NCBI GenBank assembly: GCA_021845865.1
Contig: JAJZVC010000009.1
Span: forward strand, 8,218-72,217
Direction: 5' to 3'
DNA from: Pseudomonadota bacterium
Lineage (GTDB): Bacteria > Pseudomonadota > Gammaproteobacteria > Burkholderiales > UBA9220
DNA length: 64,000 nt
The notes below the pieces were generated by a model that saw only the letters and a list, made by a program, of their open reading frames with translations, was not told where the DNA came from and ran no database searches. Made by a program: the position numbers and the translations under genes. This document shows positions 1 to 64,000 of this stretch, one piece after another (the stretch's first letter is position 1; the number at the start of each line of letters is the position of its first letter).

Positions 1-1
1 T

Positions 2-613
2 TGGCAGTTGGCCCTGGGGTCGCTGCCGCGCCATTTCCGCCGCGCCCTGGGCGATTTTCCGTCCCATGGCGGTTATTTGCGCGCCGACCCGGCCAGGGCC
101 GCCGCCTGGGGAGAACGGCTGGGAAAGGCGGGAAAACTGCGCGTGGGCCTGAACTGGGCGGGCAACCCGGCATTCCGCCACGACCGCTGGCGCTCGGCCA
201 GCCTGGCGGACTTCGCGCCCTTGGGCGGCGTTCCTCATGTGGAGTGGTTCAACCTGCATCAGGGCGTGCGCAAGAGCGAATTGGCAATCGCGCCATTCCC
301 CCTCCACGACTACGCCGGCGAGTGGCGTGATTTGGATGACACCGCGGCGTTCATGGCGAATCTGGACCTGGTGATTTCCACCTGCACCGTGATTCCCCAC
401 CTGGCGGGGGCCCTTGGGAAACCGGCATGGGTTCTGGTCCATGGTCTGCCTTATTGGGCCTGGGGAGGCGAGGGGAAAGCCACGCCCTGGTACCCTTCTG
501 TCAGGGTGTTTCGTCAGCGGGGTTGGGGGGACTGGCCGGCGGTGATGGCGGAAGTGGCCGCTGCCCTGGGAGAGTTGGCCGTGGGGGGGGCGGAACTGGC
601 TCCTAAGGCATGA
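2..613 (+). CDS. 3'-terminal part of a glycosyltransferase family 9 (heptosyltransferase-like) domain protein; the 5' end lies outside the window
   Basis: Open frame from the window edge to the stop at 611-613. The translation (LNWAGNPAFRHDRWRS...DLVISTCTVIPHLAGALGKPAWVLV...PWYPSVRVFRQ) is colinear with the C-terminal half of the TPR-GT9 protein at 23130-24599 (LRWAGNPDNTQDRGRS...DLVISVDTAVLHLAGALGRPVWGLL...PWYPSARLFRQ). Confidence 0.6.
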   Translation, partial: WQLALGSLPRHFRRALGDFPSHGGYLRADPARAAAWGERLGKAGKLRVGLNWAGNPAFRHDRWRSASLADFAPLGGVPHVEWFNLHQGVRKSELAIAPFPLHDYAGEWRDLDDTAAFMANLDLVISTCTVIPHLAGALGKPAWVLVHGLPYWAWGGEGKATPWYPSVRVFRQRGWGDWPAVMAEVAAALGELAVGGAELAPKA

Positions 614-1727
614 AGAGTTTCAGGGCCTCCGAGACCTGGTCTACGTGTTCCAGAGGCATGGCAGGGTAGAGGGGTAAGGACAGGGTTTCTTCGCCCATCT
701 GCTCTGCTGACGGAAAACGTCCCTTCGGATAAGCGAGCGTGGTCTGAAAATGGCTGAGCAGATGGATGGCACGGTAATTCACAGTGGTTCCGATGCCCAG
801 GGACTGGAGATGGGCCACAAGGCTGTCGCGGTGTTCCGGGCTGACCCGGATGGGGAAGAGGTGGCGGGCATGCCGGCTATTGGGGCGTGTGGCGGGAAGG
901 GTGATACCAGGAATACCAGCCAATTGCTTACGATAACGCTCAGCGAGTTTTTCCCGCTTTGTCCGATTGATTTCCAGCCGTTGCATCTGGGGCAGGAGCA
1001 TGGCGGCCTGGATGTTGTCCATGTTGTATTTCCATCCAAGCATGGTCATGTCCCAGTGTTGATAGCCTTCCCGGTAACGATCGGAGGCGGTCTTGGTCAT
1101 GCCGTGCAGGCGAAGCTTCTTGAGGGTTTCGTGCAGGGCGCTGTCCCGGTACGCTAAAGCGCCGCCTTCCCCACAGGTCATGTTCTTGGTGGCGAAGAAG
1201 GAAAAGCAGGCGGCGTCGCCGAGTTGTCCCGGCTTCACGCCATCCCGTTCGCCTTCTATACAGTGAGCCGCATCCTCGATGAGCGCCAGGCCATGGCGGT
1301 CAGCGATGGCTCGCAGACGGCGCATGTCGCACATCAGGCCATAGAGGTGCACTGCCAGGATGGCGCGGGTGCGGGGCGTGATGGCGGCCTCAACCTGTTC
1401 GGCATCCAAGTTGCCGCTGTCCGGTTCCACGTCCACGAACACGGGGCGCGCGCCGGCTTCCTGAATGGCGGCTGCCGTGGCGATGAACGTCATGGGAGTG
1501 GTGATGACCTCGTCGCCGGGACCGATTCCCAATGCCAGCAGCACCATGTGCAGCGCCCCGGTGCAACTGGTTGTGCCCAGGGCATGAGGAACCCCCAGAT
1601 AGGCGGCGAATTCGTTCTCAAAGCGGGCCACCCATTCCCCGGTGGTCAGGATCGGGCTTTTGAATACTTCGGCAATGTTGGCAAGCTCGGCCTCGCCCAG
1701 GTCGTGCATGAAGAAAGGAACACGCAT
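603..1727 (-). CDS. DegT/DnrJ/EryC1/StrS-family PLP-dependent sugar aminotransferase
   Basis: ORF 603-1958 trimmed to ATG 1727-1725 (MRVPFFMHDLGEAEL...), which overlaps the stop of the upstream dehydratase by 1 nt (TGATG). Family hallmarks are GTTSCTGALHMVLLALGIGPGDEVITTPMTF and the PLP-lysine region SFFATKNMTCGEGGA. Confidence 0.85.
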   Translation of the reverse strand: MRVPFFMHDLGEAELANIAEVFKSPILTTGEWVARFENEFAAYLGVPHALGTTSCTGALHMVLLALGIGPGDEVITTPMTFIATAAAIQEAGARPVFVDVEPDSGNLDAEQVEAAITPRTRAILAVHLYGLMCDMRRLRAIADRHGLALIEDAAHCIEGERDGVKPGQLGDAACFSFFATKNMTCGEGGALAYRDSALHETLKKLRLHGMTKTASDRYREGYQHWDMTMLGWKYNMDNIQAAMLLPQMQRLEINRTKREKLAERYRKQLAGIPGITLPATRPNSRHARHLFPIRVSPEHRDSLVAHLQSLGIGTTVNYRAIHLLSHFQTTLAYPKGRFPSAEQMGEETLSLPLYPAMPLEHVDQVSEALKLFMP

Positions 1728-2755
1728 CAGTGCATTTCCCGCTTGCCCGAGGCGGTGATGATGGGGATGTGGCGCATCCAGCGCTGGTTTTCCCACCAAT
1801 CCGGGTTGTCGCGGTACCAGGCCACGGTTTTCGCCAGGCCATCGGCGAATGACGTTGCTGGCGTCCAATCCAGCAGGGCCGCGGCCTTGCTGGAATCCGC
1901 CGTGTGGCGGAAAACCTGGCCGGGGCGTTCGCCCACGGTCTGGATTTCGCTTTGGCAATGGGGGATGAGTTCCCGTATGGCGTGAGCGATTTCCAAAACG
2001 CTCATGTCCACGCCGCTGCCCAGGTTGATGACTTCGCCGCAGTATTTATCAATATCGCCGTGCAGCAGGCGGTCCAGCGCCTCGCAATGGTCCTGGACGA
2101 AGAGGAAATCCCGCCGGGCGGAGCCGTCGCCATGGACGGTAAGCGGCTCGCCGAGCAGGCAACTGGTGATGAAGCGAGGGATGACCTTTTCCAGGTGCTG
2201 GCGGGGGCCGTAATTGTTGAACGGCCTCACGATGACGGTCGGTATGCGGTAGGTCTGCCAATAGGAATAGACCAGCCGATCGGCGCCGCATTTCGCGGCG
2301 GCGTAGGGACTCATGGGATTCAGGGGGTGGCTCTCGTCCATGACGGGGGAAAGGGCGGAGCCGTACACCTCGGAGGTGGAGATGTGAATGAACAGCTGGA
2401 TGCGGTCCCGGTAGCGCAGCACGGAATTGGCGACCACCTGGGTGCCGAGGACATCGGTTTCGACGAACTGCCGGTTGTCGAAAATGGAACGGGTGACGTG
2501 GGATTCCGCCGCGAAGTGGACCACCATGTCGCTGCGGCTCACCAGCGAATCGACAATATCCGCATTGAGCACGTTGCCGTGCCAGAACTCGAAACGATTC
2601 GAGTCGAAGCCGCCTTCCGGAAGATTATGCACGCTGCCGGCATAGGTGAGGGCGTCAAGGACGATCAGCCGGTAATCGGGATATTTATCGTACAGGTGAT
2701 GAACGAAGTTGCTGCCAATGAATCCGGCGCCTCCGGTAATCAAGACGGTCTTCAC
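1727..2755 (-). CDS. NDP-hexose 4,6-dehydratase (RmlB-like extended SDR)
   Basis: 342-aa ORF with MKTVLITGGAGFIGSNF, HFAAESHVTRSI, STSEVYG, SPYAAAKCGADRL (YxxxK) and NNYGPRQHLEKVIP. The nucleotide carrier cannot be determined from sequence. Confidence 0.85.
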   Translation of the reverse strand: MKTVLITGGAGFIGSNFVHHLYDKYPDYRLIVLDALTYAGSVHNLPEGGFDSNRFEFWHGNVLNADIVDSLVSRSDMVVHFAAESHVTRSIFDNRQFVETDVLGTQVVANSVLRYRDRIQLFIHISTSEVYGSALSPVMDESHPLNPMSPYAAAKCGADRLVYSYWQTYRIPTVIVRPFNNYGPRQHLEKVIPRFITSCLLGEPLTVHGDGSARRDFLFVQDHCEALDRLLHGDIDKYCGEVINLGSGVDMSVLEIAHAIRELIPHCQSEIQTVGERPGQVFRHTADSSKAAALLDWTPATSFADGLAKTVAWYRDNPDWWENQRWMRHIPIITASGKREMH

Positions 2756-3462
2756 GCCCTTCCTTCCAGGATCGAAATGCTTGCGGGACCCATGTTCAGT
2801 ACCAGGTCGAGGGCCGACAGATAGGGCATGAAATCACCGTGCAGTTGCGGGTAAACAGGGTGGACATAGTCCTGCCATTCTAGCTTTACCCCCGCCTGGG
2901 CGAAAAGACCGGCATCCAGGTAATTGCGCGCCGCATCGCCGGTGAGATAGCAATCGGCCCCGAAATGGCGGCAGATGTTCAATAAGCGTTCGCTTTTATC
3001 CCCGGAGATACCCAGTTGCGACGAGCGCACGAGGGTGCGGCGCAGCCCCAGCCATTCGCACATCAGGGCCACAACCGCGATATCGAGGTCAACCAGCCGT
3101 TGCCAGGGTTGGTTCAAGAGCGCTTCCAGCGGTGGCAGATAGCGGTCGAGATAGGGGGATTTGGCGTAATTCTGGGCGATGGCGGCAATGTGCTTGCGCG
3201 CCCAGGGATGGGACGTGACGATTTCGGTATCCGCGATCCGTTGACCCTGGCAGCCGCTCGTTTTGACCGGGACGGTGAGCCAGAGTGGCCCCGTGGGGGA
3301 TTTGATGCGGTTCCGGTTGCGCCAGCCATGCTTGTCGAACTGGACATCATCGTAATAGACGAAGATGTCGCTGCGACGCATTTGGTCGAAGAAGCCCAGC
3401 CAGGGAAGATAGCCGGGCTGGAGAATGACCAGTCTAATGCTGGATGGGGACGTCTTTGACAA
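2752..3462 (-). CDS. WbqC-like family protein (copy 1)
   Basis: ORF 2752-3846 trimmed because its upstream part overlaps the acetyltransferase gene. TTG 3462-3460 lies 2 nt after that gene's stop. LVILQPGYLPWLGFFDQM...DDVQFDKHGWRNRNRIK...WLTVPV matches the paralog at 14857-15579. The start codon is uncertain. Confidence 0.7.
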   Translation of the reverse strand: MSKTSPSSIRLVILQPGYLPWLGFFDQMRRSDIFVYYDDVQFDKHGWRNRNRIKSPTGPLWLTVPVKTSGCQGQRIADTEIVTSHPWARKHIAAIAQNYAKSPYLDRYLPPLEALLNQPWQRLVDLDIAVVALMCEWLGLRRTLVRSSQLGISGDKSERLLNICRHFGADCYLTGDAARNYLDAGLFAQAGVKLEWQDYVHPVYPQLHGDFMPYLSALDLVLNMGPASISILEGRA

Positions 3463-3464
3463 GA

Positions 3465-4157
3465 TTACTTTACTGTTGCAGCGGATGTTTTGCGTGCTTC
3501 CGAGGAATGTTCTCGAAAGAATAATTCCCACGGCTGCCGGTCGGTTATCTTCTGAGGCTGGCAGTCTTGCCGCACGTAGTGGGTTGGCGGGATGTCTTTT
3601 ACAACGATGCTTCCCATGGCCACGATGCTCCAGTCGCCTACAGTAATGTCTGAACGAATGGCTGTATTTATGCCGAACATGCAACCGGCGCCTATGCGCG
3701 TATACCCGCCGACACTGACGCCTGGCGCAAAGAAGCAGGTGGCGCCGACAATACAGTCGTGGCTGATGGAGACGCCACTCCACAGAAGCGTTCCTTTGCC
3801 CAAGGAGACGTTCGGGCCGATGAAGGAGTGCGCGTTCACAAAGCAATTTCCAGCGATGGTGGCGGTTTTGGATATGGCTGCCTGCGGATGGTAAACATTA
3901 GCCAGGTTGAATCCATGGCTTGTAATTATCTCCATCCATTTTGCACGGGTCGTCGGTGTGCCGACGGCAACGAAGAACTCCGCTGAAGGCATGTCCTTGA
4001 ATGCCGCGAAGGGGCCAAGGACGGGGTGTCCCGATACCGATTGGCCAGCCAGTTCTCGCCGGTCATCGAGAAATGCCACTTCATATCCCGAAAGGGAAGC
4101 GGCTTCGGCTACTTCCCTGCCTAGGCTTTCCGCACCAAGAATTATCAGTTTTGTCAT
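3465..4157 (-). CDS. NeuD/PglD-type left-handed beta-helix sugar acetyltransferase (copy 1)
   Basis: 230-aa ORF with an N-terminal KLIILGAESLGREV Rossmann-like part and hexapeptide repeats (GKGTLLWSGVSISHDCIVGATCFFAPGVSVGGYTRIGAGCMFGINTAI). Confidence 0.8.
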   Translation of the reverse strand: MTKLIILGAESLGREVAEAASLSGYEVAFLDDRRELAGQSVSGHPVLGPFAAFKDMPSAEFFVAVGTPTTRAKWMEIITSHGFNLANVYHPQAAISKTATIAGNCFVNAHSFIGPNVSLGKGTLLWSGVSISHDCIVGATCFFAPGVSVGGYTRIGAGCMFGINTAIRSDITVGDWSIVAMGSIVVKDIPPTHYVRQDCQPQKITDRQPWELFFREHSSEARKTSAATVK

Positions 4158-4174
4158 AGTCAGGACAGGGTACG

Positions 4175-5878
4175 TTACTCTTTGGTCAGGAGAATGTTGT
4201 CAATGGCGAGGACATCCAAGCCGCTGGTTACGAATGTTCTCAAAGCGTCTTCAGGAGAATTGACTATCGGTTCGCCATTGGTGTTAAAAGAGGTGTTAAT
4301 GAGGATTGGTGTGCCCGTATTTTCTTGAAATTTCATCAGTAATTCGTATAGCAAAGGTTCCCGCTCTTCCATAATGGTTTGGAGGCGGCCAGTCCCATCG
4401 GCATGAACGGCGCCGGGCGCTTTTTGGGCGGCGTTGGCGTGGAAGTGAAAGGCTTTTTCCATGAACAGTACCGGATCCGTATCCTGGGTTTGAAAGTAAC
4501 GTCCTACGGAACTGTAAGGAAGCATGGGCGCAAAAGGTCGAAATCCCTCGCGGTATTTAATGCTGGCGTTAAGTCTGTCCTTGATCTCCGCCTTGAGGGG
4601 ATTGGCAAGAATGGAGCGATGCCCGAGCGCACGCTGGCCAAATTCGGCTCGGCCTTGGAACCAACCCACAACGAACCCAGCAGCGATCAAGTCTGCTACG
4701 TCGGAGGCAATGTTGCCGCTTATCCGATGCTTCAAGCGATACTTTTCAATGATATCGCCAATTTCAGATTGTTCGAAGGCTGGCCCTACTGCCGGGACGA
4801 TGGAATTTGTTTCGATCTTTATGTTTCTTCTGATCGAGGCGTCAAGCGCGGCGCCAATAGCATTGCCACTATCGTCAGGGGCAAAACCTATGTAGGAACG
4901 CGAGAATGGCGTACGCGAGGTAATGGCGCCATTGAAGAGGCAATTCATGGCCACGCCACCGGCAAAGCACAGATGGGTGGAGTCAGTCAGCCGATGCGCT
5001 CGGGTAAGTAACCGGATAAGGGTGGTTTCCAGGAGTTGCTGCATGGCAGCAGCGAGGTCGAAATGGCATGGCAATAGAGGATCATCTGGCGATCTTGGCT
5101 TTCCCAGTAGGTCAACCAAGTGTTTTCCATACATTTCTGGACGGTCAAAATTGTAGAAATCGAAGAATTTGAGGTTGACCTCGTAGCGGCCATCGTCTTC
5201 CAGTTGGATCAGTTTCTTAATTTGGGGGGCGTTGGCGGGGTTGCCATAAGCGGCCATTCCCATAATTTTCCATTCATCCGAGAAGGGGCGGAAACCGAGG
5301 AACTGAGTGATGGCCGCATAGACGCACCCGATGGAGTTAGGAAATACCTCCGATTCCAGCAAGGTAAGTTCCCCCCCTTTGCCATGGAAAATAGAGGTCG
5401 TTTTTTGCTCACTCCAGCCATCTACGATGACGACCGCTGAATCCTCGAATCCCGAGGCATGAAATGCCAGGCGTGCATGCGCCAGGTGGTGGTCAACATA
5501 CTCAATGACCACCTGGCGGCCGTTGCTGGCGGTAAATTTCTGCTCTGTCAGATGGGGGAGCAGCAGGCCAGGAAGCAGATGGTTGGGAACGGACGTCAGC
5601 CATTCGCCGGGATATCTCATCCAGTCCGAGAAACCGGGGCGATACTTGAGGGCAATGTTTTCACCGGGATTCCACGCAATGGAAAAACAATCCACGCGGT
5701 CCATGCCTATTTTTGCCACGTCAAGGCAGTAGCTTAGAGCCTGATGGGGAAAAGAACGGTCATGCTTGATGCGGCTGAAGCGCTCTTCAGGCACGGCGGC
5801 AATCAGTTGACCATCGTGCATGAGGGCCGCGGAACTGATCGGCCCTGACATATGGATTCCTAGGACGTAGGTTGACAA
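4175..5878 (-). CDS. NodU/CmcH-family carbamoyltransferase
   Basis: 567-aa ORF. The N-terminus MSTYVLGIHMSGPISSAALMHDGQLIAAVPEERFSRIKHD and the overall length are typical of this family. The gene is visibly AT-richer than its neighbours. Confidence 0.85.
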   Translation of the reverse strand: MSTYVLGIHMSGPISSAALMHDGQLIAAVPEERFSRIKHDRSFPHQALSYCLDVAKIGMDRVDCFSIAWNPGENIALKYRPGFSDWMRYPGEWLTSVPNHLLPGLLLPHLTEQKFTASNGRQVVIEYVDHHLAHARLAFHASGFEDSAVVIVDGWSEQKTTSIFHGKGGELTLLESEVFPNSIGCVYAAITQFLGFRPFSDEWKIMGMAAYGNPANAPQIKKLIQLEDDGRYEVNLKFFDFYNFDRPEMYGKHLVDLLGKPRSPDDPLLPCHFDLAAAMQQLLETTLIRLLTRAHRLTDSTHLCFAGGVAMNCLFNGAITSRTPFSRSYIGFAPDDSGNAIGAALDASIRRNIKIETNSIVPAVGPAFEQSEIGDIIEKYRLKHRISGNIASDVADLIAAGFVVGWFQGRAEFGQRALGHRSILANPLKAEIKDRLNASIKYREGFRPFAPMLPYSSVGRYFQTQDTDPVLFMEKAFHFHANAAQKAPGAVHADGTGRLQTIMEEREPLLYELLMKFQENTGTPILINTSFNTNGEPIVNSPEDALRTFVTSGLDVLAIDNILLTKE

Positions 5879-5910
5879 TTGAATTTCCCTCTAAGGAGCC
5901 TGTCTCGTCT

Positions 5911-7785
5911 TTATTCCATGATTTTTTCGAGAGGGGCATGGCGTTCCCACCATTTCTGGAACATCAGCAGGTTCCAGAGCCGGGGGCCATGGTTGGCGCG
6001 GCCTTCAACGTGTTCCTCCATCAGTTGCTGGACGGTTTCTGGCCGGAGCAAGCCGTGCAGGGCCAGGCGCTCGGGTGTCAGGGTGGCCTTGAGCGTTGGC
6101 TGAAGCGCGTTTCGCAGCCATCCATCCACCGGCAGCACGAATCCTTCCTTGGGCCGGTTGATGATGTTGTCGGGCAACAGATCGCGCACAGCTTCCTTGA
6201 GAATATGCTTGCTCCGTCCTGTGCGGATTTTCATCGAACCCGGCAGGCGCGCGGCGAACTCCATCAGGCGGTAATCCAGGAAGGGCGGCCTCACCTCCAC
6301 CGAATGGGCCATGGAGAGCCGGTCCACGAAGGCTAGTACCTGATCCGGCAGCAGGGTGGCGAAGTCGCAAGCCAACGCGCGGTTGAGCGGGTCGGGCGTG
6401 GCGCATCCATCATAGATGTGCCGCAGGAGGCTTTCGCTGCTTTCCCCCGCGCAAAGGGCCAGCATCTTGCTGCTCAGCAGGCTCCGCTTGCCTTCGTCCG
6501 TCCACAGCGTGAGGCTGGCGCGGCGCGCGGCTTCGTCGCCGTATTTTAGCAGGGAGCGCAGATAGTCCGGCTGGTCCTGGTAGGGACGCAGCAAGTCCCA
6601 TTCAGCCTCAGTCAGGGTATCCAGTTTTTCGGCCAGGGAGGGGAAGTGGTGCAGGGGCTGCGCCAGGCGATGGGCCAGATAGCTGCCGAACAGTTCGTCC
6701 GCGCCATCGCCGGAAAGGGCGACCTTGACATGCCGGGCAATCAGACTTGTGACGAAATAGGTTGAGGTCACGCCGGAAAAGGGTTCGTCGAAGGCATCAA
6801 CCACCGCGTCGAGATTGTCCACGATATCCTGCGCCGTCAGGACGTGCTCGTGATGGTCGGTGCCGTAAAGACTGGCCACTTGCCGGGCGCAGTCCCGATC
6901 CGCCTGCTTGTGCGGGATGTCGTCCTCATAGACGAGAGAAAAGGTCTGCACGCGCTGGCCGCCAAGACGGCTCATCAGGGCAACGACGCTGGAACTGTCC
7001 AGCCCGCCGGAGAGGTATGCGCCGAAGGGAAAATCGGCGCGCATGCGCAGGCGCACGCTGTCCTCCAGCAGCTCCCGTATCCGTGCGGCCGCCGTGGCGT
7101 CGTCCATTTGCGGGTCTTCGTTGAAACGCAGGGACCACCACGTATCGCGCCGCAAGGCGCCCTGCTCGAAGATAACCCGTTCCCCCGGCCTTAATTGTTC
7201 GATGCCCGCAAAGGCGCTCCAGGGCGAGGGGATGTTCTTGAAGCTGAAGTAATGGTAGAGGGCGCGGTAGTCCGGCGTGCGTGGGGTGTCCGGATGGGCG
7301 AGGAGGGATTTGATCTCCGAGGCAAACAGCAAGCGGCCATTGGCGCGGCAGAAGTACAACGGCTTGATACCAGCGCGGTCCCTCGCCAGGAGCAGTTTCT
7401 TGCGGCGCTCGTCCCAAAGGGCGATGGCGAACATGCCGTTGAGATGATGGAGGAAATCGTCGCCGTGGGCTTCATACAAATGCACCAGGGTTTCGGTGTC
7501 GGAGTGGTGGCTGGAAAAGCGGTGTCCTTCGGTCTCAAGCCGCGCGCGCAGCTCGGGGTGGTTGTAGATTTCGCCATTGAAAATCACGGCGATACTGCCG
7601 TCTTCGTTGAATACCGGCTGCTGGCCGCTTTGGGGGTCGATGATGGCGAGCCGTCGCATGCCGAGGGAGATGCCGGGGCTTTCCCAATAGCCCGCATCAT
7701 CCGGGCCGCGATGGACAACGGCCTGGGTCATTCGCCTCAGGGCGGCGCCATTCGCCGGCCCCGTGAAGCCGCATATGCCGCACAT
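5911..7785 (-). CDS. Asparagine synthetase B-family glutamine-dependent amidotransferase
   Basis: 624-aa ORF starting MCGICGF (Cys2 nucleophile of class II amidotransferases) with the PP-loop YLSGGLDSSSVVALM. Its start overlaps the upstream stop by 1 nt. Confidence 0.9.
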   Translation of the reverse strand: MCGICGFTGPANGAALRRMTQAVVHRGPDDAGYWESPGISLGMRRLAIIDPQSGQQPVFNEDGSIAVIFNGEIYNHPELRARLETEGHRFSSHHSDTETLVHLYEAHGDDFLHHLNGMFAIALWDERRKKLLLARDRAGIKPLYFCRANGRLLFASEIKSLLAHPDTPRTPDYRALYHYFSFKNIPSPWSAFAGIEQLRPGERVIFEQGALRRDTWWSLRFNEDPQMDDATAAARIRELLEDSVRLRMRADFPFGAYLSGGLDSSSVVALMSRLGGQRVQTFSLVYEDDIPHKQADRDCARQVASLYGTDHHEHVLTAQDIVDNLDAVVDAFDEPFSGVTSTYFVTSLIARHVKVALSGDGADELFGSYLAHRLAQPLHHFPSLAEKLDTLTEAEWDLLRPYQDQPDYLRSLLKYGDEAARRASLTLWTDEGKRSLLSSKMLALCAGESSESLLRHIYDGCATPDPLNRALACDFATLLPDQVLAFVDRLSMAHSVEVRPPFLDYRLMEFAARLPGSMKIRTGRSKHILKEAVRDLLPDNIINRPKEGFVLPVDGWLRNALQPTLKATLTPERLALHGLLRPETVQQLMEEHVEGRANHGPRLWNLLMFQKWWERHAPLEKIME

Positions 7786-8840
7786 CAGCCGGATTCCGTC
7801 GCGGATGACTGGAAATCGTCATTTTCCGTCAGGCGCAGCAAGGTTATGGCGCGTTGCGCTTCAGCGTTGTTGACAACTTTCCAATAGTTGTGTTGCCATG
7901 AGCGGTACTGCCAATCCGGGCAGGTGGCGCAAAGGGGCAGGTCGCGTCCCTGGCCCGCTAGGTGCTTTTCCCGGTAGAGGCGAAAGCCCTCCCCATGCCA
8001 GATTTCCGCGATGGACTGATGATTAACGTTACCCATGCTAGTGTTGGCGGCGATATCATAGCCACAGACCATGACGTTGCCCCGGCTGTCGATGTTCAGG
8101 CGCTCGAAGATGAAAGGGCAGGGCACGGCTTCGGTATCGATGTAGGGGGTGGCGTCCGCCGAGCGTTCGGCATCCAGTCGGGTGTTGCTGCCCCAGGTGA
8201 GAAATTTGCGCCCGATGAAATTGTCCACGCCGATCTCCTCGCGCCAGAAGGCTTCCACGGCGTCAATGTCCACGCCCTTCTGGTTGACGCCGGAGGCGAC
8301 GATTTTCGACGGGCTGTTCATCGCGTTGCGCAGGCGGAGCATGCGGCGGACATTGTCCACCAGCTTGTGCCATTTCAGGCCCTTGCGCACCACCGAATAA
8401 GTGGCCTCGTCCCTGGCATCAACGGAAAATTCGATCATGTCCACCCCCGCGCGCAACAGGGCAAGGGTGGTCTTTTCCGTGAACTTGGAGCCGTTGGTGA
8501 TCAAGCCGATGCGGCAGCCCGCTTCCTTGGCGTACACCAATAGTTCTTTCGCCTTGGGATGGAGCATGGGCTCGCCACCCCCGGAGATGCGCAGATAGGC
8601 GCCATGCTGTCCCGCCTCGTCGGCGATTTTCCGGAAAAGCGCTTCCGGCATGAAGGGGGCGTCACGGTAATCATCGCGGATGTTGGACTGCGTATAGGGG
8701 CAGTGGGGGCACTTCGCGTTGCAGGGATAGACGAAGGAAAGTACCAGCATCATGGGAAAACGGGCCGCCTCGGGGCGAAGGCCATAATTCGTCTCCCTGG
8801 AGGTGTCCTGCGCTTCTGCTGGCTGTTTGCTCATGGACAT
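7785..8840 (-). CDS. Radical SAM enzyme with C-terminal SPASM/twitch-like Cys cluster (paralog A)
   Basis: 351-aa ORF with YPCNAKCPHCPY (CxxxCxxC), GGGEPMLHP, and C-terminal VPCPF...GNVMVCGYD...LCATCPDW. Confidence 0.85.
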   Translation of the reverse strand: MSMSKQPAEAQDTSRETNYGLRPEAARFPMMLVLSFVYPCNAKCPHCPYTQSNIRDDYRDAPFMPEALFRKIADEAGQHGAYLRISGGGEPMLHPKAKELLVYAKEAGCRIGLITNGSKFTEKTTLALLRAGVDMIEFSVDARDEATYSVVRKGLKWHKLVDNVRRMLRLRNAMNSPSKIVASGVNQKGVDIDAVEAFWREEIGVDNFIGRKFLTWGSNTRLDAERSADATPYIDTEAVPCPFIFERLNIDSRGNVMVCGYDIAANTSMGNVNHQSIAEIWHGEGFRLYREKHLAGQGRDLPLCATCPDWQYRSWQHNYWKVVNNAEAQRAITLLRLTENDDFQSSATESG

Positions 8841-9832
8841 TCCGCAGTGACGGGTTCGCCCTGGTGATACCAGAAGGGGCGGGTTCCAGGCAATTTTTCC
8901 TCATCGTAGCTGGCTCCGGCAGTTTGCCAGTCCCGGCATCCCTGACAGATGGACGGCAAGGCATTCCAGCGGTGTTCCCGGTGGGGAGTGCGGACAGCCG
9001 CCCCTAGGCGTTGCCAGGCTTCCTTGACGGAGAGCGTGTCACCGATGGCGCCGACGCTGAAGAGTCCTTCGTAATCCACGGCGCAGGTCACGACCTTGCC
9101 ATCCTGGTGGATGGCCATGGTGTTGTTGCCCCAGGGACAGGCGATGCGGAAATCGGAATCGTGGTCAATGTTGGGCGCATGCACCACGCCGCCCCATTCC
9201 AGTTGCGGGCGTACCTTGACCTCGGCACCACGCTCCTGCCAGTGGCGGCGATATTCCTCCACCTCGTGGCCGTTGATGTCCTGAAGCACGGAGAACTGGC
9301 AGATGATGGCGGGGTAGGCCTGTCCCCTCTGGGCTTTCCGGTTCAGCAGATTTTCGACCTGGGCGTAAATCTTTTCCCTCTTTCCCCCTACCCGGACTTT
9401 CTCGTAGGTTTCGGTGCTGAAGCCGTCAATGGAAAGAATGAAGCGCTTGAGTGGGGACTCCAGTACCCGCTCGATGTTGTCCCAGCGATCGAGCAGCATG
9501 GCGTTGGAGTTGAGCACCAGGTTGTTGCAGCCCACCTTGGCGGCGTAGTCGAGCCGGTTCCACAGTTCGTTGTCCTTGGCGAGAATCAGCGCTTCGCCGT
9601 AGAACGTCGGCCAGAGCTCGGTGCCGGGCGACTCGCGCCCCACTTCCTCGACGATCCGGTTCCACAGCTGCCGTTCCATGTGCTTTTTGGGGCGCACCAG
9701 GTTGCGGTGGTTGCAGTGGATGCACTTCTGGTTGCAATAGCTGGTGTTTTCCACCACTAGCTGAGGCGGAAAGGGGTGTTCCACGAGTTGGGACTCAATG
9801 GCAAGAAGTTTGTCTTGATGGGCTCTATCCAT
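8831..9832 (-). CDS. Radical SAM enzyme with C-terminal SPASM/twitch-like Cys cluster (paralog B)
   Basis: 333-aa ORF with SYCNQKCIHCNH and C-terminal IACPW...GKVVTCAVD...ICQGCRDW. It overlaps the downstream paralog by 10 nt. Confidence 0.85.
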   Translation of the reverse strand: MDRAHQDKLLAIESQLVEHPFPPQLVVENTSYCNQKCIHCNHRNLVRPKKHMERQLWNRIVEEVGRESPGTELWPTFYGEALILAKDNELWNRLDYAAKVGCNNLVLNSNAMLLDRWDNIERVLESPLKRFILSIDGFSTETYEKVRVGGKREKIYAQVENLLNRKAQRGQAYPAIICQFSVLQDINGHEVEEYRRHWQERGAEVKVRPQLEWGGVVHAPNIDHDSDFRIACPWGNNTMAIHQDGKVVTCAVDYEGLFSVGAIGDTLSVKEAWQRLGAAVRTPHREHRWNALPSICQGCRDWQTAGASYDEEKLPGTRPFWYHQGEPVTAECP

Positions 9833-11816
9833 GGGGTAGCGCGCTCATTTTGCTAGTGGTGATTTCCTCGATATGGACTAGTAAGGTACGTGCCATTTCT
9901 GCGATGTCCATAACGAATGCCTCAACAAACTCCTGTCCTGCATGGCCTACGGCATCCCTGAAAGGTTTATCGTCAATGAGGCGTAACGCCATCTTCGTGT
10001 ATTCCTGATTATTAGTGGCGCAAAGGAAAAGCGTTTCCCCATTTTCGGCGGTGTATATGTGTTGGGCGCGCTCTCGTTTGTCAGGGGTGCCTACCTGCCC
10101 ATTTAGCAAGGGTAAGATCACCATGGGAACACCGCTTTCCATCGCCTCGGGACTCAGGTGGAATACTGTCGGCTTGCCTGCGGCCATGCACTCGAATACC
10201 GTGATCCCGCCGCCGAAGGGGAAAGTGTCGAGGCAAACATCCAGTACCTGGGCGTAAAGCCGAGTGTCGATCCAGCCCACGAAAAAGCATCGATCCGCTA
10301 CGCCGGCCCTTTCAAAACATTCCTGGATTCGCGGCAAACGGGATTGGCCGCTCCACAGAAAACCTGTATCGGGACGTGCCTGTAGAATATCGGCTACGGC
10401 GTCGAGATATTGAGGGTTGTCCAGTTTTTCCACGCGGCCCATGCAGCCCAGCAGGGTTTTCACTGGAAACTGCTGTCGAATTTTTCTTGCTTGATTGTTC
10501 AGGTCGGCGTCATAAAGATCGCCTACTGCACCATGAACGCACCGCCAGTTGCGGCTGCCGATACGTTTGAATTTTTCCAGGGTGCCGAGGGCGAAATAGC
10601 CGTCGATGTCCTCGAGTTCGACACTGTGGTATTTCATGGACCACCAGATTTGCGCCGGGGCCAAGCGAAGACCGAAGGCAAAGGACATATGTGCGATGTT
10701 GGTTGCCCACAGGATGGCGGCTGTGCCGTCGTTTGCCAAACGTCGCCGCAGTTCCAGCAACAACTGGTAGGCCATGCCGCGCAGGTGGGGACACTCGTCG
10801 CTCAGGGCGACGATGCGGACACCTGTGTCGAGGAAGGAGGAAAGGGCGCGTTGGTCCACATCGCTCAATACATATACCGATACGGCGCGGCTGGTTTGGT
10901 CCATGCTGCGCAGAGCGTCCAAAAGCACCCGGTTTGGCCCGAGGGAATCAAGATGATGGACGACAAAAGCCACGCTGGCGGTATTGGGATTGGCCGGTGA
11001 AGGTGTTGGAGGAAGCCGGTTACGCAGTTGGCGTCCTGCCCCGTTCATGAGGGGGGCGACAGTCCGGTAATGGCGGGCGTAGTGTTCCTCGGTTTCGGTC
11101 TGATGGACATAGCGCAGATCAAGCTGTAATTCGAGCCAAAGGGCGAGATCGAACCATTCCCGTTCCAGAGCTTGTTGCAGCCAGGGGAGGACAAGGGTCT
11201 CCACCGTTGTCCGATTGTCCGTTGCCGGGGTATTGAGGGACAGGCCCACCAAGTCCATGAGGTAGCGGATAGCGGCGTGGGCCGTCGCCTCGTTGGAACT
11301 ATTGGTGATCACGTTCCGGCTGTGGAGCTGTTCGAGCAAGCTGGAGCGGAGAAGGGCGGCCTGCGGTCGGGCATGCAGCAGTTTCAAATAGTTCTCGAAA
11401 TAGACGGAGGGTTCCGTCAGGGCTTGAGGGGCGATGGTGGCCACTTGAGCCAAATTCAGCAACATCTCCCCCGTATCAGCCGCATGCCCTCTCTGCTTCA
11501 GGAAAAGTTTGAACCCTAATTCAAAAGCGGAAATTGCCTCGTTGACGTGCCCTAATCCTGTGAGAACTTGGCCGAGATTGCAACAATAGACGGGGTCTTC
11601 CGGGGAAAACGTTACTGCTTGGACGGCATAAGGCAATGCCTGGCTCGCAAAGCCTAGCCGACTAAGTATGACCGCCTTGAGGTTGAGGGCGGGCGGTGCG
11701 TCTGGTGCTATGGCCAGCAGAGGGTCTAATAGCTCATTGGCTTCGCTGAGTCGTTCCTGACGGAAATATCCCAGGGCACGGTTGAACAGGTCGTTGGCTC
11801 GTTCTTGCGGGTGCAT
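9825..11816 (-). CDS. TPR-repeat protein with GT41/OGT-like C-terminal glycosyltransferase region
   Basis: 663-aa ORF with N-terminal TPR-like repeats (ANDLFNRALGYFRQERLSEANELLDPLLAIAPDAPPALNLKAVILSRLG). The C-terminal DVCLDTFPFGGGITVFECMAAGKPTV resembles DLFLDTLPYNAGTTASDALWAGVPVL of 61847-63829. Confidence 0.65.
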   Translation of the reverse strand: MHPQERANDLFNRALGYFRQERLSEANELLDPLLAIAPDAPPALNLKAVILSRLGFASQALPYAVQAVTFSPEDPVYCCNLGQVLTGLGHVNEAISAFELGFKLFLKQRGHAADTGEMLLNLAQVATIAPQALTEPSVYFENYLKLLHARPQAALLRSSLLEQLHSRNVITNSSNEATAHAAIRYLMDLVGLSLNTPATDNRTTVETLVLPWLQQALEREWFDLALWLELQLDLRYVHQTETEEHYARHYRTVAPLMNGAGRQLRNRLPPTPSPANPNTASVAFVVHHLDSLGPNRVLLDALRSMDQTSRAVSVYVLSDVDQRALSSFLDTGVRIVALSDECPHLRGMAYQLLLELRRRLANDGTAAILWATNIAHMSFAFGLRLAPAQIWWSMKYHSVELEDIDGYFALGTLEKFKRIGSRNWRCVHGAVGDLYDADLNNQARKIRQQFPVKTLLGCMGRVEKLDNPQYLDAVADILQARPDTGFLWSGQSRLPRIQECFERAGVADRCFFVGWIDTRLYAQVLDVCLDTFPFGGGITVFECMAAGKPTVFHLSPEAMESGVPMVILPLLNGQVGTPDKRERAQHIYTAENGETLFLCATNNQEYTKMALRLIDDKPFRDAVGHAGQEFVEAFVMDIAEMARTLLVHIEEITTSKMSALPHG

Positions 11817-11822
11817 GCGGGG

Positions 11823-12761
11823 TTACAGGGGTTTGCGCAGAACAGCGGTGAGTATGAAGGTGCGCAAATCCTCTTCTGGCAGGTCACGGAACTCCTCGCG
11901 GACACGCTGCCGGATGTCAGGTGGAGTAGGGAAGTGGGGGGTGCATTGCCAACTCAGGATTTGGTAACCGCTTTTCTCGAACCATGCGCGCCAGTGGGAA
12001 ACCCGCAGGCCGTTGATCCACAAATCGGGGCGAACCGTGCTGGCGGGACCGTATTCCCCGTCCTCCATGAAAGTCCAGGCGGTGAACTGGTCGGGGTTCT
12101 CGTAATGCCGGTGGTCATCCAGGCCGATTCTGTGCTGGACGATGCCTCCCGGTTTGAGCAGTTTATAGTGCCAGGCCAGCGCGTCTTCCGGTTCGTGGAC
12201 ATGCTCCAGGACGGCATTCGAGAACATGAAGTCGATCTGCCCCTCGGGCAAAAGGGTACGAGCCGCATCCAGGCCCGCATAGGCGAAGCGGGCGGCCTGG
12301 GTGGTGAGCAGGGCGTTCCAGTCGCCTTTTTGCAGGGCGTCAAGGGGGAGCGCATAGGCCCGTTGGCGGATGGCTTCAGGGTGGGTGCCCAGCAGGACGT
12401 AGCGCTCCGGAAAGGCGATGACGTGAAGCAGGAGTTCAAAGCAAGCCTGGGCCGCTTGTTCGGTGTTGTGGAGATGTTCGGAAACATCCACGGCCAAGGC
12501 GGTTTCGGCGCCATTGAGGTAGAGAATCAAGCCATGGGCCAGGGGCTGGAAAGAGCCAGCCCCCATTTCCAGCACAGTACGGGGATGCTCATGAAGCATG
12601 GCCGTCCAGGCGGGGGAAATATCCTGAATAATGCGCGAGGCCCGTTGTGGATTGTAGGACCATTGATCCGGCCAGCGGGTCTCCAGAAGACGGCGGGAGT
12701 GCCATGAGAGGTCGTTGAGTTGCACCCAGTTCAGGTCGGCGAGATCGGGCATAAAGGCCAT
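11823..12761 (-). CDS. Class I SAM-dependent methyltransferase
   Basis: 312-aa ORF with motif I VLEMGAGSF and DFMFSNAVLEHVHEPEDALAWHYKLLKPGGIV. It is the first gene of the minus-strand string. Confidence 0.7.
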   Translation of the reverse strand: MAFMPDLADLNWVQLNDLSWHSRRLLETRWPDQWSYNPQRASRIIQDISPAWTAMLHEHPRTVLEMGAGSFQPLAHGLILYLNGAETALAVDVSEHLHNTEQAAQACFELLLHVIAFPERYVLLGTHPEAIRQRAYALPLDALQKGDWNALLTTQAARFAYAGLDAARTLLPEGQIDFMFSNAVLEHVHEPEDALAWHYKLLKPGGIVQHRIGLDDHRHYENPDQFTAWTFMEDGEYGPASTVRPDLWINGLRVSHWRAWFEKSGYQILSWQCTPHFPTPPDIRQRVREEFRDLPEEDLRTFILTAVLRKPL

Positions 12762-12841
12762 GGAATAGTGACTGATGCCCCATTATATCGTTCAGTCCAT
12801 CGCTATGACCACACGGTGGGATGGTGGTTACCGCCCTCTAG

Positions 12842-12853
12842 CGGAAATTTCCG
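12842..12853. promoter_or_regulatory. Perfect 12-bp palindrome CGGAAATTTCCG in the divergent intergenic region (possible operator)
   Basis: Read directly from the sequence. It lies between the divergent starts at 12761 (minus) and 12909 (plus). A second inverted repeat, CCAGGCC-AAAT-GGCCTGG, is at 12869-12886. Confidence 0.2.
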
Positions 12854-12908
12854 AGGAGTTATCATGGACCAGGCCAAATGGCCTGGGTGATAATGGAAAA
12901 AATTCTTA

Positions 12909-14867
12909 ATGGAGAGAATGGTGGAGCTATCGCAGGTACTGGCGGCGGGGGTTGCGGCTTACGGTGCAGGCCAATTGGAGGAGGCTGAAGCGGCCAGCGA
13001 GGAATTGATTCGCTCCTTCCCGAATCGGGCGGAGGGATATGAGTTGAAGGGGGTGCTGCGTTTCAAATTGAAGCAGCATGATGAAGCGTTGCAGTATCTT
13101 CAACGCAGTTTGACCCTTAATCCTGATAATGCTGGTGCCTGGAATAATCTGGGTGTGGTTCTGATGGACCTGGAGAAGTGGGGGGAGGCTGGAAATGCTT
13201 TTCTCAAAACCCTGGAGCGAAGTCCGGACCACCTCAGCGCTGCACGCCATCTTGGAGTTGTCCTGGAAAAGCTGGAGCGGCCAGGGGACGCGGCAACGCA
13301 TTATCTTGCCCTGATGCAGCGTTTCGGTCCCCAGGACGATGTGCTGGAGGACTACATTCGTGTCATGGTGGCGCAGGGGCAAGCGGACGCTATCCAGGAC
13401 AGCTTGCCGGAGGGTTTCATTCCTGCCGTTGTGGCGTTGCTGACGGCGCGTTCGTTTTTGGAGCGCGAGGATTGGGAGTCGGCGGAACGATACAGCTTGG
13501 CATCTCTTGCTCTGGTGGGTGGAAAATGGCCAACCCCGGACGTCCATTTGGAGTATTTCCGGGCTATGTATTACATGCTGATCGACGCTTTGCCGCAGAA
13601 GGGCTACGGCAAAGGGGGGGAGGCATGTTTTCGTGAGTGCTATCTCGACGGTATCCGCGCAGCGTTTCATGCCAGCGGGGCGCAACTTCCCCGACCTGGC
13701 CCTTCGACGGTACGGCGTCTGGCTGTGGTTATTCCGGGCTTTATCAATGAGCACTTCGGCCCCACCGTTCTGGCGATGGGGCTTCTCATCCGTTTCATGG
13801 AAAATCTGGGGTGGGAAGCGGTGCTGATCAATTGCGATTACTCGTTTTATAACCAAGCCCTGGCCGGTATCCATGACATCGTGAAACTTCCGGCGGGGCG
13901 CTCGCATTATATCTTTGCCGGTCGTGAGTTAACGGTGTTTACACCGGCAGCGGCAGCATTCCGCGAGCGTTTCGAGGAGGTCGGGCGCTTCCTCACAGAT
14001 TTTGCGCCATCGGTTATTTTTACCGCGGGCACTGAACTCAATCCCTATTCCGACCTGTTGGCCGCGAGTTGGCCAACCCTGGTGGTGCCCATGAATTGGC
14101 GCCCACCTTTCTGCTATGGCCATCTGTACCATGTTCCCTCCGAGGACCCGACCATCGTGGGTGCCTTCCGCCGGGTCTTGCCGCCGCAGGCGGATTTGCT
14201 GCCCTATGAACGCCTGTTTCCCTTTGTCTTGCCGAACCCCGCTACGCTACGGGAACGGGCCGAGTTCGGCTTGGACGGCGGCGATTTTGTTTACCTGCTC
14301 TCGGGTCTGTTGATGGAGGCGGCATATACCCCCGAATATCAGCTTATCCTGGCGGAAATACTCGAACAGGTCGAGCGCGCGCGCTTTCTGATTATCGGCT
14401 CGACGGAAGACGCGTTTCCCTGGAGCGAGCCGCGGCTTGAACGCTGGCGCGGGTCCCGGCTAGTCTTTTCCGCGTATCAGCCAGATTTGCGTTCGGTGTT
14501 GCGTCTCGGGGATGTCTTTCTTCATCCGCCGGCACCGCGCAACGGCGGCACGGTGCGCCTGTGCCTTGCCGAGGGCCTTCCCGTGGTGGTGGAGAAGCGG
14601 AGCGGTTTGAAACTGGTGGTGCCGGATGAGGACATGCTGGACGGGCTGGAGGCATACCGGGATGCGGCGGTCCGCCTCGCCCGTGACCCTGCCTTCCGTG
14701 ACCGTGCCGCAGCCCGTTCCCGGGAACTCGATGCCCGCTTTGAAGCGGAAGCTGCCGAATACATGCAAACCTTGGAGGAGGCCGCCTTCAGGACGGTGGA
14801 GATATTTCAGCGCATCCGCGGTACCCATTTTTTATATTCGGATAAGGGTGTTTTCAGTGGCGGATAA
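12909..14867 (+). CDS. TPR-repeat protein with GT-B-like C-terminal half
   Basis: 652-aa ORF with TPRs (AEGYELKGVLRFKLKQHDEALQYLQRSLTLNPDNAGAWNNLGVVLMDLEKWGEAGNAF). The C-terminus has RFLIIGSTED and LGDVFLHPPAPRNGGTVRLCLAEGLPVVV. Confidence 0.6.
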   Translation: MERMVELSQVLAAGVAAYGAGQLEEAEAASEELIRSFPNRAEGYELKGVLRFKLKQHDEALQYLQRSLTLNPDNAGAWNNLGVVLMDLEKWGEAGNAFLKTLERSPDHLSAARHLGVVLEKLERPGDAATHYLALMQRFGPQDDVLEDYIRVMVAQGQADAIQDSLPEGFIPAVVALLTARSFLEREDWESAERYSLASLALVGGKWPTPDVHLEYFRAMYYMLIDALPQKGYGKGGEACFRECYLDGIRAAFHASGAQLPRPGPSTVRRLAVVIPGFINEHFGPTVLAMGLLIRFMENLGWEAVLINCDYSFYNQALAGIHDIVKLPAGRSHYIFAGRELTVFTPAAAAFRERFEEVGRFLTDFAPSVIFTAGTELNPYSDLLAASWPTLVVPMNWRPPFCYGHLYHVPSEDPTIVGAFRRVLPPQADLLPYERLFPFVLPNPATLRERAEFGLDGGDFVYLLSGLLMEAAYTPEYQLILAEILEQVERARFLIIGSTEDAFPWSEPRLERWRGSRLVFSAYQPDLRSVLRLGDVFLHPPAPRNGGTVRLCLAEGLPVVVEKRSGLKLVVPDEDMLDGLEAYRDAAVRLARDPAFRDRAAARSRELDARFEAEAAEYMQTLEEAAFRTVEIFQRIRGTHFLYSDKGVFSGG

Positions 14868-15579
14868 AACCGTTGCCATCCTCCAGTCCTGCTACATCCC
14901 GTGGAAGGGGTTTTTCGACATCATCCGGCGGGTGGACGAATTCATCCTCTACGACGAGGTGCAGTTCACCCGCCGCGACTGGCGCAACCGCAACCTGATC
15001 AAGACCGCGGAGGGACTCAAGTGGCTGACCATCCCGGTCATGAACAAGGGGCACTACCACGCGCCTATTCGCGACATGCTGGTCGCCGACCCGGCCTGGG
15101 CCGGCCAGCACTGGCAGTCACTGCTTCATGCCTACCGCAAGGCAGCCTGCTTTGACGAGGTGGCACCCTTCGTCGAGGAACTGTACCGGGGTTGCACGGA
15201 AACCCGGCTGAGCGAGGTAAACCACCGTTTTATCGCGGCCCTGTGCGCATATTTGGAGATCACCACCCCTCTATCCTGGTCCTGGGACTACCCGGTGCAG
15301 AGCGATGACCGTACCCAGCGCTTGGTGGAACTGTGCCGAGCAGCGGGAGCGACCCGCTACCTGTCCGGCCCCTCCGCCAAGGCCTACATGGACTTGGAGC
15401 GTTTCCATCGGGCTGGCATCGAGGTGGAGTACATGGATTATTCGGGCTACCCGGCTTATCGCCAGCTCCATGGCGCGTTCGAGCACGGCGTGTCGGTGCT
15501 CGATCTGCTATTCAACGAAGGAAAGGAGGCGCGGCGCTTCCTCGACCGCTCTCCGCTGGAGGAGAAACGCCATGGCTGA
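14857..15579 (+). CDS. WbqC-like family protein (copy 2)
   Basis: ORF 14626-15579 trimmed to GTG 14857 (VADKTVAILQSCYIPWKGFFD), which overlaps the upstream gene by 11 nt. Contains EVQFTRRDWRNRNLIKT...WLTIPV. Confidence 0.7.
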   Translation: MADKTVAILQSCYIPWKGFFDIIRRVDEFILYDEVQFTRRDWRNRNLIKTAEGLKWLTIPVMNKGHYHAPIRDMLVADPAWAGQHWQSLLHAYRKAACFDEVAPFVEELYRGCTETRLSEVNHRFIAALCAYLEITTPLSWSWDYPVQSDDRTQRLVELCRAAGATRYLSGPSAKAYMDLERFHRAGIEVEYMDYSGYPAYRQLHGAFEHGVSVLDLLFNEGKEARRFLDRSPLEEKRHG

Positions 15580-16207
15580 CCCCTCGCTCTTCGCCCAGGT
15601 GTCCGACTACTACACAGGCAAGCTGCGCGCCCACGGCGAGACGGCCCAGGGAGTGGACTGGAAGGATGAGGTCTCCCAGGCGCTGCGTTTCGAACAACTT
15701 GTCAAACTTCTCCCGCTGGAAGGGGATTATCTTGTCCTGGATTATGGTTGCGGTTACGGGGCGTTGCTGGACTACCTAAGGGATAAAGGTTACGGTTGCC
15801 GCTACCTGGGGCTGGACGTGAGCCCGGAGATGGTGGCGGTCGCGGCGAAGCGCCATGCTGCCGATGCTCGGGCAAAGTTCCGCCAGGGAGTGGGGATTCC
15901 CGCCGGGGTGGATTACATTCTGTGCAGCGGCGTGTTCAACGTTCGCCTGGGGCGGGGGGACGAGGAATGGCAGGCCTACCTCATGGAAACCCTGCGGGCT
16001 TTCGCCGCCGCTGCTCGTCGTGGTTTTGCATTTAACCTTCTCACCACCTATGCCGATAAGGACAAAATGCGCCCCGATCTCCATTACGCCGATCCCTGTC
16101 GCCTGTTCGACTGGGCCAAGCGGGAGGTTTCGCGCCACGTGGCTTTGCTGCACGACTATGATTTATACGAATTCACTCTCATCGTCCGCAAAATTTTAGA
16201 GGGGTAG
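15572..16207 (+). CDS. Class I SAM-dependent methyltransferase
   Basis: ORF 15305-16207 trimmed to ATG 15572 (MADPSLFAQV), an 8-nt overlap with the WbqC stop. Motif I is VLDYGCGYGALLDYL. Confidence 0.8.
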   Translation: MADPSLFAQVSDYYTGKLRAHGETAQGVDWKDEVSQALRFEQLVKLLPLEGDYLVLDYGCGYGALLDYLRDKGYGCRYLGLDVSPEMVAVAAKRHAADARAKFRQGVGIPAGVDYILCSGVFNVRLGRGDEEWQAYLMETLRAFAAAARRGFAFNLLTTYADKDKMRPDLHYADPCRLFDWAKREVSRHVALLHDYDLYEFTLIVRKILEG

Positions 16208-16209
16208 CC

Positions 16210-16872
16210 ATGAAGCCTCTGATTATATTCGGCCTTGGCCAGATTGCCGAGGTGGCCCATTTCTACTTTACGGTCGATGCCCGGCGCAGCGTGGCTGCCT
16301 TCACTGTTGACCAGGACTACCAGACGGAAACGGTGTTTTGCGGCTGTCCGGTAGTGCCTTTCGAAACCGTGGCGGATCGGTACCCTCCGGCGGACTACGA
16401 TTTTTTCGTGGCCACCGGCTACGCCAAGCTCAACCGTCTGCGGGAAGAGAAATGCGCCGCAGCCAGGGCTAAGGGGTATGTCCTGGCTTCCTATATCAGC
16501 TCCAAGGCCACCGCTTGGCCGGGACTGGTGACGGGAGAGAACTGCTTCATCCTGGAGGACAACACCCTCCAGCCTTTTGTCGAGATTGGCGACAACGTGT
16601 TCCTCTGGAGCGGCAACCATGTCGGCCACCATGCGCGGATCGGCGCCAACGCTTTCATTTCCTCCCACGTAGTGGTGTCCGGCGGGGTGACGGTGGGGCG
16701 CAACTGCTTTGTCGGCGTCAACGCTACCCTGCGTGATCACATCCAGGTGGGGGAGGCATGTGTTATCGGCGCGGGGGCCGTGGTGACCCAGGACTTGGCG
16801 GACAAATCGGTGATGGTGGCCCCGGAATCGGTGCTGTCCAAGGTGCCTAGCGACCGGTTGCGGCGGATTTGA
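16210..16872 (+). CDS. NeuD/PglD-type left-handed beta-helix sugar acetyltransferase (copy 2)
   Basis: 220-aa ORF with KPLIIFGLGQIAEVA and hexapeptide repeats IGDNVFLWSGNHVGHHARIGANAFISSHVVVSGGVTVGRNCFVGVNATL. Confidence 0.8.
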   Translation: MKPLIIFGLGQIAEVAHFYFTVDARRSVAAFTVDQDYQTETVFCGCPVVPFETVADRYPPADYDFFVATGYAKLNRLREEKCAAARAKGYVLASYISSKATAWPGLVTGENCFILEDNTLQPFVEIGDNVFLWSGNHVGHHARIGANAFISSHVVVSGGVTVGRNCFVGVNATLRDHIQVGEACVIGAGAVVTQDLADKSVMVAPESVLSKVPSDRLRRI

Positions 16873-16876
16873 GCCC

Positions 16877-17878
16877 ATGGGAAGACTAGCCAAGGACGAT
16901 TTCGACGCCGCCCTGCTGCCGGGTATCCGGGCCGAACTGGCCGAGGCCTATCGCTCCTTCCGCCGTGATGAGGCAGCGGCTATTTCCTCTTGGCTGGGCC
17001 CCGACGGATGTTTCGCTCCGGGGACCTATTTCGAGCGTCCTTGCCCCCTCTGCGGCGGTAGCGCCGCCGACCGCTATCTGTTCGCACGGGGGCTGGATAT
17101 CGTGCGCTGCGACAGCTGCGGCCTGGTTTATTCACGCAACGTGCTGCTGCCGGAGGTGGACCGGCAGCGCTACGAAAACGACCCGGCCGCCGTTGCTCAC
17201 GTGGCTCTGCGCCAAAGCCCCGCTTATCGGCGCCTGGAGGAAGGCAAGCTGCATTACCTGTTCCAGTCCCTGGCGCGGCTGGGTGCTCGGGGCGGCGAGT
17301 TGCTCGACATCGGCGCGGCCGATGGGAGACTGCTTGTCGTGGCCAGGGATTACGGCTGGGCGGGGAGAGGCGTTGAACTCAACCGTGGTTACTGGGACGT
17401 GCACCGGGAGCAGGGGCTGGCGGTATCCTACGGCGCCTTCCCCGAGGATTTTCCCGATGATGGCCGGCGTTTCGCGCTCGTGACCATGCTTGATGTGCTG
17501 GAGCACACCGTCGACCCTGTAGCCTTTTTGAGGCAAGTCGGGGAGCGCTTGACGACGAGGGGGTATCTTGCGGTGCAGGTTCCCAACGTGGACAGCCTGC
17601 TGCTGCGGCTCGAAGGCGCGACCAACAACAACTTTTGTCCCGGACACTGGAATTATTTTTCCGCTGCCAGCCTGCAAAAAGCCGGTGAAGCGGCGGGTCT
17701 GAGGACCCTCCACCAGGAAACCTATATCACTGAGTTGGACCGGATTCTCTCCTATGACAGGGAGAAAATAAGGCAGGCCTTCGGTCGGGAACTCCCGATT
17801 GAATTTGAGTTGACGCCGGAGCTGCTACACCGCCATTTGCAGGGCTATAAACTGTTCACTGTGTTTGCCAAGGAGTGA
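16877..17878 (+). CDS. Class I SAM-dependent methyltransferase with N-terminal 4-Cys ribbon
   Basis: 333-aa ORF with CPLCGG...CDSCGLVY, then LLDIGAADGRLL and VTMLDVLEHTVDP. Confidence 0.8.
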   Translation: MGRLAKDDFDAALLPGIRAELAEAYRSFRRDEAAAISSWLGPDGCFAPGTYFERPCPLCGGSAADRYLFARGLDIVRCDSCGLVYSRNVLLPEVDRQRYENDPAAVAHVALRQSPAYRRLEEGKLHYLFQSLARLGARGGELLDIGAADGRLLVVARDYGWAGRGVELNRGYWDVHREQGLAVSYGAFPEDFPDDGRRFALVTMLDVLEHTVDPVAFLRQVGERLTTRGYLAVQVPNVDSLLLRLEGATNNNFCPGHWNYFSAASLQKAGEAAGLRTLHQETYITELDRILSYDREKIRQAFGRELPIEFELTPELLHRHLQGYKLFTVFAKE

Positions 17879-17882
17879 TGCC

Positions 17883-18698
17883 ATGGACCCTAAAGCCTAC
17901 GGGCATTTGACCGTTGCGGAATCGAAGCAGGACTGGCTCTCTCGCGCCCTCGAGGATATTGAGGTGCTGGGTTATACCGTCTTGCCTGGATTGCTGGACG
18001 AGGCGGAACTGGAAACGGCGCGGGAACGGGTGGATGCCCTGTATGTCCGCCAGGAAAAGGCCTACGGCGCCGAGCGCCTGGCGGCCATCGGTGATTCCTG
18101 GACCGCCCGGGCGCCCTTGCTGTACGACGATTACTTTCTGCGTTTTGCCACCCATCCCTCCGTGCTGCAACTGGTGACGGCACTCCTCGGCGAGTATTTC
18201 ATCCTCAATCTGCAGAATGCCATCCTCAATAATTCCCAAGGGCATCCCCAAACCGCCTGGCATCGGGACCTTCCCTACCAGGAATGGGTGCCGAGCCGAC
18301 CGGTGGCGATAAACGTTCTCTATGCCCTGGATGATTTCACTGCCGCCAGCGGCGGTACCTTGCTGCTGCCTTTTAGCCACCGGCTGGAAAACCTGCCGAG
18401 CTGGGATTTCTTCGAGCGCCACCAGCTGGTGGCGGAGGCCCCGGCGGGCTCTGCCCTGGTGTTCAACTCCTGGCTGGTGCACCGGGCCGGCGATAACGTT
18501 TCCGGCCGGCCGCGGCGGGCCATGAACCACCTTTACACCAGCCCCATCATCAAGCAGCAGTATGATTTCCCCAAGGCCTTGAAGGGCAAGTGGTCCGACG
18601 ATCCGCGGCTTGCTCGTCTCCTCGGCTACGATTCACGGGTGGCGGACGACGACGTGGCCTGGCGCGACCGCCGCAGCGCACGCCTCACGGGGGAATGA
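17883..18698 (+). CDS. PhyH-family Fe(II)/2-oxoglutarate dioxygenase
   Basis: ORF 17865-18698 trimmed to ATG 17883, preceded by AAGGAG (17869-17874). Facial-triad candidates are WHRDLP (HxD) and LVHRAGDN. Confidence 0.7.
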   Translation: MDPKAYGHLTVAESKQDWLSRALEDIEVLGYTVLPGLLDEAELETARERVDALYVRQEKAYGAERLAAIGDSWTARAPLLYDDYFLRFATHPSVLQLVTALLGEYFILNLQNAILNNSQGHPQTAWHRDLPYQEWVPSRPVAINVLYALDDFTAASGGTLLLPFSHRLENLPSWDFFERHQLVAEAPAGSALVFNSWLVHRAGDNVSGRPRRAMNHLYTSPIIKQQYDFPKALKGKWSDDPRLARLLGYDSRVADDDVAWRDRRSARLTGE

Positions 18699-18705
18699 AG
18701 CGGTT

Positions 18706-19605
18706 ATGGGTTGGAAGCGGTTGGGATGGGTATTTTGCGCTTCGGGGGAGCGGCCCTGGATGGTGTCCCATGGCGCCAATCCCCTGGCGGTTCCTGGCGT
18801 AGGAGATATCCGCCGCATCCTGTTCAACTGCCGGGACAGGGAGGGGCGTTCCCACGTCGCCTGGCTGGATATTTCCCTTTCCGATCCTACCTGTGTCCTG
18901 GCCTTGGCAGAGCGTTCTTTACTGTCCCCCGGGGGGCTTGGGGAATTCGATGATGCGGGGGTGTCGGTGGGCAGCCTGGTGTCACTCGACGGAGACTGGC
19001 ATCTGTACTATCTGGGTTGGAACCTAGGGGTGTCGGTGCCATTCCACAACAGCATCGGCCTAGCCCAAGGAAACCCGATATCGGGCTTTGCACGCCATGG
19101 CCGGGCTCCAGTGCTGGACCGCAGCGAACTGGACCCCTTGACCCTGTCCTATCCGTGGGTGGTGAGGAACGGTGATGAATGGCGCATGTGGTATGGTTCC
19201 ACTACCGCTTGGAGGGAGGGTGGAGCCATGACCCATGTCCTTCACCAGGCAAGTTCCGGTGACGGTATCCACTGGCAGCCCCATGAGGGCATTGTGCTGC
19301 CGCTAAATGAAGGGGAAGACGCCCACTCCCGTCCCTGTGTCATGCAGGAGGAAGAAGGCTGGCGTATGTGGTTCGCCTGCAAGACTGGGAAAGGTTATCG
19401 TATCGGATACGCCGAGTCTGAAGACGGTGTGGCTTGGCGACGTCTGGACGACGTGGGGGGGCTGTTGCCTTCAGGCGTAGGCTGGGATAGCGATGAGGTT
19501 TGTTATCCCAGCGTTTTCGAGCACGGTGGGCGGCGCTATTTGCTTTATTGCGGCAACGGTTACGGCCGGACAGGTTTTGGCCTGGCGGTGTGGGAGGCAG
19601 GATGA
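18706..19605 (+). CDS. Hypothetical protein, probable beta-propeller (GH43/32/130-like fold)
   Basis: ORF 18610-19605 trimmed to ATG 18706 (MGWKRLGW), 7 nt after the upstream stop. Recurrent blade-like motifs are DWHLYYLGW, EWRMWYGS, GWRMWFAC and RRYLLYCGN. The fold call is tentative. Confidence 0.5.
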   Translation: MGWKRLGWVFCASGERPWMVSHGANPLAVPGVGDIRRILFNCRDREGRSHVAWLDISLSDPTCVLALAERSLLSPGGLGEFDDAGVSVGSLVSLDGDWHLYYLGWNLGVSVPFHNSIGLAQGNPISGFARHGRAPVLDRSELDPLTLSYPWVVRNGDEWRMWYGSTTAWREGGAMTHVLHQASSGDGIHWQPHEGIVLPLNEGEDAHSRPCVMQEEEGWRMWFACKTGKGYRIGYAESEDGVAWRRLDDVGGLLPSGVGWDSDEVCYPSVFEHGGRRYLLYCGNGYGRTGFGLAVWEAG

Positions 19606-20744
19606 CGGACAAGAAAAATATCCCTTTCGGCAAGCCTTTCATCGCCGGCAAGGAGCTGTACTACATTGCCCAGGCCGTGATGGAAGGGCATTTGTCCGGT
19701 GACGGTCCCTTTTCCGCCCGCTGCGAAAACTGGCTGGAACGCCATATCGGCGCGCCCAAAGCCCTATTGACGCCTTCCGGGACGGATGCCCTGGAATTGG
19801 CGGCGCTGCTGCTGGATATCGGGCCGGGGGACGAAGTCATCATGCCGTCCTTTACCTTCGTTTCCACGGCAACGGCCTTTGTGCTGCGGGGAGCAGTGCC
19901 GGTGTTCGTGGACATCCGGGAGGATACCCTCAACCTGGACGAGCGTCTGGTGGAAGCCGCCGTCACGCCCCGTACCCGTGCCATCGTGGCGGTTCATTAC
20001 GGCGGCTGCGGCTGCGAAATGGACGCCCTGCGGGCGATCGCGGACCGGCATGGGCTGGCGCTGGTCGAGGATGCCGCCCATGCCCTCGGCGCCAGCTACC
20101 GGGACAAGCCCCTGGGCGGTTTCGGCGACCTGGCCTGTTTCAGTTTCCACGAAACCAAGAATGTGATTTCCGGCGAGGGGGGCGCCTTGGTGGTCAATCG
20201 TCCCGAGCTGGTGGAACGAGCCGCCGTCATCCGTCAGAAGGGCACCAACCGTCAGCAGTTCCTCGCTGGGCAGACCGACAAATACACCTGGGTGGATATC
20301 GGCTCATCGTTCGTTGCCAGCGAAATCGTTGCGGCTTTCCTTTGGGGACAGTTGGAGCGGGTGGAAGAAATTACCGCCAAACGGATGAATATTTGGCGGC
20401 AGTATCACTCGGCGTTGGCTCCCTTGGCAAAGCGAGGCGAGGTTTCCCTGCCGGAACCGCCGGCCCATTGCCATGTCAATGGGCATATTTTCTATCTGCT
20501 GGTACGGGACGAGAACGCGCGGAACTCCTTGTTGAGGCAGCTTAATGGGCAGGGAGTCAATGCGGTGTTCCATTACGTGCCCCTCCACTCCTCGCCGGCC
20601 GGCTTGCGTTATGGGCGGAGCCACGGAAATTTGGCGGTGACGGAATCCGTGGCCCAGCGGCTGTTGCGCTTGCCGTTATTTTTCGACATGGAAAGCGATG
20701 ACGTGGAGAGGGTAGTGGCGGCCGTCTCGGCGTGTCATGCCTAG
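19602..20744 (+). CDS. WecE/DegT-family PLP-dependent sugar aminotransferase
   Basis: ORF 19500-20744 trimmed to ATG 19602 (ATGA overlap). Contains MTDKKNIPFGKPFIAGKELYYIAQAV, GDEVIMPSFTFVSTA and SFHETKNVISGEGGA. Confidence 0.85.
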   Translation: MTDKKNIPFGKPFIAGKELYYIAQAVMEGHLSGDGPFSARCENWLERHIGAPKALLTPSGTDALELAALLLDIGPGDEVIMPSFTFVSTATAFVLRGAVPVFVDIREDTLNLDERLVEAAVTPRTRAIVAVHYGGCGCEMDALRAIADRHGLALVEDAAHALGASYRDKPLGGFGDLACFSFHETKNVISGEGGALVVNRPELVERAAVIRQKGTNRQQFLAGQTDKYTWVDIGSSFVASEIVAAFLWGQLERVEEITAKRMNIWRQYHSALAPLAKRGEVSLPEPPAHCHVNGHIFYLLVRDENARNSLLRQLNGQGVNAVFHYVPLHSSPAGLRYGRSHGNLAVTESVAQRLLRLPLFFDMESDDVERVVAAVSACHA

Positions 20745-20784
20745 ACTGGCCCAGTGGGGCGGTTTGCGGCCGTGATCAGGAGGC

Positions 20785-23037
20785 TTAAGCGGGTCTTCGT
20801 GCCCAGAATTGATACATTCCGGAAAATTGGGCCGGGTGCGCTTTTTCCCATTCATGCCAAGACCCCAGATCGCACATGCCCTGGTCTTCTGGGTAGCGGT
20901 CCCGGTATTTCAGCGGAATAGCCGGGCCGCTGAATTCAAAGCCAAGGAACTGGAGCCTCAAGGCCTCGATCATGGTGGCAATCTCATCCAGGCCGAATTC
21001 ACGCTCGTGCACATGAAACAATAGATCGCGGCAGGTGCTGAGGGTATAGAAGTCGTGCCTTACCGTGATGGCTGACCAGTCTGACGGGGCCTCCCGGGCG
21101 AGGGCCTGGGCCCGCACGGTACGGATTTCGTCCGCCGCGCCGACCAGTCCACGTTTGCGGATCGCTTCTTGCAAGGGTTTCAGGTCGGCGCGTCCCAGCC
21201 GGCTGTAGAGGCCGATTTTCATTACCCCTCCCGGCGCGAGGAGGTTCGCGAGGATGCGCCAGGCGCCGAGGGTGTCGTCCATGTGGTGCAGGACGCCGAC
21301 GGATTCAATGACGTGAAAATGCTCCGGCCAAGACGTCAAATTCAGGATGTCCGCTTGGGCAAAATGAATGTTCGTATGGCCGAGCTCCCTTGCCTTGCGG
21401 GCGGCATAGGCGAGGCTGGCGCGGCTGAGATCGATGGCCAGGATATCCGCCGAGGGGAAGCGGCGTGCCGTCAAGATGGCATTGAGACCGGTGCCGGTGC
21501 CGGCGATGAGGATTCTGGGCGACGCCGGCAGACCGAAAGGAGAATGGCCGGGAAAGAGGGTGGCCATGGCTTGGCTGGGTGAGCCGGCGGGGGCGAGGAG
21601 AGGAACGGAGTTCCAGCGAGGATAGGGGTTTTCCTCGTATTGCTGCCGCACCCGTGCGGATAGGCCCTGGGCGATGGGGGTCAGGCTTGGCAGGGTCGCG
21701 GCGATTTCCATTTCCTCTTGCGGTTCCGAGACCTGCTGGCGAAAAAGCCTATCCAGGCAGGGCGGCAGGGCCCCGCGCTCAGGGAGGGGGATAGGGAGGG
21801 AGGAGAGAGGCCGGTAGGCGGCGTAGACGGCCAGGGCTCCATGGACGTCGGGCCCGGCCAGGGAAAGCTGGGATAGACGTTCCCCCAAGAGGTCCAGTTG
21901 CTGTTTTTCCTCCGCGGTCAGCATGAAAACGTATTCGTTGTGGAAACACTGCTCGGCGAGGGCCGTGGCGAGTTCGAGCTGTTCCGATGGAAAGCGCGGG
22001 GTGTCGAGGACGTCAGCGAGCCACTGTTTGCGCAGGTCGGTAAGACGGATTTCCCACAGGGGGTGGTTGACGAGCCCATGCCGAAGCACCGCCAGCAACA
22101 GGGGGTGAGGCTGATTTGGCGCCGGTCCGTTCCCGTGTCCGGGGACGAGTCCCAGCAGATGCCATGCGGCGGAGGACAGGGCCGTCGTTTCCGACCAGCC
22201 CTCCTTCAGGGCGGTGGCCAGCAGGTTGGCATGAGACGGCGCGTATTGTGCCGGGCGGTATTGGCACAATACGTTCCCCGCGAGAACCTTCAGCCCGAGA
22301 TGTTCGGGGGACCGGCTTAGTCCGTCCATGGCGATGGCTAGAGCGGCGGCGTGGTCGCCCAGGCGGTGGTGTGCGTAGGCCTGGTTGTGCAAGATGTCGG
22401 GCCGCGCCGGGGCGAGCCGGGCGGATTGACGGTAGGCGGCGAGGGCTTCCTGATGATAGCCCAGTCCTCCCAGGGCGTTTCCCAGGGTGTTGGTCAAGTC
22501 GGCGTCTTCGGGGAAGCGCTGGGAGGCGCGCTGGAGCAGATCGACGGCTTCAGCGGCCCTGGCGTGGCCGAGGAGCAGGCTTCCCAGATTTATCCACGGC
22601 GCCGGCCACGCCGGGGCGAGTTTGATGGTCCGCTGGTAAGCCGCCATGGCTTCGTCGTCCTTCCCGGCGTCGTGCTGGGCACGGGCCAAATCGAACAGGA
22701 ATTCCGGCTCGCCGGGCTGAAGCTGCGCGGCGCGTTCAAGAAGAGGGAGGGCTTCGTCGTGGTCATGTCGAAGCGCAAGGGCCAGCCCCAGCATGTGCAG
22801 TACCGATGGGTCCATGGGGGCGTTTTCATGTGCCGTGCGGCAGAGGTTCTCGGCTTCGGCTAGCTGGCCTGTTTGCATTGCATGGCGGGCCTGTGCGAGG
22901 AGGGCGGTGATGTCCATGGCCATATCCTGAGGGCTGTTTTCCGGCTTGAGTGAGGAGAGCAATTGTGTGATGCTGTCAGAGCCAATGAAGGGCACGGCGT
23001 CCCGCATCCTGGGGATGGACGGGCGCGCCGGCCTCAA
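20785..23037 (-). CDS. TPR-repeat protein fused to a class I SAM-dependent methyltransferase
   Basis: 750-aa ORF (TTG 23037, with alternative ATGs at 23007 and 22923). TPRs (HMLGLALALRHDHDEALPLLERAAQLQPGEPEF...) are followed by QYEENPYPRW and the MT core ILIAGTGTGLNAI...VIESVGVLHHMDD. Confidence 0.75.
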   Translation of the reverse strand: MRPARPSIPRMRDAVPFIGSDSITQLLSSLKPENSPQDMAMDITALLAQARHAMQTGQLAEAENLCRTAHENAPMDPSVLHMLGLALALRHDHDEALPLLERAAQLQPGEPEFLFDLARAQHDAGKDDEAMAAYQRTIKLAPAWPAPWINLGSLLLGHARAAEAVDLLQRASQRFPEDADLTNTLGNALGGLGYHQEALAAYRQSARLAPARPDILHNQAYAHHRLGDHAAALAIAMDGLSRSPEHLGLKVLAGNVLCQYRPAQYAPSHANLLATALKEGWSETTALSSAAWHLLGLVPGHGNGPAPNQPHPLLLAVLRHGLVNHPLWEIRLTDLRKQWLADVLDTPRFPSEQLELATALAEQCFHNEYVFMLTAEEKQQLDLLGERLSQLSLAGPDVHGALAVYAAYRPLSSLPIPLPERGALPPCLDRLFRQQVSEPQEEMEIAATLPSLTPIAQGLSARVRQQYEENPYPRWNSVPLLAPAGSPSQAMATLFPGHSPFGLPASPRILIAGTGTGLNAILTARRFPSADILAIDLSRASLAYAARKARELGHTNIHFAQADILNLTSWPEHFHVIESVGVLHHMDDTLGAWRILANLLAPGGVMKIGLYSRLGRADLKPLQEAIRKRGLVGAADEIRTVRAQALAREAPSDWSAITVRHDFYTLSTCRDLLFHVHEREFGLDEIATMIEALRLQFLGFEFSGPAIPLKYRDRYPEDQGMCDLGSWHEWEKAHPAQFSGMYQFWARRPA

Positions 23038-23129
23038 GAGTGGCGAAATTTTGTCGAGAACATCTTTGTATGGCCCGCAAGACGGTTGACATAACGTTAT
23101 CCTACATCCTGTTGGAGAATAGAGAATAA

Positions 23130-25599
<2,470 letters not shown>

Positions 25600-25601
25600 A
25601 G

Positions 25602-26759
25602 ATGATTCCTTACGGTCGGCAAGACATCTCGGATCGTGATATTCAGGCCGTTGTCGATATCCTGAAATCAGACTGGCTTACCCAGGGGCCGGCGGTGGAG
25701 CGATTCGAAACAGCGGTTTCCCACTATTGCGGCGCCCCTTATGCCGTTGCTGTCAGCAGCGCCACGGCGGCGCTGCATCTGGCCTGTCTGGCAGCCGGTC
25801 TGGGACCGGGGGATATCCTGTGGACGTCTCCCAACAGCTTTGTCGCTTCCGCCAACTGCGCGCTCTATTGCGGCGCCAGTGTGGATTTCGTCGACATTGA
25901 GCCAGCCACCGGCAACCTGAGCGTGGCCAAGCTGGAAGAAAAACTGGTTGAAGCACAGCAACAAAACAGTCTGCCCAAGGTGGTGGTGCCAGTGCATTTT
26001 GCTGGCCAACCCTGTGACATAGCGCCCATTGCAGAACTGGCGCGGTGCTATGGCTTCGTGGTCATTGAAGACGCCTCCCACGCCATTGGCGCCAGTTACC
26101 AGGGTGGCAAGATTGGCAACTGTGCCCATGCCGATTTCACGGTGTTTAGTTTTCATCCCGTCAAGATCGTCACCACCGGGGAAGGCGGCATGGTGCTGAC
26201 CCGGTCGGCGGAACATTACCAGCGGCTGTTGCGCCTGCGCTCTCATGGCATCACCCGTGACCCCGTCGAAATGGTCGGCCCCAGCGAGGGGCCCTGGTAT
26301 TACCAGCAGGTCGAACTGGGGTTCAATTACCGCATCACCGACATCCAGTGCGCCCTCGGCGCAAGCCAGATGGCACGCTTGGATGACTTTGTCGCCCGAC
26401 GAGCGGCGCTGGCCGAACGCTATCGCCAGAAACTTTCCGGCTTACCGCTGCGTGTTCTGGAACGGCGAGCGGACAGGACGTCTGCTTGGCACCTGTTCGT
26501 GGTTTGCCTCAAGCTGGATGAACTGACTGTTACGCGCCGCGAAGTCTTCGAACGGCTGCGCAATGCCGGCATCGGCGTCAACGTCCATTACATCCCCATT
26601 CACACCCAGCCCTATTACCAGCGACTGGGCTTCCATCACGGCGACTTTCTGGCAGCGGAACAGTATTACCGCGAGGCGCTGACCCTGCCGCTGTATCCAG
26701 GACTGAGTGAGGTGGAGCAGGACAAGGTTGTCTCATTACTTGCGGAAGCGTTGCAATGA
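25602..26759 (+). CDS. pseC: UDP-4-amino-4,6-dideoxy-N-acetyl-beta-L-altrosamine transaminase, PseC
   Basis: 385-aa ORF with MIPYGRQDISDRDIQAVVDILKSDWLTQGPAVERFE and the PLP-Lys region SFHPVKIVTTGEGGM. Confidence 0.9.
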   Translation: MIPYGRQDISDRDIQAVVDILKSDWLTQGPAVERFETAVSHYCGAPYAVAVSSATAALHLACLAAGLGPGDILWTSPNSFVASANCALYCGASVDFVDIEPATGNLSVAKLEEKLVEAQQQNSLPKVVVPVHFAGQPCDIAPIAELARCYGFVVIEDASHAIGASYQGGKIGNCAHADFTVFSFHPVKIVTTGEGGMVLTRSAEHYQRLLRLRSHGITRDPVEMVGPSEGPWYYQQVELGFNYRITDIQCALGASQMARLDDFVARRAALAERYRQKLSGLPLRVLERRADRTSAWHLFVVCLKLDELTVTRREVFERLRNAGIGVNVHYIPIHTQPYYQRLGFHHGDFLAAEQYYREALTLPLYPGLSEVEQDKVVSLLAEALQ

Positions 26760-27457
26760 ATGTTGCCATCATTCCCGCCCGTGGCGGCAGCAAGCGCATT
26801 CCCCGCAAGAACATCAAATCCTTCCTGGGTAAGCCGATGATTGCCTATTCCATCGAGACAGCGCTGGCGAGCGGCCTGTTCGACAGGGTGCTGGTGTCAA
26901 CCGACGACGAGGAAATTGCTTCAGTGGCCCAGGCACACGGCGCGGAAACCCCTTTTTTGCGTCCCAAAGAACTGGCCGACGAACACACCGGCACCAATGC
27001 CGTGGCAGGCCATGCCCTAGCCTGGTTACGCGAGAGCGGAAAAGAATATGCCCATGCCTGCTGTATCTACGCCACGGCGCCGTTCATGACCGTGGCGGAT
27101 TTGCAGGAAGCACACCGCCTGTTGCAGGAAAGCGGCAAGTCCTTTGTCTTTCCGGTCACCACGTTTCCTTTTCCCGTTCAGCGGGCCGTGCGGCTCACCG
27201 CGCAGGGGGAGGTGGAGGCGATATACCCGGAATATGCGTCCACCCGTTCCCAGGACCTGGAGGAAGCCTACCATGACGTGGGGCAATTCTACTGGGGACG
27301 GACCGAGGCGTTCCTTTGCGGCAAGGCTCTGCTCACTCACGATTCCCTGGGGTTGGTGATTCCCCGCCATCGTGCCCAGGATATCGATACCGCTGAAGAT
27401 TGGGAGCGGGCGGAACTGATGTATGAAGTGCTGCAGGCTAGGGAAAATCGCCCATGA
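26756..27457 (+). CDS. pseF: Pseudaminic acid cytidylyltransferase, PseF
   Basis: 233-aa ORF with the AIIPARGGSKRIPRKNIK motif and 4-nt overlaps on both sides. Confidence 0.85.
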   Translation: MNVAIIPARGGSKRIPRKNIKSFLGKPMIAYSIETALASGLFDRVLVSTDDEEIASVAQAHGAETPFLRPKELADEHTGTNAVAGHALAWLRESGKEYAHACCIYATAPFMTVADLQEAHRLLQESGKSFVFPVTTFPFPVQRAVRLTAQGEVEAIYPEYASTRSQDLEEAYHDVGQFYWGRTEAFLCGKALLTHDSLGLVIPRHRAQDIDTAEDWERAELMYEVLQARENRP

Positions 27458-28500
27458 AGGTGGTGGTGCGTGCGGATGCTTCTGTCGAGCTGGGGGGCGG
27501 GCACGTCATGCGCTGTCTGGCCCTTGCGGAGCGCCTCCGTGAAGGCGGTGGCGAGGTAGGGTTCCTCTGCCGCGATTTGCCCGGCAACTTGAACAGCGTG
27601 GTCGCCGGGCAGGGTTTTACCGTTTTTCCCCTTCCACCAGGGGAACGCGATGCGGAATTCAGCTGGGAAGCGGACGTTCGGCATAGCCTCGCTGCACTCG
27701 AATCCTGGGGCGAGTTGGATTGGCTCATCGTGGACCACTACAGTCTGGATATCCGCTGGGAGACGGCCATGCGTAGTCGTGTGAGAGGTATCCTGGCGAT
27801 CGACGATCTGGCCGACCGTCCCCATGGCTGTGATTTGCTCCTGGACCAGAATTATCATGTCGCCGCGGAACAGCGCTATCGTGGTCTGGTGCCGCAGTCC
27901 TGTCGCGTCATGTTGGGGCCGGACTATGCCTTGCTGCGGCCGGAGTTCGAGAGCATGCGCAAGAAAATGCGCAGCAGAAGTGGTACGGTTGCTCGCCTGC
28001 TGATTTTTTTTGGCACCACGGACCCTGGCGATGAAACCAGCAAGGCCCTGGCGGCCTTGGCGCTTTTGCCCCTGGAAAAACTCCGGGTGGACGTGGTGGT
28101 GGGAATGACCAACCCTCATGGGGAGCAGGTTCGCAAGCAGTGTGCCGCCATGTCCAACGTGTACTTCCATCGCCAGCCTGAAAATCTTGTGGCATTGATG
28201 GCGGGGGCTGATCTGGCCTTGGGGGCCGGCGGGAGCATTCATTGGGAGCGCTGCGTCCTCGGCTTGCCGGCACTGGTTGTTGCGGTGGCCGCTAATCAGA
28301 TCGCCATCTCGGAAGCCTTGGCGCGGAAAGGGGCTATCGTTTATCTCGGCACGGCAGAGCAAGTCACGGTGGCGCTGATAGCGGAAAGGCTTTTGCAGGC
28401 CATGGCAGAACCAGAAGCCCTGAGAAGCATGTCGGCCATGGCATCCACCTTGACGGATGGTGGTGGTGCACGGCGTGTAGCAGGTATGATGCGTCTATGA
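27454..28500 (+). CDS. pseG: UDP-2,4-diacetamido-2,4,6-trideoxy-beta-L-altropyranose hydrolase, PseG
   Basis: 348-aa ORF with the N-terminus MKVVVRADASVELGGGHVMRCLALAERL. There is no fused GNAT domain. Confidence 0.85.
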   Translation: MKVVVRADASVELGGGHVMRCLALAERLREGGGEVGFLCRDLPGNLNSVVAGQGFTVFPLPPGERDAEFSWEADVRHSLAALESWGELDWLIVDHYSLDIRWETAMRSRVRGILAIDDLADRPHGCDLLLDQNYHVAAEQRYRGLVPQSCRVMLGPDYALLRPEFESMRKKMRSRSGTVARLLIFFGTTDPGDETSKALAALALLPLEKLRVDVVVGMTNPHGEQVRKQCAAMSNVYFHRQPENLVALMAGADLALGAGGSIHWERCVLGLPALVVAVAANQIAISEALARKGAIVYLGTAEQVTVALIAERLLQAMAEPEALRSMSAMASTLTDGGGARRVAGMMRL

Positions 28501-29147
28501 GAATTTCCATCCTTTGTTCCGATGACAAGCACCCCGTGTATCCTTGGTTGGAGGGCTGGCTGAAGCGTCAGGCTGCGCATCAAGTCGAACTGGTGCAGCA
28601 GAAAGATCGGCTGAGTGGTGGTGAGATTCTTATTCTTGTCTCTTGCCATGACTTCATTGATCGCGAAACCCGAGCAAAATATGGTGTGACACTCGTTATT
28701 CATGCCAGTGACCTTCCCCGGGGCCGTGGTTGGTCTCCTCACATATGGCAGGTTCTCGAGGGAAAAAACAAGATAGTCGTGACCCTTTTGGAGGCCGATG
28801 ACAATATCGATAGCGGTGCTATCTGGACTCAGAAGCTGATTAGTCTCGAAGGGCACGAACTGGTGGATGAAATCAATGCCGCCTTGTTTGATGCCGAAGT
28901 GGCCCTGATGGATTTTGCCGTGGAAAATTACGGCAAGATCACGCCTCGTTCTCAAGACGGGAGAGAGGCCACTTATTACCCACGGCGTATCCCGCAGGAC
29001 AGCCGTATCGACCCCTACCGCGATTTGGCTAGCCAGTTTGACCTTTTGAGAGTGGCTGACCCGTGCCGCTACCCGGCTTTCTTTGACCTGCGTGGCAAAC
29101 GGTATGCAATCAGAATTGAAAAAATCGGAGATGCGGAAAGCTCATGA
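28497..29147 (+). CDS. Formyltransferase-fold protein occupying the pseH position
   Basis: 216-aa ORF with VIHASDLPRGRGWSP (compare HxSLLPxxRG) and EADDNIDSGAI. ATGA-type 4-nt overlaps link it to pseG and pseI. The gene is AT-richer than its neighbours. Confidence 0.7.
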   Translation: MRISILCSDDKHPVYPWLEGWLKRQAAHQVELVQQKDRLSGGEILILVSCHDFIDRETRAKYGVTLVIHASDLPRGRGWSPHIWQVLEGKNKIVVTLLEADDNIDSGAIWTQKLISLEGHELVDEINAALFDAEVALMDFAVENYGKITPRSQDGREATYYPRRIPQDSRIDPYRDLASQFDLLRVADPCRYPAFFDLRGKRYAIRIEKIGDAESS

Positions 29148-30196
29148 CGTCCCACATTACCATCGGCGCGTATCCGGTTAGTGGCCATCACCCACCTCTG
29201 GTCGTGGCTGAAATGTCCGGCAACCACAACCAGTCGCTGGAGCGGGCCTTGGCCATTGTCGAAGCGGCAGCAAAGGCAGGTGCGCATGCTCTAAAAATCC
29301 AGACCTATACGGCGGATACCATGACCCTCAATCTGCCGGGAGAGGACTTTGCCATCGCCGACCCCGACAGTCTGTGGACAGGGAAAAACCTCTATCAACT
29401 CTACCAAGAGGCTCACACACCCTGGGAGTGGCACCAGCCCATCTTTGACCGTTGCCGGGAGCTGGACATGGTGGCATTCAGCACCCCCTTTGACGAAACC
29501 GCCGTGGACTTTCTTGAAAGCCTCAACGTACCGGCCTACAAGATCGCGTCCTTTGAGAACACCGACCTGCCGCTGATCCGCAAGGTGGCGGCTACCGGAA
29601 AGCCACTTATCATATCCACAGGCATGGCCACGGTGGCCGAATTGGACGAAACGGTGCGGGCTGCGCGGGAGGCGGGCTGTCGCGACCTGATATTGCTCAA
29701 ATGCACCAGCACCTATCCGGCGACACCGGAGAACAGCAATATCGCCACCATTCCCCATATGCGCGAACTGTTCGGCTGCGAGGTGGGCCTCTCCGACCAC
29801 ACGCCGGGTATCGGTGCGGCCGTGGCGAGCGTGGCGTTGGGGGCGTGCCTGATCGAGAAACACTTTACCCTGTGTCGGGCGGAGGGTGGCGTAGATGCGG
29901 CCTTTTCCCTCGAACCGGAAGAATTGGCGGCTCTGGTAACGGAGAGCGAACGGGCTTGGCTGGCGCTTGGCGAGGTGCGTTATGGCCCTGGCGAGGCAGA
30001 GCGCAAGTCGATGGTATTCCGCCGTTCGCTGTATGTTACCCGTGACGTGGCGGCGGGAGAGGTCTTCACGGCGGAAAACGTGCGCGCCATACGTCCGGGT
30101 TTCGGCTTGCCGCCCAAATATATCGAGGTTGTCCTTGGCAAGACTGCACGCTGTGCGGTCAAAGCAGGGACACCCCTGTCATGGGATATTTTATGA
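29144..30196 (+). CDS. pseI: Pseudaminic acid synthase, PseI
   Basis: 350-aa ORF with PLVVAEMSGNHNQSLERALAIVEAAAKAGAHALKIQTY and a C-terminal SAF-like VTRDVAAGEVFTAENVRAIRPG. Confidence 0.9.
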   Translation: MTSHITIGAYPVSGHHPPLVVAEMSGNHNQSLERALAIVEAAAKAGAHALKIQTYTADTMTLNLPGEDFAIADPDSLWTGKNLYQLYQEAHTPWEWHQPIFDRCRELDMVAFSTPFDETAVDFLESLNVPAYKIASFENTDLPLIRKVAATGKPLIISTGMATVAELDETVRAAREAGCRDLILLKCTSTYPATPENSNIATIPHMRELFGCEVGLSDHTPGIGAAVASVALGACLIEKHFTLCRAEGGVDAAFSLEPEELAALVTESERAWLALGEVRYGPGEAERKSMVFRRSLYVTRDVAAGEVFTAENVRAIRPGFGLPPKYIEVVLGKTARCAVKAGTPLSWDIL

Positions 30197-30205
30197 GGAG
30201 GCAGG

Positions 30206-31474
30206 ATGGCTGATGTCGACCAGTTGATTCAGTGGAAGACCAACGCCTGGAAGGATTCCAATATGGTGGCCTGGTACTCCGGTCGCATGGTCGAATCCAG
30301 TGGCACTAATCCACTGAAGAATGCCGTGGAAGTGGGGCTGTGCGGAAAGTACGCGACAGGACCGCGCATCCTCGACGTCGGCATCGGCACCGGGCGTGGG
30401 TCGCTGCCCCTGGCGCGCCAGGGACGGGAAGTGGTCGGCATCGACAGCTCCCAGGCCATGCTGGACGAAACCCGCCGCCTGGCGGGGGATACCCCGATCA
30501 CCTTGCAGCAGGGGGATGTGGAAAGGCTGTCCTTTCCGGAGGCGTCGTTCGATACGCTGCTGTCCCTGAACGTGGTGGTGCATTTCCCCCATTGGCGCAG
30601 GCTCCTGGCCGAATGGAAGCGGGTGGTGCGGCCCGGCGGCAGGATCGTTTTCGATGTGCATTCCCTGGACAACTACCGTTGCGCCTATGGCGAGGGCGTG
30701 ACGGAACAGGGATTGCTGCAGCAGGTGGAGCAGAGCGGCGACTTTTCCACCTACGTCCTACGCGTGGCCGCCGAGGACATGGTTGCCGAGGCGGACAGGC
30801 TCGGTCTCCGGGTGGCGGCGCTGGTCCCCTACGGGGCCTTTCTCGGCGGTGGCAACGTCAATTATCTGATGGAAGGCCTGGAACGGCAGTGGGGTTGGAA
30901 ACGGTTGTTGTCCTGGATGGCCCTGGACGAGCGCTTCCATGCTTTCGGCCTGTATCTCGAACAGGAGCTGGTGGCAAAACTGAGCACACGGGTTACCGGC
31001 CGCTACATGGTGGTGCTCGACAACGTCGCCGACCCGGAAGCCAACCGGGCCTGGCTGGCGCGCAATGCGGAAATGAATCGTCTGATGCGGTCGAGCGACT
31101 CCCTCGCGGAGCTGTTCGATTTCATTGGTTTGCGCGGCCAGGAATTTCGCGGGGCGCTCAACCATCACGTGGGCGCTAGTTTGCGCAACTTCACCTTCTT
31201 TTATGCGCTTTATCGGGAAATGATGGAGAAGGGGTGGGGGGAGTTGCCGGAGGGTATTTTGGAACAACAGCACAAGGCCCGGGTTCTTGCTTGGCGCAAA
31301 AACGAACGCGCCGACGACGAGGCGCTGCGCATGGCCCGGACATGGTATGCCCAGCCTGAAATGAAGCAGGCGACGGAGAATCGCGGTATTTCGATGGGCG
31401 AGGCGATGGAGTATTTCCTGGTGGAGCGGCTTCTTACCGACTATTTGGGCATGTTCACGGGGGAGCGCGTATGA
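30206..31474 (+). CDS. Class I SAM-dependent methyltransferase with an unassigned ~220-aa C-terminal extension
   Basis: 422-aa ORF with ILDVGIGTGRGSL, VVGIDSSQAMLD and FDTLLSLNVVVHF. I recognise no motif in the C-terminal half. Confidence 0.7.
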   Translation: MADVDQLIQWKTNAWKDSNMVAWYSGRMVESSGTNPLKNAVEVGLCGKYATGPRILDVGIGTGRGSLPLARQGREVVGIDSSQAMLDETRRLAGDTPITLQQGDVERLSFPEASFDTLLSLNVVVHFPHWRRLLAEWKRVVRPGGRIVFDVHSLDNYRCAYGEGVTEQGLLQQVEQSGDFSTYVLRVAAEDMVAEADRLGLRVAALVPYGAFLGGGNVNYLMEGLERQWGWKRLLSWMALDERFHAFGLYLEQELVAKLSTRVTGRYMVVLDNVADPEANRAWLARNAEMNRLMRSSDSLAELFDFIGLRGQEFRGALNHHVGASLRNFTFFYALYREMMEKGWGELPEGILEQQHKARVLAWRKNERADDEALRMARTWYAQPEMKQATENRGISMGEAMEYFLVERLLTDYLGMFTGERV

Positions 31475-34400
31475 GCGGTCATGCCATCGTTTCCTGCCTA
31501 TGGCAAAAGAATATCGGCGTCTTGGAGTCCTACGCCAAGCGGCACCCCGGCGTATCGATCATTATCCCGTCCACCTTCATTGGCAAGTCCGATGAGGAGA
31601 GGCTGCTGGCCGCGGGCGGCAAGGTCGTCTACCTGGAGAAGCTGTTGCCGGCTTCGGAAATGGATGCGGTCAAGAACTTGGCCAACGGTATCCTGGCGCG
31701 CACTGGGGAAATGCTGGCCAGCACGTCCTGGCGGTCTTACTGCGTCAGCCAGGGTTGGGACGGAGAGCGATTCGCGCCGATTCTGGCCGCACGCGCCAAT
31801 GCGGAGGCCCTCAGCTTCGTCGTTCTGCTGGAGGCGCTGGAACAGGCCAAGAAACAGTATGAAATCGCCCTGGCGGTGGTCAACGAAGACCTGATGCCGG
31901 TGGGCCGGGTGGTGGCGAATTGGGCGAGGAACAACGGCATCCCCAGCCTGGTGGTTTCCCACAGCCTGATCCTTTTCCGCCCCTACACCGTGCACGACAC
32001 CCTCCACGCCGACGTGATGGCGCTTTTCGGCGAGCGGGGAGCGGAGGGCTACCTCGACCTCGGCGTTGAGGCCAAAAGGTTGCGTGTTGTCGGCAACCCG
32101 GCCTGGGACAGGTATTTCGCGCTGAAAAGGGAGCGCTCGGCCATCCGGCGGGAAGTGGCGGGGCGCTTGGGCCTGGATGCGGCCCGCCCGATCGTGCTGT
32201 TCGGCACCACTTGGGCGGCCAATCTGTCGGCCTTCGGCGATGAAAGAATCTACAGCAAGACCCTGGCGGCCTTTTTCCGCGGCTGCGCCCTATTGCGGGA
32301 CCAAGGGATGGCTGTTCAGCCGGTGATCAAGGACCGCATGCAGAACGCCGCGTTCAGCCATGATTTGATTCCTTCCGTGGCGGCCGAATCCGGGTTCCGC
32401 CCAGGGGAATACGCCTATACCGCCGAGGGCGTGGAGTCCCTGATCGTGGCGGCGGACGTGGTGGTGTCGGTGGAATCCAACATGTCGGTAGAGGCCATGA
32501 TGGCGGGGGTGCCCGCCATCAACATGGTGACGGAATTCGGCATGCGCCTGGGGCCGTGCTTCGATGCGGATGCGGGCATCGTCGAAAGCGAGCCGGACGA
32601 ATTGGCGATGTGGCTGCGGCGGACGCTGACCGACGATGCCTTCCGATCGGGGCTGCTGGCCGCGATGGAGGCCAAGGCGCCCTATTACAACATGGGGGTC
32701 GACGGCAATGCGACTTTGCGCATGGTGGCGCTGATGGAAGAACTCGCTCTGCCGGTCAAGGGCAACGACAGGAAAAAATACATCTGGCAGACTCTGCTCA
32801 ACGTCAGCGAATCGGACACCAACCAATACCACAACTGGTGCCGCAGCGACCTGGTCGAGATGTTCCGCCACCCGCCCAGGCTGGTGCTGGATATCGGCTG
32901 CGGCGCCGGGGCCACGGGAGAATACATCAAGAAGCGCTATCCCGCCGCTCGGGTGGTGGGCATCGAGGTCAACGCCGGCGCGGCGAGGGTGGCGGCTACC
33001 CGCATCGACCAGGTGCTCCAGGGTAAATTCGAGGATTTCGACCTGGAGGCCGAGGGCATCCGCAAGGGGAGCATCGATACCGTCATCGTCGCCGACGTCC
33101 TGGAGCACATGTACGATCCCTGGGGGGTAATGGCCGGCATCGCGCCCTATCTCACTCCCGACGCGCAGGTGGTGGCGAGCATTCCCAACACTCGCAACCT
33201 GGTGCTGATGAGCGAATTGGCGGATGGAGGCTGGACCTACGATTCCTGGGGCCTGCTGGACATTACCCACATCCGCTTTTTCACCTTGCGCGAAATCCGA
33301 CGCTTTTTCCACGAAACCGGCTACCGCATCGCCCGCCTGCATTACAACATGGACAGCCGCCTCGGCGAGTTCTACCAGCGCAATAAGGACAAGGCCCAGG
33401 TGGACGTGGACATGGGAAAACTCACCATCAAGGGGGTGAGCCGCGACGATTTGGCGGAACTATGCACCTGGCAATTCTATGTCCTGGCCGAGCCGGGAGC
33501 CGTCGCTGACGAAGCGTTTCAGGCGGAGGAAGCCAGGCGTGCTGGCGATGAGGAAAAGAAAAGCGCCTACGAGAGGTGGCAGGAATACCGACAGTTCGAC
33601 GAGGCCACGGCGGCCATCGTCAATCAACGCATAGAACGGTGGGAAACGCTACCGCGCATTCATCTCGCCCTGTTGGCGTCGCCTGTCGATGTGGAGCGCA
33701 TCGGGGACACCCTGCGCTCCCTGGCCGTCCAAAATTACCAGAACCTGGCGGTCACGGTGGTCTCCCCTGCGGCGGCCCCCTCGGCTTGGAAGGACACGGA
33801 GAAGCTCTCTTGGCTGCGCAGCCCGGGGGACAACCTGCTTCATGGGGTGAACCAAGCCCTGCTGGCCTCGCCCGCGGACTGGGTGGGGATCGTGGATGCC
33901 GGCGACAGGCTGGCCGACGCCGCCCTCGTGTTCCTGATGGAGGGGGCGGTCGAGAACCCGGCATGGCAGTTAATATACAGCGACGAGGATGTGCTCCAGG
34001 CTGACGGCGAATACGGCCTGCCTCATTTCAAACCCGACTTCAACCTCGATATGCTGCGCAGCTTCCCCTACGTGGGGGGGCTGCTGCTGGCCCGGCAAAG
34101 GCTGTTCAGTGATTTGAGCGGGTTCCGGCCAGGCTGTCTGGGGGTCGAGGAGTACGATCTTGCATTCCGGGCCTATGAAGCGGGGGGCGAGGCGATCATG
34201 GGTCATTGTCCGGGGGTGTTGTACCACCGGCGTGCCGATGGGGGGCACTGCCGCAAGCCGGCGCTGGAACTGGTCGAAAGCGGGCGTCAGGTAGTCGCCG
34301 AGCACCTGCGGCGCCAGGGGATTGCCGCCGAAGTGGAAAAGGGGCTGTTTCCCGGCAGCTATCGGGTCCGCTACCGTCACGAGGGCGCGCCCCTCGTGTC

Positions 34401-36234
34401 CATTCTGGCCGCGGTCCGCGACCAGGTGGACAAGGTGCAGCGCCTGGTTGAAACGCTCCTGGCCAACACCCGCTATCCCAATTTCGAGCTGGTGCTGCTC
34501 AATAGTGCCAGCACCTCGGACGCGGCCCGCGCCTTCCTCGCCGGTATCCAGGCCCTCGGCGATTCGCGGTTGAGGGTGCTCGACCACCCGGTGAAGGAGC
34601 CGCTTCCTGCATTGCACAACATACTGGCTGGACAGGCACGGGGCGACTACCTGTTGTTCATGTATTTCGATAGCGCCGCCTTGCAGCCTGACTGGCTGGA
34701 CAGCCTCATGGAGCATGGCCGCCGGCCCGACGTGGGGGCGGTGGGCCCGAAGCTGCTGAATGCGGACGGCACGGTGCGGCAAACCGGCATCATCCTGGGC
34801 CTCGACGGCAGCGCCGGCACCGTCTTTTCGGGTCATCCCCTGGATTATCCCGGCTATTTCGGCCGCGCCCATATGGAACAGGATTTCTCCGCCCTCGGCG
34901 GCGGTTGCCTGCTGACGTCCAAGGCGCTGTTCGATGCCGTGGGCGGCTTCGACGGCGCGGCTTTGCCCCAACGCTTCGCCGAAGTGGATTACTGTCTCCG
35001 CTTGCGGGAAAAAGGCTACCGCCTGGTATGGACGCCCCACGTGAGCCTTCTCAACGATGGTCTTGCCGCGGCGATGAAGTGGGTCGAGTCGGAGGCGGGC
35101 GAGGACGAGGGCGAGGAGGAGGCCTTCCTACGCCGCCATCTCAAGGCGCTGGCCCTTGACCCGGCCTATAATCCCAATCTCAGCCTGGCCGGCGAAGCCA
35201 GTTTCAAAATCGAAACCCGCAAGCCCCTGGTTTGGAATCCCTTGCCCTGGCGGCCCCTTCCCCGCGTGCTGGCCCAGCCCGGAGACAGTGCCGGCTGCGG
35301 CGAATACCGTATTTTTTCCCCCATGCGCGCCTTGACCCAGGCGAAGAAAATTCAGGGGTGGGCGGATTTCCATGTTTTTTCGCCACCGGAAATGGAACGC
35401 CTGGACGTGGATGCCATCATTCTTCAACGCCAGACGCACCCGGACCAGGTGGACGCCATCGCGCGGCACAAGAAATACTCCCGCGCGTTCCGTGTTTACG
35501 AACTGGACGATTTGATCACCCACGTTCCGGTGCGGAACGCGCACAAGGACACCATGCCCAAGGATGTGGAGTTCTGGCTGCGGAAAGGGGTGGGCCTCTG
35601 CGATCGATTCGTGGTTTCCACCGTTCCGCTGGCCGAGGCCTTCAGGGGATGGAACCCGGACATACGAGTGGTGCCCAATTTCATCGAGAAGGCCCGCTGG
35701 GGTGAACTGAACCCCCAGCGCCGCCAGGGGAGGAAACCGCGAGTCGGCTGGGCGGGGGGCGTCGGACATGCCGGGGACCTGGAAATAATCACCGACGTGG
35801 TCAAGGAGTTGGCCGGGGAAGTGGAATGGGTGTTTCTCGGCATGTGTCCCGAAGGCATCCGCCAGTATGTGCAGGAGTTTTATCCCGGCGTGCCCATTCC
35901 CCTCTATCCGGCAAAATTGGCGAGCCTGAATCTGGACCTGGCTCTGGCTCCCTTGGAGCTGCATCCCTTCAACGAAGGCAAAAGCCACCTCCGTCTTCTG
36001 GAGTACGGCATTCTGGGCTATCCAGTCGTTTGCACCGACATTTACCCCTACCAGGGGGAGTATCCCGTCAAGCGGGTAAAAAATCGTCACCGTGACTGGG
36101 TGGAGGCTATTCGAGAAAGAATCAACGACTTGGATGCTTGCGCACGGGAAGGGGATGTTTTGCGCGAGCACGTGCGTTCCAGATGGATGCTGGAGGATAA
36201 TTTGGATTGGTGGATGCGGGGCTGGCTACCGTAA
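31471..36234 (+). CDS. 1587-aa multidomain enzyme: GT-B-like N-domain, class I methyltransferase, two GT2 domains, C-terminal GT-B (GT1/4-like) domain
   Basis: Uninterrupted 4764-nt ORF, ATGA-coupled to the upstream gene. Motifs include ADVVVSVESNMSVEAMMAGVPAINM, LVLDIGCGAGATG (nt 32881), PRIHLALLASP...IVDAGDRL...SDEDVL, LVSILAAVRDQ...FELVLLNSAS...GAVGPKLLNADGTVRQTG...AEVDYCLRLREKGYRLVWTPH, and RVGWAGGVGHAGDLEII...LLEYGILGYPVVCTD. Confidence 0.8.
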   Translation: MSGHAIVSCLWQKNIGVLESYAKRHPGVSIIIPSTFIGKSDEERLLAAGGKVVYLEKLLPASEMDAVKNLANGILARTGEMLASTSWRSYCVSQGWDGERFAPILAARANAEALSFVVLLEALEQAKKQYEIALAVVNEDLMPVGRVVANWARNNGIPSLVVSHSLILFRPYTVHDTLHADVMALFGERGAEGYLDLGVEAKRLRVVGNPAWDRYFALKRERSAIRREVAGRLGLDAARPIVLFGTTWAANLSAFGDERIYSKTLAAFFRGCALLRDQGMAVQPVIKDRMQNAAFSHDLIPSVAAESGFRPGEYAYTAEGVESLIVAADVVVSVESNMSVEAMMAGVPAINMVTEFGMRLGPCFDADAGIVESEPDELAMWLRRTLTDDAFRSGLLAAMEAKAPYYNMGVDGNATLRMVALMEELALPVKGNDRKKYIWQTLLNVSESDTNQYHNWCRSDLVEMFRHPPRLVLDIGCGAGATGEYIKKRYPAARVVGIEVNAGAARVAATRIDQVLQGKFEDFDLEAEGIRKGSIDTVIVADVLEHMYDPWGVMAGIAPYLTPDAQVVASIPNTRNLVLMSELADGGWTYDSWGLLDITHIRFFTLREIRRFFHETGYRIARLHYNMDSRLGEFYQRNKDKAQVDVDMGKLTIKGVSRDDLAELCTWQFYVLAEPGAVADEAFQAEEARRAGDEEKKSAYERWQEYRQFDEATAAIVNQRIERWETLPRIHLALLASPVDVERIGDTLRSLAVQNYQNLAVTVVSPAAAPSAWKDTEKLSWLRSPGDNLLHGVNQALLASPADWVGIVDAGDRLADAALVFLMEGAVENPAWQLIYSDEDVLQADGEYGLPHFKPDFNLDMLRSFPYVGGLLLARQRLFSDLSGFRPGCLGVEEYDLAFRAYEAGGEAIMGHCPGVLYHRRADGGHCRKPALELVESGRQVVAEHLRRQGIAAEVEKGLFPGSYRVRYRHEGAPLVSILAAVRDQVDKVQRLVETLLANTRYPNFELVLLNSASTSDAARAFLAGIQALGDSRLRVLDHPVKEPLPALHNILAGQARGDYLLFMYFDSAALQPDWLDSLMEHGRRPDVGAVGPKLLNADGTVRQTGIILGLDGSAGTVFSGHPLDYPGYFGRAHMEQDFSALGGGCLLTSKALFDAVGGFDGAALPQRFAEVDYCLRLREKGYRLVWTPHVSLLNDGLAAAMKWVESEAGEDEGEEEAFLRRHLKALALDPAYNPNLSLAGEASFKIETRKPLVWNPLPWRPLPRVLAQPGDSAGCGEYRIFSPMRALTQAKKIQGWADFHVFSPPEMERLDVDAIILQRQTHPDQVDAIARHKKYSRAFRVYELDDLITHVPVRNAHKDTMPKDVEFWLRKGVGLCDRFVVSTVPLAEAFRGWNPDIRVVPNFIEKARWGELNPQRRQGRKPRVGWAGGVGHAGDLEIITDVVKELAGEVEWVFLGMCPEGIRQYVQEFYPGVPIPLYPAKLASLNLDLALAPLELHPFNEGKSHLRLLEYGILGYPVVCTDIYPYQGEYPVKRVKNRHRDWVEAIRERINDLDACAREGDVLREHVRSRWMLEDNLDWWMRGWLP

Positions 36235-36243
36235 AAAATTTTC

Positions 36244-36270
36244 TAAAGTTTCCCTTGGGGCGGACGATAA
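36244..36270 (+). promoter_or_regulatory. Sigma-28 (FliA) promoter of fliC
   Basis: TAAAGTTT (36244-36251), an 11-nt spacer, then GACGATAA (36263-36270). The enterobacterial FliA consensus is TAAAGTTT-N11-GCCGATAA, so 15 of 16 positions match. It lies 89 nt upstream of the fliC ATG. Confidence 0.75.
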
Positions 36271-36285
36271 CCAAACCAAAAGGAT

Positions 36286-36316
36286 GGTTCGGCACATGAT
36301 GGATAAAGGCCGAATC
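36286..36316 (+). promoter_or_regulatory. fliC 5'-UTR hairpin presenting a GGA motif in its loop (CsrA/RsmA-type site candidate)
   Basis: GGTTCGGC (36286-36293) pairs with GCCGAATC (36309-36316) as 7 Watson-Crick pairs plus one G-U. The 15-nt loop ACATGATGGATAAAG carries GGA at 36301-36303. A second GGA lies in the Shine-Dalgarno AAGGAGAG (36346-36353). Confidence 0.3.
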
Positions 36317-36358
36317 GGGATTTTCGACGTGACTTAAACTGATCAAAGGAGAGTCATC

Positions 36359-37879
36359 ATGCCGCAGGTAATTAATACCAATATCGCGTCTCTGAATGCT
36401 CAGCGCCAGCTGAACAGCTCCCAGAGCGCTCTTTCCACCGCGCTGCAGCGCCTGTCTTCCGGTCTGCGGATTAACTCCGCCAAGGACGATGCCGCCGGCT
36501 TGGCGATTTCCGAGCGTTTCACCGCTCAAATTCGCGGCATGGATCAAGCTCAGCGCAACGCCAATGATGGCGTGTCCCTGGCGCAGACCGGCGAAGGCGC
36601 CCTGGGTCAGATGGGCGACCTGCTGCAGCGCGTGCGTGAGCTGGCAGTGCAGTCCGCCAACGCCACCAACACCGCCAGCGACCGCCAGGCCCTGAACCAG
36701 GAAGTTTCCCAGCTGGTGTCGGAACTGGACCGTTTTGCCCAGACCACCGACTTCAACGGCCTGAAGCTGCTGGACGGCTCCTTTACCTCCGCCACCTATC
36801 AGATCGGCGCCAACGCCAACCAGGTGATTACGGCCACCTCCACCAACTTCCGTACCGACAAATACGGCACCAACCAGCTGCTGTCCAATTCCTCCATTAC
36901 CCTGGCTAGTAGCGCGGGCGTTTCCGCAGCCACCACCACCACGGGCGGCGCGGCTACGCTGACCATCAACGGTTCCTCGGGTTCCGGCACGGTGTCCCTG
37001 GCCAACAGCACGGCCGACAGCGCCAAGGCCCTGGCGAATTCCATCAATACCCAGTCTCAGACTGGGGTGAAGGCTTCCGCCATGACCCAGTTTGACGTTA
37101 CCCTCACCACCAACAGCAACTACGTGGTGAACGTGCTGGGCACCAACAGCGCCGCTGAGCAGGTTTCCTTCACCGTCGGCGCGAACAACGATGCCGATGG
37201 CCTGTCCGCCGCGATCCAGGCCTTCAACGACAAATCCTCCAAGACCGGCGTGACCGCCAAGCTGAACGACGCCGGGACGGGCATCACCCTCACCGCGCTG
37301 GACGGCAGCAACGTCACCCTGGGTACCACTGCCGCCACTTCCGGCGCCATTACCGTGGCGGCTACTGCCACGACCAGCCGTGAGGCGACCACGGCAGCAA
37401 CTCAGGGTACCGCGGCTGGTGCGCTGTCTGGCGGTAACTCCGTGACCGTGATGGGTACGGTGACCCTGGACTCCGACAAGTCCTACTCCATCACTCAGAG
37501 CGCCACGGCAGCATCCGGTCTGTTCGGTACCGGCGCGGCCAATAGCCAGTCTTCGTCTTCGCTGCAGAAGGTTTCTGGGCTCGATATCACCTCCGCGGTG
37601 CTGGCGACCAAGGCCATCCGCATCGCGGACAACGCCCTGACCCTGATCAACGGTCAGCGCGCCGCCTTCGGTGCCTTGCAGAACCGCTTTAGCGCGACGA
37701 TCTCCAACCTGCAGACTTCTTCCGAGAACATGCAGGCTGCCCGTAGCCGGATCCGCGACGCCGACTTCGCGGCGGAAACCGCGAACCTGACCCGTGGTCA
37801 GATCCTGCAACAGGCCGGTACGGCGATGTTGGCCCAGGCTAACGCCTTGCCCAATAGCGTCCTGACCCTGCTGCGGTAA
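36359..37879 (+). CDS. fliC: Flagellin
   Basis: 506-aa ORF with the conserved N-terminus [54 protein letters not shown] and C-terminus [47 protein letters not shown]. The central domain is rich in Ser/Thr/Ala. Confidence 0.97.
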
Positions 37880-37908
37880 TCCGGAGTTAGGCTAGCGTAG
37901 TGCATCGG

Positions 37909-37940
37909 GGGACCATTCACGGATGGTCCCTCTTTGCTTT
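37909..37940 (+). terminator. Rho-independent terminator after fliC
   Basis: GGGACCAT (37909-37916), loop TCACGG, ATGGTCCC (37923-37930), followed by TCTTTGCTTT. Confidence 0.7.
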
Positions 37941-38002
37941 AAGCTGTTTCGAGCTTGCAAAAGCTAGATGGTTATCCCGAAGTTAGGGAAGCGAGGTGGG
38001 TT

Positions 38003-38395
38003 ATGTCGATTGAACAGGTAGGAAGCACAGTGCAGCCCATGGTCAGTCACGTGGACAACAACACGGTCCGCTCCGCGACTGGCACTGATAAACAGGTGCC
38101 GACTGAGCACGCAGCCAAGCCGGCTTCCACCAATGACGTGCTGAATGCTCAGGCCAAGAGCCAGCAGGACAGTCAAAAAGAACTGAATAGCGCGGTAAAG
38201 ACCGCCAACAAGTTCATGCAGGCGCTGTCCCAGAACCTTCAATTCAGTATCGATAAGGATACCGAGAAGGTTGTCGTCAAACTGGTGGATAATTCGACCA
38301 AGGAAGTCGTCAAACAGATCCCGTCGGAAGAAATGCTGGCCATAGCCAAGGCATTGGACAAGCTGCAAGGGCTGTTGGTCAAGGAAAAGGCCTAA
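38003..38395 (+). CDS. flaG: FlaG family flagellar protein
   Basis: ORF 37955-38395 trimmed to ATG 38003, preceded by GAGGTGG. The C-terminal LQFSIDKDTEKVVVKLVDNSTKEVVKQIPSEEMLAIAKAL is the FlaG signature region. Confidence 0.8.
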   Translation: MSIEQVGSTVQPMVSHVDNNTVRSATGTDKQVPTEHAAKPASTNDVLNAQAKSQQDSQKELNSAVKTANKFMQALSQNLQFSIDKDTEKVVVKLVDNSTKEVVKQIPSEEMLAIAKALDKLQGLLVKEKA

Positions 38396-38441
38396 TAACC
38401 TTTCTTAGGCTCATGGCGGTTACTAGGTAAAGGAGACAGTC

Positions 38442-40745
38442 ATGGCTATCGCATCGCCAGGAATCGGTTCCAATCTGGATGTTAATGGCATTGTCAGCCA
38501 ATTGATGACCATTGAGCGCCAGCCCATTAACGACTTAGTCAAGAAAGAAGCGAGTTTTCAAGCGAAACTCACGGCTTATGGGTCATTGCGCGGAGCCTTG
38601 TCGTCTTTTCAGAGTTCGGTAAGCGCCCTGAATAGTCCTCTCAAGTTTACCTCCATCAAGGCGAGCGTTGGGGACTCTACCGTTGCCACTGCCTCCGCCT
38701 CCAGCATTGCCGCGAGTGGAACGTACAATCTTGAAGTGACAAGCCTGGCAAGGGCGCAAAGCCTGGTTTCGGGGGCGTTCACCAATGTGACGGACGCGGT
38801 CGGCACGGGCCAGCTGACTTTTCAGTTTTACGACACCAGCACCGGAACGGTAAACAGTTCCATGCCCGCCACGACCGTCACCATCGATTCGGCCCACAAT
38901 TCGCTGGCGGGCGTTCGGGATGCCGTGAACAGCGCTAACGCCGGCGTGACGGCCACGATTATCAATGACGGCACCGGCAATAAACTGGTATTCACGTCCA
39001 ACAGCACCGGGACGGCCAATAGCCTCAAAATCAGCGTCACGGATAATGACGGCAACAACACCGACAACAGCGGATTGTCCCAGTTGGCCTACGACCCCGC
39101 TGGAAGCGCGGGGGCTGGGAAGAATCTGACGCAAAGCCAGGCGGCCCAGAATGCCGTGCTGAAAGTAAACGGATTGACGGTCACCAAGTCTTCCAACACC
39201 GTTACGGATGCGATCCAGGGTGTAACGCTGAATCTCTTGTCCACCACCACGGCCCCCACGACAGTCAGCGTGGCGCGAGATTCCAGTTCCGTTTCGTCTT
39301 TAGTGGATAGTTTTGTCAAAGCCTATAACGATCTGAACAAGACCATCGGCGACCTGACATCCTATGATCCCTCAACCAAGCAAGCGGGCTTGCTGCAGGG
39401 GGACTCCACCACGCGCAACATCCAGCAACGCATTCGTTCCCTGCTCGGCAATTCCATCATGGGGGTTGACGGCAGCATGACCAATTTGTCGGCCATCGGT
39501 GTCAGTTTCCAGAAGGATGGCTCCTTGGCGCTGGATACCACGAAGCTGCAAAATGCGTTGAATTCCAATCCGGACAGCGTGACGGGATTGTTCGCCGCAT
39601 TTGGCAAACCGTCGGACAGTTTGGTCAGTTACATTAGCTCCACCACCAACACCCAGCCGGGCTCTTACGGTCTTGACGTTACGCAGATCGCAACGCAGGG
39701 CAAGGCCGTGGGAAGCCAAGCGGCGACGCAGGGCTACGCGCTGGGTGCTGCTTCCGTTGGCGCAGGCGTGACCATCACCGCCGGCGTGAATGATGCGCTA
39801 TCGATGACCGTAGATGGCCAAGCGGTGGCCGTCACACTGACGGCGGGCTCCTATACGGCCAGTACGTTGGCCACTGAGGTTCAGAACCAGCTCAACGCCG
39901 CGCTGACCGGAGGAAAATCGGTAACCGCCAGCGAATCAGGCGGGGTGTTGTCCGTTCTGTCCAATAGCACGGGGGCATCCTCCACCATAAGCGGGATCGG
40001 TGGCAGTTCGGTCAGTACGATTTTTGGCGGGACGCCAACGGCCACGACGGCAGTGAAAATCACCTCGGCCATCAATGATTCCCTCAGCCTTCAGGTGGAT
40101 GGCATCAGCGCCAGCGTTACCTTGGGGGCGGGCGTGTACACGACGGCCGCGCTGACAGCCGAAATACAGTCGAAAATCAATGGCGCCTCGGCGTTTAGCG
40201 GAAACGGCATTTCCGTTGCCGTTGCTTACAGCAGCGGGACCTATACGATCACATCCAACCGTTACGGTTCTGCATCCTCGGTGCAAAACATGGCGGGCAA
40301 CGCCTTGTCCACCGTTATGGGAGGCACGCCAGTCAGCACGACGGGCCTGGATGTCGCGGGAACTATCAACGGCCTAAGCGCCACAGGCTCGGGTCAATAC
40401 CTGACGGGCTCGGGAGGCGGCGTGGCTGGGTTGCAAATTCAGGTGACTGGCGGGTCTACCGGTTACCGAGGCACCGTGAACTTTACCCAGGGGTTTGCCT
40501 ATCAGCTGGACCAACTGGTGGGGGATATGCTTGCCAGCGATGGGCCGCTTAGCGGTAGGACCAATGGCATCAATAACAGCATCGATGACCTGAACAAACA
40601 GATGCAAACCCTGCAGAATCGGATGACGGACACCGAGGCACGTTACCGGCAGCAATTCACGGCACTCGATCAGATGATTGGTAAAATGAAGCAGACGAGC
40701 GATTACCTGGCGCAGCAGTTGGCCAACTTGCCAAAAGTAGGCTAA
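38442..40745 (+). CDS. fliD: Flagellar filament capping protein FliD (767 aa)
   Basis: N-terminus GIGSNLDVNGIVSQLMTIERQPINDLVKKEASFQAKLTAYGSL and C-terminus RMTDTEARYRQQFTALDQMIGKMKQTSDYLAQQLANL. AGGAG is present upstream of the ATG. Confidence 0.9.
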   Translation: MAIASPGIGSNLDVNGIVSQLMTIERQPINDLVKKEASFQAKLTAYGSLRGALSSFQSSVSALNSPLKFTSIKASVGDSTVATASASSIAASGTYNLEVTSLARAQSLVSGAFTNVTDAVGTGQLTFQFYDTSTGTVNSSMPATTVTIDSAHNSLAGVRDAVNSANAGVTATIINDGTGNKLVFTSNSTGTANSLKISVTDNDGNNTDNSGLSQLAYDPAGSAGAGKNLTQSQAAQNAVLKVNGLTVTKSSNTVTDAIQGVTLNLLSTTTAPTTVSVARDSSSVSSLVDSFVKAYNDLNKTIGDLTSYDPSTKQAGLLQGDSTTRNIQQRIRSLLGNSIMGVDGSMTNLSAIGVSFQKDGSLALDTTKLQNALNSNPDSVTGLFAAFGKPSDSLVSYISSTTNTQPGSYGLDVTQIATQGKAVGSQAATQGYALGAASVGAGVTITAGVNDALSMTVDGQAVAVTLTAGSYTASTLATEVQNQLNAALTGGKSVTASESGGVLSVLSNSTGASSTISGIGGSSVSTIFGGTPTATTAVKITSAINDSLSLQVDGISASVTLGAGVYTTAALTAEIQSKINGASAFSGNGISVAVAYSSGTYTITSNRYGSASSVQNMAGNALSTVMGGTPVSTTGLDVAGTINGLSATGSGQYLTGSGGGVAGLQIQVTGGSTGYRGTVNFTQGFAYQLDQLVGDMLASDGPLSGRTNGINNSIDDLNKQMQTLQNRMTDTEARYRQQFTALDQMIGKMKQTSDYLAQQLANLPKVG
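39765..40343 (+). repeat. Tandem duplication of a ~95-aa module inside FliD
   Basis: aa 442-536 (GVTITAGVNDALSMTVDGQAVAVTLTAGSYTASTLATEVQNQLNAAL...GGTPTATT) aligns colinearly with aa 537-634 (AVKITSAINDSLSLQVDGISASVTLGAGVYTTAALTAEIQSKINGAS...GGTPVSTT). Confidence 0.6.
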
Positions 40746-40815
40746 TTCCACTTTGTTTCTGGCTGCTGTGAGGCTAAACTGAGGCAATTTTGATTGGAAG
40801 CCGGAGTTCGTTTAT

Positions 40816-41286
40816 ATGACTAAAGAATCAGCAGTTAATCACTATGCCCAAGTGGGGGTTGAAACGGGCCTGATGGATGCGTCCCCGCATAGCCTTATTC
40901 TCATGCTTTTGGAAGGGGCGATCATCTCCACCAATATCGCCAAGATGCAGCTTGAAAATCACAATATTCCCGAGAAGTGCGCCGCTATTTCGAAGGCCTT
41001 GGCGATTATCGACGAGGGATTGCGTGCCAGCCTGGACAAGAAGGCGGGCGAGGAAATCGCGGAGAACCTGGATTCCCTGTATGAATACATGGGCAACCGC
41101 TTGGTCATGGCAAATCTTCATAACCAGACCGAACCCTTGGATGAGGTTGTCCGCCTGTTGACAGAGATTAAAGAGGCTTGGGAGCAGATTAAGCCAAAGT
41201 CCGATGTGCCGGCCAGCGCTCCGCAGCCGTCAGCCAGCGTGGAGCAGCCGCCTAAACGCGAGTCGCAGAGCTATGGAAAAGCCTGA
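40816..41286 (+). CDS. fliS: Flagellin-specific chaperone FliS
   Basis: 156-aa ORF with YAQVGVETGLMDASPHSLILMLLEGAIISTNIAKMQLE and LDSLYEYMGNRLVMANL, typical of FliS. Confidence 0.9.
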   Translation: MTKESAVNHYAQVGVETGLMDASPHSLILMLLEGAIISTNIAKMQLENHNIPEKCAAISKALAIIDEGLRASLDKKAGEEIAENLDSLYEYMGNRLVMANLHNQTEPLDEVVRLLTEIKEAWEQIKPKSDVPASAPQPSASVEQPPKRESQSYGKA

Positions 41287-41611
41287 CGTCCAAGGGGGCG
41301 AAGAGACTATCTCCATATATGCGCATCTTCTGGAACTGACTCAGAAAATGCTGACGCTTGCAAAACAATCGGCTTGGGATGACCTCGCTCCCATCGAAGC
41401 GCAGCGGGCTCAGCTGGTTGCCAGGCTGAAGCTCATGGACGACAAGGCAGACAACAGGGATACAAAGCTCCAGGAAGCGGTGCTTATTCAACAGATACTC
41501 AGCCTCGATGAGGAAACGAGGAAGCTATGTTCTGAATGGATGGTGGAGTTAAGGAGTATCCTCGATAGCTTCGATGCAAAAAAAAAAATTAACAAGGCCT
41601 ACGACCTCTAA
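41273..41611 (+). CDS. fliT: FliT-like flagellar chaperone
   Basis: ORF 41204-41611 trimmed to ATG 41273, overlapping the fliS end by 14 nt. It is a 112-aa helical protein (LLELTQKMLTLAKQSAWDDLAPIEAQRAQLVARL) located downstream of fliS. Confidence 0.6.
   Translation: MEKPDVQGGEETISIYAHLLELTQKMLTLAKQSAWDDLAPIEAQRAQLVARLKLMDDKADNRDTKLQEAVLIQQILSLDEETRKLCSEWMVELRSILDSFDAKKKINKAYDL
41578..41588 (+). repeat. A11 homopolymer tract inside the fliT 3' end
   Basis: Counted directly: gatgc-AAAAAAAAAAA-ttaac, encoding DAKKKIN. Confidence 0.9.
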
Positions 41612-41728
41612 TTCCAAATACCACGCCTCATCCGCCAGCACACTGCAGTCGCCTCAAGGCTGTCAGCAGTTCAATTCTGTTCTCTGCAACACCTTAATTC
41701 ATCCAACGGGCGTTTCAAGGAGGCCGCA

Positions 41729-42121
41729 TTGGATGCGCTGGTAATCACCTGGCGGGAATTGCTGGTGGTGGTAATACTCGTGCTGGCCGTTTATGTTGCG
41801 GAGATGCTGCTATTCATCCGTTCTGGAGGGCAACGGCCGCGTATCAGGCTCTGGCAAAACAAGGATACGGGGGGCGGCGCCTCGGCCCGGGAAATTAGAG
41901 TATTACGGGAAGAAGTGGGGGAATTGCGCGATGAGCTTGCCGAAATGCGCGGTGAGCTGGAAGTACTGAAGAATATTCAGGTATCTGGAAATTCACCCTA
42001 CACCCAGGCGATTCAAATGGCTCGCGAAGGCTCCAGCGCGGGAGAGGTGGCCGAGACCTGCGGTATCTCCCGCGGAGAGGCAGAGCTGATTGTAGCCATG
42101 CACCGGGGCGATGCGCCATGA
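41729..42121 (+). CDS. Small membrane-anchored protein with C-terminal HTH-like segment (DUF2802-like)
   Basis: TTG start, 5 nt after AAGGAGG (41717-41723). The N-terminus is hydrophobic (LLVVVILVLAVYVAEMLLFI) and the C-terminus is GISRGEAELIVAMHRG. An ATGA overlap couples it to fliK. Confidence 0.5.
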   Translation: MDALVITWRELLVVVILVLAVYVAEMLLFIRSGGQRPRIRLWQNKDTGGGASAREIRVLREEVGELRDELAEMRGELEVLKNIQVSGNSPYTQAIQMAREGSSAGEVAETCGISRGEAELIVAMHRGDAP

Positions 42122-43200
42122 TACCCAACGATGTGCTGACCCAGCTCCAGTCGCTGATTCGTACCTCGGCACCGCCGCTATTAGAGGTTTCGGAACACCC
42201 AACGGAGATGCCCCAGTGGGTTCCGGGGCAGAAGCTGACAGCAACGGTCCTTGCCACCCTGCCAAACGGTCGTTTTCAAGTACTGGTCTCCGATATGTTC
42301 TTGGACATGAATTTGCCCAAGAATACCCAGCCAGGTCAAAACATCGAGTTAACCTTCATATCCAGCCAGCCGCGTCTGACATTTGCCCTCTCCAAGGACC
42401 TGGAGATGGCCGCGCAGTCACAGTCCAACGTCAAACTTAGCGATACGGCCCGTTTTCTAGGAGGGCTGCTGGAGCGGCTTTCCACGATGAAAAGCGATGA
42501 AAGCGCGCCGATGGCGAAAATGGCCCCGCTTATCGCCGGTGAGCCTGCGAACACCAAGGAACTGGCCCAGGTCCTGCATGGGGCTATTTCAAAAAGCGGA
42601 TTATTCTACGAATCCCACCAAGCCCAGTGGGTTGCCGGGCAACGCCCCCTTTCCGAGCTTCTGCAAGAGCCGCAGGGGCGCCTTTCCTCCAGTCCCATGA
42701 TGCCCAAGGAGGCCGGCGGGCAGACGGTGCCCCTTGGCCACAATACCCAAGACAATCCCAAGCTGCCCGTTGGGAACGAAAACCTGCAACATCTAGCGAC
42801 AAAACCAGGTGGGACGATGGAAGAAAAGGTTCATCCGCAGACCTTGCCCCTGGTGCAACAGCAAATCGAGACGCTGGATAGCCGACAGATGGTTTGGCAG
42901 GGCCAGGTCTGGCCCCAGCAGTCCATGCGTTGGGAAATCGAGGAAAGAGCGGCGCGGGATGGCGAAGGAGAGGAGTTCCCCGTCTGGCAGACGCGGCTGC
43001 GCTTGCAGATGCCGAATCTCGGCGATGTGACGGCGATACTGGCTTTTGCGCCTCAAGGCATCAAAATTGACATCGACGTGGCGGAAGACGCTACGGGAAC
43101 CTTGATGCGGGCTTCGCAGCCGGAGCTTGGTCAGGCCTTTGATCGTGCGGGCTTGAAGCTGACGGGGATGGCGGTACATGCCAAACGACAACCCGATTGA
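42118..43200 (+). CDS. fliK: Flagellar hook-length control protein FliK
   Basis: 360-aa ORF with a C-terminal Flg_hook-type region LRLQMPNLGDVTAILAFAPQGIKIDIDVAEDATGTLMRASQPELGQAFDRAGLKLTGMAV. Confidence 0.75.
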   Translation: MIPNDVLTQLQSLIRTSAPPLLEVSEHPTEMPQWVPGQKLTATVLATLPNGRFQVLVSDMFLDMNLPKNTQPGQNIELTFISSQPRLTFALSKDLEMAAQSQSNVKLSDTARFLGGLLERLSTMKSDESAPMAKMAPLIAGEPANTKELAQVLHGAISKSGLFYESHQAQWVAGQRPLSELLQEPQGRLSSSPMMPKEAGGQTVPLGHNTQDNPKLPVGNENLQHLATKPGGTMEEKVHPQTLPLVQQQIETLDSRQMVWQGQVWPQQSMRWEIEERAARDGEGEEFPVWQTRLRLQMPNLGDVTAILAFAPQGIKIDIDVAEDATGTLMRASQPELGQAFDRAGLKLTGMAVHAKRQPD

Positions 43201-43504
43201 GAAACAGCGCCAGGCCGTGGCGTTGGCTTATTCAACAGGAGATGCCGCCCCGAAAGTCGTGGCGAAAGGGCGGGGCATTTTGGCGCAAACCATTATCGAG
43301 CGCGCCAAGGAGGCGGGGGTCTACGTTCATGAATCTCCTGAACTGGTGTCGCTTCTGATGCAGGTGGACTTGGATCAGCATATTCCGCCCGAACTCTATC
43401 TGGCCGTCGCGGAACTGCTGGCCTGGCTTTATCGACTGGAGCATGGAAAAACCGGCCTACCGCCTCCGGATTTGTTATCCAAGCTGCCGCCGGCGACTCA
43501 GTAA
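43178..43504 (+). CDS. Stand-alone FlhB/YscU C-terminal-domain homolog (EscU/YscU/HrcU family)
   Basis: 108-aa ORF. AVALAYSTGDAAPKVVAKGRGILAQTIIERAKEAGVYVHESPELVSLLMQVDLDQHIPPELYLAVAELLAWLY is colinear with the FlhB-C region after the NPTH site. It overlaps fliK by 23 nt. Confidence 0.8.
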   Translation: MPNDNPIEKQRQAVALAYSTGDAAPKVVAKGRGILAQTIIERAKEAGVYVHESPELVSLLMQVDLDQHIPPELYLAVAELLAWLYRLEHGKTGLPPPDLLSKLPPATQ

Positions 43505-43510
43505 CTCATC

Positions 43511-46084
43511 TCATTGGACCGGCTGCAATTGATGCAGCAAATCCGTCTCCAACCTTAGAATTTCCTTGGGCTTGCTTAATTCCTTGCCGGTGACAAGGAA
43601 GGTATCCTCGGCCCGCTCGCCGAGGGTGGTGATTTTTGCCGTGTGCAAATGGATATGGTGCTTAACGAAAATCTGGGCGATTTCGGATAAAAGCCCGGGC
43701 CGGTCACCGGCCACCAGGGACAGGACATGGTAGATGTTTTTCTCGTCCGGCCCGATGTTGACCTGGGGAAGAATGGGAAAATGCTTCAAATGGCGGCTGA
43801 CGCGCCGCTTTGGCGTCAATTCAGGGGGCGTTCTGACTTCCAGATACTTGCTGAGTTCATATTCCACGAAATTGAGCACGTCCCGGTAGTGGGAAACGCG
43901 CTTGCCCTCGTCCAGCACGACAAAACTATCCAGCGCATAGCCGTGGCGAGTGGTGTGGATTTTCGCTTCGACGATGTTGTAATGGGCGCGTTCGAAAAAG
44001 CTGCAAATGCGGGCGAACAGGTAGTCGTGGGAGTGAGTGTAAATCAGCACCTGCAATCCTTCGCCTTCCTGTACCACGCGGGCGCGCACCACAGGCTGCG
44101 CGCCGTCCACGCGACGGTGGAGGAGACGAGTGTGCCAAGCGATTTCGTCGGCGTCGTGGCGCAGGAAATAACTATCGTCCAGTTGCCGCCACAGGGCCAG
44201 ATGGGCATCGTCGGCAACCGCGTGGTGACGAAGGATAGCCAGTGCTTCCGCTTGACGCTCCTCCAAGTAGGTATGGGACGGGGTTTCGCCTAGCTCCCGT
44301 AGGCGGCGCAGGGTGGCGTTGTACAGGTCCTCCAGCAGTTTGCCTTTCCATGCGTTCCAGACCTGAGGGCTGGTGCCGCGGATGTCCGCCACCGTCAGGA
44401 GGTAAAGGGCAGTCAGGTGGCGTTCGTCCCGCGCCCGGGCGGCAAAAGCGGCGATGATGTCAGGGTCGGACAAATCCTGCTTTTGGGCGGTAGCGGACAT
44501 CACCAGGTGGTTCTCCACCAGCCAGCAGATCAGTTCGGTATCTTCGTCGTCAATCCCGTGCTGTTTGCAGAAGCGGCGCGCATCCTTGGTCCCGAGTTGG
44601 GAGTGATCGCCGCCGCGCCCCTTGGCGATGTCGTGGAACAAGGCCGCGACCATCAGTATTTCCTGGCGTTTGAACCCCTTGATCAGCCGACTGCAGGAGG
44701 GAAACTCATGGGCGAATTCGGGAACGGTGAAACGCCGCAGGTTGCGCACGACGAAGAGGATGTGTTCGTCCACGGTGTAAACGTGGAACAAATCATGCTG
44801 CATTTGGCCGATGATGCGGCCGAAGGCGGGCAGATAACGGCCGAGGATGCCGTAGCGGTTCATGCGGCGCAATTCATGGGTAATGCCGTGGTGTTCCCGC
44901 AGAATCCGCATGAACAGCTCGCGGTTTTCCGCTTGGCGGCGGAAGGTGGCGTCGATCAGCGGGGCGGCACGCCAAAGGGCGCGCAAGGTGGAAGGGCTCA
45001 GGCCCTCCAGCTTGGTATTGCGCTCCAACACCAGGAAGGTTTCCAGAATGGCGGAAGGGCGTTGCTGGTATAGGTTTTCATCGCGGATTTCCAGGTAGCG
45101 GTTGCGTATCTGGAAGTGATCGTCGATGGGTTGGATATCGGCTTGCCGGTCCGGCAGGGAAAACTCCCGCAGGGTGTTGAGGAGCAACTCGTTCAACATC
45201 GCGACAGCCTTGGCGGTCCGGTAGTAGCGCTGCATCAGCCTTTCGCTGGCGATACGCTGGCCGGAATCGGCAAATCCCATTTCTTCGGCCAGCGCTTTTT
45301 GGTGATCGAACAGCAGCCGGTCTTCCTTGCGCTTGGCCAGGTAATGAAGGCGGATGCGCAGGTTCTGCAGCAACAGCTCGTGGCGGCGTATTTCCTGGGT
45401 TTCCTCTCGGGTCAGGAGGCCGTTCTGGGACAGTTCGTGCCAGTTGTAGCCGAGGCCGAGAGCGCCGCTGACCCAGAGGATGTTCTGTAAGTCGCGCAGG
45501 CCACCCGGGCTTTCCTTCAGGTTGGGCTCCAGATTGTAGGAGGTGCCATGGTAGCGCTGGTGGCGCTGCTGTTGCTCCAGCAACTTGGCTTCGACAAAGG
45601 ACACGGGGTTGAGCTGGCGGCGTATGGCCTGCTTGAAACGGCAAAAAAGCTCGGCTTTGCCGCAAATGAAACGGGCTTCCAGCAAGTTGGTCTGGACGGT
45701 GATGTCCTTGCCGGCCTCCTCCAGGCACTGGGATAGGGTGCGGACGCTGTGCCCCACCTCCAGGCCGATATCCCAGAGAAAGCGAATCAGTTCCTCGAGA
45801 GAGCCATCATGCTCTGCGGTTTCTCCCTCGGGCAGGAGGATGAGAAGGTCGATATCGGATTGGGGGTAGAGTTCTCCCCGGCCATAGCCCCCCACAGCCA
45901 TCAGGACCAACCCCGGCGCAAGGGCCATTTCCTGCCACAGGTCCGTCAATAGCTGGTCGATGAACCGGCTGAGATGGCGCAGCAGCGCCAGGGCGTTGCC
46001 GTTGTGCTGATATTGGCGATGCAGCTCCTCCTTGCCCTCGGTCAGTCGTGCGCGCCAATGGGCGAGGGACAGGGCAGGGGACAT
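43511..46084 (-). CDS. glnD: [Protein-PII] uridylyltransferase / uridylyl-removing enzyme
   Basis: 857-aa ORF with AVGGYGRGELYPQSDIDLLILLPEG (nucleotidyltransferase), an HD domain (FHDIAKGRGGDHS) and two C-terminal ACT-like regions. Confidence 0.92.
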   Translation of the reverse strand: MSPALSLAHWRARLTEGKEELHRQYQHNGNALALLRHLSRFIDQLLTDLWQEMALAPGLVLMAVGGYGRGELYPQSDIDLLILLPEGETAEHDGSLEELIRFLWDIGLEVGHSVRTLSQCLEEAGKDITVQTNLLEARFICGKAELFCRFKQAIRRQLNPVSFVEAKLLEQQQRHQRYHGTSYNLEPNLKESPGGLRDLQNILWVSGALGLGYNWHELSQNGLLTREETQEIRRHELLLQNLRIRLHYLAKRKEDRLLFDHQKALAEEMGFADSGQRIASERLMQRYYRTAKAVAMLNELLLNTLREFSLPDRQADIQPIDDHFQIRNRYLEIRDENLYQQRPSAILETFLVLERNTKLEGLSPSTLRALWRAAPLIDATFRRQAENRELFMRILREHHGITHELRRMNRYGILGRYLPAFGRIIGQMQHDLFHVYTVDEHILFVVRNLRRFTVPEFAHEFPSCSRLIKGFKRQEILMVAALFHDIAKGRGGDHSQLGTKDARRFCKQHGIDDEDTELICWLVENHLVMSATAQKQDLSDPDIIAAFAARARDERHLTALYLLTVADIRGTSPQVWNAWKGKLLEDLYNATLRRLRELGETPSHTYLEERQAEALAILRHHAVADDAHLALWRQLDDSYFLRHDADEIAWHTRLLHRRVDGAQPVVRARVVQEGEGLQVLIYTHSHDYLFARICSFFERAHYNIVEAKIHTTRHGYALDSFVVLDEGKRVSHYRDVLNFVEYELSKYLEVRTPPELTPKRRVSRHLKHFPILPQVNIGPDEKNIYHVLSLVAGDRPGLLSEIAQIFVKHHIHLHTAKITTLGERAEDTFLVTGKELSKPKEILRLETDLLHQLQPVQ

Positions 46085-46089
46085 GGCGC

Positions 46090-46893
46090 CTAGGCGGTAT
46101 TACGGGAAGGCCGGGGGGGAGTGCCGGCTGAAAGCGTCAACACTTCGCAGCCGGTGGGCGTGACGAGTACCGTGTGCTCCCACTGGGCGGAAAGACTGTG
46201 GTCCTTGGTGACCACGGTCCAGCCGTCGCCGAGCTGCTTGATGTCGCGACGCCCCGCATTGATCATGGGCTCGATGGTGAAGGTCATTCCGGCTTCAAGC
46301 TTGATCCCGGTACCCGCTCGGCCATAGTGCAGGACTTGGGGGTCTTCGTGGAAATTTCGTCCGATGCCGTGGCCGCAGAACTCACGAACGACACTGAAGC
46401 CGTTTTTTTCGGCGAAGGTCTGGATGGCATGGCCGATGTCCCCCAAATGAGCGCCTGGCCTGACCTGATCGATGCCAAGCCACAGGCTCTCGTAGGTCAA
46501 TTCGCACAGACGGCGCGCCTGGATGGAGGGTTCGCCGACGTAGTACATGCGGCTGGTATCGCCGTGGAAACCGTCTTTGATAACGGTGATGTCCAAGTTG
46601 ACGATATCCCCCGGCTTGAGCTTCTTTTCTCCCGGCACGCCATGGCACACCTGGTGGTTGACGGAGGTGCAAATCGACTTGGGATAGGGGCGGTGGCCAT
46701 GGGGCGCATAATTGAGGGGGGCGGGAATGGCGCCCTGGACGTTGACCATGTAGTCATGGCACAGCCTATCCAACTCCCCTGTGGTAACGCCTACCTGAAC
46801 GTAGGGCTCGATGTAGTCCAATACTTCGGAGGCCAGCCTTCCGGCCAGGCGCATTTTTTCGATTTCTTCGGGGGTCTTGATGGTTACTGCCAT
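46090..46893 (-). CDS. map: Type I methionine aminopeptidase
   Basis: 267-aa ORF with CHGVPG, IVNLDITVIKDGFHGDTSRMY, FCGHGIG and TIEPMIN. Confidence 0.95.
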   Translation of the reverse strand: MAVTIKTPEEIEKMRLAGRLASEVLDYIEPYVQVGVTTGELDRLCHDYMVNVQGAIPAPLNYAPHGHRPYPKSICTSVNHQVCHGVPGEKKLKPGDIVNLDITVIKDGFHGDTSRMYYVGEPSIQARRLCELTYESLWLGIDQVRPGAHLGDIGHAIQTFAEKNGFSVVREFCGHGIGRNFHEDPQVLHYGRAGTGIKLEAGMTFTIEPMINAGRRDIKQLGDGWTVVTKDHSLSAQWEHTVLVTPTGCEVLTLSAGTPPRPSRNTA

Positions 46894-46998
46894 GGGGCGG
46901 TCTTCGGTTAAAATCCGTTTAGGATAGTGGATTGCGTAGCCGACTTCAATCCAAGGCCGCCGCGGAACGATTTTTAAACCCCATGGACCAAGGGCATT

Positions 46999-47655
46999 AT
47001 GCCAAAACGCTTTGAACTGCTTGTCTTCGATTGGGACGGTACGCTGATGGATTCAGCGGCTGTCATCGTTTCATCTATTCAGGCCGCCTGTCGCGACCTC
47101 GATCTTCCCGTGCCGGACAAGGCCGCCGCCAGCCATATCATCGGCCTCGGTCTCAATGAGGCCATGCAGGCGCTGCTGCCGGACTTGGACGCAGCCGACT
47201 ATGGCCGGATGGTGGACCGCTATCGCTTTCATTACCTTGGCCGGGATGCGGAAATTCCCCTTTTCAGCGGCGTGGAGGAAAGCCTGCGGGATTTGGCCGA
47301 GGCCGGTTTCATGCTGGCCGTCGCGACGGGAAAAAGCCGCAAGGGCCTTGACCGTGCCCTGGGTTACACCGGCCTCGGCGAGAGGTTCCATGCCACCCGC
47401 TGTGCCGATGAATGCTTCTCCAAACCCCACCCGCAAATGTTGCTGGAGCTGATGGATGAACTGGGAGTGGCCGCGGAGCAGACCCTGATGATCGGCGATA
47501 CCACCCACGACCTCCTGATGGCGCAGAATGCCAACGTGGCGGCGGTCGGCGTGGGCTACGGCGCCCACCCCCGGGAGAATCTGGAGGCGCTGTCTCCACT
47601 GGAGTGCTTTTCGGACTACGCTGGGCTCCACGACTGGTTGGCGGCACATGCCTGA
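46999..47655 (+). CDS. HAD-IA family hydrolase (phosphoglycolate phosphatase-like)
   Basis: 218-aa ORF with LVFDWDGTLMDS (DxDGT), VATGKSRKGL and MIGDTTHDLLMAQNA. Confidence 0.8.
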   Translation: MPKRFELLVFDWDGTLMDSAAVIVSSIQAACRDLDLPVPDKAAASHIIGLGLNEAMQALLPDLDAADYGRMVDRYRFHYLGRDAEIPLFSGVEESLRDLAEAGFMLAVATGKSRKGLDRALGYTGLGERFHATRCADECFSKPHPQMLLELMDELGVAAEQTLMIGDTTHDLLMAQNANVAAVGVGYGAHPRENLEALSPLECFSDYAGLHDWLAAHA

Positions 47656-47705
47656 TATCCGTGTACAATTCCTGTCATCCTTAGCCTTCGAACGGACCGC
47701 CCGCC

Positions 47706-48647
47706 ATGCCGGATGAGAATAACTGGGAACGCCAGACCCTGGAAAAGCTGGCTCTTTCCGCCCTCCAGGAACAAAGGCGGGCGCGTCATTGGGGCATTTT
47801 CTTCAAGCTGCTGACCTTCATTTTTCTTTTCTTGGTGTTGTTTTCCATCATGGGATGGATCGGCCATGGCGAGCCGCCCATCGCCGGCAAGCACACGGCC
47901 CTGGTGGAACTGCGCGGCGTCATCGGTCCCGATGGCGATGCCAGCGCCGACAACATCATCAGCGGCCTGCAGGAGGCCTTCAAGGACAAGAATACCAAGG
48001 GGGTCATCCTGCGTATCAACAGCCCCGGCGGCAGCCCTGTCCAGGCCGGGCAGATTTACGACGAAATACGCCGCCTGCGAGCCCTCTATCCGGCGATTCC
48101 CCTCTATGCCGTGGTGGATGACATCTGCGCTTCCGGTGGCTACTACGTTGCCGCCGCAGCGGACAAGATCTATGTGGACAAGGCCAGTATCGTCGGTTCC
48201 ATCGGGGTCATCATGGACGGCTTCGGTTTTACCGGCACCATGGAAAAGCTCGGTGTCGACCGCCGTGTGCTGACGGCAGGGGAGAATAAGGCTTTTCTCG
48301 ACCCGTTCTCTCCGGTGAACAAAGACCAGCAACAGTATGCCGAGCAGATGCTGGAGGAAATACACGGCCAGTTCATCCAGGTGGTGCGCCAGGGTCGAGG
48401 CCAGAGACTGAAGGAAATTCCGGGCATGTTCAGCGGTCTGGTATGGACCGGCGAGAAGAGCGTCAGCCTCGGCTTGGCTGACGGTTTGGGGAGCATGGAT
48501 TCGGTGGCCAGGGATGTCATCAAGGCGGAAGACATCGTGGATTTCACGCCCCGCGAAGGGTTCGCGGAGCGCTTCGCCAAGCGTCTCGGCGCGGCCGCGG
48601 CACAGAATTTCAACCCCCTGTCGCGCTACGGCGCTTTGCTGCATTGA
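47706..48647 (+). CDS. sppA: Signal peptide peptidase SppA, 36K type (S49 family)
   Basis: 313-aa ORF with an N-terminal TM segment (WGIFFKLLTFIFLFLVLFSIMGWI), INSPGGSPVQAG and CASGGYYVAAAADKIY. Confidence 0.85.
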   Translation: MPDENNWERQTLEKLALSALQEQRRARHWGIFFKLLTFIFLFLVLFSIMGWIGHGEPPIAGKHTALVELRGVIGPDGDASADNIISGLQEAFKDKNTKGVILRINSPGGSPVQAGQIYDEIRRLRALYPAIPLYAVVDDICASGGYYVAAAADKIYVDKASIVGSIGVIMDGFGFTGTMEKLGVDRRVLTAGENKAFLDPFSPVNKDQQQYAEQMLEEIHGQFIQVVRQGRGQRLKEIPGMFSGLVWTGEKSVSLGLADGLGSMDSVARDVIKAEDIVDFTPREGFAERFAKRLGAAAAQNFNPLSRYGALLH

Positions 48648-48892
48648 GCTTGGGGGACTACCAGCCCATTCCCTGCATCCAGCATGAACGGCTGGAATTC
48701 AGCGTGTTGCGGCGTATTCCCCTGCGGCTTGAGTATCGCCTGGGGGATGAATCGAGGTCGGAGACCGTTTTGCCCCGTGACGTTTATACTCGCGGTGGGG
48801 CGGAATGGTTGAGATTCCAACGCCGCGATGGCGAAGAGGTGGAAATCCGCCTGGACGCCATCACGGCATTCAGCGAGTCGGCCAAAGCGTAG
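48644..48892 (+). CDS. Rof-like (Rho-binding antiterminator family) small protein
   Basis: 82-aa ORF whose TTG start overlaps the sppA stop. DYQPIPCIQHERLEF...EIRLDAITAFS follows the YQPIxC...LE...RLDxITxFS pattern I recall for E. coli Rof/YaeO. Confidence 0.5.
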   Translation: MSLGDYQPIPCIQHERLEFSVLRRIPLRLEYRLGDESRSETVLPRDVYTRGGAEWLRFQRRDGEEVEIRLDAITAFSESAKA

Positions 48893-49046
48893 TCGACGCC
48901 CTTGAGGGGTGCGGTACAATCCCTTCACGCATAATCAAAGCACGGACACACCCTTTCCAATGCCTGGCTGATTTCTTGCTTAGCCAGTAATACACAAAAT
49001 CATAAGCATTGCGCCAAGCCTTGGCGGGCGCCTTACGGGGGTTATT

Positions 49047-49502
49047 ATGACGATTAAAGCGGTGCCGCTTAGTCCGGAGGACTTTTGTCTGGATCCGGAC
49101 GCCAGCCTGATGGATGCCTTGAAACTGATGCTGGAAAAGGGAATAAACCATGTTCCCGTTTGTGACCCAGAGAGGTTTGTCGGCATCGTGGGCATCAACG
49201 ATATTTTGCTGGAGCTGATTCCGGTCAGCGCCCGGGTCGAACACGGGCTGGCGGACCTCGCGTTCGCCGGCGACGCCACCCGCTTGCTGGCGGCCCATGT
49301 GGAGGGTCTCAAGCGCCGCACCGTCAAGGAACGGGTGAAAAAAGGGCAGGTGCTGGATGAAAGCTGTCCGCTGCTGGAAGCCGCCTTGCTTCTCAGCCAA
49401 AACCCGTCCCCCTTGCCGGTGGTGGGGGCCAAGGGCGAGTTCCGCGGCATGCTGAGCCGCCGCGCGCTCCTGGGTTATCTCGCCGCGCAAGAGGAGGGTT
49501 GA
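49047..49502 (+). CDS. CBS domain pair protein
   Basis: 151-aa ORF with two CBS-like units (LMDALKLMLEKGINHVPVCDPERFVGIVGINDIL and LLEAALLLSQNPSPLPVVGAKGEFRGMLSRRALL). Confidence 0.7.
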   Translation: MTIKAVPLSPEDFCLDPDASLMDALKLMLEKGINHVPVCDPERFVGIVGINDILLELIPVSARVEHGLADLAFAGDATRLLAAHVEGLKRRTVKERVKKGQVLDESCPLLEAALLLSQNPSPLPVVGAKGEFRGMLSRRALLGYLAAQEEG

Positions 49503-49503
49503 G

Positions 49504-50844
49504 ATGCACGGCGCCACTTCCAGTGTCAGCGAGGTTATCTTCGGCTTGAGCCCGCTGGCCGTTTCCCTGACGGTTTTCGTCCTGACCTACGCCGTAATCG
49601 TGACCGAAAAGATCAACCGCTCCATCGTCGCCCTGCTGGGCGCCGGGGTGATGATTTTTACGGGGGTGCTGCACCAGTCCGAAGCCTTTGCCGGCATCGA
49701 CTTCAATACCATCGGCCTGTTGACCGGCATGATGGTGATCGTGGCCATCACCCAGAAAAGCGGGGTGTTCCAATACGTGGCCATCGTCGCCGCCAAGTCG
49801 GTCAAGGCCGACCCCTGGTGGCTGCTGGTGATGCTGTCGGCGGTGACGGCGGTGTTCTCCGCGCTGCTGGACAACGTGACCACCGTTTTGCTGATTGCGC
49901 CGGTTACCCTGCTGATTACCGACGCCCTGCGCATATCGCCCTATCCTTACCTCTTCTCGGTGATCTTCGCCTCCAATATTGGCGGGACGGCCACCCTGAT
50001 CGGCGACCCGCCCAATATCATGATCGGCTCGGCGGTAAAGCTTACCTTCAACGATTTTCTCTTCAACCTGACGCCCATCGCCGTGCTGGTGTTTCTCCTG
50101 ACCCTGATTCCGATTTATTTCATCTGGGGCCGCAAGCTCAAGGCCAGCGACGAGGATCGGGAGCAGGTCATGGCGTTCAACGAGAAAGAGGCGATCACCG
50201 ACGTGAAGCTGCTCAAGCAGTCCCTGTCGGTGATTTCCCTGGTGATACTCGGCTTCGTCCTGGCACACTCCATGAACCAGGAGCCGGGAACCATCGCCAT
50301 GTTCGGCGCCGCGCTGCTGCTGTTGCTGCGGGCGCTGGGCAAGGACGCCGAGGAGCAGTCCCATGACGTCCACCACTCCTATGCCGAGGTGGAGTGGGTC
50401 ACCATCTTCTTCTTCGTCGGCCTATTCATCGTCGTGGCGGGCATCGAGAAAGCAGGGGCCTTGTCCTTGCTGGCGGACGAGCTGGTGTCACTGACCGGCG
50501 GCGACTTCAAGGCCACGGCCTTTGTCATCCTGTGGGTCTCCGCCATCTTTTCGGCGGTGGTGGACAACATCCCCTTCGTCGCCACCATGATTCCCGTTAT
50601 CCAGAGCATGGGCTCGGTATTTGCCGGCCAGAGCCTGACGCCGTTGTGGTGGTCCCTGGCGTTGGGGGCCTGCCTGGGAGGCAACGGCAGCCTGGTGGGG
50701 GCCAGCGCCAACCTGGTGGTGGCGGGTTTTGCCGAAAGGGCGGGGCAGCCGATCCGCTTCCTGCCCTTCATGCTGATGGCCTTCCCGCTGATGCTGATGA
50801 GCATCCTGGTCAGCACGGGCTACATCTACTTGCGTTACCTGTAG
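49504..50844 (+). CDS. ArsB/NhaD (SLC13/CitMHS-like) superfamily permease
   Basis: 446-aa ORF, strongly hydrophobic with multiple TM segments. Contains FSALLDNVTTVLLIAPV and FSAVVDNIPFVATMIPV, duplicated hairpin motifs. It starts 1 nt after the CBS gene's stop codon. Confidence 0.75.
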   Translation: MHGATSSVSEVIFGLSPLAVSLTVFVLTYAVIVTEKINRSIVALLGAGVMIFTGVLHQSEAFAGIDFNTIGLLTGMMVIVAITQKSGVFQYVAIVAAKSVKADPWWLLVMLSAVTAVFSALLDNVTTVLLIAPVTLLITDALRISPYPYLFSVIFASNIGGTATLIGDPPNIMIGSAVKLTFNDFLFNLTPIAVLVFLLTLIPIYFIWGRKLKASDEDREQVMAFNEKEAITDVKLLKQSLSVISLVILGFVLAHSMNQEPGTIAMFGAALLLLLRALGKDAEEQSHDVHHSYAEVEWVTIFFFVGLFIVVAGIEKAGALSLLADELVSLTGGDFKATAFVILWVSAIFSAVVDNIPFVATMIPVIQSMGSVFAGQSLTPLWWSLALGACLGGNGSLVGASANLVVAGFAERAGQPIRFLPFMLMAFPLMLMSILVSTGYIYLRYL

Positions 50845-50857
50845 CCGAAAGCCCGGG

Positions 50858-51571
50858 TCAACTCGGGCTGAGGAGCAGAAAAATCGCCGGCCGCTTGTCC
50901 AGGTCCGGCGATTGTTTTTTCCATTCGCCGACCGTTCGGGTGTGGATGGACTGGGTCGAGAGGGTCAGGTCGACGGCCACCGTGACCAGGGTATTGGGCT
51001 TGCAGGCGGCCTGGAGATCGTCCAGCAGCCGGCGGTTGCGATAAGGCGTCTCGATGAAAATCTGGGTCCGCTTGAGGCGCAGCGATTCGGCCTCCAGTTC
51101 CTTGATCCGTTTGCTCCGCTCCGCCTTGTCCACCGGCAGGTAGCCGTGGAAGGCGAAGCTCTGGCCGTTGAGCCCGGAGGCCATGAGCGCCAGGAGGATG
51201 GAGGAGGGGCCGGCCAGGGGGACGACGCGGATGCCGTGCTGATGAGCCAGGCGCACCAGCTCGGCGCCGGGGTCGGCTACTGCGGGGCAGCCTGCCTCGG
51301 ACATCAGCCCGATGTCTTTCCCTTCCAGCAGGGGGTCAAGCAGGGCGGAGACCGCCGTCGCGGCGGTATGCTCGTTGAGCTCAGCGAGCTGGATTTCCTG
51401 CAGGGGGCGGCTGAGGCCGAGCTGTTTCAGATGCCGGCGGGCGGTTTTGGGGTGTTCGACGACAAAGCTGTCGAGGCCGGCGACCAACTGCCGGACCTGT
51501 TCCGGAATCGCCGCCAGGGCCGAGTCTTCATCCCCCAGTGGGGTCGGAATCAGGTACAGGGTGCCCGCCAC
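50858..51571 (-). CDS. Tetrapyrrole-methylase-superfamily SAM-dependent methyltransferase (RsmI-related)
   Basis: 237-aa ORF with GTLYLIPTPLGD, GLMSEAGCPAVADPG and PLAGPSSILLALMASGL. Confidence 0.7.
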   Translation of the reverse strand: MAGTLYLIPTPLGDEDSALAAIPEQVRQLVAGLDSFVVEHPKTARRHLKQLGLSRPLQEIQLAELNEHTAATAVSALLDPLLEGKDIGLMSEAGCPAVADPGAELVRLAHQHGIRVVPLAGPSSILLALMASGLNGQSFAFHGYLPVDKAERSKRIKELEAESLRLKRTQIFIETPYRNRRLLDDLQAACKPNTLVTVAVDLTLSTQSIHTRTVGEWKKQSPDLDKRPAIFLLLSPS

Positions 51572-51577
51572 AGCGCT

Positions 51578-52159
51578 TCAGACGACCTCGAAACCTTCGT
51601 TCTGCAGCATGGTGATCAGGGCGATCAGCGGCAGGCCGATCAGGGCGTTGGGGTCGTCGCCCGTCATGCGCTCGATCAGGGCGATGCCCAGCCCCTCCGA
51701 CTTGGCGCTGCCGGCACAGTTATAGGGCTGTTCCTTGGCGAGGTAGCGCTCGATGAGGGCGTCGTCGTAGTCCCTGAACTTGACCTCGAAGGGAATCACT
51801 TTGGCCTGGGTATGGCCGCTGCGGCTGTTGTGCAGGCATAGCGCGGTCTGGAAAAAGACACTCTTGCCGCGCATCATCCGCAATTGTTTCAAGGCATTCT
51901 CGTGATTGCCCGGCTTGCCCAGTTGCATGTCGCCCAGCATGGCCACCTGGTCCGAGCCGATGATCAGGGCATCGGGATGGGCGGCGGCGACCGCTTTGGC
52001 CTTGGCAATGGCAAGGCGCAGGGCCGTGGCGTCGGGAGCCTCTCCGGGAAGAGGCGTTTCGTCCACGTCGGGGGAGGTAACGCTGAAGGGGACCTTCAGG
52101 CGGGACAGCAATTCCCGGCGATAGGGGGAGGTGGAGGCAAGAACCAGTTCCTGCGTCAT
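51578..52159 (-). CDS. maf: Maf-family nucleoside triphosphate pyrophosphatase (YceF-like)
   Basis: 193-aa ORF with [23 protein letters not shown] and [19 protein letters not shown]. Confidence 0.85.
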
Positions 52160-52179
52160 GATGCTTGCCTCCGGTTGGC

Positions 52180-54048
52180 TTACTCGGGTTGGATTTCGAT
52201 CAGTGCTTCGTCCGGGGTGACGCTGTCACCCTTTTCCACGAAGATGCCGATGACGGTGCCGGAAACCGAGGTTTGCACTTCGTTTTCCATTTTCATCGCC
52301 TCGATCACCAGCACGGCGTCGCCGGCCTTCACCTTCTGGCCAGCGGCCACTTTCACTTCCACGATGGTGCCGGGCATGGCGGTGGTGACATGGCCCTGGT
52401 GGGTGGGGCGAGGGCACTTGCCCGCGGACTGGGCCGGCTTGTCGCCGCTGGATTTCTTGCTGCTGGCGGCAGTGGCCACCGCGCCACCGCTGCCGGCGTA
52501 GACTTCGATTTCGTTCAGGGCTTCGACGATGACCTCTTCCGGCACGCCATCCACGGAGACGAAGAACGGACGCTGCTCTTCGCCCTTGTGGCCGGAGCCG
52601 GAAATCTTGATGTGGTAGGTCTCGCCGTGGAGGGTGACGTTGAACTCGTCGGCGGAATACATCGGCCCGCAGTTGAGGTTGGTGCCCGGGGGCAGCAGGG
52701 GTTCGGCCTTGAGACTGCCGGCGGCCCGCTCCTGGAGGAAGGTGCGGCCGAGGTCGGGGAACATGGCGTAGGTGAGGATGTCTTCCTCGGACTTCGCCAG
52801 TCCTTCCACTTCGCCGCGCAGCTTGTCCATTTCGTCTTCCAGCAGGTCGGCGGGACGGCAGGTGATGACCTCGACGTTGCCGATGGCGATGCTGCGCACT
52901 TCGCTGTTGACGTGGCCGGGGGCCTTGCCGTAGCGGCCCTGGAGGTAGTTTTTCACCTCGGTGGTGACGGACTTGTAACGCTCGCCGGTGAGCACGTTGA
53001 GCACCGCCTGGGTGCCGACGATCTGGGAGGTGGGGGTGACCAGCGGGGGGAAACCCAGGTCTTCCCGGACGCGGGGAATTTCCGCCAGCACCTCGTCCAT
53101 GCGCTCCAGGGCGCCCTGCTCCTTGAGCTGGTTGGAGAGGTTGGAGATCATGCCGCCGGGTACCTGGTTGACCAGTACGCGGGTATCCACGCCGGTAAAG
53201 GCGCTTTCGAACTGCCAGTATTTCTTCCTCACTTCGCGGAAATAGGCGGTGATTTCCTGCAGCAGGGGCAGGGAGAGGCCGGTATCGTACTCGGTGCCCG
53301 CCAGGGCGGCCACGATGCTCTCGGTGGAGGAGTGGCTCGCGCCTTCGCCGAAGGAAGAGTTGCAAGTATCGAGGATGGTGGCGCCCGCTTCCACGCCCTT
53401 GAGGAAGCACATGGCGGAGAGGCCGGAAGTGGCGTGACTGTGGAGGTGGATGGGCATGTTCACCGCGGCCTTGAGGGCCTTCACCAGTTCACCGGTGGTG
53501 TAAGGAGTCAGCAGGCCGGCCATGTCCTTGATCGCCAGGGTGTCGCAGCCCATGGCTTCCAAGTCCTTGGCCATCTGGACGAAATAGGGGATATCGTGCA
53601 CCGGGCTGGTGGTGTAGCTGATGGCGCCCTCGGCGGTCTTGCCGGCTTTCTTCACCGCTTCGATGGAAATCTGCATGTTGCGCAGGTCGTTCATGGCGTC
53701 GAAGACGCGGAACACGTCCACGCCGTTGTCAGCGGATTTCTGCACGAAGGCTCGCACGACATCATCGGAGTAGTGGCGATAGCCGAGCAGGTTCTGCCCG
53801 CGCAGCAGCATCTGGATGCGGGTATTGGGCAGGGCGGCGCGCAGCTTGCGCAGACGCTCCCAGGGGTCCTCGCGCAGGAAACGGACGCAGGAGTCGAAGG
53901 TCGCGCCACCCCAGGCTTCGAGGGACCAGAAACCGACGCTGTCGAGCTTGCCGCAAATGGGCAGCATGTCTTCGGTGCGCATGCGGGTTGCGATCAGCGA
54001 CTGATGACCGTCGCGTAACACCAGTTCGGAAATGTAGACTTTTGCCAT
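52180..54048 (-). CDS. Pyruvate carboxylase subunit B / oxaloacetate decarboxylase alpha-type carboxyltransferase with C-terminal biotinyl domain
   Basis: 622-aa ORF with [17 protein letters not shown] and the C-terminal biotin motif EAMKMENE. It is adjacent to a biotin carboxylase gene, and there are no membrane OadB/OadG genes nearby. Confidence 0.85.
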
Positions 54049-54107
54049 ACTCCAACCTACGTAATTGAATTATTGGGATGCTTCGCCGTTAGAGGTGCGC
54101 ACCGGAA

Positions 54108-55526
54108 TTATATGCCCTCGTGGGCCGCAATGGCTGCCGCAATGGCTGCGGCCAGCAGTTCCGGCGGACGGCGGATAGCGTAGTTCGCCAGTTCCGGATG
54201 GGATTCCACGAAACTGGTATTGAACCGGCCGCTGCGGAACTCGCTGTTTTTCAGGATTTCCTTGTAATAAGGAATCGTGGTTTTGACGCCATACACCGTC
54301 ATGTCGGAGAGGGCGCGCAAACCCCGCTCGATGGCGCTTTCCCAGGTCAGGTTCCAGACCGTGAGCTTGGCGCACATGGAATCATAATAGGGGGGGATGA
54401 CGTAGCCCGTATACATGGCCGCATCAGTACGCACGCCGGGCCCGCCCGGGGCGTAATAACGGGTTACCCGGCCGAAACTGGGCAGGAAGCCATTCTGGGG
54501 GTCTTCCGCGTTGATGCGGAATTCCATGGCGAAACCGTTGTAACTGATGTCCGCCTGCTTATATTGCAAGGGAAGGCCGCTGGCAACGCGAATCTGCTCC
54601 TGGACGATGTCGATGCCGGTGATCTGCTCGGTGACAGTGTGTTCCACCTGCAGCCGGGTGTTCATTTCCATGAAATAAAAGTTGTTGTCGGAATCCAGCA
54701 GGAACTCCACCGTGCCGGCATTTTCGTAGCCCACGGTCTTGGCCGCCTGCACCGCGAGGCCACCGATATAGTCGCGCTGGGCGCGGGTGAGCTGGGGAGA
54801 GGGGGCGATTTCGATCAGTTTCTGGTTGCGGCGCTGGATGGAGCAATCGCGCTCGAAGAGGTGTACCGCGTTGCCCTGGCTATCCGCCAGGACCTGAACC
54901 TCGATGTGCTTGGGATTGACCACGCATTTTTCGAGGAACACTTCCGGTTTGCCGAAGGCTTTGGCGGCTTCGGAAACCACGCGCTCGTAGTTGCGGATCA
55001 ACTCATCTTCGCTGTTGCAGCGGCGAATGCCGCGGCCGCCGCCGCCGTTGGTGGCTTTCAGCATCACGGGGTAGCCGATCTTGTTAGCCAGTTGGCGCGC
55101 CTCTTCCACGTTGGCCAGGTTGCCGTCGCTGCCGGGAATGACGGGAATGCCGGCCTTGATCATGGCCTTGCGGGCTTCGATCTTGTCGCCCATCTGGCGA
55201 ATGACTTCGGCGGAGGGGCCGATGAAGCGAATGCCCCGGCGGGCGCAAATTTCGGCCAACACCGGGTTCTCGGACAGGAAACCGTAACCGGGGTGGAGGG
55301 CGTCGCAGCCCGAGGCAACGGCCAGGTTGACGATATTATGGGCGTTCAGGTAGCCGATCACCGGATCGGAACCGATGTTGTAGGCTTCATCGGCTTTCTT
55401 GACGTGCAGGGCATGCCGATCGGCATCGGTGTATATCGCGACCGACTTGATGCCCATTTCGGCGCAGGCGCGCACGATGCGCACCGCAATTTCGCCCCGG
55501 TTGGCAATAAGTATTTTTTTGATCAT
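54108..55526 (-). CDS. Biotin carboxylase (pyruvate carboxylase subunit A / AccC-type)
   Basis: 472-aa ORF with MIKKILIANRGEIAVRIVRAC, YPVMLKATNGGGGRGIR and MEMNTRLQVEHTVTE. Confidence 0.88.
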   Translation of the reverse strand: MIKKILIANRGEIAVRIVRACAEMGIKSVAIYTDADRHALHVKKADEAYNIGSDPVIGYLNAHNIVNLAVASGCDALHPGYGFLSENPVLAEICARRGIRFIGPSAEVIRQMGDKIEARKAMIKAGIPVIPGSDGNLANVEEARQLANKIGYPVMLKATNGGGGRGIRRCNSEDELIRNYERVVSEAAKAFGKPEVFLEKCVVNPKHIEVQVLADSQGNAVHLFERDCSIQRRNQKLIEIAPSPQLTRAQRDYIGGLAVQAAKTVGYENAGTVEFLLDSDNNFYFMEMNTRLQVEHTVTEQITGIDIVQEQIRVASGLPLQYKQADISYNGFAMEFRINAEDPQNGFLPSFGRVTRYYAPGGPGVRTDAAMYTGYVIPPYYDSMCAKLTVWNLTWESAIERGLRALSDMTVYGVKTTIPYYKEILKNSEFRSGRFNTSFVESHPELANYAIRRPPELLAAAIAAAIAAHEGI

Positions 55527-55648
55527 TAGAAGCCTAAATCTCGTAAAAGACGGTTACCGTGATTCGAGCCGGCGGGAACTTTAGATTCGCCCCCGGCTAT
55601 TCAAGCTTTTTTGACAGCCAAAGCCAAGAATTGTATCATGCGCGCCCA

Positions 55649-56146
55649 ATGTCTGAACAGCCAGCTATCAACGGTCTGGAGTTCGCCCGGAAAGGTGAAA
55701 AGCTAAGCGGGGATGTCTCCGTGGCGGCGTTGCGCCGGGTGAGCGGCCTGCTTTCATCCCGCGACGGGGTAGTTCATTATGAACTTTCCGGGCTCGTGAA
55801 TGAAGCGGGCAAGCCTGTGCTGCAGCTCAAGTTGCGGGGCCGACTCTGGGTGGTTTGCCAGCGTTGCCTGGGGGAGATGGAATACCCTCTGGCGACGGAC
55901 ACCGAGTTGGAGCTCGTGGCCGATGAGGGTGGCCTCAAGCCGCTTGAAGAAGAAGCCGAGTCGGTCGATACGGTTGTCGCAGACAAAGAAATGGATGTGG
56001 TGTCTTTGGTGGAGGAAGAAATCCTGCTGGAGATACCGATGTCGCCCAAGCACCCCGAAGGCGAGTGTGGCGAGGCCGGACACGTTCCCGCCCAGCCAAA
56101 AAGCAATCCCTTCAGCGTCTTGGCGGCCTTGAAGAAGCAACGTTAA
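55649..56146 (+). CDS. yceD: YceD (DUF177) large-ribosomal-subunit accumulation protein
   Basis: ORF 55559-56146 trimmed to ATG 55649 (MSEQPAINGLEF). Contains CQRCLGEM and EEEILLEIPMSPKH, and lies immediately upstream of rpmF as in most bacteria. Confidence 0.8.
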   Translation: MSEQPAINGLEFARKGEKLSGDVSVAALRRVSGLLSSRDGVVHYELSGLVNEAGKPVLQLKLRGRLWVVCQRCLGEMEYPLATDTELELVADEGGLKPLEEEAESVDTVVADKEMDVVSLVEEEILLEIPMSPKHPEGECGEAGHVPAQPKSNPFSVLAALKKQR

Positions 56147-56167
56147 AGTTTTTATTAAGGAGCAATC

Positions 56168-56347
56168 ATGGCTGTTCAGCAGAACAAGAAGTCCCCTTCC
56201 AAGCGTGGCATGCACCGTGCCCACGATTTCCTGACCAACCCGCCCCTGGCCGTGGAACCCACCACCGGTGAAGTGCACCTGCGCCATCACATCAGCCCCA
56301 ACGGGTACTACAAGGGTCGCAAAGTCGTTCGCACCAAGGGCGAGTAA
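56168..56347 (+). CDS. rpmF: 50S ribosomal protein L32
   Basis: Not in the ORF track because it is 59 aa. Hand translation gives [65 protein letters not shown] lies upstream. Confidence 0.92.
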
Positions 56348-56399
56348 CGCCTTGTCCGGCATCTTCATGCTTGAATCGGCTGCCGGAACCCTGTCATAA

Positions 56400-57422
56400 A
56401 TGGATATTACCGTCGCAATTGACGCCATGGGCGGCGACCATGGCGCGCACGTGACCGTGCCTGCCGCCCTGGAATATCTGAAGCGGGACCTTGAAGTCAA
56501 TATCGTCCTGGTAGGCCTCCAGGACGTTCTGGAAAAAGAGCTGAGGGCGCGCGGCGCCTCTACCGGCCCGCGTCTGCGCATCCATCACGCCAGCGAGGTC
56601 GTCACCATGGACGACCCTTTGTCATCGGCGCTGCGGACCAAAAAAGATTCTTCCATGCGCGTGGCGATCAACCTGGTGAAAACCGGGGAGGCCAATGCCT
56701 GCGTGTCTGCCGGCAATACCGGCGCCCTGATGGCGATTTCCCGCTTCGTCCTCAAAACCCTGGCGGGCATCGAACGGCCCGCCATTGCCACCACGCTTCC
56801 CACACGGCGCGGCCATACCTACGTTTTGGACCTGGGGGCCAACGTGGACTGCTCGGCCGAGCACTTGCTGCAATTCGGCATCATGGGCGCCATGCTGGCT
56901 TCCGCCGTCGACCACAAGGAAGCCCCTTCAGTCGGCCTTCTCAATATCGGCGAGGAGGAGATCAAGGGCAACGAGGTGGTGAAGGAGGCCGGGGATTTGT
57001 TGCGCTCCAGCCACCTCAACTTCTTCGGCAACGTGGAAGGGGACGATATCTACAAGGGCACCACCGACGTGGTGGTGTGCGATGGTTTCGTCGGCAACGT
57101 GGCCTTGAAAACATCCGAGGGTCTGGCCCAGATGCTGGCCACCTTTCTGCGGGAAGAGTTCCAGCGTAACCTTCTCACCAAGATCATGGGGCTGTTGGCG
57201 CTCCCCGTTCTGAAAGCTTTCAAAAAGCGCGTCGATCACCGCCGCTACAACGGCGCCAGCCTGTTGGGACTGCGTGGGATCGTCATAAAAAGCCATGGTT
57301 CGGCCGATTCCTTTGCCTTCCTGTTCGCCATTGAACGAGCGGTGGAAGAGGTGAGGAACGGCGTGCTGCGACGCATCAGCGACCAAATGGCGATCCTGAC
57401 CAACGAGAGGACACATTCTTGA
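56400..57422 (+). CDS. plsX: Phosphate acyltransferase PlsX
   Basis: 340-aa ORF with [24 protein letters not shown] and [13 protein letters not shown]. Confidence 0.93.
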
Positions 57423-58378
57423 TTTATTCCCGAATCACCGGAACTGGCAGCTATCTGCCGGAAAAAGTCCTGACCAACCACGATCTGGCAAAAATCGTGG
57501 ACACCTCGGACGAATGGATCGTCGAACGTACTGGCATTCGTGAACGTCACATCGTGGCCGAAGGGGAAAATACCAGCGACTTGGCCCTCCACGCCAGCCG
57601 CAAGGCCATCGAGGCCGCCGGCATCGACCCCAAGCAGATCGATCTCATCGTGGTGGCGACCACTACCCCCGATTTCGTTTTTCCCAGCACGGCCTGCCTG
57701 CTGCAGGAAAAGCTCGGTATTCGCGGTTGTCCGGCCTTTGACGTGCAGGCGGTGTGCAGCGGCTTCATCTACGGTGTTTCCGTGGCAGACCAATTCATCC
57801 ACTCCGGTCAGAGCAAATGCGCCCTGGTGGTGGGCGCGGAGACCATGTCCCGCATCCTCGACTGGCAAGACCGCGGCACTTGCGTGCTGTTCGGCGACGG
57901 GGCGGGGGCGGTGATTATTCAGGCCAGCGATAAGCCGGGCATTGTTTCCACCCATCTCCACGCCGACGGCAGTCAGCACCACCTCCTGGAAACGCCTGCC
58001 CGCATCGAGAACGGCAAGGTGGTGGGCAATCCCTATTTGGTGATGGATGGCGGGGCTGTATTCAAGTATGCCGTCAACGCACTCGATTCCATTGTCGAAG
58101 AGGCCCTGGCCGCCAACGACATGGACAAGTCCGAGGTGGACTGGCTGGTTCCCCACCAGGCCAACCTCCGCATCATCAAAGGCACGGCGAAGAAACTGGG
58201 CATGAGCATGGACAGAGTGGTGGTGACTCTGGACAAGCACGGCAATACTTCCGCCGCCTCCATTCCCCTGGCCCTGGACAGCGCGGTGCGGGAAGGCAAG
58301 ATCAAGGCCGGCGAAACCGTGCTGCTGGAAGGCATCGGTGGCGGCTTCGCCTGGGGCGCCGTTCTGGTGCGCTGGTAA
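57419..58378 (+). CDS. fabH: 3-oxoacyl-ACP synthase III
   Basis: 319-aa ORF (TTG start, 4-nt overlap with plsX) with [22 protein letters not shown] and [12 protein letters not shown]. Confidence 0.93.
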
Positions 58379-58403
58379 TCAATCAAAACACTCGAGAGGG
58401 ATA

Positions 58404-59333
58404 ATGAGCTTCGCTTTCGTATTTCCCGGACAAGGTTCTCAATCCGTGGGCATGATGGGTGCCTACGGCGATCTGGCGGCACTGCGCGACACTTTTGCGG
58501 AAGCCTCCGATGTGCTTAAGCAGGATATCTGGTCCATGGTGGCTGAGGGGCCCGCCGAAGCGCTCAACCAAACCATCAACACCCAGCCGGTGATGCTGAC
58601 GGCCGGCGTGGCCGTTTACCGCGCTTGGCAGGCCCAGGGTGGCGCGGCGCCTGCTTTCATGGCCGGTCACAGCCTGGGCGAATACACCGCTCTGGTGGCG
58701 GCTGGCGCCTTGGCATTCGCCGATGCGTTGCCTTTGGTGCGGTACCGTGCCGAGGTGATGCAGTCCGCCGTGGCCGAGGGCGTGGGCGCCATGGCCGCCA
58801 TCCTGGGACTGGACGACGACGCCGTGCGTGCCGTGTGCGCCGAAGCGGCCCAGGACGACGTGGTGGAGGCGGTGAATTTCAACTCTCCCGGCCAGGTGGT
58901 GATCGCCGGCAACAAGGCCGCCGTGGAGCGGGGCATGGAATTGGCCAAAGCCAAGGGCGCCAAGCGGGCGCTGCCCCTTCCCGTGAGCGTGCCGTCCCAC
59001 TGCGCCCTGATGCGGCCCGCTGCCGAGAAGCTGTCCCAGTATCTGGCCTCCGTGCCCGTGAAGGCGCCGGCGATCCCCGTGTTGCACAACGCCGACGTGG
59101 TTTCCTACGACAATGAAGCCGCCATCAAGGACGCTCTGGTGCGCCAGCTGTACAGCCCGGTGCGCTGGGTGGAAACCGTGCGCGCCCTGGCCGACCGGGG
59201 CGTGACCCATGTTGCCGAATGCGGCCCCGGCAAGGTGCTGGCAGGCCTCAACAAGCGCATCGACGAGCGGGTACAGGCCCTCGCGCTGACGGACGGCGCC
59301 TCTATTTTAGACGGTAAATCCGTTTTAATTTAA
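58404..59333 (+). CDS. fabD: Malonyl-CoA:ACP transacylase
   Basis: ORF 58338-59333 trimmed to ATG 58404 (MSFAFVFPGQGSQSVGMM). Contains GHSLGEYTALV. Confidence 0.93.
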   Translation: MSFAFVFPGQGSQSVGMMGAYGDLAALRDTFAEASDVLKQDIWSMVAEGPAEALNQTINTQPVMLTAGVAVYRAWQAQGGAAPAFMAGHSLGEYTALVAAGALAFADALPLVRYRAEVMQSAVAEGVGAMAAILGLDDDAVRAVCAEAAQDDVVEAVNFNSPGQVVIAGNKAAVERGMELAKAKGAKRALPLPVSVPSHCALMRPAAEKLSQYLASVPVKAPAIPVLHNADVVSYDNEAAIKDALVRQLYSPVRWVETVRALADRGVTHVAECGPGKVLAGLNKRIDERVQALALTDGASILDGKSVLI

Positions 59334-59386
59334 TGCGTTGCGATATTTTGTTTATATAACGAATAAACACAAGGGAGAGACGGAAA

Positions 59387-60124
59387 GTGGATAATCGGGT
59401 TGCATTGATCACTGGCGCCAGCCGTGGCATCGGCAAGGCGATTGCACTGGAACTGGGCAGGGCGGGCGCAACGGTTATCGGCACTGCGACCAGCGACAGC
59501 GGCGCGGAGGCGATTTCCGCATACCTTAAGGAAGCGGGCGTGAAAGGCGCCGGCATGGCGCTCAACGTTACCGACGCCGCCCAGGTCGAAACCGTGCTGG
59601 AGAGCATCCGTGGTCAGTTCGGCGAGGTGGCGATCCTGGTCAACAATGCCGGTATCACCCGCGACAACCTCCTGATGCGCATGAAGGAATCCGAGTGGGA
59701 CGACATCATGGAAACCAACCTCAAGTCGGTGTTCCGCATGTCCCAGGCCGTGCTCAAGGGCATGATGAAGGCCCGTTACGGGCGCATCATCAGCATTGCC
59801 TCGGTGGTGGGGGTGGCGGGAAACGCCGGCCAGACCAACTACGCAGCCGCCAAGGCCGGCATTATCGGCTTCTCCAAGTCCTTGGCACGGGAGGTGGGCA
59901 GCCGCAATATCACCGTCAACTGCGTGGCACCCGGTTTCATCGACACCGACATGACCCGCGCGCTTTCCGAGGAGCACCGCAATGCCCTGCTGAAGCAGAT
60001 TCCCCTGGGAACCCTGGGGCAGGCTGAGGACATTGCCGCCGCCGTGGCCTTCCTGGCATCGTCCCGGGCCGGTTACGTCACCGGCGAGACGCTGCATGTC
60101 AACGGCGGCATGTACATGGGCTGA
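59387..60124 (+). CDS. fabG: 3-oxoacyl-ACP reductase
   Basis: 245-aa ORF (GTG start) with ALITGASRGIGKAIA, NNAGITRD and YAAAKAG. Confidence 0.93.
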   Translation: MDNRVALITGASRGIGKAIALELGRAGATVIGTATSDSGAEAISAYLKEAGVKGAGMALNVTDAAQVETVLESIRGQFGEVAILVNNAGITRDNLLMRMKESEWDDIMETNLKSVFRMSQAVLKGMMKARYGRIISIASVVGVAGNAGQTNYAAAKAGIIGFSKSLAREVGSRNITVNCVAPGFIDTDMTRALSEEHRNALLKQIPLGTLGQAEDIAAAVAFLASSRAGYVTGETLHVNGGMYMG

Positions 60125-60228
60125 AGTCCGCGCCGCGCGGAAATTGCAGCGGTTTGTTGAAAGTTTAAACTCTGGTAGAATCTCGTCGATTTTGCCTCAT
60201 TCTCAGTGAACTGAAAGGGAAATAACAG

Positions 60229-60465
60229 ATGGAAAACATCGAACAACGCGTCATCAAGATCGTGGCCGAGCAACTGGGCGTTAGCGAAGCCGAAGTGAAG
60301 AGCGAGTCCTCCTTCGTGGACGACCTCGGCGCGGATTCCTTGGACACCGTTGAGCTGGTGATGGCGCTCGAAGAAGAATTCGACTGCGAAATCCCTGACG
60401 AAGAAGCGGAAAAGATCACCACCGTGAAGCAGGCCGTCGATTACATCAACGCCCACCTCAAGTAA
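60229..60465 (+). CDS. acpP: Acyl carrier protein
   Basis: 78-aa ORF with the [18 protein letters not shown] phosphopantetheine-attachment motif. Confidence 0.96.
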
Positions 60466-60510
60466 TTCAACCGCATCAAACCATTCCGCATTTAGATTAA
60501 CGGAGTTGTT

Positions 60511-61743
60511 TTGTCCCGACGCAGAGTAGTCATCACCGGTCTCGGGGTTGTTTCCCCGGTCGGCATCGGTGTCGGCGAGGCTTGGTCCAACCTCCTCGCC
60601 GGCAAATCCGGTATCACCCGCATCACCCGCTTCGACGCTTCCGGCTTCGCCTCCCAGGTGGCCGGGGAGGTCAAAGGGTTCGATGTCACCCAGTACCTTT
60701 CCGCCAAGGATGCGCGCCGCATGGATGTCTTCATCCACTACGGCATGGCGGCCGGCATCGAGGCCATCAAGGACTCGGGCCTGGCGGTGACGCCGGAGAA
60801 CGCCGACCGCATCGGCGTGAACATCGGTTCCGGCATCGGCGGCCTGCCGATGATCGAAGACACCCACGGCACCTTCCTGGAGGGGGGGCCCCGCAAGATT
60901 TCGCCGTTCTTCATTCCCGGCACCATCATCAACATGATCTCGGGCAACCTGTCGATCATGTTCGGCATGAAGGGCCCAAACCTGGCCGTGGTCACCGCCT
61001 GCACCACCGGTCTCCACGCCATCGGCCTCAGCGCCCGCACCGTCGCCTATGGCGATGCGGACGTCATGGTCTGCGGCGGCGCCGAATCCACCGTATCGCC
61101 CCTGGCCATCGGCGGCTTCTCCGCCGCCAAGGCCCTCTCCACCCGCAACGATGACCCCGCCACCGCCAGCCGTCCCTGGGACAAGGACCGCGACGGCTTC
61201 GTGCTGGGCGAGGGCGCCGGGGTGATGGTGCTGGAGGAATACGAGCACGCCAAGGCGCGCGGTGCCAAGATTTACGCCGAACTGGCGGGCTTCGGCATGA
61301 GCGGCGATGCCTTCCACATGACCGCCCCGGATACCGACGGCCCCAAGCGTTCCATGGCCAACGCCCTGCGCGACGCTGGCGTCAACCCGGACCAGGTGCA
61401 GTACGTCAACGCCCACGGCACTTCCACCCCGCTGGGAGACAAGAACGAAACCGAGGCCATCAAGCTGGCCTTCGGCGACGCGGCCTACAAGCTGGTGGTG
61501 AACTCCACCAAGTCCATGACCGGCCACCTCCTCGGCGGGGCGGGCGGACTGGAATCGGTGTTCACCGCCCTGGCCGTGCATCACCAGGTTTCGCCGCCCA
61601 CCATCAACATCTTCGAGCAGGACCCGGAGTGCGATTTGGACTACTGCGCCAATACCGCCCGGGAGATGAAGATCGACGTGGCGCTGAAAAACAACTTTGG
61701 CTTCGGCGGCACCAACGGCAGCTTGGTCTTCAAGCGGATATAA
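60511..61743 (+). CDS. fabF: 3-oxoacyl-ACP synthase II
   Basis: 410-aa ORF (TTG start after GGAG) with [24 protein letters not shown] and [14 protein letters not shown]. Confidence 0.93.
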
Positions 61744-61764
61744 GCTTTTCTTTCATCATCGAAG

Positions 61765-61793
61765 CGGGCCGGTACATCCGGCCCGTTTTGTTT
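61765..61793 (+). terminator. Rho-independent terminator after fabF
   Basis: CGGGCCGG (61765-61772), loop TACAT, CCGGCCCG (61778-61785), then TTTTGTTT. Confidence 0.7.
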
Positions 61794-61846
61794 ACGGGAC
61801 CATTCAGCGGGTACAATGGCTCACCTGCAAACCGGCCAACTGAAGC

Positions 61847-63829
61847 ATGCCCACGGACCTCGATCAAGCCATCAGCCTTCACCAGGCGGGACGCATAACG
61901 GAGGCGGAAGCAATCTATCGGCAGATATTGCGGCGCCAGCCCAATCAGCCTGACGCCTTGCATCTCCTCGGCGTGGCAGCACACCAGCAGGGCAATGGGG
62001 CCTTGGCCAGGGAGCTAATCGAACGCGCCGTCCGGCAGCGTCCCCAAGTGGCGATGTTTCACAACAATTTGGGGGAGGTGCTGCGGGCAGCGGGAAAACT
62101 CGCCGAAGCGGCGGGAAGCTACCAACAGGCTATCGAACGGGACCCTGAGTTCGCCGCCGCCTGGGCCAATCTCGGCCTGGCGCTGCACCAGCTCGACCAC
62201 CAGGCCGATGCCCGTGTCTGCCTCGAACGGGCGCTACAGTTGCAGGAACGCTTTCCGGATGCCTGGAACAACCTGGGCCTGGTGGCCCAGTCCCAGAAAC
62301 GTCTGGAAGAGGCGGAGGCCTGCTACCGGCGGGCCATTGAACAGAACCCCTCCCATGGCTTGGCCCTTAATAATCTGGCAAACCTGAAGGCGGAACAAAA
62401 GTCCTTTCCCGAGGCCATCGCCCTTTACCGGCGGTCTCTGGCCGCGGATTCCGGCAACGCCATGGCCGCCATGAACCTGCTGCACCACCGCCTCAATATC
62501 GCCGACTGGGACGAAAGCCTGGACCCGCTTGCCCAACAGGTGCGTGATGCCGTGGGAGCGGGGAGGGATTACGGCGTCAGTCCTTTCTCGTTTTCCACCC
62601 TTTTCGCCTCGGCCGAAGAACAGCGCCGGTGCGCGGACCATTGGGCAGCCAGCCGCCTGACCCCCCTGGCGGCAAACGCGGGGGGACTGGGGCAAGCGCC
62701 GTTGGATGCGCCGGAGGGCAAGCTGCGCATCGGCTACCTGTCGCCGGACTTCCGCCTGCATCCCGTGTCGCTGCTGGCGGTGGGACTGCTCGAAGGCCAC
62801 GACCGTTCCCGTTTCCAGATTCATGGCTACGGCATCGGTGCCGACGACGGCAGCGCACTGCGCCGGCGCATCGCCGGGGCCTGCGACGCCTTCCGCGACC
62901 TGTCCGGCCTGCCCGCCCTGGAGGCGGCCCGTGTTATCCGGGGCGATGGGGTGGACATTCTCATCGACCTGGCGGGCTATACCCAGGGCGCGCGGCCGGA
63001 AATTCTCGCCCTGCGGCCTGCCCCCATCCAGGTGGGGTACCTCGGCTATCTGGGCACCATGGGCGACGGCATTCTCGACTACCTCATCAGCGACGACATC
63101 CTAACGGCCGCCGGCAGCGAGGGCGGCTACGCGGAAAAACTGGTCCGCCTTCCCTGGTACCAGGTCAACAGCCGGGAGGCGCTGGCTCCGCCACCGGCGC
63201 GCCGGGAGGCTGGCCTGCCCGAGGGGGCGACGGTGCTGTGCTGCTTCAACCAGACCATGAAAATCCAACCCGTGGTTTTCGACCTTTGGCTGGACCTGCT
63301 GCGCCAGGTTCCCCGGGCGGTGCTGTGGCTGCTGGCGGAGAACGAATGGGCGCGGGAAAACCTGCTGCGCCATGCCGCCAAAGCCGGCATCGGGCCGGAG
63401 CGCCTGGTTTTCTCCCCCCGCGTCGCCCCCGAGGACCACTACGCACGCCTGCAACTGGCCGATTTGTTCCTCGATACCTTGCCCTACAACGCCGGCACGA
63501 CGGCGTCGGACGCGCTCTGGGCAGGGGTGCCGGTGCTGACCGTCCAAGGAGAAACCTTTCCGGGCCGCATGGCGTCGAGCGTGCTCGCCGCATTCGGCCT
63601 GCCGCAACTGATTGCCCATTCCCTCGACGAATACCGGCAACAGGCGCTGGAGCTCCTGGGAGACCAGGAGAAGTTGGCCGCCCTCAAGACAGAAACCGCC
63701 CGTCTGCGAGCCGGGGCACGTCTGTTCGACACCGCTGCCTTCACTCGCCATTTCGAGGCGGCCCTGGAAAAGATGGCGGCACGCCAGCGCCAGGGCCTTC
63801 CGCCCGAGCCCATCGCCATCATCGAATAG
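61847..63829 (+). CDS. TPR-repeat protein fused to a GT41 (O-GlcNAc transferase/SPINDLY-like) domain
   Basis: 660-aa ORF with TPRs (AEAIYRQILRRQPNQPDALHLLGVAAHQQG...) followed by IGYLSPDFRLHPVS and LFLDTLPYNAGTTASDALWAGVPVLTV. Confidence 0.8.
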   Translation: MPTDLDQAISLHQAGRITEAEAIYRQILRRQPNQPDALHLLGVAAHQQGNGALARELIERAVRQRPQVAMFHNNLGEVLRAAGKLAEAAGSYQQAIERDPEFAAAWANLGLALHQLDHQADARVCLERALQLQERFPDAWNNLGLVAQSQKRLEEAEACYRRAIEQNPSHGLALNNLANLKAEQKSFPEAIALYRRSLAADSGNAMAAMNLLHHRLNIADWDESLDPLAQQVRDAVGAGRDYGVSPFSFSTLFASAEEQRRCADHWAASRLTPLAANAGGLGQAPLDAPEGKLRIGYLSPDFRLHPVSLLAVGLLEGHDRSRFQIHGYGIGADDGSALRRRIAGACDAFRDLSGLPALEAARVIRGDGVDILIDLAGYTQGARPEILALRPAPIQVGYLGYLGTMGDGILDYLISDDILTAAGSEGGYAEKLVRLPWYQVNSREALAPPPARREAGLPEGATVLCCFNQTMKIQPVVFDLWLDLLRQVPRAVLWLLAENEWARENLLRHAAKAGIGPERLVFSPRVAPEDHYARLQLADLFLDTLPYNAGTTASDALWAGVPVLTVQGETFPGRMASSVLAAFGLPQLIAHSLDEYRQQALELLGDQEKLAALKTETARLRAGARLFDTAAFTRHFEAALEKMAARQRQGLPPEPIAIIE

Positions 63830-63901
63830 CTTCCACCTGGCTGCGCCCACCCGAGTCTCGCGCTATCCTGTAGAATCAGTTTGATAGGAGGGAGGCACCC
63901 C

Positions 63902-64000
63902 ATGAAGCTCACCGTCCTCGGCGCCAGCGGCGGCATAGGCCGCGGCCTGCGCACCATCTCCTTCCTGGTGGACGATGATATTCTCATCGACGCCGGCACC
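63902..64000 (+). CDS. 5' end of an MBL-fold hydrolase gene (class II cyclic-nucleotide phosphodiesterase-like), truncated by the window edge
   Basis: ATG 63902 after GGAGGGAGG. The translation MKLTVLGASGGIGRGLRTISFLVDDDILIDAGT covers only 33 codons, so the family call is tentative. Confidence 0.4.
   Translation, partial: MKLTVLGASGGIGRGLRTISFLVDDDILIDAGT

Follow-up and report, generated by a model that had tools for sequence, protein, structure and literature searches.

The question raised by this locus is what is done by a 1587-aa protein whose gene lies downstream of a pseudaminic acid (Pse) operon and immediately upstream of fliC in the 64,000-nt stretch of DNA analyzed here (hereafter the window).

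Open reading frame and module layout

The features that bear on this question are given below in window coordinates, with the evidence for each.

23130..24599 (+): TPR-GT, 489 aa, TPR repeats and a heptosyltransferase-like GT-B, FlmG-like by architecture; directly precedes pseB
24607..30196 (+): Pse operon with pseB, pseC, pseF, pseG, a formyltransferase-like gene in the pseH position, and pseI (ORF scan)
30206..31474 (+): methyltransferase, 422 aa, ATGA-coupled to the large ORF (homologs of about 420 aa precede the N module elsewhere)
31471..36234 (+): five-module ORF, 1587 aa, stop codon included (full-length homologs)
31471..32805 (+): N module, GT-B fold, aa 1-445 (AF2 model, Foldseek, profile matches)
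32806..33390 (+): class I SAM-dependent methyltransferase (MT) module, aa ~446-640 (Pfam families, PDB 3cc8)
33391..33630 (+): linker or helical region from MT to GT2a, aa ~641-720
33631..34350 (+): GT2a, divergent GT-A, aa ~721-960 (family profile, core model)
34351..35157 (+): GT2b, canonical GT2 (GT-A), aa ~961-1229 (Pfam, core model)
35158..36231 (+): C module, divergent GT-B of the GT1/GT4 clan, aa 1230-1587 (family Pfam matches, hhalign, core model)
36359..37879 (+): fliC, flagellin, 506 aa (Flagellin_N/C domain matches)

The large ORF runs without interruption and, as the initial annotation had described, is coupled to the preceding methyltransferase gene, its start ATG overlapping the stop of the 422-aa ORF (ATGA) and reading GTATGAGC. 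An assembly artefact, which had been raised as a possible explanation, is excluded because about 55 homologs in independent genomes and metagenomes align over the full length (37–89% identity, 100% coverage) and the same five-module architecture is present at 11 genomic loci. The 1587-aa protein is therefore confirmed as real, and Pfam, profile, Foldseek and hhalign comparisons together with structure models agree with the five domain calls first made from sequence and with their approximate boundaries, namely a GT-B, a class I SAM methyltransferase, a divergent GT-A, a canonical GT2 and a second GT-B. No domain was assigned to aa ~641–720, where the core model shows helix over the final ~20 residues.

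A flagellin-associated glycosyltransferase core

The C-terminal ~890 aa (GT-A, GT2, GT-B) is a widespread Fgt-type flagellin glycosyltransferase core, with 584 relatives in reference genomes and a structure model (aa 701–1587) with a pLDDT of 93.3 and a pTM of 0.88. GT2a of the window sequence has no Pfam match, its family profile matches the GT-A domain of the K4CP chondroitin polymerase at E 2e-9, and its DXD position is degenerate (AGD, D812), with Y-x-D-E-D at 836–840 and H912 being invariant. GT2b is clearly the catalytic GT-A of the core, scoring 38 bits to Pfam Glycos_transf_2 (cut-off 23) and with D1067 and the E-V-D-x-C-L-R motif (D1173) among its conserved residues; the window sequence has N1011 in place of the first Asp (DNGS) of most homologs. 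The C module is the most conserved of the five, with the invariant motifs RVGWAGGxxHxGD (1424–1436) and FN-x-x-KS-x-L-x-x-LE-x-G (1500–1513). Glyco_trans_1_4 is matched by 18 of 24 family members and Glyco_trans_1_2 by 12 of 24, and in hhalign the C module aligns at 99.9% probability with a paralogous domain whose own Pfam score is above threshold.

The gene context of the core points to flagellin. A sigma-28-type site, TAAAGTTT-N11-GACGATAA at 36244–36270 (+), begins after a 9-nt gap from the stop of the large ORF (36234), as first annotated, and is the sole match in the window (expected 0 in 100 shuffles), with no intrinsic terminator between this stop and the fliC promoter. The genes flaG, fliD, fliS and fliT follow fliC in the window, and the central region of FliC (aa 150–400, 22–36% Ser/Thr) is the presumed substrate. 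A fliC gene was observed at 53 loci with the core ORF, and at 42 of them the two lie within 1 kb of each other, in Beta-, Gamma- and Alphaproteobacteria and Nitrospiria (among them Pseudomonas, Dyella, Lonsdalea and Stellaceae), which gives strong syntenic support to the proposed link with flagellin.

To place the core among studied enzymes, we equated Pseudomonas loci with Fgt1, FgtA and OrfN from species, gene order and size. The fgt1-fgt2-orf3-fliC island recurs in P. cichorii and P. serbiensis (ORFs of 1192, 970, 309 and 282 aa), and the P. cichorii protein in the Fgt1 position (1192 aa) consists of GT2, GT-A, GT2 and GT-B, with the core in common with the 1587-aa protein. A 604-aa GT2b+C protein of P. 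aeruginosa is encoded directly upstream of the a-type fliC-flaG-fliD-fliS-fliT-fleQ. A homologous GT-A, GT2, GT-B core is shared with Fgt1 (P. syringae/amygdali), FgtA/PA1091 (P. aeruginosa b-type) and the OrfN-position enzyme (a-type), at 40–54% identity over the core and about 50% over the C domain. Like the 1587-aa protein, these enzymes are multidomain and encoded directly upstream of fliC-flaG-fliD, with cytoplasmic action on flagellin Ser/Thr known or presumed. Deletion of fgt1 gives non-glycosylated flagellin and deletion of fgt2 partial glycosylation, Fgt1 being the enzyme that puts rhamnose on Ser (PMC12915359, PMC3927599). The C domain occurs only in Fgt1-like and OrfN-position proteins and is lacking from the Fgt2-like gene, so that a C-terminal GT-B limited to the priming type of enzyme would be either a protein-directed transferase or a flagellin-docking domain.

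These comparisons also bear on how novel the protein is. The earlier statement that characterized flagellin glycosyltransferases carry a single transferase domain fails, given the multidomain P. cichorii protein and PA1091/FgtA, a bifunctional fusion of a GT2 glycosyltransferase to a CD0244-type phosphotransferase with PA1088 as partner methyltransferase (PMC11833859). To say that there is no described equivalent is too strong, because Fgt1-like and FgtA enzymes are already multidomain, and GT-methyltransferase fusions have been catalogued in flagellin glycosylation islands (PMC4875605). The 1587-aa protein thus has precedent, as a Pseudomonas-type Fgt/FgtA-like core fused to a Pse-linked module. 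The differences lie in the N-terminal extension, which here is a GT-B of the nonulosonic acid (NulO) cassette plus a methyltransferase, whereas Fgt1-like proteins carry an extra GT2 and FgtA a CD0244/TagF-like phosphotransferase, and in the sugar, as the product of this island is a Pse-type sugar and those of the Pseudomonas systems are rhamnose-viosamine or deoxyhexose-phospho-dimethylthreonine glycans. The fusion partners of the core in other genomes are GT2, GT92+MT, MT+TagF-like, FkbM+RgpF or sulfotransferase modules. This variety of tailoring partners fits the original suggestion of several sequential activities in one polypeptide. No result backs its extension to polysaccharide polymerization.

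An N-terminal unit linked to nonulosonic acid genes

The novel element of the protein is the N-terminal GT-B plus methyltransferase unit (aa 1 to ~640), which also has free-standing relatives (N proteins of 429–491 aa and N-MT proteins of 637–685 aa). The AF2 model of aa 1–445 (pLDDT 90.8) has a GT-B fold, with Foldseek matches to UDP-GlcNAc 2-epimerases, MshA and TagF at E about 1e-10 (TagF being listed at E 1e-8). By structure it is a generic GT-B (TM about 0.55), to which UDP-GlcNAc 2-epimerases and TagF are about as close as any transferase. Its conserved motifs include VNED (137–140), H164, H175, GNPAWD (208–213), TTW (246–248), K287 and SVESN...E341. The MT module has LDIGCGAG as motif I (473–480), matches several Pfam methyltransferase families and hits PDB 3cc8 at E 1e-35.

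Profile comparison suggests that the N module is distantly related to the Tanf_01245/BFO_1060 nonulosonic acid transferases and to TIGR04396, with the BFO_1060 family matched by 10 of 12 N-domain sequences (best E 1e-9) and TIGR04396 by all 12, in matches that are far under the curated cut-offs (26 bits vs. 200) and span only about 90–115 residues. Tanf_01245 is a genetically validated Pse/Leg-derivative transferase with BFO_1060 as its ortholog, and in Tannerella strain UB4 the transferase gene likewise follows a NulO operon and a methyltransferase (PMC5420450). Like Tanf_01245/TFUB4_00887 of Tannerella forsythia, the N module has ~445 aa, a TagB-like GT-B fold and this same gene position; the HMM similarity is significant but distant, and scores so far under the family cut-off make it a non-member. 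The sialyltransferase motifs of Tanf_01245, D/E-D/E-G and HP, are not evident in the N module, where the invariant E139-D140 has no following G and HP is absent. The Tannerella enzyme differs further in being unfused, in having no flagellin association, and in acting on a lipid- or protein-linked S-layer O-glycan within a general glycosylation system.

The linkage to NulO genes is consistent across loci. The N module follows a Pse-type NulO operon in 18 of 18 loci examined, both free-standing (NeuB, PseB/C/F in 7/7) and fused (11/11, upstream), and a ~420-aa methyltransferase directly precedes it in 17 of these 18 (6/7 of the free-standing contexts). Among core loci, the N domain and Pse genes are associated at Fisher p = 2e-8. 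N(-MT) closes a conserved cassette that opens with a NulO operon and continues with the ~420-aa methyltransferase, and in two such cassettes (L082 and L084) N-MT is the sole GT-like protein. The Pse operon at 24607..30196 supplies a CMP-Pse-type donor, and the N-MT unit may attach pseudaminic acid.

Proposed function and alternatives

We consider that the 1587-aa protein probably glycosylates flagellin in the cytoplasm as a multifunctional enzyme of two units, each of which also occurs apart from the other, with the Fgt core priming flagellin Ser/Thr and the N-MT unit then attaching a methyl group as well as a Pse derivative. The core (aa ~700–1587) would recognize unfolded or unexported flagellin and would start the glycan by attaching one or more sugars to Ser/Thr in the variable domain of flagellin. 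The N domain would take a CMP-Pse derivative from the upstream operon and transfer it to the glycan already on flagellin, or perhaps directly to the protein, and the MT domain would then methylate the product. The analysis establishes domain folds, homology, gene order, modular recombination and co-occurrence statistics; which donor and acceptor the enzyme uses, the sequence of its reactions and any catalytic role of GT2a are inferences. The window ORFs scanned include no sugar-nucleotide pathway, rml or another, by which the core could be supplied. The initial idea that Pse serves as the primer is possible but is not the one we favor, since NulO is added as the terminal sugar of a glycan by the nearest relatives of the N domain (PMC5420450).

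It is also important to consider the FlmG-like TPR-GT encoded next to pseB, a serious rival as the candidate for Pse transfer. Here the TPR-GT (23130–24599) would put Pse on flagellin Ser/Thr, the 1587-aa protein would extend Pse or build an independent non-Pse glycan elsewhere, and the N domain would transfer something other than Pse. FlmG (596 aa) combines an N-terminal TPR flagellin-binding domain with a C-terminal GT-B and is sufficient for Pse transfer (PMC7591256), and the 489-aa protein directly before pseB has TPR repeats at aa 1–190 and a heptosyltransferase-like GT-B at aa 380–440, with homologs upstream of the pse genes in two other loci (L001, L009) and two more beside the N-MT cassette of a third (L088). 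Yet the N(-MT) cassettes of L082 and L084 have no TPR-GT within 9 kb, the searched flanks of L004, L007 and L008 contain no homolog of the 489-aa protein, and it is the N domain that tracks NulO genes without exception. We regard this division of labor as a serious but less likely alternative. The locus does resemble the FlmG (Caulobacter) and Maf (Campylobacter, Aeromonas, Clostridium) systems in having a Pse operon beside flagellin genes and in cytoplasmic flagellin O-glycosylation; unlike FlmG and Maf, the 1587-aa protein has neither a TPR domain nor MAF_flag10, and the FlmG-like protein is encoded separately in the same island.

Less probable still is a reading of the N domain as a TagF/CD0244-type phosphotransferase, by which a CDP-activated, phosphate-linked substituent would be attached to the sugar that the core has added and then tailored by methyltransferases. 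The domain pairing of PA1091 and its partner PA1088 set the precedent (PMC11833859), the N profile weakly matches the G-x-P-x-x-D...T-W region of TagF (E 0.12) in addition to the Foldseek hit, Pfam Glyphos_transf is matched by 2 of 12 N-domain sequences (best E 1.6e-5), and true Glyphos_transf modules are fused to the same core in L045 and L026. However, those true TagF-like modules have no BLAST match to the N domain of the window, which itself has no Glyphos_transf match, the consistent N-domain matches being BFO_1060 and TIGR04396. The N domain is also strictly linked to NulO operons, where the sole cytidylyltransferase is the CMP-NulO synthetase PseF.

The tandem GT-A pair of the core is structurally similar to polypeptide GalNAc-transferases and to K4CP (E. 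coli K4 chondroitin polymerase) and PmHS2 (Pasteurella heparosan synthase), to which the core is structurally closest (Foldseek E 1e-18 to 1e-15) and which also hold tandem GT-A domains in one chain; their identity to it is only 11–14%, capsule polymerization is unrelated biology, and they have no GT-B, methyltransferase or flagellin link. A role in the cytoplasmic polymerization of an O-antigen or polysaccharide that a methyltransferase terminates, the WbdA/WbdD logic invoked initially, with fliC as an incidental neighbor, is very improbable: this resemblance to bifunctional polymerases, the name "O-antigen biosynthesis protein" given to relatives by some database sources, and the GT2a-GT2b pairs without a C domain in other multidomain GTs away from flagellin (including L086) stand against a set of scanned window ORFs that has no gene for an ABC transporter, for Wzx/Wzy or for lipid-carrier priming, the retention of fliC adjacency across four bacterial classes, and the requirement of same-position Pseudomonas homologs for flagellin glycosylation (PMC3927599, PMC11833859, PMC12915359).

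The open reading frame and its genomic setting

The 1587-aa protein is encoded on the forward strand at 31471..36234 by a single frame of 1587 codons with zero internal stops, as the initial annotation had reported. It begins with an ATG that shares bases with the stop codon of the preceding gene, which encodes a 422-aa methyltransferase (30206..31474, + strand), and its own stop codon ends at 36234, which leaves a 9-nt gap to a sigma-28-type site, TAAAGTTT-N11-GACGATAA, at 36244-36270. This site precedes fliC and is the sole match in the 64-kb window, with 0 matches in 100 shuffles of the sequence, while a scan of the interval between the frame and fliC for a sigma-70-like promoter and for an intrinsic terminator found neither. 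The GC content of the frame (62.7% vs. 60.2% for the window) is unremarkable, and the protein, which shows neither a signal peptide nor membrane features, is predicted to be cytoplasmic. The neighboring genes are, in order:

Upstream: pseB, pseC, pseF, pseG (identified by TIGR03590 at 301 bits), a formyltransferase-like gene in the pseH position, pseI, the 422-aa methyltransferase gene
Downstream: fliC (506 aa), flaG, fliD, fliS, fliT, a fliK-like gene

It is important to consider whether such a long frame could have arisen by misassembly or by a frameshift that fused separate genes, a caution raised in the initial annotation. Across 5.8 billion proteins searched, approximately 55 align with the query over its entire length (100% coverage, 37-89% identity), each of them 1545-1630 aa long; they belong to Chitinimonas, Chitinivorax, Parachitinimonas, Rhodocyclaceae, Hydrogenophilales and one Pseudomonas species. 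The same five-module architecture occurs at 11 reference-genome loci, among them Formivibrio, Sulfuricella, Thermithiobacillus, Azonexus, Rhodocyclus, Andreprevotia and Pseudomonas sp. EpS/L25. These independent full-length homologs and matching loci rule out a fusion artefact, and the frame is genuine. The nearest named relatives in the protein search are Rhodocyclaceae and Chitinimonas-type Betaproteobacteria; the reference-genome collection gave no close match (≥50% identity). The homolog in Andreprevotia chitinilytica (locus L021, 10001-15526) is longer, at 1841 aa, with an insertion of ~375 aa between its methyltransferase and first GT2 modules.

Domain composition

Run on the whole protein, Pfam detects only a methyltransferase (aa 466-620) and one GT2 domain (aa 986-1191). 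The separate glycosyltransferase and methyltransferase modules proposed in the initial annotation are nevertheless borne out by family profiles, AF2 models, Foldseek and hhalign, which together delimit an N-terminal GT-B module (N), a methyltransferase (MT), two GT2-type modules (GT2a and GT2b) and a C-terminal GT-B module (C). The AF2 model of N (aa 1-445), built on a 37-sequence alignment, has a pLDDT of 90.8 and a pTM of 0.87 and adopts a two-Rossmann GT-B fold, with UDP-GlcNAc 2-epimerases, MshA, HepE and TagF as its top Foldseek matches (E 1e-10 to 1e-8, TM ~0.55). The MT module matches PF13489 at 56 bits against a cut-off of 27, along with PF08242, PF08241, PF13649 and PDB entry 3cc8 (E 1e-35), and with motif I (GxGxG) present as LDIGCGAG at aa 473-480 it is predicted to be a Rossmann-type class I SAM-dependent methyltransferase.

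For GT2a (aa ~720-960), a 24-sequence profile matches the second GT-A domain (A2) of the chondroitin polymerase K4CP with an E of 2e-9. Together with the confident AF2 model, this match supports a GT-A fold. The DXD position reads A-G-D, with D812 alone kept, and is followed by an invariant Y-x-D-E-D; given the altered DXD, the catalytic competence of GT2a is uncertain. GT2b is assigned by its sequence to the GT2 family (GT-A fold), with PF00535 at 38.1 bits against a gathering cut-off of 23.3 and with D1067 and D1173 (the latter in E-V-D-x-C-L-R) nearly invariant in the alignment; the window copy carries N1011 at the first Asp of the consensus DNGS.

The C module (aa 1230-1587) is the most conserved of the five, with a mean column identity of 60%. 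The window sequence alone gives no Pfam match, its family profile found nothing meaningful among PDB sequences, and fold-library searches gave no match specific to this domain. Across the family, PF13692 (Glyco_trans_1_4) is detected in 18 of 24 sequences and PF13524 (Glyco_trans_1_2) in 12 of 24. The family profile also aligns by hhalign to a paralogous internal domain of ~1980-aa variants (99.9%, E 3e-31, 303 columns), a domain that itself passes the Pfam threshold for PF13524, and DSSP resolves two beta-alpha-beta halves in the C model. Profiles and model together place C as a predicted GT-B domain of the GT1/GT4 clan. Since N and C are unrelated at the profile level by hhalign, the two GT-B modules are not duplicates of each other.

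A model of aa 701-1587 reaches a pLDDT of 93.3 and a pTM of 0.88, a confidence which suggests that GT2a, GT2b and C probably pack as a single unit, hereafter the core. Its best PDB matches are, in order, the dual-GT-A enzymes K4CP and PmHS2, mimivirus R699 and LARGE1, and the polypeptide GalNAc-transferases; the top 50 matches of the whole-core Foldseek search are all GT-A, none reaching the C domain.

The core is shared with probable Fgt-type flagellin glycosyltransferases

With one genome scanned per species, tblastn identified 584 relatives, the majority of which align only with query aa ~700-1587, at 40-50% identity. The carriers of this core include Pseudomonas (chlororaphis, migulae, frederiksbergensis, cichorii, taeanensis, peli and others), Dyella, Lonsdalea, Stellaceae (Alphaproteobacteria), Methylobacillus and one Nitrospiria MAG. 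The co-occurrence with fliC that the initial annotation had proposed to check in orthologs is borne out for the core: of 53 loci with a detected flagellin gene, 42 have it ≤1 kb from the core ORF.

P. cichorii and P. serbiensis carry tandem genes of 1192 aa (GT2a-GT2b-C) and 970 aa (GT2a-GT2b, without C), followed by a 309-aa ORF and a 282-aa fliC, an arrangement identified by species, order and size with that of the P. syringae fgt1-fgt2-orf3-fliC island. Fgt1 transfers rhamnose to serine, and deletion of fgt1 yields non-glycosylated flagellin while deletion of fgt2 yields partially glycosylated flagellin (PMC3927599; PMC12915359). The C domain is 48-54% identical to that of P. syringae and P. 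aeruginosa proteins, the upper value belonging to a 604-aa P. aeruginosa protein (54%; locus L081, 8001-9815) that consists of GT2b and C only and is encoded directly upstream of an a-type fliC-flaG-fliD-fliS-fliT-fleQ cluster. By homology, then, the core belongs with Pseudomonas proteins in the fgt position whose genes adjoin fliC, where the identifications of Fgt1 (Pta 6605), PA1091 (PAO1) and OrfN (PAK) are made by species, gene order and ORF size. Because the priming-type enzymes have C whereas the Fgt2-like extender lacks it, we infer that it is a protein-directed transferase or a flagellin-docking domain. The 604-aa gene sits between a LysR regulator gene and fliC with no other glycosylation genes nearby, and its product may be a minimal flagellin O-glycosyltransferase of the Fgt family.

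The core also serves as a platform for other modules. Core-containing ORFs span 845-2061 aa, and the N-terminal extensions of representative loci were typed by Pfam.

N-terminal extensions of the core at representative loci
L072 (P. cichorii) and L052 (Pseudomonas sp. BMS12): extra GT2
L036, Dyella flava, 7619-12622: GT92 and MT
L045, Phytopseudomonas straminea, 7373-12667: MT and TagF-like Glyphos_transf
L011, Proteobacteria MAG, 7760-12427: FkbM-type MT and RgpF
L015, Thiobacillus MAG: MT
L026, Andreprevotia sp., 6599-12784 (2061 aa): TagF-like, MT and RgpF
L034, Chitinimonas lacunae: epimerase-like GT-B and GT2
L019, Stellaceae MAG, 8885-12703: sulfotransferase

Other forms among the protein matches are N-MT-GTB-core (~1980 aa), N-MT-RgpF-core, MT-core, N-core (1311 aa) and core-core. 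The fusions at L019, L036, L045, L011 and L026 suggest that the flagellin glycans of those organisms are sulfated, phosphorylated or methylated. The premise of the initial annotation that known flagellin glycosyltransferases carry a single domain is wrong, since P. aeruginosa PA1091/FgtA combines a GT2 glycosyltransferase and a CD0244-type phosphotransferase in one gene (PMC11833859) and fusions of glycosyltransferase and methyltransferase were already seen in flagellin glycosylation islands in a genomic survey of Enterobacteriaceae (PMC4875605). Judged by its domain content, the 1587-aa protein is one of a modular series of core-bearing enzymes.

N-MT is associated with a nonulosonic acid cassette

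The N module occurs independently of the core. A word-sharing profile search for its relatives returned only 22, some consisting of N alone (429-491 aa) and the rest of N joined to MT in a two-domain protein (637-685 aa). When 1.84 billion representatives were searched exhaustively with phmmer, 944 clusters passed E ≤ 1e-3, of which 108 also passed E ≤ 1e-30, with N nearly always at the N-terminus. Genes for nonulosonic acid (NulO) synthesis are present in 7 of 7 free-standing N or N-MT contexts examined, and in 6 of these 7 a homolog of the ~420-aa methyltransferase ends where the N gene starts; over the examined loci with an N module, free-standing and fused, the corresponding counts are 18/18 for NulO genes and 17/18 for the methyltransferase directly upstream. 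Among 79 core-bearing loci, close Pse genes accompany 10 of the 11 with N and 5 of the 68 without (Fisher p = 2e-8). The eleventh, L021 of Andreprevotia, has a divergent NeuB, PseF and PseG set. This upstream cluster, with two NeuB paralogs at 33-37% identity, PseF at 42% and PseG at 40%, may specify a different nonulosonic acid.

Two loci, flanked by rpsB-tsf-pyrH-frr, present the cassette on its own, with neither a flagellin gene nor an Fgt core nor any further glycosyltransferase gene found within 9 kb:

L082, 2130-11058: PseB-C-F-G-H-I, then the ~420-aa methyltransferase, then N-MT (685 aa)
L084, 2127-11058: the same order

The shared co-occurrence of free-standing and fused N with NulO genes and the ~420-aa methyltransferase argues that N-MT is the terminal module of a conserved nonulosonic acid cassette, which in the window protein is fused to the Fgt core. 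A further candidate was the locus L086, as a split form of the enzyme in which a free-standing N gene is accompanied, two genes downstream, by a 1008-aa GT2-GT2-GT-B gene (11010-14036). It was rejected as such, its GT-B having no match to C at E 1e-5. The GT-A pair of the 1008-aa protein is 32% identical to GT2a-GT2b, and WsaF-like and GT4 genes come next; it may represent a relative of the system that is either divergent or not flagellar.

When 12 N-domain sequences were scanned singly against NCBIfam, all 12 matched TIGR04396 (surface carbohydrate biosynthesis protein; best E 6e-8) and 10 matched NF046086 (BFO_1060 family glycosyltransferase; best E 1.2e-9), with every score far under the curated cut-offs. 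The window N matches NF046086 at 26.3 bits (E 3.8e-6) over aa 176-266 only, against a curated cut-off of 200 bits, and on such profile scores N reads as a distant relative of the BFO_1060/Tanf_01245 family, not a member. Strain 92A2 encodes BFO_1060 as its ortholog of Tanf_01245, the terminal Pse/Leg-derivative transferase of T. forsythia, a 445-aa TagB-like GT-B whose knock-out loses nonulosonic acid and whose gene, in strain UB4, comes after the Leg operon and a methyltransferase (PMC5420450). N resembles Tanf_01245 in its GT-B fold and in following a NulO operon and a methyltransferase (for the Tanf_01245 side, PMC5420450). It differs from Tanf_01245 in that, on inspection of the alignment by eye, the bacterial sialyltransferase motifs D/E-D/E-G and HP reported for that enzyme are not evident: E139-D140 is invariant but followed by L or x rather than G, and the invariant H164 and H175 have no following P.

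Although 2-epimerases are the top structural matches of N, and Pfam Epimerase_2 is weakly detected in 2 of the 12 N-domain sequences, an epimerase-like role is unlikely, as the operon already encodes a complete Pse pathway, which requires no 2-epimerase.

Proposed mechanism and alternatives

The 1587-aa protein combines five modules from two independently occurring units and is encoded between a Pse operon and fliC, and it is very likely an Fgt-family multifunctional flagellin glycosylation enzyme. In the mechanism that we propose, the Fgt core would bind flagellin and O-glycosylate Ser/Thr of its variable region (aa 150-400 of FliC are 22-36% Ser/Thr), with GT2b as the clear catalytic GT-A domain, C as a priming or docking domain, and GT2a as a second transferase or a scaffold. 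The N domain would then take a Pse derivative from its CMP-activated donor and attach it to the growing glycan, and MT would methylate the product, while the separate 422-aa methyltransferase may act on the sugar or its nucleotide. An N-formyl group on the Pse derivative is suggested by the gene found in place of the GNAT acetyltransferase PseH:

28497-29147 (+): formyltransferase-like gene, 216 aa, Formyl_trans_N, ArnA/Fmt-like

Homologs occupy the same position in L001, L002 and L009, a related gene occurs in L088, and L082 and L084 carry the usual GNAT. Taken as a whole, we regard this mechanism as reasonably probable; the assignment of N as the Pse transferase is more tentative, at a little below even chances.

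The strongest alternative is a division of labor in which Pse is transferred to flagellin by an FlmG-like protein. Directly before pseB lies a 489-aa protein (23130-24599, +) that joins TPR repeats to a heptosyltransferase-like GT-B, the architecture of FlmG, and FlmG suffices to put Pse on flagellin (PMC7591256). Homologs of this protein accompany the cassette in L001, L009 and L088 but not in L082 or L084, and we consider such a division of labor a real but improbable explanation. The 1587-aa protein itself differs from FlmG, with its N-terminal TPR flagellin-binding domain and C-terminal GT-B, in having no TPR match in Pfam. Less probable still is that N is a TagF/CD0244-like phosphotransferase, as in FgtA. 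N does show weak motif- and fold-level similarity to TagF (PDB match E 0.12 over ~50 residues), and PF04464 (Glyphos_transf) is weakly matched by 2 of 12 N relatives (best E 1.6e-5), but not by the window N domain. A polysaccharide polymerase unrelated to flagellin is very improbable given the synteny with fliC and given that no ABC-transporter or lipid-carrier priming genes were found among the window ORFs scanned, which took in only part of the small ORFs; the WbdA/WbdD logic invoked in the initial annotation is likewise unsupported.

Returning to N as the transferase, an ambitious form of the proposal is that N represents a new family of NulO (Pse/Leg) transferases, placed last in NulO-MT-N(-MT) cassettes and here acting in cis with an Fgt core to cap the flagellin glycan; we hold this as a possibility that is rather unlikely to be correct in full. 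If true, the N family (944 clusters at E ≤ 1e-3) would be distinct from the Maf, FlmG and Tannerella types, and a single polypeptide would take flagellin through three or more successive steps (priming, Pse capping and methylation) directly and without a lipid carrier, giving a hybrid glycan with Pse as a distal cap rather than the protein-linked sugar. The Maf domain MAF_flag10 (PF01973) was not found by Pfam in the 1587-aa protein or in the other window ORFs scanned.

Pse and Leg sugars matter for motility, immune evasion and virulence, and to our knowledge few pseudaminic or legionaminic acid transferases are known, which is seen as a gap in the field. The literature likewise describes knowledge of these enzymes as scarce (PMC5420450). 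The core is known in kind, and we found no report in the literature searched that singles out or characterizes the exact N-MT-core architecture. The N family is a new and testable candidate for nonulosonic acid transfer, made concrete by its 18/18 association with NulO loci, in free-standing and fused form, over several hundred clusters. The analysis also recasts Pseudomonas-type Fgt enzymes as a conserved three-domain core with tailoring modules that differ by genome (methyltransferase, phosphotransferase, sulfotransferase, RgpF and extra glycosyltransferases), such that reading the attached modules could help to predict flagellin glycan chemistry from sequence, and the core could serve as a glyco-engineering scaffold.

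Other genes of the window island

The 489-aa protein is one of four TPR-containing proteins in the island, the others, which lie upstream of it, being:

9825-11816 (-): TPR and Glyco_trans_1_4, 663 aa
12909-14867 (+): TPR and an unassigned C-terminal part, 652 aa
20785-23037 (-): TPR and methyltransferase, 750 aa

A second sugar-modification block at 603-11816 (-) encodes a DegT aminotransferase, an NDP-sugar 4,6-dehydratase, a WbqC-like protein, a carbamoyltransferase, an AsnB-like amidotransferase and two radical-SAM/SPASM proteins, a gene content which implies that the flagellin glycan would be much more elaborate than Pse alone. Tailoring genes are also present at 15305-20744 (+), namely a methyltransferase, a hexapeptide acyltransferase, a second methyltransferase and a PhyH-type dioxygenase, together with an unassigned 331-aa protein with faint glycoside-hydrolase-like matches and a DegT aminotransferase.
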